Source of the DNA: Candidatus Cloacimonadota bacterium | GTDB taxonomy: Bacteria > Cloacimonadota > Cloacimonadia > Cloacimonadales > TCS61 | DNA length: 64,000 bases | NCBI GenBank assembly: GCA_021735645.1 | Contig: JAIPGP010000003.1 | Span: 6,917 to 70,916 of the forward strand | Direction of reading: 5' to 3' | Part shown: one piece after another, positions 1-64,000 of the stretch | Position numbering within the stretch: position 1 is the stretch's first letter | Layout of the letters: each line of letters opens with the position of its first letter | Translations under genes and position numbers: made by a program | The notes under the pieces: generated by a model | The model's input: the letters and a program-made list of their open reading frames with translations, nothing else | Told to the model about the DNA's origin: nothing | The model's database searches: none

Positions 1-727
1 CCAGGATTTTTGATTGAGCTTCACCCTGAGCGCGGGCGATTTTGGCTTCTTTATCACCTTCAGCGACCAGGACCTGGGATCTTTTTTCACCTTCGGCTTC
101 CAGGATCCGTGCTCTTCTGTTTCTTTCGGCGCGCATCTGTTTTTCCATGGCATTACGGATATCTTCCGGGGGATTAATATCCTGCAGTTCCACACGATTA
201 ACCTTCACCCCCCATTTATCAGTAGCTTCATCGAGGATGATGCGCAGCTTGGTGTTGATAGTATCCCGGGAAGTGAGAGTTTTATCAAGTTCCAGTTCGC
301 CAATCACGTTACGCAGGGTAGTCTGGGTAAGTTTTTCAATTGCATCCGGCAGATTATGCACTTCATATAATGCTTTATAGGGATCAGTTATCTGGAAATA
401 GAGAACAGCATTAATCTCAATAGTCACATTGTCAGAAGTGATCACATTTTGGCGGGGGAAATCATATACGGTTTCCCGCAGGTCAATTCTGCTTTCAGAT
501 TTAGTGACAACATAGTTTTTACCTTTCAGGTCGGTACGAATATACCGCCAGAAAATGTTTCTAGGTTTATCAATGATGGGCCAGATAATGTGTAAGCCGG
601 GTATTAAAGAGCGGTTGTATTTACCTAATCTTTCCAGCACCATAACCTCTGCCTGTTTCACAACGACCACTCCCTTGGCGATCAGTAAAATAACAAAAAA
701 AGCAATAATAATGAGTAAAACTGTCAT
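1..727 (-). CDS. SPFH/band-7 (stomatin/QmcA-like) membrane protein, C-terminus cut by window edge
   Basis: Absent from the ORF track because it runs off the window. My minus-strand translation from ATG 727..725 (preceded by GAGGAGG) reads MTVLLIIIAFFVILLIAKGVVVVKQAEVMVLERLGKYNRSLIPGLHIIWPIIDKP...NVTIEINAVLYFQITDPYKALYEV...KWGVKVNRVELQDINPPEDIRNAMEKQMRAERNRRA, a typical SPFH domain. ATGA start/stop overlap with the upstream nfeD-like gene, the classic NfeD-stomatin pair. Confidence 0.85.
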   Translation of the reverse strand, partial: MTVLLIIIAFFVILLIAKGVVVVKQAEVMVLERLGKYNRSLIPGLHIIWPIIDKPRNIFWRYIRTDLKGKNYVVTKSESRIDLRETVYDFPRQNVITSDNVTIEINAVLYFQITDPYKALYEVHNLPDAIEKLTQTTLRNVIGELELDKTLTSRDTINTKLRIILDEATDKWGVKVNRVELQDINPPEDIRNAMEKQMRAERNRRARILEAEGEKRSQVLVAEGDKEAKIARAQGEAQSKIL

Positions 728-1179
728 TTTTCCTCCTCATAAATTTTTACAACGAGTTTATTACCATCAATATTTTTAACCACAATTTTCCGGTTAACCT
801 CAATCATGGCTTCATCATGGCTGATAGCAGACCATGTTTCACCACCAATTTTCACATAACCTTTTCCCGCTTCCGGTATCTGCTCCGTTACAAAACCTTT
901 CTTTCCCATTAGAGCATCTACATTAGTGGGGATTGTTTCTTTGGTCAGTTTTGAGCTCAACTTTCTGAGATTGAGAAAAAGGATAAAAGTGATAACAATA
1001 TAGATTATCAGTTGAGCCCAGAAAGGCAGATGAGTGAGCGTGACCAAACCTGTAATAATAGCACCCAGTCCAAAACTTAGAAATAAAAACCCAGGAGTAA
1101 ATATTTCTATGATCATGCAAATTACTCCTATAGCGATCCAAATCATCCACGGGTCAGTTAAAATCATACTTCCTCCCAT
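724..1179 (-). CDS. NfeD-family membrane protein (stomatin operon partner)
   Basis: 151 aa with N-terminal TM helices and a C-terminal soluble OB-like segment (GYVKIGGETWSA...). Overlaps the downstream SPFH gene by ATGA. Confidence 0.75.
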   Translation of the reverse strand: MGGSMILTDPWMIWIAIGVICMIIEIFTPGFLFLSFGLGAIITGLVTLTHLPFWAQLIIYIVITFILFLNLRKLSSKLTKETIPTNVDALMGKKGFVTEQIPEAGKGYVKIGGETWSAISHDEAMIEVNRKIVVKNIDGNKLVVKIYEEEK

Positions 1180-1194
1180 ATTTAAGTAAAAAAC

Positions 1195-2124
1195 TTATTC
1201 TTTAGTAACCTTCTGCTTGATGACATTGCCATCTTCATCTTTATAAATTTTTTTCACTTTTTTCGGTCTGCGATAATAGTATCTGCTTTTGTAGGAATTG
1301 CCTCCATAACTGTATCCACCTGAAGATGAGCGTGAAGTTTTGATTCCTAAAAGCTGCATCAGCTTAAAAAGCATTATCACAAAATAATTGGCAACAATTA
1401 AAAGCAAAATAGAAATTATTAAAAAGATCAGAAAATATAGCAGAAAGTTTTTAACCATATTTATTCGTCTGGTTCTTAACGTAATCTGCTGAGAGTTATC
1501 CTGATACAGAGAAGCCACATAAACAAGTTTATTATCCACCAGACTATTAAAAATCTTCTGCTGATTTCTAAGGCTGTCTATTTCCAATTGGATATTTGTG
1601 AGGTTTTCATTATATTTAGTGATCCTGTCTTCTGTGAGCAGCACAGCGTTATCGATTTTGTTTTCCAGAGTGCGTTTCACTCTCTCTTTGTTCTTGATAT
1701 GGTCTTCTATATTAATTTTAAATTTCTCAGGATCAGCAGAATCCAGAAATTCCTGGTTGAGCCTTTCCAGCCCTCTCAGTTCAGTCATAATTTTATCTGA
1801 CAGCGAATCAGGGAAATCAAAAACAGAGACATAATAGCTCTGTGTATCATTTGCATATTGCGGGTTGATACCATATTTTCCATAAATATTCTGGAGAGCG
1901 AAATTGAATTCTTTAAGGTTTGGAGTTGTATATAGCAGTTTGATTTTTTTATCATTGCCGGCGTTTTCAAAAACCGTTTCTGCCCGGATATCATCAATTT
2001 TACTGACAGTTATCTTGTGACTGAATATATTTTGAATATCAGATAACCTGGCAGCGAAGTAGACAGCTACCCCAATAATAACAATAATAATTATGTATTT
2101 AGTACTTTTTCTTAGTCTGAACAT
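1195..2124 (-). CDS. Hypothetical membrane protein with central coiled-coil and C-terminal TM plus basic/Tyr-Gly-rich tail (DUF4349-like architecture)
   Basis: 309-aa ORF with an N-terminal TM (IIIIVIIGVAVYFAA), a coiled-coil-like middle and a C-terminal TM (FLLYFLIFLIISILLLIVANYFVIMLF). No recognisable catalytic motif. Confidence 0.5.
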   Translation of the reverse strand: MFRLRKSTKYIIIIVIIGVAVYFAARLSDIQNIFSHKITVSKIDDIRAETVFENAGNDKKIKLLYTTPNLKEFNFALQNIYGKYGINPQYANDTQSYYVSVFDFPDSLSDKIMTELRGLERLNQEFLDSADPEKFKINIEDHIKNKERVKRTLENKIDNAVLLTEDRITKYNENLTNIQLEIDSLRNQQKIFNSLVDNKLVYVASLYQDNSQQITLRTRRINMVKNFLLYFLIFLIISILLLIVANYFVIMLFKLMQLLGIKTSRSSSGGYSYGGNSYKSRYYYRRPKKVKKIYKDEDGNVIKQKVTKE

Positions 2125-3818
2125 TAATTTTTTCCTGCCTTATTTAGCAATTCTTCAGCATGATTCAGAGCCAGATCTGAATCTGAGCCGGAAAGCATCC
2201 GTGCTATCTCATTTACCCTATTTTTATTGTCCAGTTTTTTTACAATAATAAATGAAATATTCTGGTCATTCTTTTTCTCAATTAGTAAATGAGTTGCTGC
2301 AAACACCGCTATCTGCGCCAGATGTGTAATGCAGATAACCTGGTGATGACCTGCTATTGTATTTATATATTCACCCGTATATTCCGCAGTCCTGCCCCCG
2401 ATCCCAGTATCTATTTCATCAAAAATGATAGATTTGGTATATAGATAGGAAGCCAGGAGTTTTTTAACCGCCAGGAGAAATCGTGAAAGCTCACCACCAG
2501 AGGCAGCAACTTTTAACGGCTGCATTTCCACCCCCAGATTGGCAGTGAAATAGATTTCCACCTGATCTTTTCCCGAGGCAGCAAGCTGGGAAAAATAATC
2601 TTCTTTATCCTTAGTAAGGTCATAAAATCTGATTTCTACCTGGGCAGCCGGCATTGCCAGCAGTTTAATATTTTTCTGCATCAGACTGGAGAATTTTGCA
2701 GCAGTTTTTTTTCGTAAAAGTGACAATTTTTCAGCACTATCTTGCAGATTTGTCAAACTGGCAGCTATTTCATCTTTCAGTCTGGAGATTTTTTCCTGGT
2801 CAGAACTAAATCCTGCAATAAAATTTCTAATTTCCTGCTCATAGATAATAATCTCTTCCAAAGACCTTTTATACTTCATTTTCAGAGAATTGAGGAAATC
2901 CAGTCTTGCAGTAACGTCCTGCAATCTGAGTGGATCAAGGTCAATACTGCTTTTCAGATCAAGCAGCTCAGAGTTTGCGGCTTCCAGATTTGCCAGGCAA
3001 TCACGCAGAATCGAACTGGCATTCCTGATATTCAGGCTGTCACCTTCATAAGACATCAGACGGGAAAGAAAATAATTTATCTTATCAAACAGAGAATTTT
3101 CGCCTTCCAGGCAATCCTGTCCAAAACTCTCCTGTAATTCCAGTAATTCTTCTGAATTGAGCAAAAGAATCAATTCTTCATTCAACTGCTCATCTTCACC
3201 CGCAGAAATACCGGCATTTTCAATTTCTTCCAGTTGGTAGGAATACAAGTCAAATTTATCTCTGTTTGCTTTTTCCTGATTGAGCAGATTGTGATATTGT
3301 CTAAGAATATTATGATGCTGATGATATTTATCCTGAAAATCTGCTAACTCCTGATCATGCCTGCCAAAAGCATCTAATATTTCTAACTGATAATCATTAT
3401 TAAATAATCTTTGCTGATCACGCTGACTGTGAAAATCAATGATAGCAGCTTTGAACTTCCTGACAATTGAATTAGTGGATCTGACGCCATTTAAGTAAGT
3501 TTTAGCTTTCAGGCTGGAGCTGATGATCTTACTGACAAATAATTCGCCTTCATCACAATCAAGTTCATATTCATTGATCAATTCTATAAGTGCCTGATTG
3601 CTTTTATCTACATCAAAGCAGACTTCAATTTCTGCCGCTTCATTATCCTGAAAAACCATTCCGGGTCGGACATTTCCACCTAAAACGGTATTTATTGCTT
3701 CAATTATAACAGACTTTCCTGCCCCGGTTTCTCCGGAAAAAATATTTAAACCTGCCGTAAACTCCAGAGCAAGCTCTTTCACCAGAATATAATTCTTTAT
3801 CTTTAATGATTTCAGCAT
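2124..3818 (-). CDS. recN: DNA repair protein RecN
   Basis: 564 aa. N-terminal Walker A GETGAGKS, long coiled-coil middle, C-terminal ASGGELSRFLLA signature and FDEIDTGIGG Walker B. nadK-recN synteny. Confidence 0.93.
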   Translation of the reverse strand: MLKSLKIKNYILVKELALEFTAGLNIFSGETGAGKSVIIEAINTVLGGNVRPGMVFQDNEAAEIEVCFDVDKSNQALIELINEYELDCDEGELFVSKIISSSLKAKTYLNGVRSTNSIVRKFKAAIIDFHSQRDQQRLFNNDYQLEILDAFGRHDQELADFQDKYHQHHNILRQYHNLLNQEKANRDKFDLYSYQLEEIENAGISAGEDEQLNEELILLLNSEELLELQESFGQDCLEGENSLFDKINYFLSRLMSYEGDSLNIRNASSILRDCLANLEAANSELLDLKSSIDLDPLRLQDVTARLDFLNSLKMKYKRSLEEIIIYEQEIRNFIAGFSSDQEKISRLKDEIAASLTNLQDSAEKLSLLRKKTAAKFSSLMQKNIKLLAMPAAQVEIRFYDLTKDKEDYFSQLAASGKDQVEIYFTANLGVEMQPLKVAASGGELSRFLLAVKKLLASYLYTKSIIFDEIDTGIGGRTAEYTGEYINTIAGHHQVICITHLAQIAVFAATHLLIEKKNDQNISFIIVKKLDNKNRVNEIARMLSGSDSDLALNHAEELLNKAGKN

Positions 3819-4663
3819 TATCTTCTTCCCAGGTGCATTTTATTCCGTAATGTCTTAAAGAAAGTCCGATTTGATAATTTAATAAAATCCACCTTTCTCT
3901 GGGCGGAAGTGACTGTTATCCGGTCACCGGCAAATAATTGAGCACAATTTTGACCATCAAGCTGCAGCCGGCAGGTTTCTGCTTCTGATTCTATCACAAA
4001 GCTGATATTACTTCCAGCGGGAAATACTATAGGCCGCACGGTGAGAACATGGGGAGTAATGGGAACTACAACAATGGCATCCATAACCGGAGAAATTATA
4101 GGACCTCCGGCAGACAGTGAGTAGGCAGTGGAACCAGTAGGCGAAGCAGCAATAATGCCATCGCATCTGGTGGAAAACACATATCTGCGGTCATCATAGA
4201 CTTTTAAGCTAATCAGTTGGGGTTTTTCACCTTTAGATATCACAGCATCATTAAGAGCCAGGTCATTTATAAACATTTTATCATCGCGTCTAATTGTGAT
4301 TTTCAGCATCATCCGTGAAAGTAGTTTATATTTCTGTTTTTTCAAGGCTAAAATAGATTTGTCCAGTTCATCTAAGGAAATTTCCGATAGAAATCCCAGA
4401 TGACCAAGGTTCACTCCCAATATAGGTACCCGATAATACAAAGCACTTTTTACTGCTCTCAGAATTGTGCCATCACCCCCAAATACCAGAATACTATCGA
4501 TCTTTGTATTCTTTTTCAATACTGGAAAATATTGTTGATATTCCGTTTGTTCTTCCAGAATATAGAACTCTAATTCATAATTTTCCCTGAGCCTCTGTAG
4601 AATTGCGAGTGTATCTTTAAAATCTTCATTCGATAAATTGAAGTAGAGCAGAAATTTATTCAT
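3818..4663 (-). CDS. nadK: NAD(+) kinase
   Basis: 281 aa with a GGDGT motif (VFGGDGTILRA) and a typical NadK C-terminal half (TPTGSTAYSLSAGGPI). Confidence 0.9.
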   Translation of the reverse strand: MNKFLLYFNLSNEDFKDTLAILQRLRENYELEFYILEEQTEYQQYFPVLKKNTKIDSILVFGGDGTILRAVKSALYYRVPILGVNLGHLGFLSEISLDELDKSILALKKQKYKLLSRMMLKITIRRDDKMFINDLALNDAVISKGEKPQLISLKVYDDRRYVFSTRCDGIIAASPTGSTAYSLSAGGPIISPVMDAIVVVPITPHVLTVRPIVFPAGSNISFVIESEAETCRLQLDGQNCAQLFAGDRITVTSAQRKVDFIKLSNRTFFKTLRNKMHLGRR

Positions 4664-5735
4664 AGATCACCCCCGTAAACGAATCCATTATTCGCAGATA
4701 AGAATTGTATCTTTCCTGATCATATTCGCCATTTTCAACTGCATTTTTCACAGCACAATCCTTTTCATGGGTATGAGTACAATTTTGAAATTGACATTTA
4801 TCTCCCATTTCCGCCATACCCGGAAATACGTATTTTATCTCGTTCCTGCTTTCTTCATGCAAAGTGAGTGTCTTTATACCAGGCGTATCGATCATATTAC
4901 CGCCAAACTCCCAACTGAATATCTTGCTGCGGGTAGTTGTGTGCATTCCCTTTCCTGTCACTTCACTTGTAGAAGATACCTTGAGATTAAGGCCGGGCTG
5001 CAACTGATTGATCAATGAAGACTTACCCACGCCGGAATGCCCGACAAACACCGTATCTTTGTCTTTCAGAATAGCTTTCAATTCTGCTTTTCCTCTTCCA
5101 TCTAAGGCTGAGCAAAGCACAATTTCTATGCCGGTTTGCCGATAAAACTCAGCTTCCTTTTCTATCTCAGCAATACTTTCTGCTAAATCTATTTTATTGA
5201 TACAAATCACAGGTACAATATCATCTAATCTGGCAGCACAGATCAATCTATCAACCAGACCGAAATTGAGTTCTGGATTATGATATGATGTCATTATGAT
5301 CACGTTATCAATATTAGCTGCTATCAATATTCCCTTCTGAAAACTATCTTCAGTATATCTCACCAGCGTATTTTTCCGCTCGCAAATTTCTTCTATCCGG
5401 TTTTCGACAGAAGTATCTATTTTCACCCAGTCACCCACTGCAACAATATTTCTGGTATTATGCTGCAGGTGTTTCAGCCTGCCGCTGACAGGGCAGATCA
5501 GGCGTGTATTCTCACTTTCCACCAGACACTTATAGTTAGAATATATTTCCACTACTCTACCGGAGAGCAGCTTTAGATCAGATTTCTGGCTTTTCAAGCC
5601 TTTCTTCAGGAGTTTTTTATCCGCTTTTTTTTCGTGAATTACCTCTTCATCAATAAAATCATCAATTCCCGAAATATCAGCATTAGAAATACTGATATCC
5701 TGACGTTTAAACTTCTTTCTATCTTTTTTCTTCAT
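4656..5735 (-). CDS. rsgA: Ribosome small-subunit-dependent GTPase A (RsgA/YjeQ) with Lys-rich N-terminal extension
   Basis: Circularly permuted GTPase motifs (NKIDL ... GHSGVGKSSLIN). C-terminal zinc knuckle CQFQNCTHTHEKDCAV. Confidence 0.9.
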   Translation of the reverse strand: MKKKDRKKFKRQDISISNADISGIDDFIDEEVIHEKKADKKLLKKGLKSQKSDLKLLSGRVVEIYSNYKCLVESENTRLICPVSGRLKHLQHNTRNIVAVGDWVKIDTSVENRIEEICERKNTLVRYTEDSFQKGILIAANIDNVIIMTSYHNPELNFGLVDRLICAARLDDIVPVICINKIDLAESIAEIEKEAEFYRQTGIEIVLCSALDGRGKAELKAILKDKDTVFVGHSGVGKSSLINQLQPGLNLKVSSTSEVTGKGMHTTTRSKIFSWEFGGNMIDTPGIKTLTLHEESRNEIKYVFPGMAEMGDKCQFQNCTHTHEKDCAVKNAVENGEYDQERYNSYLRIMDSFTGVIYE

Positions 5736-6510
5736 AAATTATCTTCTGCAGGGTTGCTGAAAGCTTATCCAGATCTACCCGGGTATTAAAACATGGTCCC
5801 TCTGGTCTGATATTCAATATTCCATATACCGGTAAAGGAAAAACATCCTGAATACCACTTACCAGATCACGGTCACAAGCTACTGCCACAATAAATTTAG
5901 GTCTGAATTTCAGCACTATTCTTCTGGCTAAAGTTCCACCGTTTGCTATAGCAATGGAAACTTTAAAATTTTCAGCGATGGACAGTAATCCGGCAATATC
6001 GCATTTTCCGCATCTTTCACAATTATATATATCATTGCTGAGTCGAATTTTACATTCATTATTCTGCAGGCAGTGAGGAAGAAGAATCAATATTTCCTCA
6101 GGACGAAATTGCTGTCTGGAGGCTTTGATAAAGCTGTTATTCACATGCACAAAAGATTCACGGATTCTTTCCCGGCTGACCCCGCAAATCGTTCCTAGAA
6201 AAATTGTGATCGGATACATAATTCTGTTATAGAGATTCACGGCAAATTTCACAATCAGGAAATTCTTCTCAAAGATACTCGTGAGCATCACGGTACTGAC
6301 CCCTATCAGCAAAATCAGGAAAAATAATCTTAGTAAGGCTAATGAAATGGGACGCAATATTTCATAAATATCATCCAGTCGCGGTGCTATAAACCACCAA
6401 AGCAGGGTTGTAAGTCCCATTAACAAACACAGTGAACTCAAAGACAAAAGCAGATAGAGATATTTACTTCTGCTATTTATTTTCATCTTCTGCACCGAAT
6501 TTTTCTCCAT
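5719..6510 (-). CDS. DUF116-family membrane protein with Cys cluster
   Basis: 263 aa with N-terminal TM helices and a C-terminal domain carrying LPHCLQNNECK...CERCGKCDI. The start may be the internal Met at 6486. Sits directly downstream of fmt-def. Confidence 0.6.
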   Translation of the reverse strand: MEKNSVQKMKINSRSKYLYLLLSLSSLCLLMGLTTLLWWFIAPRLDDIYEILRPISLALLRLFFLILLIGVSTVMLTSIFEKNFLIVKFAVNLYNRIMYPITIFLGTICGVSRERIRESFVHVNNSFIKASRQQFRPEEILILLPHCLQNNECKIRLSNDIYNCERCGKCDIAGLLSIAENFKVSIAIANGGTLARRIVLKFRPKFIVAVACDRDLVSGIQDVFPLPVYGILNIRPEGPCFNTRVDLDKLSATLQKIIYEEKR

Positions 6511-7432
6511 TCACGATTCTGGCTCCCAAATTAAAATCATAACCTGTCATTACTTTCTTTCCTGCCGGCTGCACCTTTGTGATTAATATTTGTTCATTTC
6601 CTGTTGCCAGGAGTATCCCCTGGTTTTTTATTACTTCTATCACGCTGCCGGGATTTGCTGCCGTTTTCACTCCAGAACGTCTGACAGCAATGATCTTTAC
6701 CGGTTTATTCCTGAACGATGTTGCTGCTCCAGGCTTCTCTGCCAGTGCTCTCACCTGATTATATATCTGCTCTGCCTGATTATGCCAGTCTATCTGCAAA
6801 TCATCTTTTTCAAGTTTATGGCAAATACTCACCAGCTTTTCATCCTGAGCTATTTCCACCACACTGTCATTCTCAAACCGGCTGATCAATTCCAGCAGAT
6901 CAGATGCTCCCTGATCTGCCAGTTTTACCAGCAGAGTACTATAATTATCTTCTTCCAGAATATGATAACTGCTTTGCGACAGAACTGGTCCTGCATCCAT
7001 CTTAGCTACCAGCCGAAATATTGTAACGCCGGTAATCTTATCTCCAGCCCATAGACTGGCATTTACCGGAGTAGCGCCTCTCCAGGCAGGTAAGAGCGAA
7101 GGATGAATATTTACCGCTCCTTTTTTTGGTAATCTTCTCAACTCCCGCCCTATATAACCACCATAGGCTGCCGTAACAATTAAATCTGGTCTCTCATACC
7201 TGATCCGCTCCAATGACTCCCTACTGTTGATATTCTCCGGCTGAAACACTGCTATACCCAATTCCTGGGCTTTCTGCTTCAATACTGGAGCTGTCAAACG
7301 CTGTTTCCTGCCCTGAGGCTTATCTGGCTGAGTTACGCATAATACTGGTTGATAACCTTTTTCTGAAAGTAGCTGTAAAGCAGGCACAGCAAATTGCGGA
7401 GTGCCCATAAATATAATTTTATTGATCTTCAT
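6473..7432 (-). CDS. fmt: Methionyl-tRNA formyltransferase
   Basis: 319 aa. MGTPQFAVPAL N-terminus and the HPSLLPAWRGATPV motif. def-fmt operon order. Confidence 0.93.
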   Translation of the reverse strand: MKINKIIFMGTPQFAVPALQLLSEKGYQPVLCVTQPDKPQGRKQRLTAPVLKQKAQELGIAVFQPENINSRESLERIRYERPDLIVTAAYGGYIGRELRRLPKKGAVNIHPSLLPAWRGATPVNASLWAGDKITGVTIFRLVAKMDAGPVLSQSSYHILEEDNYSTLLVKLADQGASDLLELISRFENDSVVEIAQDEKLVSICHKLEKDDLQIDWHNQAEQIYNQVRALAEKPGAATSFRNKPVKIIAVRRSGVKTAANPGSVIEVIKNQGILLATGNEQILITKVQPAGKKVMTGYDFNLGARIVNGEKFGAEDENK

Positions 7433-7991
7433 GCTGTTTTTGCTTTATATTTACTCCCTCAGCATTAGTAGTACTTTTTAGTTCCTTGACTTTCCTGGCA
7501 AATTTCACTCGCTGTAAAGGTGGGATTTTATCAATAAAAAGAATACCATCCAAATGATCATTTTCATGCTGCAGACTGCGAGCAAAAAAACCTTCTGCTT
7601 CATATCTCACAGATTCAAAATTCTCATTTAATCCCTCTATTACCACTTTACTCGCTCTGGTCACCTTTCCCCAAATACCAGGTAAACTCAAACATCCCTC
7701 TTCATCCTGATCTTCACCGCTGAATTCCACAAACTGCGGATTGATCAAAACTCGCGGATTCTTCTGATGACCTTCTCGATACCAATAGGGGTCAACCACA
7801 AATATCCGCAGCGATTTTCCCACCTGCGGAGCTGCCAGACCCACTCCGTCATCAGCATACATGGTAAGTGTCAAATCTCTGATAAACTTCCTGATTTCAT
7901 CTGTCAATTCCGTCACTTCTACAGCTTTCTGACGTAATACTTTATCACCAATAACTCTTATCGGCAATAATTCGGCTTCATCTCTCGGCAT
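7419..7991 (-). CDS. def: Peptide deformylase
   Basis: Motifs GVGLAAPQ, EGCLSLPG and HENDHLDG are all present. Confidence 0.93.
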   Translation of the reverse strand: MPRDEAELLPIRVIGDKVLRQKAVEVTELTDEIRKFIRDLTLTMYADDGVGLAAPQVGKSLRIFVVDPYWYREGHQKNPRVLINPQFVEFSGEDQDEEGCLSLPGIWGKVTRASKVVIEGLNENFESVRYEAEGFFARSLQHENDHLDGILFIDKIPPLQRVKFARKVKELKSTTNAEGVNIKQKQHEDQ

Positions 7992-7992
7992 A

Positions 7993-8331
7993 TTATTCCT
8001 TATCAGGGGCTATCACTCCTGCAATAGCACTTCTTAGAATTTCTATCTTGGTATTATCATCAATTTTAAGAACTACTATACTCTTTTCTTTCTTGAAATT
8101 AGTTATTATACCATATATCCCGCCGGTAGTGATCACTTTGTCATTAATTTTCAGTTCATTAAGCATGTGTTCTACTTCTTTCTGACGCTTTCTTTGCGGT
8201 CTAATCATCATGAACCACACGATCGCGAACATAAAAATGAAGGGAACAAACTGTAAAAGTGACCCTCCCTGAGCTGCTTCATTAGTTCCAGTAGTTGCCG
8301 GGGCGGTTGCCATCAATAAATTTAAAATCAT
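7993..8331 (-). CDS. yajC: Preprotein translocase subunit YajC
   Basis: 112 aa with a single TM followed by RPQRKRQKE...L..GD.V.T.GGI.G, the typical YajC pattern. Confidence 0.85.
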   Translation of the reverse strand: MILNLLMATAPATTGTNEAAQGGSLLQFVPFIFMFAIVWFMMIRPQRKRQKEVEHMLNELKINDKVITTGGIYGIITNFKKEKSIVVLKIDDNTKIEILRSAIAGVIAPDKE

Positions 8332-8353
8332 TGTATTTCTCCTTTTATCTTAT

Positions 8354-8821
8354 TTATAGAATAAGTCTAATTATCAATCTTGCTAATAAATTCGTATATA
8401 CTCCTGCCATAAGGTCATCTGCCATCACTCCAGCACCTCCTGGCAGCTTCTGCAATACATTCACTGGTTCTATCTTGAAAATATCAAATATCCTGAACAA
8501 AATAAATGCCAGTAAACCAGTGATGAAGCCTTTTGGTAAAAATGACACTGCCAGCAGATAGCCCAGAAATTCATCAATCACTATCTTGCCATTATCATGT
8601 CCCAGATATTTTTCTGCCCGGGTGATTACAGGCACAGACAAAATTGAAAGAAATATCACTGCCCCTAAAAAGATAAAATTTGAGCCAGCAGCAGCAAAGA
8701 TACTTTCCGGCAACAGCAGATATACTATAAAAGCAAGCAAAGTCCCCATTGTGCCAGGCATTTTGGGAAAATAACCACAACCCAGACAGGTGGAATATAT
8801 CACAGACCACTTGATTTTCAT
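8354..8821 (-). CDS. pgpA: Phosphatidylglycerophosphatase A
   Basis: 155 aa. PGTMGTLLA near the N-terminus and GGAGVMADDLMAGVY near the C-terminus. Confidence 0.8.
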   Translation of the reverse strand: MKIKWSVIYSTCLGCGYFPKMPGTMGTLLAFIVYLLLPESIFAAAGSNFIFLGAVIFLSILSVPVITRAEKYLGHDNGKIVIDEFLGYLLAVSFLPKGFITGLLAFILFRIFDIFKIEPVNVLQKLPGGAGVMADDLMAGVYTNLLARLIIRLIL

Positions 8822-10086
8822 TATAAATATATCTCTATATAAGTCGTTTTTTTCAGATTATCTATCCAGCTTTCATAAATTTCTATCTGTTTCAGGTTAT
8901 AAACCTGGTCTTTCAACTGATCATAAAGTTCTTCATAGGTATAACTTCTGGCTGGCATTCTTTCCAGCTTGCTGAATATATATAAGTTATCTCCCTCGCT
9001 AATCACATCAGTGATCTCACCATAATCCAGTGCTTTAAAATAACTGCTGAATAACTCCGGATAGTTATCTGGTTGAAATTCTCCGATCACTCCGCCATTT
9101 GCCGCCGATGAATCCTCCTGCGAGTATTCCCGGGCTAATTCACCAAAATCTTCACCATTGATGATCCGATCATGAATCTCGGCTGCCAGTGCTTCTATCT
9201 TTGCCCTGTCTGCCGGAGTTGCTTCCAGCTTCTTAAGTATATGGCTTACCTTGATCTGATCATCCTTCCTTTCCTGCAATAAGATCAAATGAAAGCCAAA
9301 TTCAGTTTCCACCAGATCACTCACTTCACCCTGCTCCAGTTTAAAAGCTGCTTCTTCAAAAGCTTTCACCGTCACTCCCCGTTCTATATAGCCCAAATCT
9401 CCACCATTAGCTCCACTGGGACAATCACTATACTTCTTTGCCAGTTCCGCAAAATCCGCCCCTTTATTCAGCTGATCTTTAAGGTCATACATCTCACGCT
9501 TCAATTCCTGCCGGGTAGTTTCACTCGGTTCTATCTTCAGTAAGATCATACCCAGCTTGTCTGAAGCCTTTTTCAACGGAATATCTGCCAAATGCTCCTG
9601 ATAATATTCTTCCACTTCCGCATCTGTAACGTGCACCTGGCTGGTTATCTCCTGTGCTATCAAACTTTCCCGCAATTTTTGTTCGGTTATCATATCTTCA
9701 TAATAGTCCTTCAGCTCATTTACAGTTAAATTAGTTTCCTGTTTAAGCTGCTGACGGAACTCCAGTTCTGTGGCATATTCTGATCTAATGCTCTCCAATT
9801 GCTGCTCGGCAATTTTCTTCACCATATAATCATCAACTTCTATTTCACTTTCTCTGGCTTTGATCAGGATCAACTCAGCTTCAATCATTTCATCCAGAAT
9901 TTCATCCAGACTAATATCTTCTTCTGCTATCCCGGTTGCCAGCAGCATCTGGTGTCTTTTATCTAATTCTGATTGTAATATTACTTCTCTGCCAACTTTT
10001 GTTACTATCCGGTCAATAGTCTCTCCTTGAATCATAAAACATAATGCCAGTAATATCAATAATATTACACTGTTCTTTTTCATCAT
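8821..10086 (-). CDS. SurA-like periplasmic chaperone / peptidyl-prolyl isomerase with two parvulin domains
   Basis: Signal peptide. Two PPIC-type segments (FAELAKKYSDCPSGANGGDLGYIERG and FGELAREYSQEDSSAANGGVIGEF). Confidence 0.8.
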   Translation of the reverse strand: MMKKNSVILLILLALCFMIQGETIDRIVTKVGREVILQSELDKRHQMLLATGIAEEDISLDEILDEMIEAELILIKARESEIEVDDYMVKKIAEQQLESIRSEYATELEFRQQLKQETNLTVNELKDYYEDMITEQKLRESLIAQEITSQVHVTDAEVEEYYQEHLADIPLKKASDKLGMILLKIEPSETTRQELKREMYDLKDQLNKGADFAELAKKYSDCPSGANGGDLGYIERGVTVKAFEEAAFKLEQGEVSDLVETEFGFHLILLQERKDDQIKVSHILKKLEATPADRAKIEALAAEIHDRIINGEDFGELAREYSQEDSSAANGGVIGEFQPDNYPELFSSYFKALDYGEITDVISEGDNLYIFSKLERMPARSYTYEELYDQLKDQVYNLKQIEIYESWIDNLKKTTYIEIYL

Positions 10087-10904
10087 TGCGTATCTCCACC
10101 TGTTAAATATTTTATTTCTATATCAAAATTCAGCTCAATATCTTTCATTATCTCCTGATATTCATCATCTTGTTTCTCTTTTAGCAATTCTGTCCGTAAA
10201 CTCTCCTTCAATTCTGCATAATTCTTTTCAATGCTTGCTTCTCGCTTCTCATACCAGCGAAGCAGGTAATATTTATCCGCTATCTGCACAGATTTCCACC
10301 TGTACTGCTCTAATCCCTCCAAAGTATTCCACACTTCTGCTTCCATATCACCCTTGGAAGCAAATCCCATATATCCTCCAGTGCTGCCTTCACTGGTCTC
10401 TGAATAATCCTTGGCAACTTCTTTAAATTTCTTCTCACTTTTCAATTCTTCTATTGCTGCTCTAAAAGCTGTCTCATCACTTATCACTATCCGCTGATAT
10501 TTATACTCCCTGATCTCTTTCAAATACTCCCGCTTATGAAGCTGATAATAATTAAATAACTCTTCTTCTGTTATTTTAATATTATTTAAATGATTAGCTA
10601 TCACTGTGTTTGCCTTGATCTTTTTCACGGCACTATTTATGCGTGCTCTTATCACACCTACTTCTGATAGCTTCTCCATATCGCATTTCTGAGCTAAAGC
10701 AGTCAAATTTACCCATTCCTGCAAATGCTGTTCTTTTTCTTTCCTGCTCATTTCCTGCCATTCATCTTCGCTAAAAGAGGCTTCAAATTCTTCCTGGCTC
10801 AAGGTTTCTTCATTCACTTTTGCCAGATATTCACGCTCCTCCAGCTTCCGCTCACAGCCCGGCAAAAGTACCAGAAATAATAATATAAATATCAAGCTTT
10901 TCAT
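10083..10904 (-). CDS. PPIC-type peptidyl-prolyl isomerase lipoprotein (PrsA/PpiD-like)
   Basis: Lipobox LLPGC. One parvulin-like segment, FKEVAKDYSETSEGSTGGYMGFASKG. Confidence 0.65.
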   Translation of the reverse strand: MKSLIFILLFLVLLPGCERKLEEREYLAKVNEETLSQEEFEASFSEDEWQEMSRKEKEQHLQEWVNLTALAQKCDMEKLSEVGVIRARINSAVKKIKANTVIANHLNNIKITEEELFNYYQLHKREYLKEIREYKYQRIVISDETAFRAAIEELKSEKKFKEVAKDYSETSEGSTGGYMGFASKGDMEAEVWNTLEGLEQYRWKSVQIADKYYLLRWYEKREASIEKNYAELKESLRTELLKEKQDDEYQEIMKDIELNFDIEIKYLTGGDTQ

Positions 10905-12209
10905 CTATGGCTCCAGAGGCAAAGTATAATATATCTCCAAAAATGGTCCCTTTTCAATATCTTCGGTCGAACTATAAAATTTTACATAAGAAAAATCACG
11001 ATTCTCACGCAATGACCGTATCACCAACCCTACACCACTTAATCCATCATTAGTTGTAGTTATTGCCTGCAACTCTTTGGTTATTCCAATTTTGTAAATT
11101 AAATCATCTCCCACGCTCGATAAACTGTCCTGAGTAATCTTAACTCCAGATACCAGTTCATAATCATCTTCATATACAGGTATCTCATTATCGGCAGGAA
11201 ATACAGAATGCTTCAATAATGCCGGCTGAGTATAAATATAGTTGTTACTGCTATAATAATCTTCTTTGGCATGAAGAACCAGAAATGCTCTATTAATTGT
11301 CATATTATTGTATTGAAAACTGTCTATGACCACATTTCCCAGACTGTCAGCAAAATCTGCCAATCCCAGACTTATTTCCAGATACATCTTCACAGGACTA
11401 ATATTCTGCAGCAGTAATTCATCATCATATACTTCATAATATTCCAGACTGCTGTTATCTCCGCCAACACAACTAAAAAGATTTGCATCATTTATTGTAC
11501 TGCTCACCCACTCGGTATATACACTGTCCTCTAAATTATTTTTATAATTAAAATTCAATTTAGGCTGCAAAGCTGCATCATTCTCATATGAATAATATTC
11601 AATAAAATCACTGCTGCTCTGGTCAGGGTCTGCCCGTTGTATATAAATGCCATAATTCACTGCCAGTGTATCTGCCTGAAAAATCCCCCTTTCCAGATGA
11701 TAAAACAGCTCTAATGGTAAAGATATTTCCAAAGTATCATAATTACTGTATTCTCCAGATATATCAAAACTGCCATATTCCTCTACAAAATGACTCTCCC
11801 AATCTGTACTGTCAGTAGCTGTCTTATAACTTACTTCATCTTCATCCCATGTCTGCAGTACTCTGCCATAATTATATATTCCTGACTCACTGCCAGTCTG
11901 TTTGCTTACCACTAAACTTAAAATTAACTCAGATTCTTCTATTTCTGCCACTGAATCCGGTAAACTGACTATGTCTAAGAGAAGCATCGTCTCATAAATG
12001 CCCCGATTACCAATAGTGAGTTTGGAAGAATTTACATAATGATTTACACTGTCTTCATAACTATATACTTTTGAAATATTGGCTGTACCTGTTTTCAGGT
12101 ATTGGGGCTCTCCTACGGTATTATAACCTACTGAATTTATCCTGTCTGTACAACCCATCAGAAATAACATTATCATGAATATCATGATTCCCCATTTACA
12201 CTTCATATT
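10905..12209 (-). CDS. Hypothetical lipoprotein
   Basis: The track ORF runs to 12290, but the internal Met at 12209 gives a clean lipoprotein signal (MKCKWGIMIFMIMLFLMGC). No recognisable domain. Last gene of the PPIase run. Confidence 0.55.
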   Translation of the reverse strand, partial: NMKCKWGIMIFMIMLFLMGCTDRINSVGYNTVGEPQYLKTGTANISKVYSYEDSVNHYVNSSKLTIGNRGIYETMLLLDIVSLPDSVAEIEESELILSLVVSKQTGSESGIYNYGRVLQTWDEDEVSYKTATDSTDWESHFVEEYGSFDISGEYSNYDTLEISLPLELFYHLERGIFQADTLAVNYGIYIQRADPDQSSSDFIEYYSYENDAALQPKLNFNYKNNLEDSVYTEWVSSTINDANLFSCVGGDNSSLEYYEVYDDELLLQNISPVKMYLEISLGLADFADSLGNVVIDSFQYNNMTINRAFLVLHAKEDYYSSNNYIYTQPALLKHSVFPADNEIPVYEDDYELVSGVKITQDSLSSVGDDLIYKIGITKELQAITTTNDGLSGVGLVIRSLRENRDFSYVKFYSSTEDIEKGPFLEIYYTLPLEP

Positions 12210-12361
12210 TACTCCTATTAATATACTTAAATTATTATAGTAGTTATAGTAGATTAGGTGAATTAGTGGAAAACTGCCTATTTCCTGCACTCAATCTACT
12301 ACTTTTCCACTCTTTGGACACATTATTTATTGGTGGACAAACTGTGCATAAACTCACTATT

Positions 12362-12445
12362 TTATCCACCGCTATCCACAAATTCTGCACTGAATACCAT
12401 TTTTTAGACTTATCAACATTTATCAACATATATTCTTGTGGATAT
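12362..12445. promoter_or_regulatory. DnaA-box cluster downstream of dnaA
   Basis: TTATCCACC 12362-12370, CTATCCACA 12372-12380 and TGTGGATAT 12437-12445 (reverse orientation), in the non-coding gap next to the dnaA stop. Confidence 0.65.
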
Positions 12446-12453
12446 GTGAATAA

Positions 12454-13806
12454 CTAATTTTTGATTTCTTCCATCAGCTGCTCAACCTGTTGCTTAACTT
12501 CTATATTATCAGTAAGTTGACTCTTTATTAGCTTGATGGCGTGGATCACTGTAGTATGATCTTTTAACTTATAATAATTTGCTATTTCCTTTAACGATAA
12601 TGAGGGTATAAATAAATTGGATAAATACATTGCTACCTGACGCGGAAAGGCTATCTCCCGCTTACGGGTTTTCATAAATATCACTTCATTGCGAAGATTA
12701 TAAATATTGCAGACCCGCTTTCGCACCAGGTCAAGAGTTACCCGTGAATTATTCGGAGAAAACATATCCCGCAAAATGTCTTTTGCCAGTTCTATCGTGA
12801 TTTCTTCAGTTTTGATCCCCTTATAGCCTATCCAGGCTTGAATCTTCACCAGTGAACCTTCCAGTGCCCGCACATTTGAGGTGATATTCTCTGCTATATA
12901 CTGCAATACAGGCTCATTTAAATATATATTATCACGCTCCGCCTTTTTCTTTAATATTGCTACCCGCGTCTCAAAATTTGGCTGCTTCAAATCAGTCAGT
13001 AAGCCCCACTCAAAACGCGAAATCAAACGTTGCTCCAGCTCAGGTATATCCCGTGGCAAACGGTCACTAGTCAATATTATCTGCTTGCCATTCTCATATA
13101 AGGCATTAAAAGTATGAAAAAATTCTTCCTGAGTTCCTTCCCGTTTGGATAAAAACTGTATGTCATCAATCAGTAAAACATCAAAATAGCGGTATTTATT
13201 CCTGAACTTATCCATTGTATTACTGCGGATACCTTCTATCATATTATTGGTGAATTGCTCCGTCGTTATATAATATACTTTCTTGTTCTCATGCAGATCA
13301 AGTACCATATGACCTATTGCCTGCATCAAATGCGTTTTACCCATACCGGAATTGCCATAGATAAATAATGGATTGTAGGTGTTGCCAGGTGATTCTGCCA
13401 CTGCTTCGGCAGCCGAACAGGCAAATCGATTATTACCTCCAACCACGAAATCCTTGAATTTGTAATTCTGATTTAACTGCGGATACTGCTCCAGAGACAC
13501 TGACGACTTCCCGGTAAATGACTCATCTCTGGTTGCTTCCGGTTTTGCATAATTTACACTATTGACAAATTTTACTTTGTAGCGCTGGTCGAATAATGTA
13601 TTGCAAATCTCAGAAATTATCAGGCAATAATTCTTATTTAAGTATTGGGCAATAAATTGCGTTGGTACATGAACTGTCATCTCATCATTTTCAAATTCTC
13701 TGATCTTCGTCTCTTGAAACCAGGTGCGGTAAGTCTGCTCATTTACATGCTCCTGCAATACTCCCAATACCTGACTCCATACTCTCTCTTTACTGTGCAT
13801 TTTCAC
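12454..13806 (-). CDS. dnaA: Chromosomal replication initiator protein DnaA
   Basis: 450 aa. AAA+ Walker A GNSGMGKTHL, Walker B LLIDDIQF, and a C-terminal DNA-binding domain (DHTTVIHA). Confidence 0.95.
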   Translation of the reverse strand: MKMHSKERVWSQVLGVLQEHVNEQTYRTWFQETKIREFENDEMTVHVPTQFIAQYLNKNYCLIISEICNTLFDQRYKVKFVNSVNYAKPEATRDESFTGKSSVSLEQYPQLNQNYKFKDFVVGGNNRFACSAAEAVAESPGNTYNPLFIYGNSGMGKTHLMQAIGHMVLDLHENKKVYYITTEQFTNNMIEGIRSNTMDKFRNKYRYFDVLLIDDIQFLSKREGTQEEFFHTFNALYENGKQIILTSDRLPRDIPELEQRLISRFEWGLLTDLKQPNFETRVAILKKKAERDNIYLNEPVLQYIAENITSNVRALEGSLVKIQAWIGYKGIKTEEITIELAKDILRDMFSPNNSRVTLDLVRKRVCNIYNLRNEVIFMKTRKREIAFPRQVAMYLSNLFIPSLSLKEIANYYKLKDHTTVIHAIKLIKSQLTDNIEVKQQVEQLMEEIKN

Positions 13807-14400
13807 CTTCGTATAATTTTTTTATCCACATTATACTTATCACAATGATATAGTTAAATCATTATGAAATAATAATATATATTAGATCGGAGAGTTATCC
13901 ACATCCTGCAAACTCTCTTGTGGATAACTTTGTAATACACCCATCTCACCTGTCAAATTGTGTTACCAATTTCTTATGTCAAGATAAGAAAATTTAGACT
14001 CTATTTTCACCTTTATCTTCTAATTAAATTACTAAATTGCTGATATATAATATGATAAATTATTTATTACCCCAGGCTGAAAACAGGATTATCGCACTTA
14101 ACTGCTGATATATAAAACCTTATAACTTATTAAGCAGCAATTTTGCCTTTTTGCTACTTAGACCTACTCAGTTAATTTTATAACTCTGTCTAAACTTTCT
14201 ATCATCCCATGCTTAACTCCTAAACAATAGTAATAATTTTTTCCTGTTAGAAAAATATTTTTTTTTTGTGATTTTCTCTTATTATCAGCAATAATAATTC
14301 ATTACCCAATTCTTCTTCTTCTTCCTTTTTTTTATCACTTGCCTAATTATTATATTTTTATGAAAATAGATGTGTGCTTTCTAACAAACCGAGATTTAAG
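13807..14400. other. Probable oriC core (DnaA boxes plus AT-rich unwinding region)
   Basis: Three perfect consensus boxes: TTATCCACA at 13822-13830 and 13895-13903, and TGTGGATAA at 13919-13927. These are followed by a very AT-rich stretch containing a duplicated 13-mer, TGCTGATATATAA, at 14038-14050 and 14103-14115. Gene-strand switch nearby. Confidence 0.7.
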
Positions 14401-14613
14401 ATATCCTTAATTGCCCTTTTTCAAATATTAATGAAAATTATTTCTTCAACTGATGGCACCCCGACTACTCAGAATTATAATAAGGTAAAATTATGCTTTA
14501 TTGTTCTGATTATTATGAACCTGAAATCTACTGGATATTAAAGCAGGCAATTATGTTAGATTAGCGACTCTGGGCAATAATATGGATAATGAACAATTAC
14601 CAGATAATATGAC

Positions 14614-14645
14614 AAAAAAAAGGCACTGATGGTAACATCAGTGCC
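14614..14645 (-). terminator. Rho-independent terminator of the 86-aa ORF
   Basis: Stem GGCACTGATG (14622-14631) / CATCAGTGCC (14636-14645), loop GTAA. An A8 run on the plus strand gives a U-tract on the minus-strand transcript. Confidence 0.75.
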
Positions 14646-14679
14646 TGCGAGATTAATCAGTTTTTCCTTTTTGCCGGAC

Positions 14680-14940
14680 TTATTCGTCTTCAGGAGGAAC
14701 TATATAATAATCTCCATCAATTTCTACGATTACATAACCGTCTTCTGTAACTGCGATAAATATGTATTCAGTATCCTCCAGACTTTCTAAAGAAAGTACA
14801 CCAATACATTGTGCAACCAGGTTTTTTATTTCCTGATCAGTTTTATTACTTGACGGATCATTACTTACAGATATTGTTGGTGCTGCCATGGCAGATAACG
14901 TGATAATAAGGGCTATAACTAAAGTTATGAGTTTTTTCAT
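14680..14940 (-). CDS. Small secreted protein, unknown function
   Basis: 86 aa with a signal peptide (MKKLITLVIALIITLSAMA) and an acidic C-terminus. Has its own terminator. Divergent from the ECF-like sigma gene. Confidence 0.6.
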   Translation of the reverse strand: MKKLITLVIALIITLSAMAAPTISVSNDPSSNKTDQEIKNLVAQCIGVLSLESLEDTEYIFIAVTEDGYVIVEIDGDYYIVPPEDE

Positions 14941-15064
14941 CTTGATCTCCTTGTCTTAATTTTTCTTCTCTCTATATATATAGTCCGGGAAAATAGCGAA
15001 GTGTGACAACACCACGCAATATTTTTTTATTTTTTATCACTTTTTTTTTTAAAAGGGGAAAAAA

Positions 15065-15997
15065 ATGGAATTTAATGAAGGATTTGTTCAGCAGCAATAT
15101 CAAGCAGCATATAATTATGCCCTGTATAAACTGGGGAATAGTAGTCAGGCAGAAGATGTTGCCGCCCAAACAGTTAACCTGTTTATTTTGAAGAGCGACA
15201 CCATAAATTCAGATAAATTTAATGCCTGGATTCGCTCTACCTGCCTAAATTACTGCCGGAAATATTATGATAATACAAAAAAGGAAAATTTTTTACAAAA
15301 AGGACTGCGTGAAAGCTTAATTAATTTTTTCGGGGTGGAGCATGATGGCAATTTAACTGAGAATTTCCGGCAATCCATGGAGAATCTGGATGAATTGGAA
15401 GCAAGGTCGCTGGTTCTTTACTTTAATTGCGGGCAGAATATCAAGAAAATGTCTGAAGTGACTGGTGAGAGTCATGTAAGTCTTAGAAAACGGATATCAC
15501 GCATAAAGATGAAATTGAAAGCCGAGACCTATAAAAATCTGGGTTATATTGCTACTAAGAAAATAATTGTTCCTAAACTGCATGAGGCAATTATCCAGTT
15601 TGTGCGCCGGCTGAAAAATAACATTGAAAATAATACTATTGATAAGATGTTTTATTACTTCTCAGAATCTAATACACAGAATTTTAATCCTGATTTTGAT
15701 ATTCAAAAGATCAAAGATTATGAAGTTATTCTCTGTGATGGTAAATATAAGATTTATCTTTTTTATTTGGATTCCCAGCAGCATATCAATAATATCATCT
15801 TTTCATTTTTCCTGAATGATAAAAATCAGTTGAAGATATCAGGACTGCCTAAAAAACAAAGAAAACTTGCTAAAATAACTAAGAGCACCGAGTCCGCCCG
15901 GGAATTATCATCTCTTTTAGAGAAATACCCCGAAAACCGCCAGGGACTGATCAAAATTCCCCAGGAGGTTATGCAGAAACTCACTGAGAGCGCCTGA
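15065..15997 (+). CDS. ECF-type sigma-70 family factor with ~150-aa C-terminal extension
   Basis: Region-2-like segment AEDVAAQTVNLFILKSD...FNAWIRSTCLNYCRKYY. Region-4 HTH LDELEARSLVLYFNCGQNIKKMSEVTGESHVSLRKRISRIKMKLK. Residues ~160-310 match nothing I recognise. Confidence 0.65.
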   Translation: MEFNEGFVQQQYQAAYNYALYKLGNSSQAEDVAAQTVNLFILKSDTINSDKFNAWIRSTCLNYCRKYYDNTKKENFLQKGLRESLINFFGVEHDGNLTENFRQSMENLDELEARSLVLYFNCGQNIKKMSEVTGESHVSLRKRISRIKMKLKAETYKNLGYIATKKIIVPKLHEAIIQFVRRLKNNIENNTIDKMFYYFSESNTQNFNPDFDIQKIKDYEVILCDGKYKIYLFYLDSQQHINNIIFSFFLNDKNQLKISGLPKKQRKLAKITKSTESARELSSLLEKYPENRQGLIKIPQEVMQKLTESA

Positions 15998-16260
15998 TAT
16001 AGAATTCACCTTTATTTTCAGGTGCGCTTAGAACCTTGGTATTTTAATATATGAGCGGTTTATCTGTAGAAATTATTTATTCATATAAGAATAAATAATA
16101 AAATTATTTACTTTACTTAATAATTGTCGATTTTTGTGACAAGTATATTTTCTATTTGCCGTTGAGGAAAACAAATGATAAACAGGAAAACGTTAGACAA
16201 AGAAAAAAGCTGTAACTACCAATAATAATTATTAAATATTAATTAATTTAAAAAAACTGT

Positions 16261-16288
16261 TTGACAATAGCAGATATAAATGTATTAT
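16261..16288 (+). promoter_or_regulatory. Sigma-70-like promoter candidate for the GNAT/racemase-like operon
   Basis: TTGACA 16261-16266, a 16-nt spacer, then TATTAT 16283-16288, about 65 nt upstream of the ATG at 16353. Confidence 0.45.
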
Positions 16289-16352
16289 TGACTTGAGTAT
16301 AGTGTTTAGGCAGTATAAAGAAATAAATAAGCAATTAAATAAAGGAGTGAAA

Positions 16353-16802
16353 ATGATAGAGTTTAAAATTATAAATTCTTATGCAGAATTCACGGCTGAA
16401 ATCAGTTCAGAAGAATTAATCGATTTTTTACATAAGCATCTGGATAAGTTTGGAGATAGTAAAGAAGCGATATCGGAATGTCTGGGATATGCCATGAGTT
16501 CTGGTGAAGCAAAGGGTGGATATGTTCTGCTGGCATTAGAGAAAGAGCTGATAGTGGGAGCAGTGATCATGATCAGTACAGGGATGAAGTATTATATACC
16601 GGAGTATTTTCTGGTTTATATCGCAGTTCATCGGGAATATAGGAATCAGGGACTTGGAGGAAAGTTAATATCCCGAATAATAGAGATGACAGATGGTGAT
16701 ATAGCCCTTCATGTGGAATATGAAAATCCGGCAAAGCGGTTATATGAGCGAGTGGGTTTTACATCCAAATACGCCGAGATGCGTTATCATAAGGAAGAAT
16801 GA
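16353..16802 (+). CDS. GNAT-family N-acetyltransferase
   Basis: The track ORF starts at a TTG (16293). The ATG at 16353 has an AAAGGAG RBS. Acetyl-CoA motif VHREYRNQGLGGKLI. Ends in an ATGA-type overlap with the next gene. Confidence 0.8.
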   Translation: MIEFKIINSYAEFTAEISSEELIDFLHKHLDKFGDSKEAISECLGYAMSSGEAKGGYVLLALEKELIVGAVIMISTGMKYYIPEYFLVYIAVHREYRNQGLGGKLISRIIEMTDGDIALHVEYENPAKRLYERVGFTSKYAEMRYHKEE

Positions 16803-17896
16803 TGGCTGAATTATATATAAACACCAAAACAATCCTGGAAAATATCAGGAAGCTGGATAATTATCTTAAGCAGAATGATATCAAATGGACACTGGTTTCT
16901 AAAATTCTAAGTGGTAACCGCGAAGTGCTGGAAATAATCCTTAATAGTCCTGACATCAAAAATTGTCATTCTATTGGTGATTCCCGTTTATCAAACCTGA
17001 AAGTGATCAAGTCGTTACGTCCTGAGATAGTAACAATGTACATAAAATTACCATCGATAACGAGTGCCCATTCTGTAGTGAAGTATGCCGATATTTCGCT
17101 GAATTCTTCTTATCATACGATAGAGGCATTAAATCGGGAGGCAGTAGCCCAAAACAAAATACACAAAGTGATTGTAATGGTAGAAATGGGAGAATTGCGT
17201 GAGGGGGTGATCCGCGATAAGCTGTTGAAATTTTATGGTAGTGTATTTGATCTATGTAATATTGAAATAATAGGTCTGGGTACAAATCTAGGGTGCATGT
17301 ATGGAGTGGAGCCCACCTATGATAAGCTGATTCAGTTATCACTTTACAAGCAGCTTTTAGAGATCAAATTTGACCGGACTTTAGAGCTAATATCCGGAGG
17401 AAGTTCGATCACTTTACCCTTGATCGGGAAAAAACGGATACCACCGAATGTAAACCATTTCAGAATAGGTGAAGCGGCATTTATGGGAAAATCACCGTTA
17501 AATAATCGTAAATTCCGAAATTTATCCACCAGTGCCTTTGAATTTAAAGCCAATATAATTGAAATGGAACTTAAGGAAGGGGTTCCTGATGGAATAATTG
17601 GCGAAGGCAATGTGGGGCATGCAGAAGAAATTGAGGAAACAGAAAATATATTGGAACAATATCGCATCATCCTTGATTTTGGGCTGGTGGATGTAGATAA
17701 TACTAATTTAAGAATCAAAGATGAGAAATTATCTTTTTCAGGCACAACTTCCGATATGACAGTGCTCAATTTCAATAAATCTGAGAAATCCACTCGGAAT
17801 ATATATAAACATGGGAAGAAGGTGGCATTTAAACCTGATTACATGGCAGTTGCCAGATTAATGAATTCCGGATTTATCACAAAAGTAGTAAAATAA
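16799..17896 (+). CDS. PLP-dependent alanine-racemase-fold protein (ornithine racemase / YhfX-like)
   Basis: 365 aa. The N-terminal TIM-barrel part has a candidate PLP lysine (WTLVSKILSG). Overall layout resembles the alanine racemase N-terminal domain family. Substrate unknown. Confidence 0.6.
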   Translation: MMAELYINTKTILENIRKLDNYLKQNDIKWTLVSKILSGNREVLEIILNSPDIKNCHSIGDSRLSNLKVIKSLRPEIVTMYIKLPSITSAHSVVKYADISLNSSYHTIEALNREAVAQNKIHKVIVMVEMGELREGVIRDKLLKFYGSVFDLCNIEIIGLGTNLGCMYGVEPTYDKLIQLSLYKQLLEIKFDRTLELISGGSSITLPLIGKKRIPPNVNHFRIGEAAFMGKSPLNNRKFRNLSTSAFEFKANIIEMELKEGVPDGIIGEGNVGHAEEIEETENILEQYRIILDFGLVDVDNTNLRIKDEKLSFSGTTSDMTVLNFNKSEKSTRNIYKHGKKVAFKPDYMAVARLMNSGFITKVVK

Positions 17897-17913
17897 ACCA
17901 GGGGAATGCAGGA

Positions 17914-17948
17914 TAAAAAAAAATAAGGGTGCAAAATGTTCTGCACCC
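17914..17948 (-). terminator. Rho-independent terminator of glnA
   Basis: Stem GGGTGCA (17927-17933) / TGCACCC (17942-17948). The A-run at 17914-17923 on the plus strand gives a U-tract on the minus transcript. Confidence 0.7.
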
Positions 17949-17973
17949 CGTATATATTTCAGTCAGCTAATGA

Positions 17974-19398
17974 TCAGACATTAAAATATAAGCCCATTTC
18001 CACTGGATTTGGTCTTGTGTTGACCTGAAATATCTCTTTTTTCTTTTCAGCGATCCAGCTATTAATTAGTTCTTCATTGAACACATCACCAGCCAGAAGA
18101 TAATCATGATCTTCTTTGAGTGCCTGCAGAGCTTCTTCCAGGCAGGAGGGTACATCGCGCAATTGAGATTGCTTCTCTGCGCTCCATTTAAATACGTTAT
18201 CATCAAATGGACCAAACCCATTTTCGGGAGTTGGCATTATCTTATTGCTGATACCATCCAAACCAGCCATGATCAAGGCACTGGTAGCCAGATAGGGATT
18301 ACAGGAAGCATCACCAGTTCTGAATTCTATCCGTTTGGTCTCTTCAGTTGTGGTATATTTGGGAATCCTGATAGCTGCGGAACGGTTTGCCAGTCCGAAA
18401 AATAATTTTGTGGGTGCTTCAAAACCCGGGAGAAGTCTTTTATAAGAATTTGTGCTGGCATTTGTAAAGGCAGTCAGCGATCTTCCGTGCTTGAGGATAC
18501 CTCCAATAAAATAGAGAGCATTATCAGAAAGGTCAGCATAATTACCTTTCTGGAAAAAGATATTTTTACCATTCTTGCGCAACTGGATATGGAAGTGCAT
18601 GCCATTTCCGGCTTCGTTATATAATGGTTTTGCCATCATAGTGGCAACGAGCCCGTTCTGGAGAGCGACTTCACGGATAATGTCCTTGATGAAAAGCATT
18701 TTATTGGTAATTGTCTTGAATTCAATCATTTCAGTTTCAATTTCCTGCTGCGAAGCCAGTCCCACTTCATGATGATGATAACGGACAGGGCAATCAATAG
18801 CTTCAATCAGATTAACCATTTCCTGGCGGATATCGGCATATTTATCAAAGGGTGTATCCATGTGATAACCTTTTCTGAGATCACAGGCAGTGCCATCATT
18901 ATCATCATAATCAGAAGGCAGGTTGCGTTTGGTTTCTGCAGAAGTGAATTCAAATCCGGCACTATAATCTTCGTTCTGGAAATATGCCTCATAAAAGAGA
19001 TAGAACTCAAATTCGGGTATCCAGTAAGATTCATCAGCAATGCCAGTGGATTTCATATATTCCATAGTGCGTTTTGCGACGCTGCGGGGGTCTTTTTTTA
19101 CTCCTATCCGCGTATCAGCATCACAAATATATGCCAGAATGCGTAATTGCTTATGCTCACTGAAGGGATCAATTATTGCCGTCTCAAGATCGGGCATAAG
19201 TACCATATCTCCAGCTTCCACTGCTTTCATGCCGGGAATACTGGAACCATCAAACGGGATTCCTTCCTGCATAACTGATTCCAGACTGCGGGGTGGAAAG
19301 GTGATATGATAACCGCTGCCTTTTAAATCAGTGTACTTCAGGTCAATTGCTACAATTTTCTGTTGCTCGATTAATTGGATAATTTCCTTTAAATCCAT
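17974..19398 (-). CDS. glnA: Glutamine synthetase, type I
   Basis: 474 aa. N-terminal beta-grasp (DLKGSGYHITFP), catalytic region (NGMHFHIQL, NASTNSYKRLLPGFEAP, NRSAAIRIP). Confidence 0.92.
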   Translation of the reverse strand: MDLKEIIQLIEQQKIVAIDLKYTDLKGSGYHITFPPRSLESVMQEGIPFDGSSIPGMKAVEAGDMVLMPDLETAIIDPFSEHKQLRILAYICDADTRIGVKKDPRSVAKRTMEYMKSTGIADESYWIPEFEFYLFYEAYFQNEDYSAGFEFTSAETKRNLPSDYDDNDGTACDLRKGYHMDTPFDKYADIRQEMVNLIEAIDCPVRYHHHEVGLASQQEIETEMIEFKTITNKMLFIKDIIREVALQNGLVATMMAKPLYNEAGNGMHFHIQLRKNGKNIFFQKGNYADLSDNALYFIGGILKHGRSLTAFTNASTNSYKRLLPGFEAPTKLFFGLANRSAAIRIPKYTTTEETKRIEFRTGDASCNPYLATSALIMAGLDGISNKIMPTPENGFGPFDDNVFKWSAEKQSQLRDVPSCLEEALQALKEDHDYLLAGDVFNEELINSWIAEKKKEIFQVNTRPNPVEMGLYFNV

Positions 19399-19425
19399 CT
19401 GTGTCTCCTAATATATTATTCGTTA

Positions 19426-20064
19426 TTATCTAAGTAATAAATTAATAAAAAAGCTCAAAGGTGCTTCAATTATTGCTCTGATCAATCCCAAATGCAGCAT
19501 GTAATCTGCAGCAAATACTATCATTAGTATCATAGCTCCCTGGCGCTCTCGCGCTGTGTAACTGGCATACTGCTTGTCTGTGAGAAATCCGCCTAAAATC
19601 TTGGAACCATCCAGAGGCGGGAGCGGGATCAGATTAAAAATCCCTAATGCCAGATTGATCAATACTGCGTAATATAAAGCAAAAAAAATAGTCTTCGAAA
19701 AACCGGTCATTATACTTTCTGCCGGAATGATGCCCTGCAGAATATGAAAAATGATCGAGAAAATAATAGCCATCAGGAAATTAGAAACAGGACCTGCTGC
19801 TGCTGTGATGGCTGTATCCCGCTTGTAGTTCTTAAAGTTAAAAGGATTAATAGGTACTGGCTTTGCCCAGCCAATATGAACTATAAAAAGCATGAGCAAA
19901 CCTATGGGGTCTATATGTGATATAGGGTTCAGGTTCAGTCTGCCTGCCCGTTTGGCTGTATCATCTCCTAAATAATAGGCTGTTATGCCATGACTATATT
20001 CATGAATAGTCAGCGACATCAGCAAAATAGGTATTTGATATAGTAAGCTTGTGATGGTGTTCAT
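19426..20064 (-). CDS. Site-2 protease family (M50) zinc metalloprotease
   Basis: 212-aa polytopic membrane protein with an HEYSHG (HExxH) motif in the first TM region and a later LPPLDGS motif. Confidence 0.8.
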   Translation of the reverse strand: MNTITSLLYQIPILLMSLTIHEYSHGITAYYLGDDTAKRAGRLNLNPISHIDPIGLLMLFIVHIGWAKPVPINPFNFKNYKRDTAITAAAGPVSNFLMAIIFSIIFHILQGIIPAESIMTGFSKTIFFALYYAVLINLALGIFNLIPLPPLDGSKILGGFLTDKQYASYTARERQGAMILMIVFAADYMLHLGLIRAIIEAPLSFFINLLLR

Positions 20065-20076
20065 AGATTCCTCTTT

Positions 20077-21270
20077 TTAAAGGGTGATCTTCAAAAATCT
20101 CCGCTTTCCTGCTTTGATGATCACTGGTTTGGTTAACATAAATTCAAAGTCGTTTATCTTTTCATTATCTATAGAAATAGCATTTTGCCTGATCAGTCTT
20201 TTAACTTCGCTATTGCTTTCGCATAATCCTGATTCAACTAAAACTTCCGTGATTCTAGCAGGTGCGGTTATCTGGAATTCCGGCATATCATCCGGTATTT
20301 TTTTCTGGCTGAAAATAGTATTGAAGGTGTTTTCTGCTTCCTGAGCAGTTTCTTTACCGTGGTATAAACTCACAATCTCACGGGCAAGACGCTGTTTGAT
20401 CAGTTTGGGGTTCGTGTTACCGCTCATTAATTCCTTCTCTATTTCTGCCACTTCATCGGGACCCACAATCGTGGCATAATTGAAGTAATTGATAATTAAT
20501 TCATCGGGAATAGACATCACTTTGCCATACTTATCCTGAGCTGTGTCATATACGGCAATATAATTGCCAAGAGATTTACCCATTTTATTCACACCATCTG
20601 TTCCCATCAGTATTGGTGATAATATAGCTATCTGCTGCTCCTGTCCAAAATAACGCTGCATATCTCTGCCACATAAGATATTGAACGTCTGTTCGGTAGC
20701 TCCCAATTCGATGTCTGACTCTATTGCCACGGAATCATAACTCTGCAGAATAGGATACATGATCTCGTGCATGCCTAGCGATAGTCCCTCTTCATAACGT
20801 CGGCGAAAGGTGTCATGTGCCATGAATTGTGCCAATGTCCATTTTCCCATCAGCTTCAATACATCACTCATGTTCATATTTCCAAACCATTCTGTCTGCC
20901 AGCGGACTTCTGTCTTCTCCTTGTCCAGCACGGTATAGAGCTGGTCCATATATTTTTCAGCATTCTTTTTCACATCATCGGCTGTGAGTGGAGGGCGTGA
21001 CTCATCTCTACCGGTTGGGTCACCGATTTGAGCCGTGAAATCTCCTATAATGATCACTCCAGTATGACCCAAATCCTGAAAATTACGCATCTTCCGGATA
21101 GGGACAAGATGGCCTATATGCACATCTGAGCCTGTAGGGTCAATGCCATACTTTATTCGCAGAGGCTTACCTGTCTTCTCTGATTTCTCCAGCTTTTTTA
21201 ATAACTCATCTTCCGGGATGATTTCTTCTACTCCCTGACGAATTAATTTCATTTCTTCGGCAAATTTCAT
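20077..21270 (-). CDS. tyrS: Tyrosine--tRNA ligase
   Basis: HIGH motif (DVHIGHLV), KMSKS variant (KMGKSLGN) and a C-terminal S4-like domain. The start is set to the Met with a GGAAGG RBS 7 nt upstream; the track ORF extends to 21309. Confidence 0.9.
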   Translation of the reverse strand: MKFAEEMKLIRQGVEEIIPEDELLKKLEKSEKTGKPLRIKYGIDPTGSDVHIGHLVPIRKMRNFQDLGHTGVIIIGDFTAQIGDPTGRDESRPPLTADDVKKNAEKYMDQLYTVLDKEKTEVRWQTEWFGNMNMSDVLKLMGKWTLAQFMAHDTFRRRYEEGLSLGMHEIMYPILQSYDSVAIESDIELGATEQTFNILCGRDMQRYFGQEQQIAILSPILMGTDGVNKMGKSLGNYIAVYDTAQDKYGKVMSIPDELIINYFNYATIVGPDEVAEIEKELMSGNTNPKLIKQRLAREIVSLYHGKETAQEAENTFNTIFSQKKIPDDMPEFQITAPARITEVLVESGLCESNSEVKRLIRQNAISIDNEKINDFEFMLTKPVIIKAGKRRFLKITL

Positions 21271-21361
21271 TTTCATTCCTTCCAAGTTTTTAGAGAATGT
21301 CAAAATCACTATCTTATTTTACTTGTCAATTATGTTAGCTAATAGTTTTGTTTTTTTATAC

Positions 21362-22288
21362 TTATACCAGGTTAATATAGTCCTGCAGACGCCGATCAAA
21401 GATATTGAGCCGAAATGCCTGGGACAGCAGCTCAGATATTGACCTGTAAAACAAAGCAGGTGTGTTAGTTACAATGTAATAAAACTTTCTGTCTTCCTCA
21501 TAAATAGGATTTTCCAGGTTAGTGAAGTGCGTTCCGGCAAAGGTGACACCAGCTTCTCCGGCAGCGTCTATCACCAGGCAGCCTGGTTTCAGCAGACGTT
21601 GATCTTCTCTGCTTAGTACCGGCTGAGATGGATCGTCCAGTTTAATACCAGAAACTATTATATCCCAAAGCCCCAGGGTGTATTTGAAGTCTTTTAATGT
21701 CCGTCTATAAAACATTCGCACTTTTGCACCTAACTGGGAAGAAAACTTGAAAGCTCCCTGGGCTACGTTACCGGTTCCCAGCACAGCAATGCGAGTTTGT
21801 GGTGTGATCAATATCCCATGTGACAGGGTGGCATGATAGATGGCAGCATACCCGGCCATCACCGAGTTTTCCCAGCTAAAATAATCCTGCACCCATTTCA
21901 CAGGGACAATTTTATCCCGATGATAAAGTCTGGTTTTTATATCAGTATCAATTATATATAGGTCTTTTTGCAGAAATAGAGTATCAAAAAAATCTTTGCC
22001 GGCAGCTTGTGGTTGTTGCCCGCCGATAAAAACCTGACGATCCCGCACGAGTTCATAATCTTCTGTTTCAATTGGTTTCAAGCTGAAAATACCATCACAG
22101 GAGGCAAATATTTCTTTGCGATTGCGTATGCGTGCACCTCGATTTAAATATTCAATATCTTCTATGCCCAGTGAACTTCCATAACCTTTCTCAAAGTAAA
22201 GCTCATCAATTACCCCACCGATATCCTCGGGTAATAAAACTACTCTTTTTTCACCAGGTGACTGCGGTTTTATAAATCCAATTTTCAT
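21362..22288 (-). CDS. Alanine dehydrogenase/PNT-superfamily NAD(P)-binding protein (N5-(carboxyethyl)ornithine-synthase-like size and layout)
   Basis: 308 aa. MKIGFIKP...EKRVVLLPEDI N-terminus and a Rossmann GxGxxA motif (VLGTGNVAQGA). The assignment to a CEOS-like subgroup is from memory of family architecture only. Confidence 0.45.
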   Translation of the reverse strand: MKIGFIKPQSPGEKRVVLLPEDIGGVIDELYFEKGYGSSLGIEDIEYLNRGARIRNRKEIFASCDGIFSLKPIETEDYELVRDRQVFIGGQQPQAAGKDFFDTLFLQKDLYIIDTDIKTRLYHRDKIVPVKWVQDYFSWENSVMAGYAAIYHATLSHGILITPQTRIAVLGTGNVAQGAFKFSSQLGAKVRMFYRRTLKDFKYTLGLWDIIVSGIKLDDPSQPVLSREDQRLLKPGCLVIDAAGEAGVTFAGTHFTNLENPIYEEDRKFYYIVTNTPALFYRSISELLSQAFRLNIFDRRLQDYINLV

Positions 22289-22424
22289 CTTCTATACTCC
22301 CTGATATAATATTTCTATCCAGCAGATTTTTGTCAAATCAATCTCGCGGAAGAAAAAATTGTTGTCAGGATTAACATCTCAAAATCATTGTCTTTACACA
22401 GTGATAAATGTAAGGAGTATATCA

Positions 22425-24776
22425 ATGAAATTCCCCCAAATTAACAGGAAATTTATCTTGCTGACGTTTTTTTTAGCTGCTTTGGCTTTCTGCCAGGGCA
22501 CTGCCTCTATCAGTGGCTTTGTCCACAGCAGTGAGACAGGTGAGCCTCTGGCTTATGCCAATGTAGTTCTTCTTGACCAGAATTCTGGTACACAGACCAA
22601 TAATAAGGGATATTATGTTGTCATGATCAAAGAGCCGGGTGAATATTCACTGCAGTTCAGCCAGATTTCCCATAAAACTCAGACACTCACCGTGAATTTT
22701 GCTGATCTGATGGAAAGCAGGATCATCAACGTAGAGTTGGAGCGGGAAGCCGTTCAGATCGAAGGTAGTGAAGTCACTGAAGCCAGGGCTTTTAGAAAAT
22801 TCAAAGCTAATACTCCGGAAATTCGAGCAGGAAATGTCCTGAGTACGGCAGAACAAATCCTGGAAGTTTCCCAATTAGGCGAAGATGACATTATTCGTTC
22901 CCTGCAGGTGCTGCCAGGAGTTTCTTCCTTATCAGATTATTCCAGTGGTTTATACATCTGGGGTGGCACTTATGATCAAAACCTGATATTGCTGGATGAT
23001 ATTGCTGTTTACAACCCTACTCACTTTGGTGGTCTGTTCAGTGTTTTCAATTCTGATGCCATCAGCACAGTAGAGCTTATGAAGGGTGGCTATCCGGCTC
23101 TTTATGGTGGACGTCTGTCTTCGGTGCTCAGCATCCATAACCGCGAAGGAAACCGAAAAAAATATCAGGGAGTTGCCAGATGGAGCCTTATCTCTGCTGC
23201 AGCAACTCTGGAAGGTCCCTTTTCCCCAAAAAATGATCAGGGTTCCTGGATGATTTCTTATCGACGCAATTATTATGACCTGATTGCCAAAGCAGTCGAT
23301 GATATGCCGGATTATTATTTCTATGATGGTCATATTCGCTTGAACTGGGATATCACTCCCACAAATAAATATAATCTCAGCATCTATAATGGTCGTGATG
23401 AATTGAAATTAGACATTTTTTATAAAATGAAGATTGACTGGGGAAATACAGCTTTCACGCTTACAAATACCCGCGTCTGGGATAATGGTTTGTATGGCAG
23501 TTTCATGCTGGCTGGCAGCACATTTGGCAGCATTTTCCGAGTGCAGGATGAAGAAACATCGCTCTATGACTGGGATAATGACATTAATGATGTCTCTTTT
23601 AAAAGCCGGTTCTCTAAGAGATTTTCTGAAGCCAGCAGACTGGATTTCGGCTGGGAAGCTAAATATATGGAAGTTAAATTCAAGGTCGATAGTGATCTGG
23701 AATACGACTCTTCCAGCATGTATGACATCATAGGCGGTAGTCTGCTGTCCTCTGCTTATGTCCAGCAGTACTGGAAACCCTCACCCGGCTGGAATATCGA
23801 ACCTGGGCTGAGGTTGAATTACTATAAAATGCTGGAGGTGAAACCGGAATCTGCTCCTGATGCCGAATTTCTTAACCTGTCTCCTCGCCTGGCTATTAGA
23901 CGTATCATTGATGATTCTTCCAATATGTATCTGGCTCTGGGCAGATATTATCAGTATATGGTTCTGATCAGTTCCGGAGCTGCCGGAGCTATGGACGTTT
24001 GGTTTCCTATCGATGGCAGTGTGGAGCCTTCCTACGCAGACCATTATATCGTGGGTTATAAAAAAGAGATCGGCGAAAATATTGGCTTTGATCTGGAACT
24101 CTACTACAAAGATTATAAAAACCTGGTGGAACAGGATCAGAATGCTTTTTTTAACTGGAATAATGACACTGGAAAACTTGCCGATGTTTTAGATGAAGGC
24201 TCAGGATTTTCCTGGGGTGCTGACTTCCTGCTGCGAACTGACTGGCGGGGCATCTCCGGTTTTGTGGGCTACACTTTAGGCGTTACCCGCCGGAAAATAC
24301 TGGAATCAAATACTAATCCTCAAACCGGCTTGGCAGAATACTACTATCCACGCTATGATAGAACTCATCAACTCACTTTCATGGAAAACTTCAATTTTGC
24401 CCGTGCCTGGAACTGGTTCCTGGCTGATGGTGAACCTTCGCTGGGCATAAATATCTCATATAAGACCGGACAGCCACACTCAAAACCGGAAAAAATGTAC
24501 TTTGATGGCGAACATTATGAATTTCTCTACAGCTATAAAGATGGTCAAAGATTGCCTGATTATTTCCGGCTTGATCTTTCGCTCAAATGCCGATTCGTAT
24601 ATTCCTGGGGTGAACTGGAACCATATCTGCAGGTGCTCAATGTTACTAACCGTGAAAATATCAACAGCATTTCATATAATGTAGAATCTGATGAAGAAGG
24701 AAACCTCAATCTGATCCATGAAGATTGGACTGAACTGCCTTTTTTGCCCTTTATCGGCATTTCAGCTAAATTTTAG
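22425..24776 (+). CDS. TonB-dependent receptor with N-terminal carboxypeptidase-regulatory-like domain
   Basis: The Met at 22425 has an AAGGAG RBS and a signal peptide (MKFPQINRKFILLTFFLAALAFCQG). CarboxypepD_reg-like GFVHSSETGEPLAYANVVL, a plug region, a long beta-barrel and a terminal aromatic (ISAKF). Confidence 0.8.
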   Translation: MKFPQINRKFILLTFFLAALAFCQGTASISGFVHSSETGEPLAYANVVLLDQNSGTQTNNKGYYVVMIKEPGEYSLQFSQISHKTQTLTVNFADLMESRIINVELEREAVQIEGSEVTEARAFRKFKANTPEIRAGNVLSTAEQILEVSQLGEDDIIRSLQVLPGVSSLSDYSSGLYIWGGTYDQNLILLDDIAVYNPTHFGGLFSVFNSDAISTVELMKGGYPALYGGRLSSVLSIHNREGNRKKYQGVARWSLISAAATLEGPFSPKNDQGSWMISYRRNYYDLIAKAVDDMPDYYFYDGHIRLNWDITPTNKYNLSIYNGRDELKLDIFYKMKIDWGNTAFTLTNTRVWDNGLYGSFMLAGSTFGSIFRVQDEETSLYDWDNDINDVSFKSRFSKRFSEASRLDFGWEAKYMEVKFKVDSDLEYDSSSMYDIIGGSLLSSAYVQQYWKPSPGWNIEPGLRLNYYKMLEVKPESAPDAEFLNLSPRLAIRRIIDDSSNMYLALGRYYQYMVLISSGAAGAMDVWFPIDGSVEPSYADHYIVGYKKEIGENIGFDLELYYKDYKNLVEQDQNAFFNWNNDTGKLADVLDEGSGFSWGADFLLRTDWRGISGFVGYTLGVTRRKILESNTNPQTGLAEYYYPRYDRTHQLTFMENFNFARAWNWFLADGEPSLGINISYKTGQPHSKPEKMYFDGEHYEFLYSYKDGQRLPDYFRLDLSLKCRFVYSWGELEPYLQVLNVTNRENINSISYNVESDEEGNLNLIHEDWTELPFLPFIGISAKF

Positions 24777-24784
24777 GAGGAATA

Positions 24785-25711
24785 ATGAAATATATCATAA
24801 TGATTATTATTACTTTATCACTTATAACAGCCTGTGATCTCACTTCTCCTGAACGCTACGTAAAGGATAAACTGGTGATTGCCGGCTATCTCATTGCAGG
24901 AAAAACCGTATCTGTAGATAATCCCATCTTTATTGGAAAAACCATTTCTACCGAAGGTGGAAACATTTTAGATGTGATTATTCCAGATGCTACAGTTACT
25001 ATTGAAAACATGAATGAAGAGCTTATATTTCAACTTTATTTTAATGACTCTTTCCCGAATTTTGGCTATTATAATAATGCCCTGATCATTAAAGCCGGAA
25101 ATACTTATGAAATTCAGGTTGAAGCTGTAATTGATTCTGTTACGGTTCAGGCTTATGCCCAAACCACTGTCCCGGATTCCATCTACCTTGATCTTGATTA
25201 TAGAGGACTGGCTACTCCTGAATACGGATTTGCTGATGAATATTCTGATAATCTTCCCGCTATACCTTTTACTGAAATGGAAGATAATTTCCCTATATAT
25301 TCCCGCTATACCGATGGCAGTGTTGTTTATTCTTATTACAATTTCTATTGCCTGGAAGAATTCTCCACTGAGCTGGAATTCACTCAACCTATATTTGGTT
25401 ACGAACATCTGGAAGAGGATGACGCAGATTCATACAATAGTCCGCTCAGTAACAATATGCGGGAAAGCAGCATGATCTGGCGCTACCAGCCACTCCAGGA
25501 TGAAGATGGCTACTGGTATCTCCTGGAAGAAACCTACGATGGCGGATTTCAGTATTATGGCAGATATCGCATTACTATCTATTCTGCAGATACAAACTTC
25601 TATACCTACCAATACCATAGTGAAAGCTACCTCTATGGTGGAATAGTAGGCGGTATTGGCTATTTCGGCTCAGTATCAGGAGAAGATTATTATACAACAG
25701 TTATCAAGTAA
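24785..25711 (+). CDS. DUF4249-like lipoprotein partner of the TonB-dependent receptor
   Basis: Lipobox LITAC. 308 aa, immediately downstream of the receptor with a TAGGAGG RBS. This pairing is typical for FCB-group genomes. Confidence 0.5.
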   Translation: MKYIIMIIITLSLITACDLTSPERYVKDKLVIAGYLIAGKTVSVDNPIFIGKTISTEGGNILDVIIPDATVTIENMNEELIFQLYFNDSFPNFGYYNNALIIKAGNTYEIQVEAVIDSVTVQAYAQTTVPDSIYLDLDYRGLATPEYGFADEYSDNLPAIPFTEMEDNFPIYSRYTDGSVVYSYYNFYCLEEFSTELEFTQPIFGYEHLEEDDADSYNSPLSNNMRESSMIWRYQPLQDEDGYWYLLEETYDGGFQYYGRYRITIYSADTNFYTYQYHSESYLYGGIVGGIGYFGSVSGEDYYTTVIK

Positions 25712-25737
25712 CAGCTAAATTAGAATTTGCCTGACCT

Positions 25738-25762
25738 TGCGGATGGTTGCCAAACATCCGCA
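25738..25762 (+). terminator. Hairpin downstream of the DUF4249-like gene (no U-tract)
   Basis: Stem TGCGGATG (25738-25745) / CATCCGCA (25755-25762) with a 9-nt loop. No following T-run, so it is weak as an intrinsic terminator. Confidence 0.4.
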
Positions 25763-25816
25763 CAAGCTAAATAATCTGCTTGACAGAACCACCAACTCTT
25801 AAGGTAGAATATATTT

Positions 25817-27649
25817 ATGAATAAATATGATGTAATAGTAGTTGGTGCCGGTCATGCCGGAGTGGAAGCAGCCTCTGCTGCTGCTCGTATGGGAGCAAAT
25901 ACTCTCCTTTTTGTGATCAAAATGGAGAGCATTGCCCGTATGAGCTGCAATCCCACGATTGGCGGTCCTGCTAAAGGTCACCTGGCTCGTGAGATCGATG
26001 CTCTGGGCGGGTTGATAGGCATGGCTGCTGACGCTACAGGTATCCAATTTCGGATGCTGAACCGCAAAAAAGGTCCCGCGGTCTGGGCACCGCGCTGCCA
26101 GAATGACCGCGGTTTATATACTCGCTTTATGACTGCTGAACTGGAAAACACTCCTAATCTCCTGATCATTGAATCCATTATTGATGATATTATTGTAGCT
26201 AAAAACATGGTAACCGGTGTTCGCTCTCATCTAGGTGAAGAATACCTGGCTCCCCGCGTTATTATTACAGCAGGTACTTTCCTGCGTGGCAGGGTGTTTG
26301 TGGGGGATGTGTCCTATAGTGCCGGCAGAGCAGGAGAACCTTCAGCAGATAAACTTTCACTTTCTCTGGAAAAACTGGGCTTACATCTGGCAAGATTCAA
26401 AACCGGTACTCCACCGCGGATAGACATCAGAACTGCTGACATCAGTTGCATGGAACTGCAGCCCGGGGACGAAAACCCCACTGGCTTCTCATATTACCGT
26501 GATATAGAATTGAAGAATCTGGTTGATTGCTATCTCACCTGGACAAATCCTACTACGCACCAGATCATAAGTGGTAACCTTGATAAATCCTCGCTATATG
26601 GCGGTTTCATCAGTGGCACGGGTCCACGCTACTGTCCCTCCATAGAAGATAAAATTGTTAAATTCTCTACAAAAGAACATCATCATGTTTTCATCGAACC
26701 CGAAGGGCTCTATACTTATGAAGCTTATGTGAACGGAGTATCAAACAGTCTTCCACCCCATATACAAGAAAAAATGATCGCCTCTATCACCGGACTGGAA
26801 AATGCCAGGATCATGCGTTATGGTTATGCTATCGAGTATGATTACGTGATTCCGGACAGTCTCACTCCCACCATGGAAACTAAGAACGTGAAGGGGCTCT
26901 ATCTGGCAGGTCAGATAAATGGCACAAGTGGCTATGAAGAAGCTGCTGCTCAGGGAATTGCTGCCGGTATAAATGCTGTTCTCAGTTTGGATAAAAAAGC
27001 GGCGGTAATTTTTGACCGCTCCCAAAGCTATCTTGGAGTTCTTCTGGATGACCTGGTAACCAAAGGTACGAATGAACCCTACCGTCTTTTCACTTCCCGC
27101 TCTGAATACAGGCTTTTTCTACGTCAGGATAATGCGGATGAACGCCTGATGCCCTTAGGCTACAAACTGGGGCTGGTAAGCGATGTCCGCTGGCAAAAAT
27201 ATCTGCAGGTGCAGAAAGTGATTGAGACGGAAATGGACTTCCTGGCAAAGCATAACACTACGCTGACAGAAGGACTTACCGAATCTACCCGACTGATAAA
27301 TATCCTCAAACGTCCCCAGATGGAATTCCATGACCTCACTAAATATGGTTATAATATCCCGGAAAATGTTACTCCGGATATTGCCAACCGCATTCTCCTC
27401 AAAGTTAAATATGCCGGTTATTTCAAAAGGCAACTGGGTGATATTGAGCGTTTTAACCGCATGGAACAGGCAGAATTATCTGTTGACATAGATTATATGC
27501 AAATAAAAAGTATAGCCTGGGAAGCACGGGAAAAACTTAATCGCATTAAGCCGCTCTCTATCGGACAGGCAGCTCGCATTCCCGGCGTGAATATCACGGA
27601 TATAAATGCTCTTATTATCTTTCTGAAAAAACTTAAAAAGGAGATATAA
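25817..27649 (+). CDS. mnmG: tRNA uridine-5-carboxymethylaminomethyl modification enzyme MnmG (GidA)
   Basis: 610 aa. FAD motif YDVIVVGAGHAGVEAA and GPRYCPSIEDK. Confidence 0.95.
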   Translation: MNKYDVIVVGAGHAGVEAASAAARMGANTLLFVIKMESIARMSCNPTIGGPAKGHLAREIDALGGLIGMAADATGIQFRMLNRKKGPAVWAPRCQNDRGLYTRFMTAELENTPNLLIIESIIDDIIVAKNMVTGVRSHLGEEYLAPRVIITAGTFLRGRVFVGDVSYSAGRAGEPSADKLSLSLEKLGLHLARFKTGTPPRIDIRTADISCMELQPGDENPTGFSYYRDIELKNLVDCYLTWTNPTTHQIISGNLDKSSLYGGFISGTGPRYCPSIEDKIVKFSTKEHHHVFIEPEGLYTYEAYVNGVSNSLPPHIQEKMIASITGLENARIMRYGYAIEYDYVIPDSLTPTMETKNVKGLYLAGQINGTSGYEEAAAQGIAAGINAVLSLDKKAAVIFDRSQSYLGVLLDDLVTKGTNEPYRLFTSRSEYRLFLRQDNADERLMPLGYKLGLVSDVRWQKYLQVQKVIETEMDFLAKHNTTLTEGLTESTRLINILKRPQMEFHDLTKYGYNIPENVTPDIANRILLKVKYAGYFKRQLGDIERFNRMEQAELSVDIDYMQIKSIAWEAREKLNRIKPLSIGQAARIPGVNITDINALIIFLKKLKKEI

Positions 27650-28449
27650 TGAAAAAATTGCTCTGGCTTGTTATAATGATTCTGCTGATCTCAAGTTGTG
27701 CTCAGCATTGCAAATCTCAGTCTCCAGCCGCTAAAGCCCAGGGACGCTATATCAAAGTACCTCGCTGGTTTACGTCTATGCCCCAAGGTGATTTCTGCCT
27801 CGGATTCGCTAAACTCACGGTCAATGAAGCCGCTGTTAAAATCTCTGCGCTACAGGATGCCACAGTCTCTTATTGCCGTGATCACAATTGTTATGTGGTC
27901 AATAAAAGAGCTATTCGCGATACCCAGATCAATAACGGCTCGGGGGAACAGGAATTCCAGGTGCTGGTTACCAGCGAGCCGCAGCAGCTTTATGACATCC
28001 GTGACAACCTGCAGCTTCTTGACTATTTCTGGTTTTATGATAATTTTATCGGCATATACTCCCTAAACCACTCTCAAATAGATACTACCCGTGTAGATGT
28101 CTGGTGCGATGAAGCTAATACCAAAAAATCTCCTGAATGGTATACTGCTGATTTGACTATTACGGAAGATCAGGTATATTCTGATGTATATGCCAGCTCC
28201 TCTGACCTGATTGATGCCTGGCAGCGTGCTGTTGATAATGGCAGAGTAAAACTTGCCAGCTATAATAAAATCAAAGTGGATGCTTCTGTATGGCATATCA
28301 ATGGAGAACGTGATAAAATGATTGCTCTGGAAACCTCTTATAAAATGAATCGTATTAACATCAATAAGTTGTTTCTCAAGCGCTATCAAGGTCCAGGAGG
28401 TCCTGGTTATTCCGTGCATTTGCGTATGTCTATGGATAAAGGCGCTTAA
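27649..28449 (+). CDS. Hypothetical lipoprotein (possibly tandem LPP20-like)
   Basis: Lipobox LISSC. 266 aa with a TAATG overlap onto mnmG. Two segments begin P(R/E)W(F/Y)T. The family call is weak. Confidence 0.45.
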   Translation: MKKLLWLVIMILLISSCAQHCKSQSPAAKAQGRYIKVPRWFTSMPQGDFCLGFAKLTVNEAAVKISALQDATVSYCRDHNCYVVNKRAIRDTQINNGSGEQEFQVLVTSEPQQLYDIRDNLQLLDYFWFYDNFIGIYSLNHSQIDTTRVDVWCDEANTKKSPEWYTADLTITEDQVYSDVYASSSDLIDAWQRAVDNGRVKLASYNKIKVDASVWHINGERDKMIALETSYKMNRININKLFLKRYQGPGGPGYSVHLRMSMDKGA

Positions 28450-28451
28450 AT

Positions 28452-29180
28452 ATGAATTTCATCGCTGTTATCCCTGCCAGATGGCAATCTTCCCGCTTTC
28501 CCGGCAAACCGCTCGCCTTGCTCAATGATAAATCTGTCATCCAGCACGTTTATGAAAATGTTCTGAACTCAGGGCTTTTTCAACAGGTTATCGTGGCTAC
28601 TGACTCCCAGATTATCCTCGATGCTGTCCACGCTTTCGGCGGAACTGCTCAAATGACAAGTTCAGATCACCATAGCGGTACTGACCGCATTGCTGAGGTA
28701 TGCCAGACTCTGGATTTTGATGTAGTGGTAAACGTCCAGGGTGATGAACCATTTATATCTTCAGAACCGCTCAAATGCCTCATTTCTGCCTTCCTCGACC
28801 CTAAAGTTCAAGTGGCTTCCCTGATGCACCGCATCTCTGGTAAAATAGATGACCATAATCAAGTGAAAGTTGTCTGCGATATACACGGTTATGCTCTCTA
28901 TTTCTCCCGCTCGGTCATCCCTTTTAACCGCGATTATAACTCTGATGTTGAATATTTCGGACACGTTGGGGTTTATGCCTTCCGCCGCGAAGCTCTCTTT
29001 AAATTTATCGCTCTGCCGACTGCCAAACTGGAAAATATCGAAAAACTCGAACAGCTCAGACTCCTCGAAAACGGCATCCCCATTAAAATGATCTCCACTA
29101 ATTACGCCGGATTAGGCATCGATACCCCGGAAAACCTTGTCCAGGCAAAAAAACTCCTGCACCCGAATTTAACTACCTGA
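28452..29180 (+). CDS. kdsB: 3-deoxy-manno-octulosonate cytidylyltransferase (CMP-KDO synthetase)
   Basis: 242 aa. AVIPARWQSSRFPGKPL N-terminus and the NVQGDEP motif. Confidence 0.9.
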   Translation: MNFIAVIPARWQSSRFPGKPLALLNDKSVIQHVYENVLNSGLFQQVIVATDSQIILDAVHAFGGTAQMTSSDHHSGTDRIAEVCQTLDFDVVVNVQGDEPFISSEPLKCLISAFLDPKVQVASLMHRISGKIDDHNQVKVVCDIHGYALYFSRSVIPFNRDYNSDVEYFGHVGVYAFRREALFKFIALPTAKLENIEKLEQLRLLENGIPIKMISTNYAGLGIDTPENLVQAKKLLHPNLTT

Positions 29181-29262
29181 TAACTACCTTAAAAAAAAGA
29201 CGCATTTTCACCTTTCCCCTTTTATAGCATCCGTATATCTCCCCCTCATCAGGAAGTATGAT

Positions 29263-29322
29263 CCCAGAACAACAAAGCACGTACCCGCATTTTTTTGTGA
29301 GATTGTGCTTTGTTGTTCTGGG
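29263..29322. repeat. Palindromic element, copy 1 (perfect 18-bp arms)
   Basis: CCCAGAACAACAAAGCAC (29263-29280) and GTGCTTTGTTGTTCTGGG (29305-29322) flank a 24-nt loop. Imperfect inverted symmetry continues into the flanks (~29240-29350). Lies between convergent kdsB and the serine-hydrolase gene. No flanking U-tract on either strand. Confidence 0.8.
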
Positions 29323-29359
29323 TCGTAGTCACTTTACAGGTGAGGCAGGGGTGATTATG

Positions 29360-30934
29360 TTACTTAGAGATTCTATTGAAGATAAAATTTTGGGAGCGGA
29401 AGCTGTCTAGAAAGAAGGAAGTAATCTGATTATTTTTGTTTCTCAGGAAGCGGATTTTGATCCCTTTTGAGGGACTAAGGAAGATATCGGGAGCAATCAG
29501 ACAGAGGTCAGTTCCAGTGAATTTCTTGGCGGCATCGATATAGAGATTATCATCAGATTTCGTTAAGGTATAGGTAATATCTAATTCAGGGCTGTAGTAC
29601 TTATTGCAATACATGTCAATTTTATTAAGGTGTGGCATTTGGGAGGTTTTCAGGAGAAATTTATCACCGTTTTCAGAAAGGTGGCGCAGGATAATTGTCT
29701 GGTAATAATCCTCCATAATAATCAATTGCGAGTTGTTTTGGGGATTAACGAAGAGGTTAGTTTCCTCCTGCTGGTAACAGACCGGATCACCCTCGATGCT
29801 TAGCGAGTTATTTTCAGCGGTTAATATTAGCGATTTGTCTTCTCCCAGATAGATATATTCACCGGAATATTTAGCCAGATCAGAGTGGGGCGGACATGAT
29901 TCCGGATCAGTGTTTAACTGGGGTGTAAATTCAGTTTCCAGGTATCCGAGCAATGTTTTCGACAGGCGATCAGGTTTGAAATTATTATGATTAGCCAGCC
30001 AGACGAAGCCGCAATTATGATCAGGGATGAAGCAGATATGGGTAAAGAATCCGGGAACAGCCCCTCCGTGCTGGATCAGACGGCAGTTACGATACTTTCT
30101 GGTTTGGAATCCCATCAGGTAGGGATTAGTTTTGCCATTATTAAGCAGACTGGGTTGAAAGAGGATTTTGAAGATTTGGGGTTGCCACTCCTGCTTAATA
30201 ATAGTATTCAGCCAGGTAGTTAGATCAGTGAGATTAGAATACACTCCACCGGCACCGATCAGAGGGGGGAGTTTATCGGCAGTTTTATATGTATCTGAGA
30301 CCTGATAATAACCGCAGGCAAGACGTGGTATCACTCGGCTGTTATCCTCGCAGTAGAAAGTAGAATTCAGCTTCAAAGGATCAAAAATCAATTGTTTGGC
30401 AAGGTCTGCCAGACTGCTGTTTGAGATCATTTCGATGATAATAGTGAGTAGAGTATAGTTCGTATTACAGTAAGAGAATATTTCGCCCGGGGTAAAGCTG
30501 AGGTATTTCTGCCGGGCAAGTACAGAGAGCAAAGTCTTGCGCCAGGGATATTCATTAGCATAACTGCCCGAAAATTCCATAATATCATACCATTCATGAA
30601 TGCCGCTGGTCATGTGCACCAGATGGCTGATAGTGATACTTTTATAGACTTTAGCCGGTAGTTCCGGCAGGAATTTTCGCAGCGGATCAGAAAGAGAGAT
30701 TTTACCCTGATCGATCAGGAATGCCAGACAGGTAGCTGTAAACTGTTTGGCAAGCGAGCAAAGATAAAACGTAGTGTTTTGAATAACCGGGACGGCATGT
30801 TCGAGAACTGCTTCGCCGAAACAGTGAATTTCTGGTGTTTTATTTTTTTTGATAATTGAGATTGCAAAACCGGGAGCGGGTGATTTTTTCCATTGCCGGC
30901 TGAAATCTTCAATAATGGAATCTGCGTTTTCCAT
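29360..30934 (-). CDS. Beta-lactamase-fold serine hydrolase (S12 family; D-aminopeptidase-like length), apparently cytoplasmic
   Basis: 524 aa with an SxxK motif (CSLAKQF) about 60 aa from the N-terminus. No signal peptide. About 170-aa C-terminal extension beyond the beta-lactamase fold. Confidence 0.7.
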   Translation of the reverse strand: MENADSIIEDFSRQWKKSPAPGFAISIIKKNKTPEIHCFGEAVLEHAVPVIQNTTFYLCSLAKQFTATCLAFLIDQGKISLSDPLRKFLPELPAKVYKSITISHLVHMTSGIHEWYDIMEFSGSYANEYPWRKTLLSVLARQKYLSFTPGEIFSYCNTNYTLLTIIIEMISNSSLADLAKQLIFDPLKLNSTFYCEDNSRVIPRLACGYYQVSDTYKTADKLPPLIGAGGVYSNLTDLTTWLNTIIKQEWQPQIFKILFQPSLLNNGKTNPYLMGFQTRKYRNCRLIQHGGAVPGFFTHICFIPDHNCGFVWLANHNNFKPDRLSKTLLGYLETEFTPQLNTDPESCPPHSDLAKYSGEYIYLGEDKSLILTAENNSLSIEGDPVCYQQEETNLFVNPQNNSQLIIMEDYYQTIILRHLSENGDKFLLKTSQMPHLNKIDMYCNKYYSPELDITYTLTKSDDNLYIDAAKKFTGTDLCLIAPDIFLSPSKGIKIRFLRNKNNQITSFFLDSFRSQNFIFNRISK

Positions 30935-31010
30935 AATTCATCCTTCATCTGAATTCTCAGTTCCATAAATTGAAAATGTAAAAAAATGTAAATATTTTTT
31001 TTGTAAAAAT

Positions 31011-31036
31011 AAAAGCCCGAACTAGTTCGGGCTTTT
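31011..31036 (-). terminator. Terminator of the seven-gene operon
   Basis: AAAAGCCCGAAC-TA-GTTCGGGCTTTT palindrome directly after the stop of the last aconitase-family gene. T-rich sequence follows on the minus-strand transcript. Confidence 0.65.
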
Positions 31037-31058
31037 AATTAATTATAAGCACTTATTA

Positions 31059-32837
31059 TTAATTTTTAACTATCCAGTTGACTAAACCCTTTGCCTGGAA
31101 GATTTCCAGCAGGGCGGGGGGTAGGGGTGGGAATGAGAAATCTTTGCCAGCTACTGTAACCAGTCCTTTTTCCAGATCAACATTTACAATATCACCGGGA
31201 TTATAAGCATTCACTACTTCAGGCAAAACGATGATGGGTAATCCCTGATTAACTGAAGAGCGATAGAAAATACGGTTAACTGATTTCACAATGACAGCTT
31301 TCACGCCGGCATGAGCAAGTCCTACAGCGGGATGCTCACGGGACGAGCCGCAGCCGAAGTTTTCTCCGGCAATCATGACATCACCAGACTGCACATTATC
31401 TTTGAAGCCGGGATCAAAATCTATGAAGAGATAGGGCATGATCGCTTCCGGATCTGAGCTGAGAACCTTATAGGTAAGATTTCCGGCAAACATCTGGTCA
31501 GTATTCAGATTATCCACATCAGCATAATTCCAGGTGCCGTCCAGTCTGCGGTTTTCTGTTTCAGGAATAGTTACTGTGGCAGACTGATCATGCTGGAAGG
31601 GGAATTTATTATTTGCCTTAAAGCCTCTCAGGTCTGTGATGGCGCCTTTAAGAGCAGAATAGGCGACCGTGGCTGGAGAAGCGAGATAGACAAAGGAATT
31701 CTTATTACCCATGCGTCCTAAAAAATTACGATTAGCAGTGGAAAGGACATTATATCCATCAGCCGGAATACCTTGTCCTGTACCCAGGCAGGGACCGCAG
31801 GAAGAGCTAAGGATCACAGCACCGGCATTCATCATTTTGGCGATGAGCCCTTCTTCCATAGCCTGGAGATAAATTTCCTTTGAAGCGGGGCAAACCAGAA
31901 GTTGGAAGCCTTCAGGAATTTTTTTGCCATCCAGTATCTGGGCAGCAATGCGCAGGTCTTCCAGGCGACCATTTGTGCAGGTACCAATGAGAGCCTGATG
32001 AATGGGAGTGCCTTCAACTTCGGAAAGAGCCTTCACATTATCAACGTGATGAGGACAGGCGACCAGCGGGAATATCTCGCTGAGGTTGATATCGATTTCC
32101 TGCAAATAATTAGCGTAGGGATCAGCCCAGTTACCGTTTTCAATAGTCTCAACGCCCAGGAATTCAGCCAGGACGTTATCCGGTGGGAACACAGCATTTT
32201 TAGCGCCCATTTCTGAGGCTAAATTAGCTAAAGTCATTCTCTGGGCAATAGAGAGAGATTTCACTCCATCCCCATGAAATTCAATTGAGCAGTAATTAGC
32301 TCCGGCAGAACCAATCATCCCGATTATCCAGAGAGAGATATCTTTGGCATATACCCCTTTGGAAAGTGAGCCGGTAAGAGTGATTTTTATTGAGTCCGGA
32401 ACTCTGAACCAGGTTTCGCCTCTTTTCCAGAGACCGGCAGACTCAGTTCTATCAATTCCGGCAGCCAGAGCATTGAAAGCTCCAGCAGTGCAGGTATGAC
32501 TATCGGAACCTACAATGATCATTCCCGGCTTAGCATGATAGCTCATTACCTGATGACAGATGCCATCGCCAACGTCATGGAATTTTTTGATTCCCTGGAC
32601 TTTCACAAAGTCACGGATGGCCTGATACTGGTTAGCCAGTTTATCATTAGTAGGTGGAGCATTGTGATCGAGAACAACCAGAAGCTGGTTTGGATCGGCA
32701 ACTTTGGTACCGCCCATCTTTTTGAATGTGTTGGCGATACTGGCAGTATTATCATGTGTAAGCACAATATCCGGTCTGGCAAATACAATAGAGCCGGCTT
32801 TAGCTCCAAATATCTTTTCTACATAAGTTTTTCCCAT
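31059..32837 (-). CDS. Aconitase-superfamily dehydratase, large and small subunits fused (paralogue B)
   Basis: 592 aa. Fe-S ligand motifs GTCTNGR and SSCGPCLG. The small-subunit part carries ENFGCGSSREHPA. LeuC/LeuD-HacA/HacB-like rather than AcnA/B-like in size. Confidence 0.85.
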   Translation of the reverse strand: MGKTYVEKIFGAKAGSIVFARPDIVLTHDNTASIANTFKKMGGTKVADPNQLLVVLDHNAPPTNDKLANQYQAIRDFVKVQGIKKFHDVGDGICHQVMSYHAKPGMIIVGSDSHTCTAGAFNALAAGIDRTESAGLWKRGETWFRVPDSIKITLTGSLSKGVYAKDISLWIIGMIGSAGANYCSIEFHGDGVKSLSIAQRMTLANLASEMGAKNAVFPPDNVLAEFLGVETIENGNWADPYANYLQEIDINLSEIFPLVACPHHVDNVKALSEVEGTPIHQALIGTCTNGRLEDLRIAAQILDGKKIPEGFQLLVCPASKEIYLQAMEEGLIAKMMNAGAVILSSSCGPCLGTGQGIPADGYNVLSTANRNFLGRMGNKNSFVYLASPATVAYSALKGAITDLRGFKANNKFPFQHDQSATVTIPETENRRLDGTWNYADVDNLNTDQMFAGNLTYKVLSSDPEAIMPYLFIDFDPGFKDNVQSGDVMIAGENFGCGSSREHPAVGLAHAGVKAVIVKSVNRIFYRSSVNQGLPIIVLPEVVNAYNPGDIVNVDLEKGLVTVAGKDFSFPPLPPALLEIFQAKGLVNWIVKN

Positions 32838-32852
32838 GATTTTCTCCTTCCT

Positions 32853-34664
32853 TTATCCGAAGATTCCACCCTTGTGGTAGATTTCCATTTGCACATCAGA
32901 GAATGGTTCTGCCTGAATATTCTTATTATCATTCAGATTTGTGATAGTACCTGAGGCAAAATCCACCCTGATAATATCACCATCTTTGAGGTTCAAAGCC
33001 GTAATATCACTGTAAGTCATAATTGGAAAGGCGGCATTAATGGCATTACGCTCATAAATAGCACCAAATGATTCGGCAATAATTGCCTGAACACCCAGGG
33101 ACTTAAAGCAGTCCACTGCCTGTTGCCTGCTGCTGCCGGAGCCAAAATTCTTCTGCACAACTATGATGTCACCAGGTTGAGATTTTTTGGCAAAATCCTC
33201 ATATCCAGCCAGGTTATCGAAAGTATATTGTCCCATTTCTGCCAGATCAGTAATAGTGAGGTAGCGATTATGAAAGATCATATCTGTATCGATATTATCT
33301 TCTTTAATGAACCAGACGCGACCTTCTATCATTTCAGGTTTTGCAACTTTCGGAGCAGATTTAGCAGTTTTTCCCGTCTGCTGTTGAGACTCAGGTTTGG
33401 TAAAGAGAGCCGGTTTGGCAGGAATGTTATCCGGAGTAGTGATATAGCCAGCCACAGCGGAAGCTGCCACAGTAGCGGGAGATGCCAGATAGACGCTGCC
33501 TTTTCCCTGTTTACCGGGGAAATTACGGTTTCCGGTAGAAATAGTGATCTCGCCAGCACCGTTCTGACCGATCTGTCCGGCAGCACAGCCGGCACATCCG
33601 GCATTACCCACCAGGGCGTCGGCATCTTTAAATATTTTGATAAGTCCTTCCTGCAGAGCCTGATTCCAGACATCATCTGTGGAAGGAACTATCTTGAGCA
33701 TAACACCGGGAGCGACTTTATGATCTTTCAGAATAGCAGCAGCTTCACGCAGGTCTTCTATTCTGCCATTAGTGCAGCTGCCAATGAAAGCACTGTCAAT
33801 TTTCACTTTATCCAGAGCTTTTACGGCAATAGTGTCATGAGGTTTACCCGGTTGAGAAGTGCGGGGAATAAAGGTGCCGAAATCCAGATTCAATACCTGT
33901 TCATACTCGGCATCAGCATCAGCCTGCACCAGTTCGAGTTCACGATCTGCCATCATCGATGAAAACTTCATGATTTCGGCATTGGGAGTAAAGAAGATAG
34001 CAATACATCCCATCTCAGTAGCCATACTGGAGATAGTGATGCGTTCATCAAGGGTGAGTTTATCAATATCTTCACCATAAACTTCCACGGCATAACCCAA
34101 AAGGGTATTTGCCCCAAATTCTGCCAGCAGATTAAGAGCAATGTCTTTGGCTGCCACATTAGCGGGGCGTTTTCCATTAATGGTTAATTTCACAGATTTA
34201 GGAACTTTGAACCAGACTTTACCATTTGCCCAGGTTGCGGCAATATCTTGATCGCCCATTCCCTGACCAAAAGCACCAACAGCACCCAGGATATTAGCAT
34301 GAGAATCTGTACTCACTGCTGTGGAACCGGAATAGGCATAACCTTTGTCCATCAGGATATGGGTGCCGATCCCGCTATTTATATCAAACACTTTGAGTCC
34401 CTGTTCACGGGCATATACACGGCAAATCTGCTGATTAACGGCATATTTCTGATCGCTGCCACCCGGATTACAGTCAAAGGTGAACATTGTCAGCTTTGGA
34501 TTTGCTAAGGTCAGGTTATTATTCCGCATGTTTTTTACAACATTAGCACCACCAAAATCACGTGCTACGCGGGCATCAATAAAAATATCTACAATATCTC
34601 CGGGTTTCACAGATTTTTTATCACTGTGATTCACCAGGATTTTTTCTATAAGAGTTAAACCCAT
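32853..34664 (-). CDS. Aconitase-superfamily dehydratase, large and small subunits fused (paralogue A)
   Basis: 603 aa. GSCTNGR and NAGCAGCAAG cysteine motifs. A Gln/Lys-rich linker precedes the small-subunit part, which carries KNFGSGSSRQQA. Confidence 0.85.
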   Translation of the reverse strand: MGLTLIEKILVNHSDKKSVKPGDIVDIFIDARVARDFGGANVVKNMRNNNLTLANPKLTMFTFDCNPGGSDQKYAVNQQICRVYAREQGLKVFDINSGIGTHILMDKGYAYSGSTAVSTDSHANILGAVGAFGQGMGDQDIAATWANGKVWFKVPKSVKLTINGKRPANVAAKDIALNLLAEFGANTLLGYAVEVYGEDIDKLTLDERITISSMATEMGCIAIFFTPNAEIMKFSSMMADRELELVQADADAEYEQVLNLDFGTFIPRTSQPGKPHDTIAVKALDKVKIDSAFIGSCTNGRIEDLREAAAILKDHKVAPGVMLKIVPSTDDVWNQALQEGLIKIFKDADALVGNAGCAGCAAGQIGQNGAGEITISTGNRNFPGKQGKGSVYLASPATVAASAVAGYITTPDNIPAKPALFTKPESQQQTGKTAKSAPKVAKPEMIEGRVWFIKEDNIDTDMIFHNRYLTITDLAEMGQYTFDNLAGYEDFAKKSQPGDIIVVQKNFGSGSSRQQAVDCFKSLGVQAIIAESFGAIYERNAINAAFPIMTYSDITALNLKDGDIIRVDFASGTITNLNDNKNIQAEPFSDVQMEIYHKGGIFG

Positions 34665-34673
34665 CTCATCCTC

Positions 34674-35219
34674 CTAAACCTGCAGTCTGCTTTTAAAGGG
34701 TAAAAAAGTCATAAAATCGGCATGGTGAACTATATATGCTTCTGTAGTGCGTTTAATCATATCACCTTCGCCAGCGTGTGCTGCGATAATATGGGAGACA
34801 GGAGCCGGCACACCGCATTCTTCCGCCAGTGACACTCCACTGAAGGGATGACGCAGATATTTACCATAAGAGCCCTGTACGGCTTTGCCGTTTTCATCCA
34901 GAACATATTCCACCAGCTTGCCCACATCGCAGAGTATGGCACCAGCGATCAGCACATCCATATCAACCGGCAATTCACCATGATAGGAGTTATTTACTAT
35001 ATCACCAGCTTCTTTGGCAATATGAACCACGCTGCGTTTATGATCCATAAAAGTAACTTTTAGATCAGGACCGCAGAGCAGAGTGAAAGGAATACGCATC
35101 AGGTCTTCAGCTGTTAGCGCACTTCTTTCCAGTGCTATTTCCCAGGTCTTTTCAGTCTGGGCACGCAGTTTTTCATCTTTAATCCATTCCAGTTCGGGCC
35201 ATAATTCCTTAATTGTCAT
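34674..35219 (-). CDS. HD-superfamily domain protein with Cys-Asp in place of the His-Asp dyad
   Basis: 181 aa. Layout H60...(AILCDVGK, C97-D98)...H124...H143/H148...HHAD168. Codon 34931..34929 reads TGC on the minus strand. Confidence 0.65.
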   Translation of the reverse strand: MTIKELWPELEWIKDEKLRAQTEKTWEIALERSALTAEDLMRIPFTLLCGPDLKVTFMDHKRSVVHIAKEAGDIVNNSYHGELPVDMDVLIAGAILCDVGKLVEYVLDENGKAVQGSYGKYLRHPFSGVSLAEECGVPAPVSHIIAAHAGEGDMIKRTTEAYIVHHADFMTFLPFKSRLQV

Positions 35220-35234
35220 AATTCCTCCCTATGC

Positions 35235-36422
35235 TCACAGAGCTGCGATTATGGCATCTGTCATCTGTTGTGTACTGGCTGCACCTTTGGAGATAACATC
35301 TGGCGTACCTCTCATTTTAAGCATGTCATAAGTGCGAACTTTGCCTTCTTCCACTACTTGTGCCACTGCAGCTCTGATCTTGGCAGCCTTTTCAGTTTCA
35401 CCAATGTGATCCAGCATCATGCAGGCAGATAATATCATAGCAATAGGAGATACTATTGATACTTCATAATCAGCATACTTGGGGGCAGAACCGTGAGTTG
35501 GTTCAAAAATAGCCACTTTTTGGCCAATATTAGCACTGCAGACAAAACCCAGTCCACCTGTAAGCCCGGCAAAGCCATCAGAAACGATGTCACCAAACAT
35601 ATTTCCGGCAATAATTACTCCATAATTTTCCGGGTCCTTGGTCAGCCACATCATCTGGGCATCAATATTAGTATAATTAAAGGTAATGTCGGGATAATTC
35701 TTAGCTAATTCACGGCAGATAGCCAGCATCATACCAGAAGTTTCGCGAATCACATTTGGTTTTTCACAAAGTGTAACTTTTTTATAACCGAATTCTTTTG
35801 CATATTCAAAAGCCTGTTCACAGATACGCAGAGAATATTTTTTAGTGAAGATGCGTGTACTGATAGCCAGTTCTTCGCGGGGGCACCAGCCGAAATTTTT
35901 CACAAATTTAGGATGGGTCATTAAGCCTTCATACACTTTATCAGGAGGGTTTGTCCATTCCACCCCACCATACAGGCCTTCGGTATTTTGACGGAAGATA
36001 ACTACATCTACTTCTGGTTCTTCGATAGTATCACCAGCGCCGTGCCGGATAAAATTCAGTGGATTACCTTTAAATGTTTTACAGGGACGCTGGCAGATAT
36101 CCAGCAGAAAGTGCTGACGCAAGCCTACGATAGGGCTGTAATAGACAAAGCCTTTATCATTTAATTCAGGACTTAATTCTTTAGCTGCTTCAGATTTTGG
36201 TTTGGAAGTGATAGCACCAAAAAGGCTGATGCCATGTTTTTCCAGTAAGTCTAAGGTTCTTTGGGGAAGAGGATTTCCTTCTTTACACCAGAATTCCCAG
36301 CCGATATCGGCATGTACATATTCTGCATCAAATCCTACTGCGTCCAGAACGCGAATTGCTTCGGGTAATACAGCTTTTCCAATGCCATCACCAGGCATAG
36401 TTACAACGGTTCTTTTTGCCAT
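35235..36422 (-). CDS. Isocitrate/isopropylmalate-dehydrogenase-family beta-decarboxylating dehydrogenase (Icd-like)
   Basis: The start is set at the Met with a GGAGGA RBS; the track ORF extends to 36434. Motifs TMPGDGIG, RQNTEGLYGGVEW, NMFGDIVSD and THGSAPKYA. Confidence 0.85.
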   Translation of the reverse strand: MAKRTVVTMPGDGIGKAVLPEAIRVLDAVGFDAEYVHADIGWEFWCKEGNPLPQRTLDLLEKHGISLFGAITSKPKSEAAKELSPELNDKGFVYYSPIVGLRQHFLLDICQRPCKTFKGNPLNFIRHGAGDTIEEPEVDVVIFRQNTEGLYGGVEWTNPPDKVYEGLMTHPKFVKNFGWCPREELAISTRIFTKKYSLRICEQAFEYAKEFGYKKVTLCEKPNVIRETSGMMLAICRELAKNYPDITFNYTNIDAQMMWLTKDPENYGVIIAGNMFGDIVSDGFAGLTGGLGFVCSANIGQKVAIFEPTHGSAPKYADYEVSIVSPIAMILSACMMLDHIGETEKAAKIRAAVAQVVEEGKVRTYDMLKMRGTPDVISKGAASTQQMTDAIIAAL

Positions 36423-36438
36423 TGTGTCCTCCATATTT

Positions 36439-37998
36439 TTATTTAGTTTTTACTTTTCTAACGCTATCTATCACAGTGCCATCTACCCATTTGATAATGG
36501 CAACAATATCATCTTCCAGTTCCGGTTTGGCAGGTTTACCGCAAATAGCTTCTGCTTCTGCTTTAAGCTGTTCAATAGTTTTAATTGGTAAACCGGAATG
36601 TCTGGTTTTATCTATCAAATCTTTCCTCAGCGGATTTATGGCAATTCCACGTTCTGTAACTATCACGTCCACCATACTGCCAGGACCCACCAGTGTGGTT
36701 ACCTGATCTAAGATAACCGGCATCCGGTTACGGAAAAGAGGAATTGGTAAAATAGTACACTTGGCAAAAAGACAATTTTGCCAGCCACCAATACCATGCA
36801 GCAGTAAACCATCTGAATGAGTTATCACATTGCCATTAAAATTCACATCCACTTCCGTGGCACCTAAAACTACAACATCCATCATAGAAAGATAAAATCC
36901 TTTGCTATGATAATCATAAGTGTGGAACACTGATATAGCGTAATGATTATCATTTTTGTCCATTGATTCCACCGCATTATGATCAAAGGTTTGACCATCC
37001 AGCATGTACTCTAACTGACCTTCTTCCAGCATCTGCGTGCTGTATTTTGTGGTGCCGCCTATAGACCAGCGAGCTCTCCAGCCCTTTCGCTTTAATATCT
37101 CATGGATATATATTCCAATCGAAAGCGACGTTCCGCCTGCTCCTGCCTGAAAACTGAATTCATCATAGATCAAGCCGGCTGCTTCAATGAATTTTGCTGT
37201 TAACTCTGCTATCAAAAGCCGGTCAGGACTTTTGGTTATCTGTGTAGTACCGCTCACTATCATTTCAGGGATTCCTATTTTATCTACCACTACCACATAA
37301 TCAATATAATTGCCATGAAGCTGCATGGGAATACAGGGGAAAGGTACTAGATTATCTGTTACTATTATGGATTTATGAGCATACTGGCTGTCTGCCAGTC
37401 CAAAACCCAGACCGCCACAGGCGGAAGGTCCATGCAAACCATTTGCATTACCAAAGGCATCAGCTTCCGGAGCTGCCAGAACAGCAATATCGATAATCAC
37501 TTCGCCATCTTCCACTGCCTGATAACGACCACCATGAGAACGGAGTATGGCAGTTCCCCGCATCTTTCCCATCGAGCAGTATTTACCCAAAGGTCCGTTC
37601 ATACTGCCCTCTATGTGGTGTATTGTACCATCATCCAGATATTTAATGATCTCGGCATGGCAGGGGAAAGAGGCAGATGGGAACCAGACCAGGTCTTTGA
37701 TCTTCATCTCACTGGCTATCTTGAATACTTCATTTGCCACCAGATCACCATTTCGCAGATGATGATGGGTACTGATCACCATTCCATCTTTCAATCCAGC
37801 TGCCTGCAAAGCTTCTTTCAAATTAGGAACTACTTTATTGCCGTCTGCCGGATAATCTTCGGCGCAGACAAGCGGCGGACCATAGCGATGACCTTCCGGT
37901 CTATATTTACCGTTTCCCAGATAGGGAACCTGTTTTTTACCATTCACTTCTGCAGGTACGGTGCGTCCTACGAAATTTTTTACTAATTCGGCTGCCAT
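36439..37998 (-). CDS. citF: Citrate lyase alpha subunit (citrate CoA-transferase)-type protein
   Basis: 519 aa, collinear by eye with CitF. Matching segments: STHHHLRNGDLV, RSHGGRY, FGNANG, FQAGAGGTSL, LGATEVD and VTERGIAINP. Confidence 0.85.
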   Translation of the reverse strand: MAAELVKNFVGRTVPAEVNGKKQVPYLGNGKYRPEGHRYGPPLVCAEDYPADGNKVVPNLKEALQAAGLKDGMVISTHHHLRNGDLVANEVFKIASEMKIKDLVWFPSASFPCHAEIIKYLDDGTIHHIEGSMNGPLGKYCSMGKMRGTAILRSHGGRYQAVEDGEVIIDIAVLAAPEADAFGNANGLHGPSACGGLGFGLADSQYAHKSIIVTDNLVPFPCIPMQLHGNYIDYVVVVDKIGIPEMIVSGTTQITKSPDRLLIAELTAKFIEAAGLIYDEFSFQAGAGGTSLSIGIYIHEILKRKGWRARWSIGGTTKYSTQMLEEGQLEYMLDGQTFDHNAVESMDKNDNHYAISVFHTYDYHSKGFYLSMMDVVVLGATEVDVNFNGNVITHSDGLLLHGIGGWQNCLFAKCTILPIPLFRNRMPVILDQVTTLVGPGSMVDVIVTERGIAINPLRKDLIDKTRHSGLPIKTIEQLKAEAEAICGKPAKPELEDDIVAIIKWVDGTVIDSVRKVKTK

Positions 37999-38000
37999 CT

Positions 38001-39224
38001 TTAGTCCTCCTTCAGAAATTCATCACGCCAGTTTGCGTCTATCTTTTTTAACTTAAGTGCTATATCAATTGTCCGTTGAGCACGTTTCACTACTGGTGGA
38101 TCAATCATCTTAGAGCCTAAGGCGACAACACCCAGTCCCTGCTCTTCAGCTATTATAAAGGCATTAACAATTTTCTTTGCCTTCTCTATCTCACTAACAT
38201 CCGGAGCATAGTTCTCGTGTATCACGGGTATCTGGCGAGGATGAATACAACCCATGCCATCGAAACCGAGCTGCTTGGAATTCTGCACATTAGCTGCCAG
38301 TCCTTCCATGTCTGATACATCGCTGAATACACTGTCTATGGGCTGAATTCCTGCTGCCCGGGCGGCATTAACCACTTGACAACGGGCAAAAAATGTCTCA
38401 TTACCTGCCAGAGTACGCTGCGTTCCCAGATCTGCAGTATAATCTTCCAGTCCTATAGCCATACCTACTATATAGGGTGAAGAGGAGGCAATTTCATAAG
38501 CTTTGATCACTCCCAGAGCACTCTCAATTATCGGCATCAGCCAGATTGGGTGCTCGATATGATATTTATGCTTCATTTCACCAATCACTTCTTCCAGTAC
38601 TTCTATCTGCTCAGGGTCTTCACATTTGGGTATTAATAACAGGTTCACATTATGCGGCAGAACAAATTCCAGGTCTTCCAACCCTTTTGGTATCTGGTTA
38701 ATTCTCACCATGCGTTCTGCTCCATAAAAATCAAGAGCCCGCAAAGTATTGCGCACCAGAAACCGCGTTTCATACTTCTTTGCCGGAGCCACCGAGTCTT
38801 CCAGATCAAGAATAATCCCATCTGGCTGATGCAAGCCGGCATTTATTGCCAGCTTAGGAGTATTGCCCGGCAGGTAAAGCCTGCTTCTACGGTAGCGGTC
38901 TTTTTCCGTGCTATACAGGTTTTGTGCCAGCATTTCGGGTAGATATTCCTTATCAGTTGTAATAATTGCTCTGATAGCTGCTTCCAGTCGTGCCTGCAAT
39001 ACAAAATTCAAAGCCCCTGTGTCTATTACTTCCAGAAGACAATGCTTGATATCATAAAAATCCAGGACTTTCCGGCATTCCTGACGGATATTTTCGCCAT
39101 ATAGCACTTCAACTTTGCTATCAAGATTGATTTCGATTCCCCCGGTTTTAGTAATTTCCAGAGATACAAAACAGTCACTGCGGACTGAACTTCCAGTGTT
39201 ACCGGCAGTTGCTTTTCCTGTCAC
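38001..39224 (-). CDS. Fusion of citrate-lyase acyl carrier protein (CitD-like, N-terminal ~90 aa) with citrate lyase beta subunit (CitE/HpcH-HpaI fold)
   Basis: The N-terminus AGNTGSSVRSDCFVSLEI...IDTGALNFVLQARLEAAIR resembles CitD, including a Ser-Asp at the prosthetic-group position. Residues ~112-407 (RRSRLYLPGN...DLEDSV...) are CitE-like. Confidence 0.8.
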   Translation of the reverse strand: MTGKATAGNTGSSVRSDCFVSLEITKTGGIEINLDSKVEVLYGENIRQECRKVLDFYDIKHCLLEVIDTGALNFVLQARLEAAIRAIITTDKEYLPEMLAQNLYSTEKDRYRRSRLYLPGNTPKLAINAGLHQPDGIILDLEDSVAPAKKYETRFLVRNTLRALDFYGAERMVRINQIPKGLEDLEFVLPHNVNLLLIPKCEDPEQIEVLEEVIGEMKHKYHIEHPIWLMPIIESALGVIKAYEIASSSPYIVGMAIGLEDYTADLGTQRTLAGNETFFARCQVVNAARAAGIQPIDSVFSDVSDMEGLAANVQNSKQLGFDGMGCIHPRQIPVIHENYAPDVSEIEKAKKIVNAFIIAEEQGLGVVALGSKMIDPPVVKRAQRTIDIALKLKKIDANWRDEFLKED

Positions 39225-39237
39225 AATCTACCTCCTT

Positions 39238-40536
39238 TTATCTATTTAAATATTTTTGCAAGTATTGATATTTATCTTCCAGCTTCCCTAAATGGGCAAT
39301 AACTGCTGGCTGTATTTCCGCCGGCAGTATTGAGACTGCGATCGGCTGGCTGTAGTCATTATCCAGCATAGCCGGCACAAAAGGCTGCAAGGCAGAATTA
39401 AAGAAATCAGATGCTTCCCTGGAAAATTCGCAAGGCAGATTATCAATCGCGCATACTGCAAAACCTGCACCCTTAAAACCATCTGTCAGCGAATCTGTAA
39501 CCGGATTATAAATGAATACCGGATTATCCGGCATGGTTACTTTTCGCGTTGCCTCGATAGAACCCTCTATGTCACAGGTAATATCACCGATCATGATCAG
39601 TTTTTGCTGCTCACCCTGCAATTTACCCAATTCGCTGTTCTTCAAAAATACCGGATAACCAGGTGCCCAGTAAATTCCGCTCATATACATTGTACAATAG
39701 GGCAGATACTGCTCCATCTTTGATTTATAATCCTTACCATTTACAAAGTAATCACTTAATTGAAATTCGCCACCATCTTTTCGCTCTACTAAATGCTCTT
39801 CTCTGAAAATCGAGAGATACAGGCGATTGGATTCATGACTTATCTCCAAACCGGCTAAAGCTTCTGGTGACACTTCCTTGATCGGAAAGGCTTCTAATAT
39901 TTCCTGACAGCCTATCGAGACATTGCCATAACCTAATAGACATATATTAAATGGACAAATTTCTGCTGGCAGACCTTCCCTTTCGATTTCTTTGCCTATT
40001 TTACGCAATTCCGCCAGGCACTGTTCAAGTGATTCATACTGATAGCTCTGTTTCACCTTCAAAAAAGGTGTTTCTATGCCATATTCCTGTAGATAACGCT
40101 GTCCTGCTGCCCATAAAGCGTCTACCATGCCGGCATTTCCGGCAAACTTGCCAAAAAATACCAGCCGCCTGCCCTGGTCATCTATGATCTTTTCATAATC
40201 CATTAAAGTGCTGCCGGTATCCAGAATATGCTGCAGTAGAGGCATATTATAATCCTGCCCCTTGATCGTGTGTGAAAAAAACAGATGTGGCTTACCAGGA
40301 ATTATTCCTTCCAGCGGTATCTCTTTCACACCAATGATAAGATCGCAATTGCTCAAGTCCTCAGCTAATTCTGCCCCGGCAGCCAGGTATGCTTCATTTT
40401 TGTATATCCGTGTTTCCGAAGGCTGAATTGTCACCTGATAGCCCTTATCGATAAGTTTCTTTACTGATGGAGGATTCATCGGCACTCGACGTTCCCAGCG
40501 ATTCTTGGTCTCTTTCATTATCCCTAATCTTTTCAT
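39238..40536 (-). CDS. LOR/SDH-type (lysine-2-oxoglutarate reductase-like) AlaDH/PNT-fold dehydrogenase
   Basis: 432 aa. WERRVPMNP...GYQVTIQPS...FFSHTIKGQDYNMPLLQHIL...LMDYEKI...FGKFAGNAGM matches my recollection of the conserved LOR domain of bifunctional LOR/SDH enzymes. First gene of the operon. Confidence 0.7.
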   Translation of the reverse strand: MKRLGIMKETKNRWERRVPMNPPSVKKLIDKGYQVTIQPSETRIYKNEAYLAAGAELAEDLSNCDLIIGVKEIPLEGIIPGKPHLFFSHTIKGQDYNMPLLQHILDTGSTLMDYEKIIDDQGRRLVFFGKFAGNAGMVDALWAAGQRYLQEYGIETPFLKVKQSYQYESLEQCLAELRKIGKEIEREGLPAEICPFNICLLGYGNVSIGCQEILEAFPIKEVSPEALAGLEISHESNRLYLSIFREEHLVERKDGGEFQLSDYFVNGKDYKSKMEQYLPYCTMYMSGIYWAPGYPVFLKNSELGKLQGEQQKLIMIGDITCDIEGSIEATRKVTMPDNPVFIYNPVTDSLTDGFKGAGFAVCAIDNLPCEFSREASDFFNSALQPFVPAMLDNDYSQPIAVSILPAEIQPAVIAHLGKLEDKYQYLQKYLNR

Positions 40537-40794
40537 AGCTACCTCATATTATTTTTTTAATTATTATATTAAGTACCCTTGCCAAAACAAAGGTAATATT
40601 AATGGGTCTCGTAATGATCTTTTAGCGGTCAGGCTATCTTTATTTTGATTTTAATTTACCTGACTGCTAATGATACTCTTCTTTACTATTGAATTAGTTC
40701 GTCAAGTTTTATCACACAATTCCCCTTTTTTTGTTAAGATTATCGCAATTTTCCCCAGGTGCTCAGATCAAATAAATCCATCAGGAAAGAATAA

Positions 40795-40850
40795 GCTGCA
40801 GCAATAAAGCACAATCTCATAAAAAGGTGTATTTGCTTTGTTGTTCCTGG
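40795..40850. repeat. Palindromic element, copy 2 (diverged, inverted relative to copy 1)
   Basis: GCTGCAGCAATAAAGCAC ... TGCTTTGTTGTTCCTGG. The loop AATCTCATAAAAAGGTGTAT matches the reverse complement of the copy-1 loop (AATCTCACAAAAAAATGCGGGTAC). A 12-bp stem forms if two G-U pairs are allowed on the plus-strand RNA. Confidence 0.65.
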
Positions 40851-40980
40851 AGTATTACTTTTTAGTAATGTTTGAAGGGCGTAAAAGGTTAATCAGAATA
40901 ATTGACAGCAAAAGTCTTGACTATAAAAAACAGTTGGAGAAATTAACAAAGTGAAAAAACAGGCAAAACAGGAGGCGCTG

Positions 40981-41769
40981 ATGAAGCAGCTGATTTTGGC
41001 AATAATTCTGGTGATAATATTACCATTGTGCGCTTTTGAGATGGATACTCTGGTGGATGCTCCTACAGCTGGGATGCTGCAGGCAGGTCAAACTGATATA
41101 TTCACGGAATTTTATAAAGACAATGGCTTATTGCTGGGAGTGCGGGTAGGAATAATTCCTCGAGTAATGATCGGCGTGAGCTATGGTTCTGAAAATGTAG
41201 TAGGTAATAATGAGCCGGAATGGCATGATCAGGTGGAGTTTTACGGGAAATTTCGGCTTATGGATGAAACCAGTCGAATTCCGGCATTAGCAATTGGATA
41301 TGATTCGCAGGGTCATGGCAGGTTTTATGCCGAAGATGATGATGGAGTAGATGTACGGCGTTATGACATCAAGTCGAAGGGATTTTTTGGAGTTCTGACC
41401 AAGAATTTTGGATTTTTGGGGAATTTGGGATTGCATCTGGGTACGAATTACAGTCTAGAGAACACCGAAGATGATCGTCACATGAATATTTTTACTGGAG
41501 TAGATAAATCAATAGGTGACATCATGGTATTAAGTGTGGAATATGACATGGGCATCAATGAAGATGAGAAATGGCTGGAAACTATCATGGATGAAGATAT
41601 CGAGTACTTTGACAAGGGTTATTTGAATTCTGGGCTGGGCATATATTTCAGTGAAAATTTGTATTTACAGGTAAAATTTAATGATCTGCTGGGCAATCGT
41701 GGAGATACCAGCATGGCAGACAGGTCTATAAGGTTAAAATATTATTTTGAAATCAATGCTAAGAATTAG
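40981..41769 (+). CDS. Hypothetical exported protein (possible outer-membrane beta-rich protein)
   Basis: The ATG at 40981 has a CAGGAGG RBS and gives a signal peptide (MKQLILAIILVIILPLCAF). The track start at GTG 40951 is less likely. No recognised domain. Confidence 0.5.
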   Translation: MKQLILAIILVIILPLCAFEMDTLVDAPTAGMLQAGQTDIFTEFYKDNGLLLGVRVGIIPRVMIGVSYGSENVVGNNEPEWHDQVEFYGKFRLMDETSRIPALAIGYDSQGHGRFYAEDDDGVDVRRYDIKSKGFFGVLTKNFGFLGNLGLHLGTNYSLENTEDDRHMNIFTGVDKSIGDIMVLSVEYDMGINEDEKWLETIMDEDIEYFDKGYLNSGLGIYFSENLYLQVKFNDLLGNRGDTSMADRSIRLKYYFEINAKN

Positions 41770-43654
41770 TCTAATAATCATACCCCTCTTGTTGATATTG
41801 ACAGGATGCAGCAGCACAAATGCAATAGAGAAAGAGGAAATAGTTCAAGACAGTCAGTATCAGGACTGGCGTTTTTTGAAAGCGCTGATATTTTTTTCTA
41901 ATTCGGAATATGAGCGTCTGCAGGGAAATTATGATACCGCTTTTGATCTGGTGCGTCTGGCAGAAGAGAGTTATCCAGAGAGTGTATATCTGAAAGAGAA
42001 GATATATAATTATTTACGGGGACAAGCCCAGCATGACAGTACAGCCGCAGATTACATGATAAAGCTTGGCAGTAAATGGTATAAAGATGGTGTAATAAGC
42101 AGTGAGATACTATACAGTCTGGCAGAAATTTGTGTATATAGAAATCAGATAGAGCTGGCAGACATTTATTTTCTCAGCAGTTTAACCGAAGGGGCAAAAC
42201 GCAGTCAATACCTTACTTATTATATGTTTCAGCGTGAATATTACCCGCCGGCAGATAGTGTATATTTGAGGAAAGCAGCAGCCGGAGAATGGAAGGAAGA
42301 AGATAAAGGCGTCATATATCAGGTAGTGGATCAATACAATTCGCTTGGCGAAGAAGAAAAAGCCAGGGACCTCCTATTACGAGCTTATAAAAGCTGGCAT
42401 GAATTGCAGCCACTATTAAACATAATAGCTTTGAATGTAAAACTGGAAGATTGGGACCTTACGGCGGAACTTTTGAGTGACCGGCAGGATAATGAAGGGG
42501 ATTTACCAAGAGAATTGCTGGATTATCTAATAAGTCTATATTATGAGACCGGGAAATATGATAAAGTGGTGGAGCTGGAAACCGAATGCCGTGAAACCGG
42601 CAATGAAATGATCATGAAAATCCTGTTTTTATCTGCTTTGCAGGTAGATGATTATGAACTGAGTAACAAGACTGCAGATTTACTTGTATCAGCGGGATTT
42701 ATATCAGAAGATTATTATCCATCTTTTTATGGCAGTCTTTGGGAACTTGAGTTAAAGGAAAGACATTGGGAAAGGGCACTTGAGCGGTTTAACCAGGCGG
42801 GAGGAGTAATAAATAAGCTGTCACTGATAATAGAAAAGATGAATGACGAAGCTAATATAGAGCTTTTAGAGGTATTTTTGGAGAGTTATTATCAGGAGGC
42901 AGAAGCTAAGCAGGAAGCATTATTTATCTTAGCAATCTTTAATCTGAAGCAGGCAAAGTGGCAGCGGGGAGAAGAACTGCTGGAACTGATAGATAACAGT
43001 TATATTCTTAACGAGGAATTGATTGTGGTGTTGGCAGCAGTTTACAGTGAAGATGAAGCAGGTTTTCTGGAAAGCAAATTCCGCGGAGATTCACTGCTAT
43101 TGGGTTTATTATATTTTTATCTGCAAGACGTAGAGAAAGCGGCACTATTTCTGGAGGATAGTTATACGGCAGGTAAAATAAATCCACAGGGATTACTGGC
43201 ACTGGGGACAATATTGAATGACAAGGCAGACGAAGACCATTTAATAGCAGTTTTAGAGTATGGCAGAGAAAACTTTGGCGAGAACACCAATATCTTGAAT
43301 TTTTATGGCTATCAAGTGGCAGTACAGGAAGAAGAGGAATTATATGAAACCGCAGAAACCAGTCTATTAAAAGCGTTGGAACTGGAGCCGGAAAATGCAA
43401 TGTACTGGGATAGTCTGGGCTGGCTTTATTATAAAATGAATAAGATGGAATCAGCATTGGAGGCAATGGATCACACAATTGAGATAGCTACACAACATGC
43501 TGATATTGCCTATCATCTGGGAGCGATCCTCTATGAAAACAAAGAATATGATTTGGCTCAGGCATATTTGCTGATGGTGAATGATATGGAAGGTGGAGAA
43601 GAATTACAGGAAAAAGTACAAGAAATTTTAAATAAACTGAAAGTTGAAGAATAG
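41747..43654 (+). CDS. Tetratricopeptide-repeat lipoprotein
   Basis: Lipobox ILTGC. Multiple TPR-like helical repeats, for example the C-terminal AMYWDSLGWLYYKMNKMESALEAMDHTIEI and ADIAYHLGAILYENKEYDLAQAYL. Confidence 0.65.
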   Translation: MKSMLRISLIIIPLLLILTGCSSTNAIEKEEIVQDSQYQDWRFLKALIFFSNSEYERLQGNYDTAFDLVRLAEESYPESVYLKEKIYNYLRGQAQHDSTAADYMIKLGSKWYKDGVISSEILYSLAEICVYRNQIELADIYFLSSLTEGAKRSQYLTYYMFQREYYPPADSVYLRKAAAGEWKEEDKGVIYQVVDQYNSLGEEEKARDLLLRAYKSWHELQPLLNIIALNVKLEDWDLTAELLSDRQDNEGDLPRELLDYLISLYYETGKYDKVVELETECRETGNEMIMKILFLSALQVDDYELSNKTADLLVSAGFISEDYYPSFYGSLWELELKERHWERALERFNQAGGVINKLSLIIEKMNDEANIELLEVFLESYYQEAEAKQEALFILAIFNLKQAKWQRGEELLELIDNSYILNEELIVVLAAVYSEDEAGFLESKFRGDSLLLGLLYFYLQDVEKAALFLEDSYTAGKINPQGLLALGTILNDKADEDHLIAVLEYGRENFGENTNILNFYGYQVAVQEEEELYETAETSLLKALELEPENAMYWDSLGWLYYKMNKMESALEAMDHTIEIATQHADIAYHLGAILYENKEYDLAQAYLLMVNDMEGGEELQEKVQEILNKLKVEE

Positions 43655-43662
43655 GAGGTAGA

Positions 43663-43872
43663 ATGCGTTTTGAATTTGGCAAACTTAATACAGTATTAAT
43701 GGTGATAGCCATACTGGTGACTGCAATTGGTTATATAATAATGGGAACAGGAGATAACACAATATCACCGGTAATGCTGGTGATTGCCTATGCAATCTTA
43801 TTTCCGGCAGCTATTATTACGGGCGTAGATCGCAGCAGCAGTGAGGAAGATAAAGGGAAAAGGATGAAATAG
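43663..43872 (+). CDS. Small two-TM membrane protein
   Basis: 69 aa with an AGGAGG RBS and two hydrophobic helices. Tightly spaced between the TPR and DUF58 genes. Confidence 0.5.
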   Translation: MRFEFGKLNTVLMVIAILVTAIGYIIMGTGDNTISPVMLVIAYAILFPAAIITGVDRSSSEEDKGKRMK

Positions 43873-43877
43873 CTTAG

Positions 43878-44771
43878 ATGGGAGAAAGCCGGAATTATTT
43901 ATCAGACGAGTTTATTGCGACTTTGAACAAGTTTTCACTACGGGCGCGCCTGATAGTAGAGGGATTCAAGATAGGCTTGCATAAATCACCCTATCATGGA
44001 TTTAGTGTGGAATTTTCTGATCACAGGCAATATAATCCTGGCGATCCGGTAGCTCATATTGACTGGAAAGTGTTTGGAAAAACAGACCGGTATTACATCA
44101 AGCGCTATGAGGAAGAGACGAATCTGAAAAGCTATATCCTGCTTGACCACAGTGCTTCGATGGGTTATGGAAAGGGTAATTTTACTAAATTGGAGTATGG
44201 CAAAGCCCTGGCATCATCTTTAGCCTGGCTGATGATGAGCCAGCAGGATGCCGTAGGATTGCTTACCTATAATGATGAATTGACCAGTTATCTGCCACCA
44301 CGCTCATTGCGGTCTTATCTGGAAGAAATCTTCAAGAAATTGTATAATCTGGAAAGCAGCAATAAAACAAGTACGGCAAAAGTGCTGCATAAGCTGGCAG
44401 AACAGGTACGTAAGCGGGGATTGATAGTACTGATATCTGATATGCTGGATGATATTGAGGAGCTTTTTTCCGGTTTACAGCATTTTCGGCATCAGAAGCA
44501 TGAAGTGATCTTATTTCATATTCAGGATCAGGATGAGCTGGACTTTGATTTCAAGCGAGAGACGGAATTTATTGATGCTGAGACGAAAGAGCGGATAACG
44601 GTGAATCCCTGGATGATCCGGCGAGATTACCAGCAGGAATATGAAAAATACACGAAAGAGCTGAAAAGGCGGTGTTATGAGGCTGGAATAGAGTATAATC
44701 CCATAACCACCTCTACCCCATTTGAGAAGAATCTGCTGGATTATCTGGTAAAAAGGTCACGGCTCTATTAA
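43878..44771 (+). CDS. DUF58-family (vWA-like) protein
   Basis: 297 aa. GLHKSPYHGFSVEFSDHRQY.PGD and IDWKVFGKTD..YIKRYEEE are signature DUF58 motifs. Confidence 0.8.
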   Translation: MGESRNYLSDEFIATLNKFSLRARLIVEGFKIGLHKSPYHGFSVEFSDHRQYNPGDPVAHIDWKVFGKTDRYYIKRYEEETNLKSYILLDHSASMGYGKGNFTKLEYGKALASSLAWLMMSQQDAVGLLTYNDELTSYLPPRSLRSYLEEIFKKLYNLESSNKTSTAKVLHKLAEQVRKRGLIVLISDMLDDIEELFSGLQHFRHQKHEVILFHIQDQDELDFDFKRETEFIDAETKERITVNPWMIRRDYQQEYEKYTKELKRRCYEAGIEYNPITTSTPFEKNLLDYLVKRSRLY

Positions 44772-46435
44772 TTTTTATCCGGGAAAGGATCAAGCAGACA
44801 GATAACCTGGAGAATTTCACCTAAGGTTTTAAATTTTACTTCTTTGAGATAGCCATTTGATTTTATCTCGAGAGAATTAAGCTGTGATGTAATCATATCT
44901 TTGGTTAATGGCTGTCTTTCTGATTGATCATCCTGAGAAAACTGATTTTCATTAGGATTATGAGATTTCAGCCAGAAATTACATTCAATAAAACCATTAT
45001 CGTATGCCAGAAGCAGAATAAATCCGGAAATAATATTTCTTTCACCTTGAAAAGATTCGGAACTGAAAAGCCGGTTTATATCGCTTTCAAACAATCGGGC
45101 AAATTTGCCGGAGTTGGTAAAATGCAATAAAAAGCTTTCACACCTGATGTTATCTAATTCCATATCTTCAGGAATATCAGCTTGATAATATTGTTTGAGA
45201 CCTATCATAGAGGCAGAATAAGGTTTAAAGAAAGATACGAGAGTGAAATCATCCTGGCTGATGTCATATCCGGCCTGTTTCACGTATTCCATAAATTCAA
45301 GGGAAGCGGTGAGAGGGTTAGACTGTGGTATTTTATAATTCATTTCTTTGAGGAGAGTTTCCTGACCCAGGCGCGAATTATCAGAGCGGGTACACTCATA
45401 TAAACCATCAGAATAGATAAATATAGTCTGATGATCAGCCAGTTTAAGTATATTTTCATCCTGGGAGGAATACTGATGAGTCGGCAGCCAGCCCACGGGG
45501 ATAGTGCCGTTATCATTATCCAGCAGTCTGGCTTTGTTTTCCAGATGGTCAAAGACAATAATTTCGGGATGGCCAGCTCTGATATAGCGGACTTCATTTG
45601 ATATAAGGTTTACAGTACCGAGGATGATAGTCATGTAATTATTACTGATAAAGAGGTGTTTACAGAGGATTTTATTAAGCTCGGTCAAGATTACAGCGGG
45701 TTCCAGGTGCGGTTTTGACTGATCGATGAGCATATTTATGGTGGAATTGGCAGCCATCATCAGCATGGCAGCTTTCAAGCCATGCCCGGACACATCGCCC
45801 AGATAAAAGACAAAAGTATCATCATTTATGGGATAATAGCCAAAAAGATCTCCTCCCACATCCAGAGATGGGACATAAGCAGTAGAAAAAATCAGCTTAT
45901 AATTAAACAGCAGCCATTCAGGCAGGAGGTATTCCTGCACTGTCCGAGCTAAAGCAAGGTCCTGTTTGATTTCCAGAAATAATTTTTCCTGTTCTTTGAG
46001 GACAGCAATCTGCTTTTCTTCCGCTTCAAGGGTTCTTTGCCGGAGAAAGATATCAGCCGAAATCTCCTTCAGGTGACTATCAAGTATCCTGAAATCAACC
46101 GGTTTATTAATAAAGGCACTGATATGAAAATCAATTGCTTCAATGAAGTAGTTGATATCGGTGTGAGCAGAGATGATAATTATCTTGATCAAGCTGTTTT
46201 CAGCCCGGATTTTTTTGATCATTTCCAGACCGCTTATGCGGGGCATTTTTATGTCTGTGATAATCAGGTCTGGCTGTTCTGCTTTATACTTCTGAAGGCC
46301 TGCTAAACCATCTTCCGCAATGATCACATGCTTGAAGCGATGTTGCAGGATATTGCTGAGTGAATGCAGAGTATTGCGTGAATCTTCGCAGAGCAGGACT
46401 TTCAGTTCGTATTTCTGATTATTATTATTGCTCAT
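44768..46435 (-). CDS. Response-regulator receiver + PP2C/SpoIIE phosphatase + unassigned C-terminal domain
   Basis: REC domain (LLCEDS...DLIITDIKMP...IIIISAH), a coiled linker and a SpoIIE-type PP2C (VGGDLFGY...GDVSGHGLKAAMLM...SDGLYE). About 150 aa at the C-terminus carry no motif I recognise. Confidence 0.8.
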   Translation of the reverse strand: MSNNNNQKYELKVLLCEDSRNTLHSLSNILQHRFKHVIIAEDGLAGLQKYKAEQPDLIITDIKMPRISGLEMIKKIRAENSLIKIIIISAHTDINYFIEAIDFHISAFINKPVDFRILDSHLKEISADIFLRQRTLEAEEKQIAVLKEQEKLFLEIKQDLALARTVQEYLLPEWLLFNYKLIFSTAYVPSLDVGGDLFGYYPINDDTFVFYLGDVSGHGLKAAMLMMAANSTINMLIDQSKPHLEPAVILTELNKILCKHLFISNNYMTIILGTVNLISNEVRYIRAGHPEIIVFDHLENKARLLDNDNGTIPVGWLPTHQYSSQDENILKLADHQTIFIYSDGLYECTRSDNSRLGQETLLKEMNYKIPQSNPLTASLEFMEYVKQAGYDISQDDFTLVSFFKPYSASMIGLKQYYQADIPEDMELDNIRCESFLLHFTNSGKFARLFESDINRLFSSESFQGERNIISGFILLLAYDNGFIECNFWLKSHNPNENQFSQDDQSERQPLTKDMITSQLNSLEIKSNGYLKEVKFKTLGEILQVICLLDPFPDKN

Positions 46436-47490
46436 TAAAGATAATTATTCTGGTTTTTATCTCTTAAATAACCAACAATTTTTTTTACTTCTTCCGACTT
46501 GTCCAGATCAGCAATCAGGAGAACATCTTCAGTTTCAATTACTACCAGGTTTTTTACACCTATAAGACTTACAAGTTTTTCGGAAAAAATATAGTTATCC
46601 TCACTATCGAAAGTAATACCCGGTTTCTTAAAAAAGTTATTATTCTCATCTTTAGGCGAAATATCATGCAAGGCTTTCCAGCCACCCACATCACTCCAGC
46701 CAAAATCTGAAGGAATAACTGCGATGTTAGCGGATTTTTCCATTATACCAATATCGACGGGTAGTCTAGGCATTTGCTTATATAAGGAAGTGATATCGCT
46801 GTTTTTTCCATATTTAATCCAGTCAGTTTTGATCTTTTCAAGTAATTGCCAGATAGCTGGCTGTAAATGTATAAAAGCCTGTCTAATAGTTTTTAATTTC
46901 CAGAGGAACATACCGCTATTCCAGAGAAATCTGCCGGTTTCCAGATAAGTCTGGGCAGTTTTTTTGTCAGGTTTCTCTTTGAAACTGGCAACCGAGAAAG
47001 ATTTTTCGCCAATTTTATCACCGATCTCAATATAGCCATAGCTGATAGCCGCATAATCAGGTTTTATGCCAAATGTAACCAGCATATCATTTTCAGCAGT
47101 CTGTCTGGCAATATCAACACATTTATAGAATTCGTCAGTATCGGTGATCAGGTGGTCAGCAGCAGCAACCAGCATAGTTTCATTTTCGGAATATTTATTT
47201 TCCAGCCAGGCAAGACTGAGAGCTATACAGGGTGCAGTATTCATGCCAAAGGGTTCTACAATGATGTTTTGCGGGTCAAGATCAGGGATGTGAAATTTAA
47301 CGAGCTCCACCTGACTGGCAGCAGTAACAATGTAGATATCTTTGAGGGCAACATTTTTTAAGAGTCGATTTACGGTTAATTTGATCATGGAATCGGCGCT
47401 GACAATGGGCAGGAACTGTTTGGGATTATCTTCTCTGGAAAGTGGCCAGAAGCGGGAGCCAATTCCACCCGCCATAATTAAAGCAATCAT
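46435..47490 (-). CDS. Mannose-1-phosphate guanylyltransferase-type nucleotidyltransferase
   Basis: 351 aa. LIMAGGIGSRFWPLSR N-terminus with an NTP-transferase fold. No C-terminal isomerase domain. Confidence 0.8.
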   Translation of the reverse strand: MIALIMAGGIGSRFWPLSREDNPKQFLPIVSADSMIKLTVNRLLKNVALKDIYIVTAASQVELVKFHIPDLDPQNIIVEPFGMNTAPCIALSLAWLENKYSENETMLVAAADHLITDTDEFYKCVDIARQTAENDMLVTFGIKPDYAAISYGYIEIGDKIGEKSFSVASFKEKPDKKTAQTYLETGRFLWNSGMFLWKLKTIRQAFIHLQPAIWQLLEKIKTDWIKYGKNSDITSLYKQMPRLPVDIGIMEKSANIAVIPSDFGWSDVGGWKALHDISPKDENNNFFKKPGITFDSEDNYIFSEKLVSLIGVKNLVVIETEDVLLIADLDKSEEVKKIVGYLRDKNQNNYL

Positions 47491-47492
47491 GT

Positions 47493-48098
47493 TTATTCTC
47501 CGTTTAGTCGATTATCAATAATATTAGTGTCTTTTGGGAAAGCCGGAATAAAGATATTTTCTGGCAGTTTGCCATTGATTTTCTCTTGTGAGAACATGTA
47601 TTTAACGGAATTACTATTTTCATCACTGATGAGAACAGAAGTGATAAGACCGTTATTCAGGCTGATCACGATTTCTTCCATATCTTTATTAAGTAAAAGG
47701 CGGGTCTCATTATTTTGAGAAGGCAGAAATCGTTTTTCGCTATCCTGCCAATAGGCTTTGATAATTTCCACCGGGCGGATAAAAAAATCTCCTTTATCCA
47801 TATATATAGCCTGTCCGCTTTTTTTATCGTGCATGATCACGGTATTTCCATGCACAAATAATTCCTGTTCATCAGGAGGAAGATAAGAGACAAAAAGCGA
47901 GTCACTATTATAATAAATTTTACCGGAGGCAGTTTTTGCCCGGTCAATATCCGACCAGTAGTTTTCCTGATTGAGAACGGCTTCATAAGATGTGACAGCA
48001 CTATAGCGGTCTATCACCTGCTGATAAATATCCTCCAGTTGGGATGCTGAAAGATATATTACCCAGGTTAGCAGAAAAAATAAGATTACTTTCTTCAT
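47493..48098 (-). CDS. lolA: LolA-like outer-membrane lipoprotein carrier protein
   Basis: 201 aa with a signal peptide. The pattern F.Q...SGKIYY..P..F...LPPDEQELFVHGNTVIMHD is LolA-like. ftsK-lolA synteny with a 4-nt overlap. Confidence 0.6.
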   Translation of the reverse strand: MKKVILFFLLTWVIYLSASQLEDIYQQVIDRYSAVTSYEAVLNQENYWSDIDRAKTASGKIYYNSDSLFVSYLPPDEQELFVHGNTVIMHDKKSGQAIYMDKGDFFIRPVEIIKAYWQDSEKRFLPSQNNETRLLLNKDMEEIVISLNNGLITSVLISDENSNSVKYMFSQEKINGKLPENIFIPAFPKDTNIIDNRLNGE

Positions 48099-50410
48099 AA
48101 CAACTCCTCTGGCAGATAACCAAATCTTGCCAAATCCGCCTGATCAGCTAATACTTCTCTGGATTTACTGCCCAGATGCGGACCTACTATGTTTGCCTGT
48201 TCCAGCAGGTCAACCAGCCTACCCGCCCTGGCATAGCCTATTTTAAAATGTCGCTGAAGCATGGATACCGAGGCAGAACCTGCCGTGACAACTGCATAAG
48301 CCGCTTCGGGAAATAGCGGATCATCAAAATCAAAATCTTCCAGAGCAGCACTTTCTTCCTGGATTATGGTTATATCGTCATCTGGTTTAGGCTGTACCCG
48401 CAGATAGTCCACCAGGTCATTGATCTCATCGTCAGAGACATAAGCTCCATGAATACGCTCAGCAATTGCTTTTCCAGGACCCAGGAAGAGAGAATCTCCT
48501 TTACCCAGAAGCAGTTCAGCACCATTTGCGTCCAGAATAACGCGTGAATTGGTCTTTTGAGAAACCTTAAAGGCGATCCTTGCCGGAAAATTAGCTTTAA
48601 TTAGACCGGTTATCACTTTGATTGAAGGACGCTGAGTAGCCAGTACAAGATGGATACCGATTGCTCTTGCCATCTGAGCCAGACGGGTTACCGGGCGTTC
48701 TATTTCTTTGGTAGCAGTCATTATTAGATCAGAGAATTCATCAATGATCACCACAATGTAAGGGAGCACTGAATCTTCCGGTTCCTCACCAATTTTTGTC
48801 AATTCCCTGATTTTGTTATTATAATCATCCAGATTTCTAACTGTATAGTTTTGTAAAAGTTTATATCTTCTATCCATTTCAGAAACAGCCCAATTGAGAG
48901 CCATCATCACATGTTCCGGTTCTGTGACCACATTCTGGATAAGGTGAGGTATTCCTTCATAACCCGCCAGCTCTATACGTTTGGGGTCTATCAGAATGAG
49001 TCGAAGTTCCGAAGGAGTGCAGCGCAATAGCAGACTTACTATAATGGAATTTACGCAGACACTTTTACCAGAACCAGTTGCGCCGGCAATCAGAAGATGC
49101 GGCATCCGAGCCAAGTCAGCAACCACGGGATTGCCGGCGATATCCTTTCCCAGAGCAAAAGCAAGTTTGCTCTCCATTTTTTTCATTTGAGGAGAAAGCA
49201 TAATATCCCGCAGGAAGATAATATCCCGCTGCACATTCGGTAATTCGATGCCCACTAATCCCCTGCCAGGGATGGGTGCTTCCACCCGCAGGCTGCTTGC
49301 CTTCAGAGCTAGAGCGAGGTCTTTTGATAAACTGTTGAAAGTATTAACTTTCACGCCAGGTGCCGGTTTCAGTTCATATTGAGTTACAATAGGACCAATA
49401 TTCACATTTTTCACGGTTGCTTCCACCTGAAATTCTGCCAGTTTATTTTGCAGGATATTACTTACCTGGGCAATATTTTCTTCAATTGCCTTGCGGTCAG
49501 AAATCTGGATAGTAGATTCCTGTAGAAAAACAGCTATTTCCGGCAGGTGATACTTTCCGTCTTCAGGTGGCTGATGATTATTAGGGGATTTAAGTTTATT
49601 AACTGGGCTAATTATTTTTTTGTCTTCTTTATTAACAGGGGTTTTGTTAATGGGTGGAGTTTTTCTTTTCGGGAAGTCATCAAGAGGTGGTTCAATAACC
49701 TCTTGAGAGAATTTCTTCTCCGGTACTTCCTCTTCATCAGTATGAATTTTAAATCTTGGTATCTCAATTTTTTCGGCTGGTTTCTTTTCTGGTTTATTAA
49801 TTTTCTTTTCTCGGGATTTAAACAGCATTTTAAAGAAGCTGCTGATACCTTTTGCCAGCCAGCAGATAAATTGCCAGATAAGCCCGGGTTCAAAGATGAT
49901 AATGACCATAACCACAATGATCACGGCAGCAATGATAATGGTTCCGGTAATCCCAAACAGGTTATTCAGGAAGGAGCGGATGAAATGAGTCATCAATCCC
50001 GGTATCAGTGGTTGTCTGTTTGTGATAGTGATCACGACAATATTCACAAAAAAAGCTAATATCACAAAACAGATGATCTTTCCGAGTAAATTATCCTGAG
50101 CAATCAGGAAAATTTTGAAGAAAGAAAGCATGGTAAGCCCCAGCAGCAAAGAGATGCAAAGAATCCGCCCAAACAAATAAGTCAGCCAGTAACTCATACA
50201 GGCACCAAATGGACCTATTGGATTGCTCACATCCGGAAAGTTCATTTTGATCACTTCCAGAAAAGACATCTGTTTCTGGATAATACTGTCATAATCAGTA
50301 AGAATATATTTGCTATCTATACTGAGGGCTACCAGTAACAAAATAGATAAAATCAGCAGCAATAACCAGACAGCAAAATATTTGTTATTAATTAACTGCT
50401 TAAATTCCAT
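48095..50410 (-). CDS. ftsK: DNA translocase FtsK/SpoIIIE
   Basis: 771 aa. N-terminal TM domain, a Pro/Lys-rich linker, a motor domain (AGATGSGKSVCVN, VVIIDEFSDL) and a C-terminal gamma winged helix. Confidence 0.93.
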   Translation of the reverse strand: MEFKQLINNKYFAVWLLLLILSILLLVALSIDSKYILTDYDSIIQKQMSFLEVIKMNFPDVSNPIGPFGACMSYWLTYLFGRILCISLLLGLTMLSFFKIFLIAQDNLLGKIICFVILAFFVNIVVITITNRQPLIPGLMTHFIRSFLNNLFGITGTIIIAAVIIVVMVIIIFEPGLIWQFICWLAKGISSFFKMLFKSREKKINKPEKKPAEKIEIPRFKIHTDEEEVPEKKFSQEVIEPPLDDFPKRKTPPINKTPVNKEDKKIISPVNKLKSPNNHQPPEDGKYHLPEIAVFLQESTIQISDRKAIEENIAQVSNILQNKLAEFQVEATVKNVNIGPIVTQYELKPAPGVKVNTFNSLSKDLALALKASSLRVEAPIPGRGLVGIELPNVQRDIIFLRDIMLSPQMKKMESKLAFALGKDIAGNPVVADLARMPHLLIAGATGSGKSVCVNSIIVSLLLRCTPSELRLILIDPKRIELAGYEGIPHLIQNVVTEPEHVMMALNWAVSEMDRRYKLLQNYTVRNLDDYNNKIRELTKIGEEPEDSVLPYIVVIIDEFSDLIMTATKEIERPVTRLAQMARAIGIHLVLATQRPSIKVITGLIKANFPARIAFKVSQKTNSRVILDANGAELLLGKGDSLFLGPGKAIAERIHGAYVSDDEINDLVDYLRVQPKPDDDITIIQEESAALEDFDFDDPLFPEAAYAVVTAGSASVSMLQRHFKIGYARAGRLVDLLEQANIVGPHLGSKSREVLADQADLARFGYLPEELL

Positions 50411-50412
50411 GA

Positions 50413-51492
50413 TTACACACTAAACCTTATATTGATTATATCACCATCCTGGACAAGGTAGTTTTTACCCTCCAGTCTAAACATTCCTTTTTCCCGCAAA
50501 GCCTTTTCCGAGCCAAGTTCCTTAAGTTTTTCATAATGAAAGCATTCTGCTCTGATAAAGCCCCGAGCCAGGTCTGAATGGATTTTTCCGGCAGCCTGCA
50601 CCGCATTATCACCATTGACGATCGTCCAGGCTCTCACCTCATCTTTACCAACTGTAAAAAAGCTGATAAGTCCCAGCATATTATAGGAGAATCTGATGAG
50701 GCGGTTTACAGCAGATTCGCTGATATTCATATCTTCCATGAACATTTCGGCTTCTTCGCTGTCCATTTTACTAAGCTCCATTTCAAAATTTCCGGCTAAT
50801 TCAATAACGCGGAATTTCTTTTCTATCTCCGCAATTACTGCTTCATTTTTAGCAAAGTTATTTTCATCAGAATTAAGAATGATCATAATGGGCTTTTCTG
50901 TAAGCAGCCTGAAACCCCTGATAGCTTTTTCCTCTTCAGCAGAAAATTCCAGGTCACGAACCGGAGTAGAATTATTTAACTGTTCATTAATTCGGGTAAG
51001 AATATGTTCTTCAATCTGCAGTTCAGCCAGATTAATGCCTCTTTTTTTATCCTTCACTATGCGTTCCAGTCTTTTCTCAACCAGAATCATATCACTAATG
51101 ATCATATCTTCCATGATCTGGTCTATATCCGCGAGCGGATCAGGTTCCCCCTGGCTCTGGCAGATGATTTCATCCGTAAAATTTCTCACCACCAGAGCAA
51201 GAGCCTCAGAAGTTTTGATCAGTCCCAGAGATTCAGCCGAAAAAGCTTCATTATCCTTACTGCCAGCGCTCAGTCCGGCAAAATCCGTAAATTCCATGTG
51301 GGCATATATAGTTTTCTTGGGTTGGTAATGCTCCGAGAGCCAGTCAATTCTCTCATCAGGCACTTCCACTACTCCAATATTAGGTTCCAGTTTCTGACTG
51401 CTATAGGCGGTTACTTCCGCATTCAAACCGGTTAACGCATTAAATATTGTAGTTTTTCCTGAATTCTGTAAACCAATTATTCCTATTTTCAT
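50413..51492 (-). CDS. ychF: Ribosome-binding ATPase YchF
   Basis: 359 aa. G1 GLQNSGKTT, a coiled insertion and a C-terminal TGS-like end (GKNYLVQDGDIINIRFSV). Confidence 0.88.
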   Translation of the reverse strand: MKIGIIGLQNSGKTTIFNALTGLNAEVTAYSSQKLEPNIGVVEVPDERIDWLSEHYQPKKTIYAHMEFTDFAGLSAGSKDNEAFSAESLGLIKTSEALALVVRNFTDEIICQSQGEPDPLADIDQIMEDMIISDMILVEKRLERIVKDKKRGINLAELQIEEHILTRINEQLNNSTPVRDLEFSAEEEKAIRGFRLLTEKPIMIILNSDENNFAKNEAVIAEIEKKFRVIELAGNFEMELSKMDSEEAEMFMEDMNISESAVNRLIRFSYNMLGLISFFTVGKDEVRAWTIVNGDNAVQAAGKIHSDLARGFIRAECFHYEKLKELGSEKALREKGMFRLEGKNYLVQDGDIINIRFSV

Positions 51493-51592
51493 CTTTATAA
51501 TTCCTCTTAAAATATCTATTTTTCACTCTATATTTGATAAATAATCCCTGCAATACCTGTCAATTAAATTTACTGAATATACCCAGAAATAT

Positions 51593-52948
51593 CTATTTTC
51601 CAATACAATAACCGGAAAATATTTTATCTAGAATATCATCTGTAGTAACCAGTCCGGTGATTTCTTCCAGTGCTTTACTTACCTGCAAAAGGTCAAAAGC
51701 TATAAATTCTATGCTGACACCTTCTGTCAGAGCAATTTCCACCTGCTCAAGCTCTGTTAAAGCCTTTCTGGCTGCTGCTATTTGTCGGGCATTGGTCAAT
51801 GGCGGCAGCTCAAATTCTTCTGGCTTGATATTGATTTCCTGCAAAATCCTGGATTTTAAGGCAGATAAACCATCATTAGCTACTGTAGAACATGAGATAT
51901 AACCCTTCTGAAGATATTTAGTTATCAGTGCAGTCCCCAGAATATCTGTCTTATTAAGTACCTTGATGATCTTCTTTTCCTCAATCAGCTTTTCCAGTTT
52001 GCTGGTTTCAGCTTCATCCGGTTCTGAATCTGTTACATAGATAATCAGGTCTGACTGATTGATTATTCCCAGGCTACGCTCCATACCCAGTTTTTCCAGC
52101 TGATCATCAGTCTCCCGCAATCCTGCCGTATCATAAAAAATAAGCAAAAATCCCTCAAGTGCAATTGCTTCTGCCAGATAATCACGGGTAGTGCCCGGAA
52201 TAGGAGTCACAATAGCTCTGGCGGAATTGAGTAAGGCATTAAAAATACTCGATTTTCCTACATTTGGCTTGCCCACCAGACAGACTTTATAACCTTCCCG
52301 CAAAATCAAACCATCCCTGCCACTTTGCACCAGCAATTGCAGTTCTTCTTTTAATTCCGCAATTTTTACTGTCATCTCTGACGTAGATATCGTCTCCACA
52401 TAATCTTCAGGAAAATCAATTTCCAGTTCCAGCCTTAACCTGAGTTCTGTAATCTTATCCAGAAGTACCCTGATTTTTTTCTCTAACCTGCCCTCTAACT
52501 GATCCAGGGCAATTTTGTGTGAGTGGCGGGTGGAAGCAGCCAGCAGATCACCTACTGCTTCTGCCTGAGTGAGATCGAGTTTATTATTGATAAAAGCACG
52601 TTGGGTAAATTCTCCAGGCTTCGCCAACCTCGCAGTTTGCAGGATGTTTTCCAGGATAAGATCTGCTATATATTGATTGCCATGACAGGATATTTCCACA
52701 ATATCTTCTCCTGTATAGCTATCGGGGGCACGGAAAACTGTTGCCAGCACTTCATCAATCAAATGCTCATCCGCATAAATTCTGCCAAAATTTACATAAC
52801 TGCTGGGGGCTTTTGCCAGAGGTTTTTTACCTCTAAATAGCTTGTCTGCTATTTCAATGGCAGCATTACCACTCAACCGGATGAGATGAATTGCTCCCGT
52901 ACCCGGAGCAGTAGATTGTGCAGCAATAGTATCCTGAGATAAATTCAC
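51593..52948 (-). CDS. mnmE: tRNA modification GTPase MnmE
   Basis: 451 aa. N-terminal TIAAQSTAPG.GAI, G-domain GKPNVGKSS and a C-terminal CIGK. Confidence 0.93.
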   Translation of the reverse strand: MNLSQDTIAAQSTAPGTGAIHLIRLSGNAAIEIADKLFRGKKPLAKAPSSYVNFGRIYADEHLIDEVLATVFRAPDSYTGEDIVEISCHGNQYIADLILENILQTARLAKPGEFTQRAFINNKLDLTQAEAVGDLLAASTRHSHKIALDQLEGRLEKKIRVLLDKITELRLRLELEIDFPEDYVETISTSEMTVKIAELKEELQLLVQSGRDGLILREGYKVCLVGKPNVGKSSIFNALLNSARAIVTPIPGTTRDYLAEAIALEGFLLIFYDTAGLRETDDQLEKLGMERSLGIINQSDLIIYVTDSEPDEAETSKLEKLIEEKKIIKVLNKTDILGTALITKYLQKGYISCSTVANDGLSALKSRILQEINIKPEEFELPPLTNARQIAAARKALTELEQVEIALTEGVSIEFIAFDLLQVSKALEEITGLVTTDDILDKIFSGYCIGK

Positions 52949-52949
52949 C

Positions 52950-54818
52950 TTAAAATATATCCTGATCTTCCAGGTTTTTGAGGATTTGCGCTGCTTCCAG
53001 ACCCAGTCTGGATTTGAGGATTTCTATTCTGCCATGTGTAATGAATTCATCCGGTATTCCATAAGAAAACACCTTGATACTTGAATTGCAGTAGAAGCTC
53101 TTGATTGCCATCCCAAAGCCGTTAGCTAGAGCGTTATCTTCCAGAGTAATTACTGTATCAAAGTTTGTTTCCAGATTATGAAGCATTTCCAGATCAAGAG
53201 GTTTTACAAAGCGGACATCTATCACGGCAGGATTTAGAGAATATTTTGCTTTGATAAGCTCTGCCAGTTTTTCTGCTTCAAAGTAATAATTTCCCACACC
53301 CATAATTGCTATCTTTTCTCCTTCCATCGCCAAGAGAGACTTACCTAAAATGATATCAGAATTTCTGGCTGGGCAAAGCGGAGCAACTCCCCGCGGGTAG
53401 CGGATAACCACTGGACCTTCCTGATAATTGCAGGCAAAAGTCAGCATTTTTTCCAATTCATCACTGCTGCTGGGTGCCATAATCACCAGATCAGGGATAA
53501 GACTAAGATAGGATAGATCAAAGCTGCCATGATGGGTTGCACCATCTTCACCTACCAGACCTGCTCTGTCCAGGCAAAAAACTACCGCTAATTTCTGCAA
53601 TGCCACGTCATGTATCAACTGATCATAAGCTCGCTGCATAAAGGTAGAATAAATTGCAACCACCGGTTTAATCCCACGGGTGGCAAAACCGGCTGCAAAG
53701 GTCACTGCATGCTGTTCGGCTATTCCCACATCGAAAAACCGTTCTGGAAACTTCTGGGCAAATTCTGCTAAGCCTGTCCCATCTGTCATCGCTGCTGTGA
53801 TCGCTATGATTTTCTTATTAGCGTTTGCTAATTCCATTAGTTTGTGTCCAAACACCCGTGAATATGTTATTTCCGATTTATTTATACATTCGCCAGTTTC
53901 CACTTTAAAGGGTCCTAAACCATGAAACTTGGCTGCATTATCTTCCGCTGGTTCATAGCCTTTACCTTTGCGGGTAACCACATGTAATAGAACTGGTCCT
54001 TCCATATTATCCCGTGCCCGACGAAAAGTTCGCGTGAGCTGAGCAATATTATGTCCGTCAATTGGTCCCGCATATTTAAAGCCCATATCCTCAAAAATTA
54101 TATTGGGAGCAAAAGTACTGACAATATTGCCCTCAAACTTCTGGGCAAAATGCAGGATTCGACGCTTATAATGATCCGGCGTGGGCAGATTCTGTAAAAT
54201 ATCCCAAATCTTACCTTTTAATTTGTTATATGACCTGCTCACCAGAAAATCAGCAAAATACTTCTGTAATGCTCCCACATTTGGTGAGATAGACATATTA
54301 TTGTCATTTAATATCACGATGAGATTCTTATTAAGATGACCTGCATGATTCAAAGCTTCAAATGCCATGCCTCCTGTTAGTGCCCCATCTCCTATTACAG
54401 CAATTGCCAAACCGGATTCCTGCAGGCAGTCCTTTGCCATTGTGATACCCAGTGCTGCCGATATCGAGGTGCTGCTGTGCCCCACCCCAAAAGCATCATA
54501 CCGGCTCTCACTCATCCGGTTGAAACCACTGATGCCGCCAAACTCACGCAAGGTATCAAACTGCTCATTGCGACCTGTGAGGATTTTATAGGCATAGCTC
54601 TGATGACCCACATCCCAGACGATACGATCCTGGCAGGGATCAAAAACATGCAACAGGGCTATTGCCAGATCTGTCGCTCCCAGACTGGGAGCTATATGTC
54701 CCCCATTTTTGGCAGTTACTTCTATTATTCGCTTGCGAACCTCTCCTGCCAAAGCACGCAATTCACTAATACCCAGCGCTTTGATCTTGTCCGGACTGGT
54801 TATCTTTTCTAATATCAT
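52950..54818 (-). CDS. dxs: 1-deoxy-D-xylulose-5-phosphate synthase
   Basis: 622 aa. GGHIAPSLGATDL, TPP motif GDGALTGGMAFEALNHAG and a transketolase-like C-terminal half. Confidence 0.95.
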   Translation of the reverse strand: MILEKITSPDKIKALGISELRALAGEVRKRIIEVTAKNGGHIAPSLGATDLAIALLHVFDPCQDRIVWDVGHQSYAYKILTGRNEQFDTLREFGGISGFNRMSESRYDAFGVGHSSTSISAALGITMAKDCLQESGLAIAVIGDGALTGGMAFEALNHAGHLNKNLIVILNDNNMSISPNVGALQKYFADFLVSRSYNKLKGKIWDILQNLPTPDHYKRRILHFAQKFEGNIVSTFAPNIIFEDMGFKYAGPIDGHNIAQLTRTFRRARDNMEGPVLLHVVTRKGKGYEPAEDNAAKFHGLGPFKVETGECINKSEITYSRVFGHKLMELANANKKIIAITAAMTDGTGLAEFAQKFPERFFDVGIAEQHAVTFAAGFATRGIKPVVAIYSTFMQRAYDQLIHDVALQKLAVVFCLDRAGLVGEDGATHHGSFDLSYLSLIPDLVIMAPSSSDELEKMLTFACNYQEGPVVIRYPRGVAPLCPARNSDIILGKSLLAMEGEKIAIMGVGNYYFEAEKLAELIKAKYSLNPAVIDVRFVKPLDLEMLHNLETNFDTVITLEDNALANGFGMAIKSFYCNSSIKVFSYGIPDEFITHGRIEILKSRLGLEAAQILKNLEDQDIF

Positions 54819-54836
54819 CTATAAACCTCTTATCTG

Positions 54837-55442
54837 CTAAATCACTATTTTTTCAATCCATTTCAGGATTTCAGGAATACCCTTTTTCTTTAATGATGAA
54901 AAGGCAAAAATTTCCTCAGTCCGCAAACCCAGACCAATTTTGAGTCCATTCAAACTCGCTGCCTGTTTGGAAAGGGGAATTTTATCACTTTTCGTGGCGA
55001 TCACGCAGCAGGTTTTACCCGTTTCTGCCAGCATCCTGATAACATCAATATCCTTAGGGTCTGCCTTGTGACGTATATCAACCAGCACAAATACTCCCTG
55101 AAGCTGCAAACGACTGGAAAAATACTCGTTGATCATCACTTTCCATTTATCACGCTCAGTCTTGCTCACTTTGGCAAAACCATAACCCGGTAAATCAACC
55201 AAAGAAAAATAACCATCTTCTTCCCCGGACTTAAATTGTACCTGAAAAAAATTCACCAGACGCGTTTTGCCCGGCTGACCACTCACCTTTGCCAGTGACT
55301 TACGGTTAAGTAATGTATTTAATAATGATGACTTTCCGACATTTGATCTGCCTACAAAGGCAAATTCTGTAAAACTGCTGGCTGGATACTGCTCGGCAGT
55401 TACAGCACTGGATAGAAACTCCGATTTTACTATTCTGATCAT
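54837..55442 (-). CDS. engB: Ribosome biogenesis GTPase EngB (YsxC/YihA)
   Basis: 201 aa. GRSNVGKSSLLN, PGKTR, DLPGYGFA and TKSDK motifs. Confidence 0.9.
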   Translation of the reverse strand: MIRIVKSEFLSSAVTAEQYPASSFTEFAFVGRSNVGKSSLLNTLLNRKSLAKVSGQPGKTRLVNFFQVQFKSGEEDGYFSLVDLPGYGFAKVSKTERDKWKVMINEYFSSRLQLQGVFVLVDIRHKADPKDIDVIRMLAETGKTCCVIATKSDKIPLSKQAASLNGLKIGLGLRTEEIFAFSSLKKKGIPEILKWIEKIVI

Positions 55443-55807
55443 TCAAAATATACCATGGATGAGCGTTCACTCTCCCATATCTCTACTTCTGCCACCCTGA
55501 CAAAATCCGCATTCAGCACTTTGCTTAACCGGTCAAAGATATATCTGGCGATGTTTTCCGATGTGGGATTCATCCCCTTAAAACACTCCATATCATTTAA
55601 ATAACCATGGTCAAGCTCTGACATCAGATCATTTAAATGCTGCTTTACTATTCCAAAATCCACCGTCATGCCAATCTCATCTACCTGCGATGCCAAAATT
55701 CCTACCCGCACTTTCCAGTTATGTCCGTGCAGGTTATGGCAAGCACCTTCATAACCCTCCAGCCGATGAGCTGAAGAAAAATCTGATACTACATTCAGTT
55801 TATACAT
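55439..55807 (-). CDS. queD: 6-carboxy-5,6,7,8-tetrahydropterin synthase QueD
   Basis: 122 aa. FSSAHRL...CHNLHGHNW zinc and active-site motif. Confidence 0.88.
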   Translation of the reverse strand: MYKLNVVSDFSSAHRLEGYEGACHNLHGHNWKVRVGILASQVDEIGMTVDFGIVKQHLNDLMSELDHGYLNDMECFKGMNPTSENIARYIFDRLSKVLNADFVRVAEVEIWESERSSMVYFE

Positions 55808-55899
55808 GCACTACCTCCATTATTCATAAGAAAACGTAACTGCTGTATTGTAAAGTTTTTTCTCTTTTACCGGATTAGGAACCGGCAAGTGGCTCAGTT

Positions 55900-56772
55900 T
55901 TAGGGTAAATTGGTTACATTGGAATTATAGATATATTCCTCTTCAAAATCAAAATCCAGCGTCTCAGCTATCTTTTCCAGCGCTTTTTTCTGGATTTGAC
56001 GAACTCGTTCTCGCGATAATCCCAGCTCCTCGGCAATCTGAGCATAATTTTTGCCTTTTTTACCTTCCAGTCCAAAGTATTCTCTAATGATAAAGGAATC
56101 ACGCGCCGGCAATTCACTTAAAGCCCGTTCGATTTTCTTATCTCGTTTCTTCGCCAGATACAGTTCCTTGGGATCATTAATAGACACATCTTTCAAAAAA
56201 TTGTCAAAATGTATCGGATCATTATTTGAATTATAGTTTTTATCGTGAATGGAGAATGTGTTTATCTCCTGGGCATTCACCTTCTTAATATGTTTTAAAG
56301 GCACGTTAGCAGTCTGTGAAATTTCTATCTCATCAGGCCGCTTGCCTGTGATGCTGTAAGTCATCTCTTTATGATAATTTATCTTATTTAATAAATTGAT
56401 TTTGTCCAAAGGCATACGAATCAGATTGTTCTTCTCTGTTAAAGCACTGATTATTTTCTGCTTGATCCACCAGACTGCATAAGAGATAAACTTGTTATGC
56501 CGCTCCGGCTCAAATTTCTCGATTGCTTTGATCAATCCCTGATTACCCTCGCTGATTAATTCACTCAAGGTCAGTCCCCGATTCTGATAACGCGCTGCCA
56601 CTCGAACTACAAACTTCAGATTGGCTGTTAATATCTTATTGATTGCCTCTTTATCACCTTTTTGTGCTTTGATTGCCAAAGCATGTTCTTCTTCACGTGT
56701 TAACGGATCGAGTTTGGCAATCTCATTCAGATATAACTGCAAACCCTGATCATCAAACACATTTTCACTCAT
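55900..56772 (-). CDS. RpoD-family sigma-70 factor lacking region 1.1 (short primary-like sigma)
   Basis: 290 aa. Region 1.2 (LQLYLNEIAK), region 2 (NLKFVVRVAARYQNRGL...EGNQGLIKAIEKF...FISYAVWWIKQKI) and region 4 (YAQIAEELGLSRERVRQIQKKALEKI). Confidence 0.85.
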   Translation of the reverse strand: MSENVFDDQGLQLYLNEIAKLDPLTREEEHALAIKAQKGDKEAINKILTANLKFVVRVAARYQNRGLTLSELISEGNQGLIKAIEKFEPERHNKFISYAVWWIKQKIISALTEKNNLIRMPLDKINLLNKINYHKEMTYSITGKRPDEIEISQTANVPLKHIKKVNAQEINTFSIHDKNYNSNNDPIHFDNFLKDVSINDPKELYLAKKRDKKIERALSELPARDSFIIREYFGLEGKKGKNYAQIAEELGLSRERVRQIQKKALEKIAETLDFDFEEEYIYNSNVTNLP

Positions 56773-56890
56773 CTAATTTCTCCTTCATACCCACAAAAAA
56801 CTCTCATTCTATTTTTTTTCTCTTCACTGTAAACTATCCCGGTTGCTATTTTTTAACTTTAAGTAATAACGTCAACTTTTGTTTTACAAT

Positions 56891-57190
56891 TTAAAGTTGA
56901 AATTCCGGCATATTATCGGTTATAAAATCTAACATTTCATCGTTATTCATTCCAGAACCTTCTGCCAGTTTAAATATTAATTTTACTCCCGATAGGTTTA
57001 TCCCAAGTTCCTGAGTCAATGTGATAATTATTTCTATTTGAAGCAAGTCTTTTTTTGAAAATATTCGCGTATTTCGCTCACTTCGCGCCGGCTTGATCAG
57101 CCCACGCTTTTCATATTCCCGAATTGTCTGTTCATGTATCTTTATTTGCTTTGCAACCTCACCAATATAAAAATATTCTTTATCAATCAT
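56891..57190 (-). CDS. MerR-family transcriptional regulator, HspR-like
   Basis: 99 aa. N-terminal HTH YIGEVAKQIKIHEQTIREYEKRGLIKPARSERNTRIFS and ELGINLSGVKLIF resemble HspR (my recollection of the family). Confidence 0.65.
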   Translation of the reverse strand: MIDKEYFYIGEVAKQIKIHEQTIREYEKRGLIKPARSERNTRIFSKKDLLQIEIIITLTQELGINLSGVKLIFKLAEGSGMNNDEMLDFITDNMPEFQL

Positions 57191-57191
57191 T

Positions 57192-58139
57192 CTATCTCCC
57201 TATTTTTTTTAAGTATGGCTCAGGGTCTAAAGGCTGACCTGCCTTTCTGATTTCAAAATGAAGATGATTCCCCGAAGACCTGCCTGTGGAACCCACACTC
57301 GCAATTTTTTCCCCTGCTTTTATGCTTTCTCCTGTCTCTACTATATTGGTCTCATTATGAGCATATACCGTCATCAAGCGGTCTGCATGCTCCAAAATCA
57401 CCAGATTGCCATAACCCTTCTGTACTCCTGAATACACTACCGTGCCATCATATACAGCATAAACAGGTGTCCCCGCAGGTGCCGCCAGATCGATGCCCTG
57501 ATGTCTCTCTGTCTTATTGAACCTGCGAGTTATCTTATAAGTCTCCACTGGCAGATACTGCAATTGCCCCGGAGCAGAAATTTCTTCCTCTGCTCGAGGC
57601 TGAGCTGCTGGTTCAGCAGTTTTTACTGCAACTTTAGCTGCCGGGGCTGCTGACACCTTGCCCGGCTTTTTTACAGGTGAAGGTTTGGTTGCAACTGTCT
57701 GGATATTTTCGCTTAAATATATTTCTTTACCTTCTTCAAGCTCCCAGCTGGTAATATTATTATAATGAACCAGATCAAGCAGATCAAGTCCGTATATCTG
57801 CGCTATTATTGACAGGTCTTCACCTTTTTCTACCCGGTGTATCTTGTCTGGTGGTATTTTTCGCTCGGTAATATAAATGCGTTTACCTGCCTTATGTGGA
57901 GCATAATATATCTTCTGACCAATCTCTATCCGGTCACTTTCCAGATCATTAAAAAGCATCAAATCTGCTACTGATACACCCGATTGACGACTGATACGAC
58001 TCAGTGTATCCCCCTGCTGAACTATATGATATTTGTCTGAAGGGGTCACATACAGCGGTCTGCTGCTCATCCCTGCCAGATTGATTATTGTGAGCAGGAA
58101 TAATATCTGCCAGATACTATTCGATGCGGAAATTCTCAT
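57192..58139 (-). CDS. LysM-domain M23 metallopeptidase
   Basis: Two LysM repeats (YHIVQQGDTLSRISRQSG..., HRVEKGEDLSIIAQIYG...) and an M23 domain (HQGIDLAAPAGTPV...GNHLHFEI). The start is set to Met13, which gives a signal peptide; the track ORF extends to 58175. Confidence 0.85.
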   Translation of the reverse strand: MRISASNSIWQILFLLTIINLAGMSSRPLYVTPSDKYHIVQQGDTLSRISRQSGVSVADLMLFNDLESDRIEIGQKIYYAPHKAGKRIYITERKIPPDKIHRVEKGEDLSIIAQIYGLDLLDLVHYNNITSWELEEGKEIYLSENIQTVATKPSPVKKPGKVSAAPAAKVAVKTAEPAAQPRAEEEISAPGQLQYLPVETYKITRRFNKTERHQGIDLAAPAGTPVYAVYDGTVVYSGVQKGYGNLVILEHADRLMTVYAHNETNIVETGESIKAGEKIASVGSTGRSSGNHLHFEIRKAGQPLDPEPYLKKIGR

Positions 58140-58404
58140 AACCACAAGTCTCAGAAAGCTCTTGACTTTCAACATGATCTACCCGGGAATAACGTGGTCC
58201 CATTGCCAGCTCTAAGGCAAATTCTGCCAGATGCTCACCTGATGCCCGTACCCTTACCTTGCCATTGGCCAGATTCTTTACTCTCCCTCTGATGCCATAC
58301 CTAGCAGCTGCCTGAAGTACAAAGTACCTGTACCCCACTCCCTGAACACGTCCACTGACAATATATTCACGATAAGGCAATTTTTCCAGACAACTTTCTG
58401 ACAT
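58117..58404 (-). CDS. acyP: Acylphosphatase
   Basis: 95 aa. VSGRVQGVGYRYF and the GRVKNLANGKVRV signature. Confidence 0.85.
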   Translation of the reverse strand: MSESCLEKLPYREYIVSGRVQGVGYRYFVLQAAARYGIRGRVKNLANGKVRVRASGEHLAEFALELAMGPRYSRVDHVESQELSETCGYENFRIE

Positions 58405-58738
58405 CTAAACTCCTTTATTCTCTTATATATCAATTATATCAATACCGCTACTTTGTCAAATATTTCCTTTCTGACATGATTTTTCAGACCCACCAGACTG
58501 CAGAAAATCACGCAGAAAATTACGCGGGAAGTTACACAGAAGGTTATCACAAAGTCATAAGCCAAATATAAAGAAGAATAGCAGCACTCGTGCTGAGTCC
58601 GGGTACTTTAGAGATACCTTAGATGTGCGGGTAATGAAAAGGCAGATATATGCGGAGTTTAAGAGAGCCGGAGAAAAAAGTTAGCACTCTTATTTTTAGA
58701 TTGACAGTTTTTTCTTAATTTATTATCTGGCATAAGAA

Positions 58739-58765
58739 TTAGCAGGGGCGTAATGCGAGTGCTAA
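58739..58765. promoter_or_regulatory. CIRCE-like HrcA operator (degenerate left arm)
   Basis: TTAGCAGGG-N9-GAGTGCTAA against the consensus TTAGCACTC-N9-GAGTGCTAA, 21 nt upstream of the hrcA ATG. A perfect extra left half-site, TTAGCACTC, lies at 58681-58689. Confidence 0.7.
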
Positions 58766-58785
58766 TATAAAGGAATGGAGTGTAG

Positions 58786-59844
58786 ATGAAAAAGAATGAA
58801 CTCAGGCGTCGAGAAGTATTAAGACATCTGGTGGAAGAATATATCGAGCATCAGGAAGCAGTGTCTTCCAAGCAGATATGCCAAAAGTATCTATCTGATT
58901 GTTCATCGGCGACGATACGGATAGATTTAAATATTCTGGAGAAGGAGGATATGATCTATCAGCCTCATACATCAGCGGGCAGGATACCTACTATCAAGGG
59001 TTACCGTGAATATCTGAGCATGCTTCAGCCGGAGATAGAGGGCGGATTTTATCAGGAGAATGAATTACTTCGTAACCTGCTGGTGCAATATTATCGTGAT
59101 ACGCCGATGGCACTTCATTATATCATGCAGGTATTAGCAAAGGAGACGGATCAGCTTTCATTTGTAGCCGAGCCACAGATATCTTATGGTTATCTTGAGA
59201 AGCTGGAAGTATTTCATATATCTGCGAGGAAACTACTATTTGTAGTAAGTCTGGATTCCGGTTTAGATAAGACCGTGATTCTGAACAGTGATAATGAGAT
59301 CAATCCTCGGCAGTTGAAGATAATAGTGCGACATATTAATGAGGAACTGGTGGGGTTACGGATTTATGACATCCAGAATAAGTATTTGCATGAAATCCAG
59401 AATAAGATAGGTCGAGAAAGTGTATTATTCCAGAATTTTCTGGAAGGTTTGCATCATGCTTTAAGCCAGATATCAGGATATTACATTCATTTTGACGGCA
59501 GCATGAAATTTTTGGAGCAGCCGGAATTTGATGAGCGCAGGTCGATATTGAATTTTCTGGGCTTTATCCAGCGTCAGGACAATTTGATAAACTTGATGAA
59601 ACGGCACGAAAGTAAGAAAGATTATTCCATATTAATGGGTGAGGAGCTGGTACGTCCAGAACTGATAGAATATGCCATGATCTTTGCCAGATATGAGATT
59701 TATGGAGTGCCAGGATATTTAGGGATAGTAGGTCCGGTGCGGATGAATTTTCAGAAAAACATACCGTTGGTGCGAGATTTTGCCCGGACGATCACAGAAA
59801 CAACGAAAAAGGGAATGATGGTAAAGCAAAATGTCAGAAACTGA
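58786..59844 (+). CDS. hrcA: Heat-inducible transcription repressor HrcA
   Basis: 352 aa. N-terminal winged helix (RRREVLRHLVEEYIEHQEAVSSKQI). First gene of the hrcA-grpE-dnaK-dnaJ order. Confidence 0.88.
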   Translation: MKKNELRRREVLRHLVEEYIEHQEAVSSKQICQKYLSDCSSATIRIDLNILEKEDMIYQPHTSAGRIPTIKGYREYLSMLQPEIEGGFYQENELLRNLLVQYYRDTPMALHYIMQVLAKETDQLSFVAEPQISYGYLEKLEVFHISARKLLFVVSLDSGLDKTVILNSDNEINPRQLKIIVRHINEELVGLRIYDIQNKYLHEIQNKIGRESVLFQNFLEGLHHALSQISGYYIHFDGSMKFLEQPEFDERRSILNFLGFIQRQDNLINLMKRHESKKDYSILMGEELVRPELIEYAMIFARYEIYGVPGYLGIVGPVRMNFQKNIPLVRDFARTITETTKKGMMVKQNVRN

Positions 59845-60454
59845 AAAAGCAAGAAACGTTGAGCAGCAGGAGAAATCTGCAGAAACGGTAGCAGATACAG
59901 TAGTGGAAACAGAAGTTGCAGCAGAGCTGAGCATTGAAGAGAAACTGGAGCAACTGGAGCGTGAGAAAGCGGAATTAAAAGACAAATGGCTGCGTTCAGT
60001 AGCGGAATTTGACAATTTTCGTCGGCGGAGTAATGCTGAGAAATCTACCTGGATCAAGAATGCGAATCAGCGACTGGTGCTGGAATTATGTGATGTAAAT
60101 GACAATTTTGAGCGAGCATTGTCAGTGGAGCATGAGCAAAAGGAAGCTGGCAATTTTCAGAAGGGAATAGAGCTTATCTTTAAGCAGATAGGCAATATCC
60201 TCAAGCGTGAGGGAGTAGAAAAAATCGAAACAAATCAAAAGGATTTTGATCCCGAGTATCACGAGGCATTAGCACATATACCTTCCGAACTGGAAGAGAA
60301 TAAAATAGCGGCAACCATTAAGAATGGTTACTTAATGAATGGCAAGTTAATCAGAGCAGCACAGGTAGCAGTATCTAACGGGGAAAAGCCAGCTGAGACT
60401 GCGAATGTGAAGATAGAGAATAAAAAAGAAAAAAATAGAAACAGGAGGAAATGA
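59831..60454 (+). CDS. grpE: Nucleotide exchange factor GrpE
   Basis: 207 aa. Coiled N-terminus, then AEFDNFRRR and a C-terminal beta domain ([17 protein letters not shown]). Confidence 0.92.
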
Positions 60455-62418
60455 TGGGAAAAATCATAGGAATAGACTTAGGAACCACTAATTCCTGCGT
60501 AGCAGTGATGGAAGGTGGAAAAGCCAACGTGATCCAGAGTGTGGAAGGTTCACGAACTACACCATCAGTAGTAGCATTCACAAAAGATAATGAGAGACTG
60601 GTGGGTCAACTGGCAAAGCGTCAGGCAGTAACAAATCCCCGTAACACAATTTCTTCAATCAAGCGTTTTATGGGACGGCAGATTGATGAAGTTCAATCAG
60701 AGATATCTAATGTAAATTATGAGATCAGAAGCGGCAAATTTAAGGAAGCGGTAGTTCATATTCCCATAGAGAATAAGGATTATTCACCTCAGGAAATATC
60801 TGCCATGGTATTGCGTAAAATGAAGGAGACGGCAGAATCACATCTGGGTCAAGAGGTTACTGAAGCGGTAATAACAGTTCCGGCATATTTTAATGATGCT
60901 CAGCGTCAGGCAACCAAAGATGCCGGAAAAATCGCCGGATTAGAAGTGAGACGGATCATTAATGAGCCGACAGCAGCAGCTTTGGCTTATGGCTTAAATT
61001 CGAGTAAGGAAGAGAAAGTAGCCGTTTATGATCTGGGTGGAGGCACCTTTGATATATCGGTACTGGAAGTAGCTGAAGGTGTGGTAGAAGTACTTTCTAC
61101 TAATGGAGATACACATCTGGGTGGAGATGATTTTGATAAAAAGATCATGGACTGGATCATTAGCAGTTTTAAGCAGCAGGATGGAATTGATATCAGTGGA
61201 GATGCGATGGCATTGCAGCGGATTAAAGAAGCAGCTGAAAAAGCCAAAGTGGAATTATCCGGTACAGGGACGACAAATATCAATTTGCCCTTTATCACCG
61301 CAGATGCATCGGGACCAAAACATTTAAGTCTTGATCTCAGTCAGGCGGAATTTAACCGGATGACTTCTGATTTGGTGGCACGGTCTATAGAGCCTTGCCG
61401 TAAAGCTTTACAGGATGCAAAATTAAAGCCAGGCGACATTGATGAAATCCTGCTCGTGGGTGGCAGTACGCGTATCCCGGCGGTACAGGAAGCAGTAGAG
61501 AAATTTTTTGGCAAGAAAGCGAATAAAAGTGTGAATCCTGATGAAGTAGTGGCAGTTGGTGCTGCAATTCAGGGTGGAATATTAGGTGGTGATGAAAGCC
61601 TTAATGACGTACTTTTGCTTGATGTGACACCTCTTTCACTGGGTATAGAGACTTTAGGCGGAGTGATGACCAAGCTGATCGAGCGTAATACCACCATTCC
61701 AACTAATAAGAGCCAGGTATTTTCCACAGCAGCAGATAATCAGCCGGCAGTGAGTATTCGCGTGCTTCAAGGTGAGCGATCAATGGCAAATGATAACCGG
61801 ACACTGGGGAAATTTGATTTGACCGATATTCCGCCGGCACCGCGGGGAACTCCTCAGATAAATGTAACTTTTGATATTGATGCCAATGGCATACTGCACG
61901 TATCTGCTAAGGATAAAGGAACCGGGAAAGAACAGTCAATCCGCATAGAGCGAACCGGTTCTCTGAACGAAGAGGAAATCGAGAAAATGGTAAAAGATGC
62001 GGAAGCACATGCCGAATCAGATAAACTGGAAAGGGAAAAGATCACAGCTCATAACGAACTGGATACCTTCATTTTCTCAGTAGAGAAGAGTATTTCTGAA
62101 TATGGTGAGAAGATACCGGCAGATGAGAAAGCGAAAGTGGAAGCTGCCGTGAAAGAAGCAAAGGAAAAGATGGAAAAAGCCACGACAAAAGAAGAATTTG
62201 ACAACATCAAAGATGAATTAGCCAAAAAAGCACAGAAAATGAGTGAAATTCTTTATGCCGATATGCAGCAACAGCAGCAGGCGGAAGGTGGAGCAGGTCC
62301 GCAGAATGCAGACTTTGATCCCAGTAAAATGGGTGGACAATCAGCCGGTCAGCAACAGCAGCAGGCAGAAGAAGGGCCGGTAGATGCTGATTTTGAAGTG
62401 GTTGATGACGATAAATAA
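60451..62418 (+). CDS. dnaK: Molecular chaperone DnaK (Hsp70)
   Basis: 655 aa. [32 protein letters not shown] and a Gln-rich acidic tail. The start could be the second Met (60454). Confidence 0.97.
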
Positions 62419-62433
62419 TTAATCATCTGAATA

Positions 62434-62467
62434 ATGGCAGTGCACCGCGGGGTGCATTGCCATTTTC
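62434..62467 (+). terminator. Hairpin plus short T-run between dnaK and dnaJ (terminator/attenuator)
   Basis: 13-bp stem ATGGCAGTGCACC / GGTGCATTGCCAT (one G-U pair), loop GCGG, followed by TTTT. Confidence 0.6.
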
Positions 62468-62545
62468 GCTGTATTTCCTGTAGCTGATCATAGTCCATAG
62501 GGGTCATTTACAGGAAGTATAATGAAAATCAGAAAGGGATAGTGC

Positions 62546-63706
62546 ATGGAAAAAAGAGATTATTACGAAGTATTAGGCATAGCAAAAACAGCAGATGCCA
62601 GCGAAATTAAGAAAGCCTACCGCAAACTGGCAATGAAATATCATCCAGACAAGAATCCGGACGATAAAGAAGCTGAAAGGATGTTCAAGGAAGCATCAGA
62701 AGCTTATGAAGTGCTTAGTGACGCAGATAAACGCAGTAAATATGACCGGTATGGACATGCTGGTCTGGAAGGCGCCTTTGGCGGCAGCGGCTTTGACTGG
62801 GGTAATTTTTCACATTTCAGCGATATTGAAGACATTTTTGGTGGAGAAGGACTGGGGGGTATTTTTGAACATCTCTTTGGCGGAGGGATGAATCGCAGTA
62901 GAGGTGGCAGCCGCAGAAACAAGGGTGAGGACCTGCAATTATCTCTATCATTAACTTTGGAAGAAATCGCCAAAGGTGTGACTAAAAAACTGAAAGTTAA
63001 TATAAAAGATACCTGTGAAACCTGCCAGGGCAGCGGCTCAGCAGACGGGAAATCAAGTCAGTGTCCGCAATGCCGTGGAACCGGTCAAGTGATGCAGACA
63101 ACGCGTTCTTTATTTGGTCAGATGCAGACAGTGGTGCGTTGCCCGACCTGTAATGGAGAAGGTAAACTGATTGAGAAAAAATGCAAGGTCTGTCACGGAG
63201 AAGGCAGAACAAATAAGATGACGCCGATAGAAGTGGAAATTCCCGCTGGAGTAGCAGAAGGACAATACATTCGCTTGCGTGGTAAGGGGAATAAGAGCAA
63301 AAACATGGGAGAAAATGGTGATATTCTGGTTCATATCAAAGAAAAAGAGCATCCAGTCTTTGAACGGGAAGAAAGTAATCTGAGAATTAACTTCCCCATC
63401 AGTATTTCTCAGGCAGTACTTGGAGCCGATATCAAAGTTCCCACGCTGTCCGGCAAAGTGAAAATGAAAGTTCCCCCTGGAACCCAATCAGGAAAGATAT
63501 TCAGAGTTAGAGGTCAGGGTCTCCCCTATCTTAATAGCGGTTATAACGGTGATCTGTATGTGCAAATCATTGTGATGATACCAGCTAAAGTTATAGGTCG
63601 GGAAAAAGAACTATATGAAGAACTGGCTGAAATTGATAAAGAAAAAAACTATGAACCCAAGAAGAGCTTCTTTAATAAATTTAAGCATCTCTTCAATATG
63701 ATCTAA
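62546..63706 (+). CDS. dnaJ: Molecular chaperone DnaJ
   Basis: 386 aa. J domain (YYEVLGI...HPDKN), a Gly/Phe-rich region and four CxxCxGxG zinc-finger repeats. Confidence 0.96.
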
Positions 63707-63723
63707 CTTTTGGAAGCTTTCAG

Positions 63724-64000
63724 GTGCCGTGTTATTATTTGCCCCAAATAGAAACTGAACAGAAACAGTACTTTATCACTGGAGAAGAATTTCATCACTT
63801 GAGCCAGGTGATGCGAAAACGTCAAGGTGATAATATTCTGGTGAGTAGTGGGAGTGGAATTCTGGCTAACTGCAAAATCACTAGTATAGAGCCGAAAAGA
63901 GTGCTGATTGAAATAGTTGAAAAACAGATACTGCCCAGGAGTCAACCGCAGATGGCATTGGGTTTTGCTCTATTGAAAAACAAACATGACAGTCTGATAA
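63724..64000 (+). CDS. rsmE: 16S rRNA (uracil1498-N3)-methyltransferase RsmE, N-terminal part (runs off window)
   Basis: Absent from the track. My translation from GTG 63724 reads MPCYYLPQIETEQKQYFITGEEFHHLSQVMRKRQGDNILVSSGSGILANCKITSIEPKRVLIEIVEKQILPRSQPQMALGFALLKNKHDSLI, a typical RsmE PUA-like N-terminus. dnaJ-rsmE synteny. The start codon is uncertain. Confidence 0.7.
   Translation, partial: MPCYYLPQIETEQKQYFITGEEFHHLSQVMRKRQGDNILVSSGSGILANCKITSIEPKRVLIEIVEKQILPRSQPQMALGFALLKNKHDSLI

Follow-up and report, generated by a model that had tools for sequence, protein, structure and literature searches.

A conserved Cloacimonadota operon suggests an ACP-dependent 2-oxoacid-shortening pathway with a possible link to lysine breakdown

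Within a 64-kb stretch of DNA from a Cloacimonadota MAG (hereafter, the window), we describe an operon that combines, from 5' to 3', an LKR homologue, a CitD-CitE fusion, CitF, an Icd-family dehydrogenase, a small HD-fold protein, and two fused LeuC/LeuD-type dehydratases (g1 to g7, Table 1). We tentatively read it as a catabolic module that shortens 2-oxoacid chains and is wired to lysine breakdown in Cloacimonadota, converting 2-oxoadipate to acetate and 2-oxoglutarate. Here the 2-oxoacid elongation triad would operate in reverse, its synthase replaced by a lyase that depends on ACP but not on ATP. The original prediction knew of no described pathway with this gene combination, and our searches of the searchable literature likewise returned no paper on the combined operon.

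Table 1. Features of the operon and its flanks (positions in the window)
Feature	Position	Strand	Description	Support
Leader	40537..40950	-	Non-coding leader and promoter region	414 nt
g1	39238..40536	-	LKR / saccharopine dehydrogenase (L-lysine-forming) family enzyme, 432 aa	Pfam AlaDh_PNT_N
g2	38001..39224	-	CitD-type ACP (residues 4-86) fused to CitE-type acyl-ACP lyase (residues 110-389), 407 aa, GTG start	Pfam ACP 59 bits, HpcH_HpaI 179 bits
g3	36439..37998	-	CitF-type acetyl-ACP:carboxylate transferase (lyase alpha subunit), 519 aa	Pfam CitF 444 bits
g4	35235..36434	-	Beta-decarboxylating dehydrogenase, Icd/LeuB/HICDH superfamily, 399 aa	Pfam Iso_dh 256 bits
g5	34674..35219	-	Small HD-fold protein, degenerate HD dyad, 181 aa	TIGR00277 HDIG 30.8 bits (weak)
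g6	32853..34664	-	Fused large+small-subunit dehydratase, LeuCD/HacAB (aconitase) family, LeuC/LeuD-like, 603 aa	Aconitase + Aconitase_C
g7	31059..32837	-	Second fused dehydratase, same family, HacA-like large domain, 592 aa	Aconitase + Aconitase_C
Terminator	31010..31037		Bidirectional intrinsic terminator at operon end	12-bp stem, 5 G-C pairs, 4-nt loop; TTTTT on minus strand

The operon is real. An ORF check placed all seven genes on the minus strand between 31059 and 40536, at the coordinates first predicted, with gaps of 13, 2, 4, 15, 9, and 15 nt from g1 to g7 and GGAGG-like ribosome-binding sites ahead of six of the seven. The long upstream non-coding region and the terminator, with its stem and T-run, were borne out as well, and domain content agrees with the labels originally assigned (LOR-like, CitD-CitE, CitF, IDH-family, HD, and two fused aconitase-family proteins). 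The leader contains no ORF, no Rfam match, and no unusual fold (fold z-score -0.96); it carries a single Bacteroidetes-type TAnnTTTG element (40595-40588, 52 nt before the ATG) and a single sigma-70-like site (40949-40920), both of them consensus matches only.

This arrangement is not due to chance: at least 12 further contigs, three of them of complete-genome size, show the same gene order, with proteins 56-90% identical. A recurrent module, consisting of CitDE-CitF, the Icd-HD pair, and one or two dehydratases, is found in Cloacimonadota, Bacteroidota, Marinimicrobia, WOR-3, and Chloroflexota, with the gene order rearranged among these five phyla. Outside Cloacimonadota it forms a six-gene module lacking both LKR and saccharopine dehydrogenase (SDH). 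The module's usual substrate may therefore be a more common 2-oxoacid, and this occurrence in four other phyla counts against a homocitrate series.

The carbon-carbon bond enzyme of the module is the lyase complex of g2 and g3, and an HMGL-type synthase is absent from every locus surveyed, which together favor the direction of cleavage. Citrate-lyase-type reactions favor cleavage at physiological concentrations. Like CitDEF citrate lyase (EC 4.1.3.6) and its citramalate-lyase analogue, the complex has an ACP with the conserved serine context for the prosthetic group, a CitF-type transferase, and a CitE-type lyase carrying the E/D motifs for Mg binding, but CitD and CitE are here one polypeptide. 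Ser16-Asp17, LEDSV, and GLEDYTAD of this fusion are invariant across 15 homologues, and the fusion family, like the CitDE-CitF pair, extends to more than 588 species genomes. The fusion scores below the cut-offs of the citD model (59 versus 63.5) and of TIGR01588 for citE (264 versus 443). CitF, which directly follows CitDE in every contig reaching far enough downstream, falls narrowly short of TIGR01584 (491.9 versus 501.45) and matches two putative citrate lyase alpha chains in the PDB, 2hj0 (390 bits) and 1xr4 (371 bits).

An ordinary citrate-fermentation locus would have spoken against the original prediction, but the surroundings are not those of one: across 88 loci, the 10 kb on either side contain no citC/citG/citX, transporter, oxaloacetate decarboxylase, or regulator gene, and the lyase genes have Icd- and LeuCD-type neighbors instead. 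Automated annotation gives individual genes routine names (citrate lyase ACP, citrate lyase subunit alpha, 3-isopropylmalate dehydratase large subunit, HDIG protein), which would suit a citrate-fermentation locus that happens to sit next to leucine, TCA, and lysine genes with which it shares no pathway. We disfavor this explanation as extremely improbable, given the lack of a nearby citrate carrier and of the other accessory genes, an order that is kept in many genomes at the identities given above and rearranged across five phyla, gaps of 2-15 nt leading to one strong terminator, and the fact that no protein reaches an equivalog cut-off. The missing citC/G/X genes, for making and activating holo-ACP, also count against our own reading.

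The link to lysine comes from g1, which aligns full-length (residues 4-428) with human AASS over its LKR domain (260 bits, 8e8u) and keeps the GVKE and FSHTIK motifs. It has at least 120 homologues at 56-86% identity, Cloacimonadota predominating. Co-conservation of this LOR-like gene with the module was confirmed within Cloacimonadota, where it is present in nine of the ten labelled loci with sufficient upstream sequence. Most Cloacimonadota have an eight-gene operon in which an SDH gene precedes the LKR gene, which makes the lysine link stronger (LKR and SDH share the operon with the module in L003, L004, L006, L063, L064, L066, L073, L082, L083, L087, and L088). To our knowledge, the sole established metabolic tie of LKR/SDH to aconitase- and Icd-family enzymes runs through 2-aminoadipate and 2-oxoadipate, in the alpha-aminoadipate pathway. 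Sharing of one operon by LKR, SDH, and the module thus favors the homocitrate series. Two absences count against it: SDH is missing from the 64-kb window and from the closest relative (L002), and the steps from semialdehyde to 2-oxoadipate are not encoded in the window, since neither an aminoadipate-semialdehyde dehydrogenase nor an aminoadipate aminotransferase is a conserved neighbor of the operon or occurs elsewhere in those 64 kb. Related Cloacimonadota have candidates for the missing steps in an aldehyde:ferredoxin oxidoreductase and GDH, as well as a separate ATP-citrate-lyase/AcnA/Icd cluster for citrate chemistry (PMC8542988), and both observations support our reading.

With alpha-aminoadipate lysine biosynthesis (fungi, Thermus) and saccharopine catabolism (animals, plants, some bacteria), the cluster has in common the LKR/LYS1-type enzyme, the SDH/LYS9-type enzyme in relatives, two aconitase-family enzymes, and an HICDH-like dehydrogenase. 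It differs in lacking homocitrate synthase, aminoadipate aminotransferase, aminoadipate reductase, and semialdehyde dehydrogenase, and its lyase implies the reverse direction for the tricarboxylate part. The parallel with the fungal gene set could alternatively reflect biosynthesis, that is, an acetate-dependent, thioester-sparing alpha-aminoadipate-type route to lysine or 2-oxoadipate in which the CitDEF-type complex acts as a homocitrate "synthase" on acetate and 2-oxoglutarate, and SDH and LKR act as LYS9 and LYS1. As the equilibrium constant of citrate lyase is roughly 1 M, millimolar 2-oxoglutarate and acetate would permit micromolar homocitrate at the lyase equilibrium. Nevertheless, a lyase would drive such a route only weakly, the diaminopimelate pathway is the usual source of lysine in Gram-negative bacteria, and aminoadipate reductase, LysW-type machinery, and an aminotransferase are absent from every locus surveyed. 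The NADP-type motif of g4, described next, is likewise unlike that of the aligned NAD-type HICDH references, and we consider a biosynthetic role very unlikely.

The true start of g4 is probably the second ATG, at 36422, since homologues begin MAK or MSK. Of four reference proteins, M. jannaschii AksF is the most similar to it (43% identity), followed by Thermus HICDH (41%), Thermus LeuB (35%), and E. coli Icd (31%); its top NCBIfam models are AksF (269, cut-off 500) and AksF2, and it scores at most 237 against Icd models with cut-offs of at least 484. In an alignment with reference sequences confirmed by exact look-up, its substrate loop (YYSPIVGLRQ) matches the AksF pattern Y-x-S-P-I-[IV]-x-L-R (YKSPIITLRK in AksF, IRSLNVALRQ in E. 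coli), which is kept in 14 homologues. The Ser113 equivalent is retained and an E. coli-Icd-like insertion is present, but the equivalent of Asn115, one of the two residues holding the gamma-carboxylate of isocitrate in isocitrate dehydrogenases, is Ile in g4 and all 14 homologues. The AksF loop, the loss of Asn115, and the top rank of the AksF model favor the homocitrate series; a Val at the position of Thermus HICDH Arg85 and essentially equal scores against NAD-IDH (6lky, 201 bits) and AksF (194 bits) count against it. The cofactor motif, APKYA, is that of E. coli Icd (NAD enzymes have APDIA), and its K-Y NADP signature is missing from the aligned NAD-type references, M. jannaschii AksF, Thermus HICDH, and Thermus LeuB. 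g4 is thus probably NADP(H)-dependent, which would fit a reductive role.

The Ser113 equivalent, Icd-like insertion, NADP motif, and slightly higher NAD-IDH score could also indicate a C5/C6 series, a possible though doubtful alternative in which glutamate-derived 2-oxoglutarate would pass through isocitrate and citrate to acetate and oxaloacetate via an ATP-independent citrate lyase. This would be a redox-neutral branch of glutamate/2-oxoglutarate fermentation, with LKR/SDH attached in Cloacimonadota merely as users of 2-oxoglutarate and producers of glutamate. A ubiquitous substrate would suit a module that is self-contained, without LKR/SDH, in several phyla of protein-degrading anaerobes. 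The closeness of CitF to the cut-off for bona fide citF likewise speaks for citrate and against homocitrate, and CitF and CitD+CitE have been annotated as "citrate degradation" (PMC8542988, supplement). Against a C5/C6 series stand the invariant Ile at the Asn115 position, the wide margins by which Icd and aconitase equivalog models are missed, the LeuC/HacA type of the dehydratases, and the separate canonical cluster in relatives. Moreover, a single aconitase is enough for citrate, and the presence of both LKR and SDH in the operon would be left without explanation.

The gene for g5 is always coupled to the Icd-like gene or to the module, and Bacteroidales genomes contain a stand-alone Icd-HD pair. 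The protein has no Pfam match; its AF2 model (pLDDT 80) retrieved the HD-domain proteins YhaM (9h3f), Pfu 1xx7, and YfbR with Foldseek. It is about 80% identical across phyla, and no domain fusions were found among 895 representative clusters. It had been singled out as a variant "CD" protein, and C97-D98 is indeed present here; the Cys itself is not conserved, the dyad being [A/C/V/I]-D among close homologues and a normal H-D in Cloacimonadales and WOR-3 orthologues.

The two dehydratases, 32% identical to each other, both carry Cys ligands: g6 has three (in CTNGR and CAGC) together with a DSH motif, and g7 has those of CTNGR and CGPC. g7 passes hacA_fam (475 versus 385.7), falls below HacA_Meth (416 versus 550), and has as its top solved relative M. 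jannaschii homoaconitase HacA (4kp2, 353 bits; LeuC, 344), which favors the homocitrate series; its counterpart is split into large- and small-subunit genes in Marinimicrobia, Chloroflexota, and WOR-3. g6 passes PRK00402 (400.8 versus 385), falls below hacA_fam (378 versus 385.7), and is nearest to M. jannaschii isopropylmalate/citramalate isomerase in both domains (LeuC, 258 bits; HacA, 210). The IDH- and aconitase-family proteins, whose placement inside bona fide Icd and aconitase clades would have told against the original prediction, are neither Icd nor aconitase: they miss every equivalog cut-off, with the archaeal AksF, HacA, and LeuC families nearest. Two aconitase-family enzymes are what the alpha-aminoadipate pathway requires, as conversion of homocitrate to homoisocitrate takes two in fungi and Thermus (PMC3556520), and their presence favors the homocitrate series. 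Counting against it, the Arg of the "YLRT" loop of methanogen HacB, which serves substrate recognition (PMC7308503), is missing from the LeuD-type loops of both proteins: g6 is LeuD-like here (RYLTITD, compare LeuD YLVYT), and the g7 loop, GNLTY[KQSN]V, resembles neither HacB nor LeuD. Compared with the AksA/AksD-E (HacAB)/AksF system of methanogen coenzyme B biosynthesis, with which it shares the AksF loop, the HacA-like g7, and the archaeal LeuC/HacA type of dehydratase, the operon thus lacks this Arg, has a lyase for the AksA-type synthase, an NADP-type dehydrogenase motif, and fused dehydratase subunits, and belongs to a bacterial fermenter.

The affinities of g6, together with its LeuD-like YLTIT loop, could instead point to an alkylmalate series, in which the module would shorten hydrophobic 2-oxoacids with a lyase of the citramalate-lyase type. 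In one version, 2-oxobutyrate would pass through 3-methylmalate and citramalate and end as pyruvate plus acetate; in the other, 2-oxoisocaproate would pass through 3- and 2-isopropylmalate and end as 2-oxoisovalerate plus acetate. There is precedent for a citramalate lyase resembling CitDEF, the CitE domain scores far below the citE equivalog cut-off, and g4 has a hydrophobic Ile-Val at the Leu-Leu position of IPMDH. We nevertheless consider this series improbable: the g4 loop is that of AksF (S-P-I) and not of Thermus LeuB, g7 is nearer HacA, the LKR-SDH linkage would have no explanation, and beyond redox balance the route would offer no evident energetic advantage over direct oxidative decarboxylation.

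The analysis shows what the genes are, how the operon is built and conserved across genomes, that its enzymes are neither Icd nor aconitase, and that g4 has the AksF-like loop and the NADP motif; from this we infer the direction of flux, the homocitrate series that we favor, the part played by the HD protein, and the steps encoded off the operon. LKR and, in most relatives, the SDH encoded upstream would take lysine together with 2-oxoglutarate and yield glutamate plus aminoadipate semialdehyde, the latter to be oxidized and transaminated to 2-oxoadipate by enzymes encoded elsewhere. The NADP(H)-type, AksF-like g4, with g5 as its obligate HD-fold partner, would then reductively carboxylate 2-oxoadipate to homoisocitrate, and the [4Fe-4S] dehydratases g7 and g6 would take this through cis-homoaconitate to homocitrate. 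CitF could move homocitrate onto the acetyl-ACP domain of g2, where cleavage by the CitE domain would release acetyl-ACP and 2-oxoglutarate, the net products being acetate and 2-oxoglutarate. The 2-oxoglutarate formed would make up for that consumed by LKR, and the whole sequence would be redox-neutral. The module would share with the reductive TCA branch (isocitrate dehydrogenase, aconitase, and ATP-citrate lyase) the logic of reductive carboxylation of a 2-oxoacid, isomerization, and C2-releasing cleavage; here, however, cleavage would be ATP-independent and yield acetate rather than acetyl-CoA, the enzymes are not Icd/Acn orthologues, and relatives have the canonical ACL/AcnA/Icd cluster as a separate set. 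The operon, widely conserved in anaerobic Cloacimonadota and itself unstudied, thus suggests an undescribed pathway of 2-oxoacid shortening.

An ORF listing places seven consecutive minus-strand genes at exactly the positions predicted for the operon, and these encode, in order, a homologue of lysine-ketoglutarate reductase (LKR; g1), a CitD-CitE fusion (CitDE; g2), CitF (g3), an Icd-family dehydrogenase (g4), a small HD-fold protein (g5), and two fused aconitase-family dehydratases (g6 and g7), with intergenic gaps of 13, 2, 4, 15, 9, and 15 nt. Both predicted flanking elements are also present: a strong bidirectional terminator hairpin downstream, with a 12-bp stem and a T-run, and a 414-nt upstream leader devoid of ORFs (see table). 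The leader has no match in Rfam, which yielded neither a lysine riboswitch nor any other leader RNA here or in seven related loci, and it is no more stably folded than shuffled sequence. Six of the seven genes have a GGAGG-type ribosome-binding site ahead of them. The annotated ATG of g4 has no ribosome-binding site, homologues of g4 start where its second ATG lies (MAK...), and the exact 399-aa product is not in the protein collection; translation probably begins at the second ATG. By exact-sequence look-up, the window proteins match NCBI MCF7911032-38.

The remainder of the window is chromosomal housekeeping (dnaA, a probable oriC, glnA, tyrS, mnmG/mnmE, ftsK, dxs, and the dnaK operon), and when nearly all of the other ORFs of at least 90 aa were scanned with Pfam, nothing but such housekeeping genes came up. 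dnaA adjoins an AT-rich stretch (GC 0.33) within which the GC skew switches sign and the cumulative skew is lowest, and the chromosomal replication origin probably lies here.

The lyase genes are of citrate-lyase type, as originally proposed, with g2 a fusion of a CitD-type ACP to a CitE-type lyase and g3 a CitF. CitF comes close to equivalog level (Pfam CitF, 444 bits, passing; NCBIfam TIGR01584, 491.9 versus a cut-off of 501.45, just under), and the ACP domain passes its Pfam cut-off (ACP, PF06857; 59.4 versus 25.1). Ser16-Asp17 of this domain is invariant in 15 homologues, and we take Ser16 to be the equivalent of the prosthetic-group serine, Ser14, of Klebsiella CitD. The fusion also carries an HpcH_HpaI domain and the CitE metal (Mg)-binding motifs, which are invariant in its homologues. 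Unlike in citrate lyase CitDEF, however, the CitE part remains far under its equivalog cut-off (TIGR01588; 264.3 versus 443.4), and the locus lacks citC, citG, citX, and a citrate carrier, all of which are absent from the conserved neighbour clusters of 88 loci as well as, by Pfam scan, from nearly all window ORFs of at least 90 aa.

The CitDE fusion family is large and strongly conserved, with 60-70% identity between phyla; a scan of one genome per species found it in more than 588 genomes, with carriers including Cloacimonadota, many Bacteroidales, Neomarinimicrobiota, WOR-3, Chloroflexota/Anaerolineales, and Desulfuromusa. For comparison, we searched by tblastn with the seven window proteins and clustered all ORFs of the best 80 loci (L-numbers denote such loci from other genomes). 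Among these, CitF comes next after CitDE wherever the contig reaches far enough downstream. In several loci from Bacteroidales, a single CitDE gene is followed by tandem CitF genes, two paralogues that share 64-69% identity with g3; this arrangement hints at two acyl-acceptor specificities on one ACP-lyase.

In Cloacimonadota, the Icd-like gene, the HD gene, and one or two dehydratase genes adjoin CitDE-CitF, and the same module, rearranged, lies next to CitDE-CitF in some Bacteroidota (L011, L018, L059, and L081), Marinimicrobia (L016), WOR-3 (L069), and Chloroflexota (L075 and L017). That genes recurring together in this way are adjacent without any meaning seems to us scarcely credible. Conserved neighbours of the module include no carboxylate transporter, oxaloacetate decarboxylase, HMGL-type synthase, aldehyde dehydrogenase, or aminotransferase. 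When all ORFs of 81 loci were clustered and the recurrent or intercalated ones scanned with Pfam, the neighbours proved to recur by synteny only (DAGK, sulfatase, MscS, SUI1, and RecQ) or to be mobile or unrelated insertions (toxin-antitoxin, Schlafen/AlbA_2, T9SS M23 protein, CDF transporter, and 23S-IVP protein). Some of these insertions sit inside relatives' operons, among them a toxin-antitoxin pair (NTP_transf_2/HepT) that separates CitDE from CitF, a T9SS-tailed M23 peptidase gene between CitF and Icd, and a Schlafen/AlbA_2 gene. Two Bacteroidota loci have an M20-family peptidase/deacylase gene on the opposite strand between CitF and Icd, which may be incidental or may encode a deacylase tied to the pathway.

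CitDEF-type complexes are lyases, which work in the cleavage direction at physiological concentrations. A biosynthetic, acetate-dependent aminoadipate route appears very improbable. Because the module has no transporter, the tricarboxylate substrate would most simply be made in situ. A 2-oxoacid would be reductively carboxylated and then isomerised, giving the tricarboxylate for the lyase; this is the 2-oxoacid elongation triad in reverse, the scheme put forward in the original prediction.

The identity of this 2-oxoacid is suggested by the first gene of the operon. g1 (432 aa) has AlaDh_PNT_N as its only Pfam match, but its sequence shows full-length homology to a characterised LKR, with residues 4-428 aligning to the LKR domain of human AASS (260 bits), and it matches the N-terminal part of yeast LYS1 with 67 bits. 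The GVKE and FSHTIK motifs, which we presume to hold the catalytic Lys and His of LKR, are conserved. Within Cloacimonadota, this gene is co-conserved with citDEF: among the best 80 loci, LKR lies directly upstream of CitDE in nine of the ten loci that are labelled Cloacimonadota and extend far enough upstream, and in no locus of another phylum. Most of these loci have, ahead of LKR, a gene for saccharopine dehydrogenase (SDH) of the Sacchrp_dh_NADP/Sacchrp_dh_C type, and an immediately upstream SDH gene was found in 11 related loci. The eight-gene operon SDH-LKR-CitDE-CitF-Icd-HD-Acn-Acn is present in three contigs of 3.7-4.0 Mb and in a fourth MAG. Complete genomes with the operon include contigs ena:ERZ21831104:ctg97515c, ERZ21862645:ctg38545l, and ERZ21869602:ctg94867c. 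The window and its nearest relative, L002, both have no SDH gene in the operon, and tblastn with the SDH of L082 as the query found none anywhere in the 64-kb window. A second, shorter AlaDh_PNT-family gene (308 aa, with weak N- and C-domain matches and no NCBIfam equivalog match) sits between tyrS and the gene of a TonB-dependent receptor, at a distance of 17 kb from the operon, and could encode another opine- or saccharopine-type dehydrogenase.

To our knowledge, 2-aminoadipate/2-oxoadipate is the one point at which the saccharopine pathway meets enzymes of the aconitase and Icd families. The alpha-aminoadipate pathway, in turn, requires two aconitase-family enzymes (PMC3556520). Because of this single junction and this precedent, the presence of SDH and LKR in the Cloacimonadota operon, and the AksF-like loop of g4 described below, the best-supported series is one in which 2-oxoadipate would be converted to homoisocitrate and homocitrate and then cleaved to acetate and 2-oxoglutarate; we favour it tentatively, with somewhat less than even confidence. 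In our tally, the complete route starting from lysine would be redox-neutral, and the 2-oxoglutarate used by LKR would be regenerated. Aldehyde:ferredoxin oxidoreductase and GDH, which have been reported in related MAGs (PMC8542988), could supply steps without genes in the operon.

The dehydrogenase g4 has the Iso_dh fold and scores below the cut-off of every curated equivalog model. The top-scoring models, AksF_Meth (269.4 versus 500) and AksF2 (265.6 versus 540), are far from their thresholds, and all Icd equivalog cut-offs of NCBIfam-type models are missed (best, PRK08997, 237.6 versus 510; prok_nadp_idh, 150.7 versus 567), which sets the protein outside bona fide Icd. The reference sequences, each matched exactly to a database entry, were AksF, HacB, and LeuD of M. 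jannaschii, HICDH and LeuB of Thermus, and E. coli Icd; M. jannaschii LeuB was left out because its candidate sequence had no exact database match. For g4, identity drops from 43% with AksF through 41% with Thermus HICDH and 35% with LeuB to 31% with E. coli Icd, and in phmmer the protein is as near to an NAD-IDH (201 bits) as to AksF (194 bits); hence, score alone does not decide its family placement.

The substrate loop of g4, YYSPIVGLRQ, is conserved in 14 homologues and resembles that of M. jannaschii AksF (YKSPIITLRK), whereas the loop reads IRSLNVALRQ in E. coli Icd and YRSVNVTLRQ in an NAD-IDH. In E. coli Icd, Ser113 and Asn115 bind the gamma-carboxylate of isocitrate. g4 keeps the Ser, but because its loop follows AksF and not Icd or NAD-IDH, the isocitrate-holding Asn is replaced by Ile, in g4 and in 13 homologues alike. 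In addition to its sub-threshold scores, g4 differs from AksF and HICDH in having Val at the position of Thermus HICDH Arg85 and in its cofactor motif, APKYA, which is that of the NADP-dependent E. coli Icd, in place of the APDIA of the NAD-dependent AksF, HICDH, and LeuB. This NADP-type motif would fit a reductive role.

The Asn-to-Ile change is a poor fit with the main rival reading, in which the same chemistry would act on 2-oxoglutarate, isocitrate, and citrate. Such a substrate range, which we consider rather unlikely, would better account for the module without LKR and SDH in other phyla, but it also agrees poorly with the LeuC/HacA type of the dehydratases and with the presence in relatives of a separate canonical ACL/AcnA/Icd cluster.

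The two dehydratases are paralogues (32% identical), each a fusion of a LeuC/HacA-type large subunit with a LeuD-type small subunit, and both retain the three [4Fe-4S] cluster Cys ligands (CTNGR and CxxC motifs). g7 passes hacA_fam (475 versus 385.7) and PRK00402 (487 versus 385), and g6 passes PRK00402 (400.8) and is just under for hacA_fam (378). As predicted, both stand outside bona fide aconitase, far from all aconitase equivalog cut-offs: the best aconitase model, PRK07229, gives 382 for g7 and 291 for g6 versus 612, acon_putative gives 294 and 244 versus 719, and AcnA models give at most 116 versus at least 686. The closest solved relative of g7 is the M. jannaschii homoaconitase, and that of g6 is the M. 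jannaschii isopropylmalate/citramalate isomerase. A module working on an alkylmalate series is, in our estimation, improbable. A loop region of the small subunit governs substrate preference, according to PMC7308503, which cites Jeyakanthan 2010. This loop is RYLTITD in g6, similar to YLVYT of LeuD, GNLTY[KQSN]V in g7, and GKYTYTVTD in split small subunits. g6 and g7 resemble HacAB/LeuCD in family score and cluster ligands but lack, as do the split small subunits, the Arg of the HacB 'YLRT' loop. Read together, the loop and cofactor motif of g4 and the dehydratase loops argue against isocitrate and modestly favour an AksF-like (homo)isocitrate specificity for g4.

The HD protein g5 (181 aa) gives a weak HDIG match. 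Its AF2 model (pLDDT 80, pTM 0.81) has HD-domain proteins as best PDB matches in Foldseek (probability 1.0, TM 0.5-0.68), which points to an HD fold, of generic kind only. A PDB sequence search with g5 returned nothing useful and PADLOC nothing meaningful, and an exhaustive HMMER search of 1.8 billion representatives found no informative domain fusions, the family consisting of about 900 clusters, all of stand-alone proteins of ~180 aa. The protein is about 80% identical across phyla. The original prediction had singled out a variant HD(CD) dyad; this did not hold up, the residue before the Asp being A, C, V, or I in close homologues. With the Cys variable, a conserved Cys-based metal site is rejected. 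g5 departs from the canonical H...HD...D motif in having Cys for the dyad His, and its other candidate metal ligands, H60, D98, H124, H148, and D168, show no variation. At the same operon position, Cloacimonadales and WOR-3 have orthologues that are only 35-38% identical to g5 and possess an intact His-Asp dyad, while the other operon proteins of these loci are 56-81% identical. Because it is so much less identical than its partners, the HD protein appears either to diverge much faster or to have been replaced.

In Bacteroidales, the Icd-like gene and the HD gene are paired by themselves, with a 10-nt gap and at a distance from CitDE-CitF and the dehydratases. The HD protein is tightly coupled to the Icd-like gene. 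As it travels with Icd and not with CitDE-CitF in these genomes, we rejected it as a substitute for CitG/CitX. A CCA-adding/PolyA-polymerase gene lies upstream of both isolated pairs.

Coordinates of features in the window and in related loci
Locus	Coordinates	Strand	Feature
Window	31059-40536	-	Seven-gene operon
Window	31010-31037		Terminator hairpin
Window	40537-40950		Non-coding leader
Window	36422-36434		g4, from annotated to probable start (second ATG, 36422)
Window	12454-13806	-	dnaA
Window	14-16 kb		AT-rich stretch
Window	12454-16000		Probable replication origin
Window	21362-22288	-	Second AlaDh_PNT-family gene
L036	11223-14563		Tandem CitF paralogues
L042	2670-6026		Tandem CitF paralogues
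L044	1306-4510		Tandem CitF paralogues
L046	11214-14895		Tandem CitF paralogues
L088	7305-7918, 9704-11815		In-operon insertions
L066	13000-15081		In-operon insertion
L005	2773-4794		In-operon insertion
L063	13910-15229		In-operon insertion
L059	6060-7523	-	M20-family gene
L081	13121-14581	-	M20-family gene
L082	15422-15988		HD protein with intact His-Asp dyad
L083	15575-16144		HD protein with intact His-Asp dyad
L087	15453-16022		HD protein with intact His-Asp dyad
L069	5638-6162		HD protein with intact His-Asp dyad
L084	8819-10552		Isolated Icd-HD pair (Bacteroidales genome of 4-5 Mb)
L086	8793-10552		Isolated Icd-HD pair (Bacteroidales genome of 4-5 Mb)

Taken as a whole, the operon could represent anaerobic lysine catabolism by a 'reverse alpha-aminoadipate pathway', comprising NADPH-dependent AksF-like carboxylation with a dedicated HD-fold partner, two LeuC/HacA-type dehydratases, and an ACP-dependent 'homocitrate lyase', a proposal that in its entirety we regard as possible but doubtful. 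The core module may be iterative or promiscuous and serve as a general redox-neutral 2-oxoacid shortener in H2-sensitive fermenters of several phyla.

The sole published mention that we found is a supplementary table on Ace Lake Cloacimonadota, which has 'citrate lyase (CitF, CitD+CitE)' under citrate degradation, with neither discussion nor a link to neighbouring genes (PMC8542988). Full-text literature searches returned nothing relevant on homocitrate lyase, on citrate lyase with saccharopine and homoaconitase, on 2-oxoadipate reductive carboxylation, or on Cloacimonadota with saccharopine, in line with the expectation that no pathway had been described for this gene combination. None of the component families is new in itself. 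The novelty lies in how they are combined, in the implied direction, in a probable new lyase specificity, and in the Icd-HD pairing.

If the proposal is true, it would constitute a new anaerobic degradation of lysine, and possibly of other amino-acid-derived 2-oxoacids, that needs no oxygen, no thioester activation, and no net hydrogen production. It would define homocitrate lyase as a new lyase specificity, show that the universal 2-oxoacid elongation triad can work backwards for catabolism, and give a role to the Icd-HD pair, which is very conserved and unannotated and occurs in thousands of environmental sequences from Bacteroidota and Cloacimonadota. Anaerobic digesters and anoxic waters are rich in Cloacimonadota, so carbon and redox models of these environments, in which the genes now stand under 'citrate degradation' or 'leucine biosynthesis', would change if the proposal holds. 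Even with 2-oxoglutarate and citrate as the substrates, there would be novelty in an ATP-independent reductive branch of glutamate fermentation assembled from non-orthologous enzymes.
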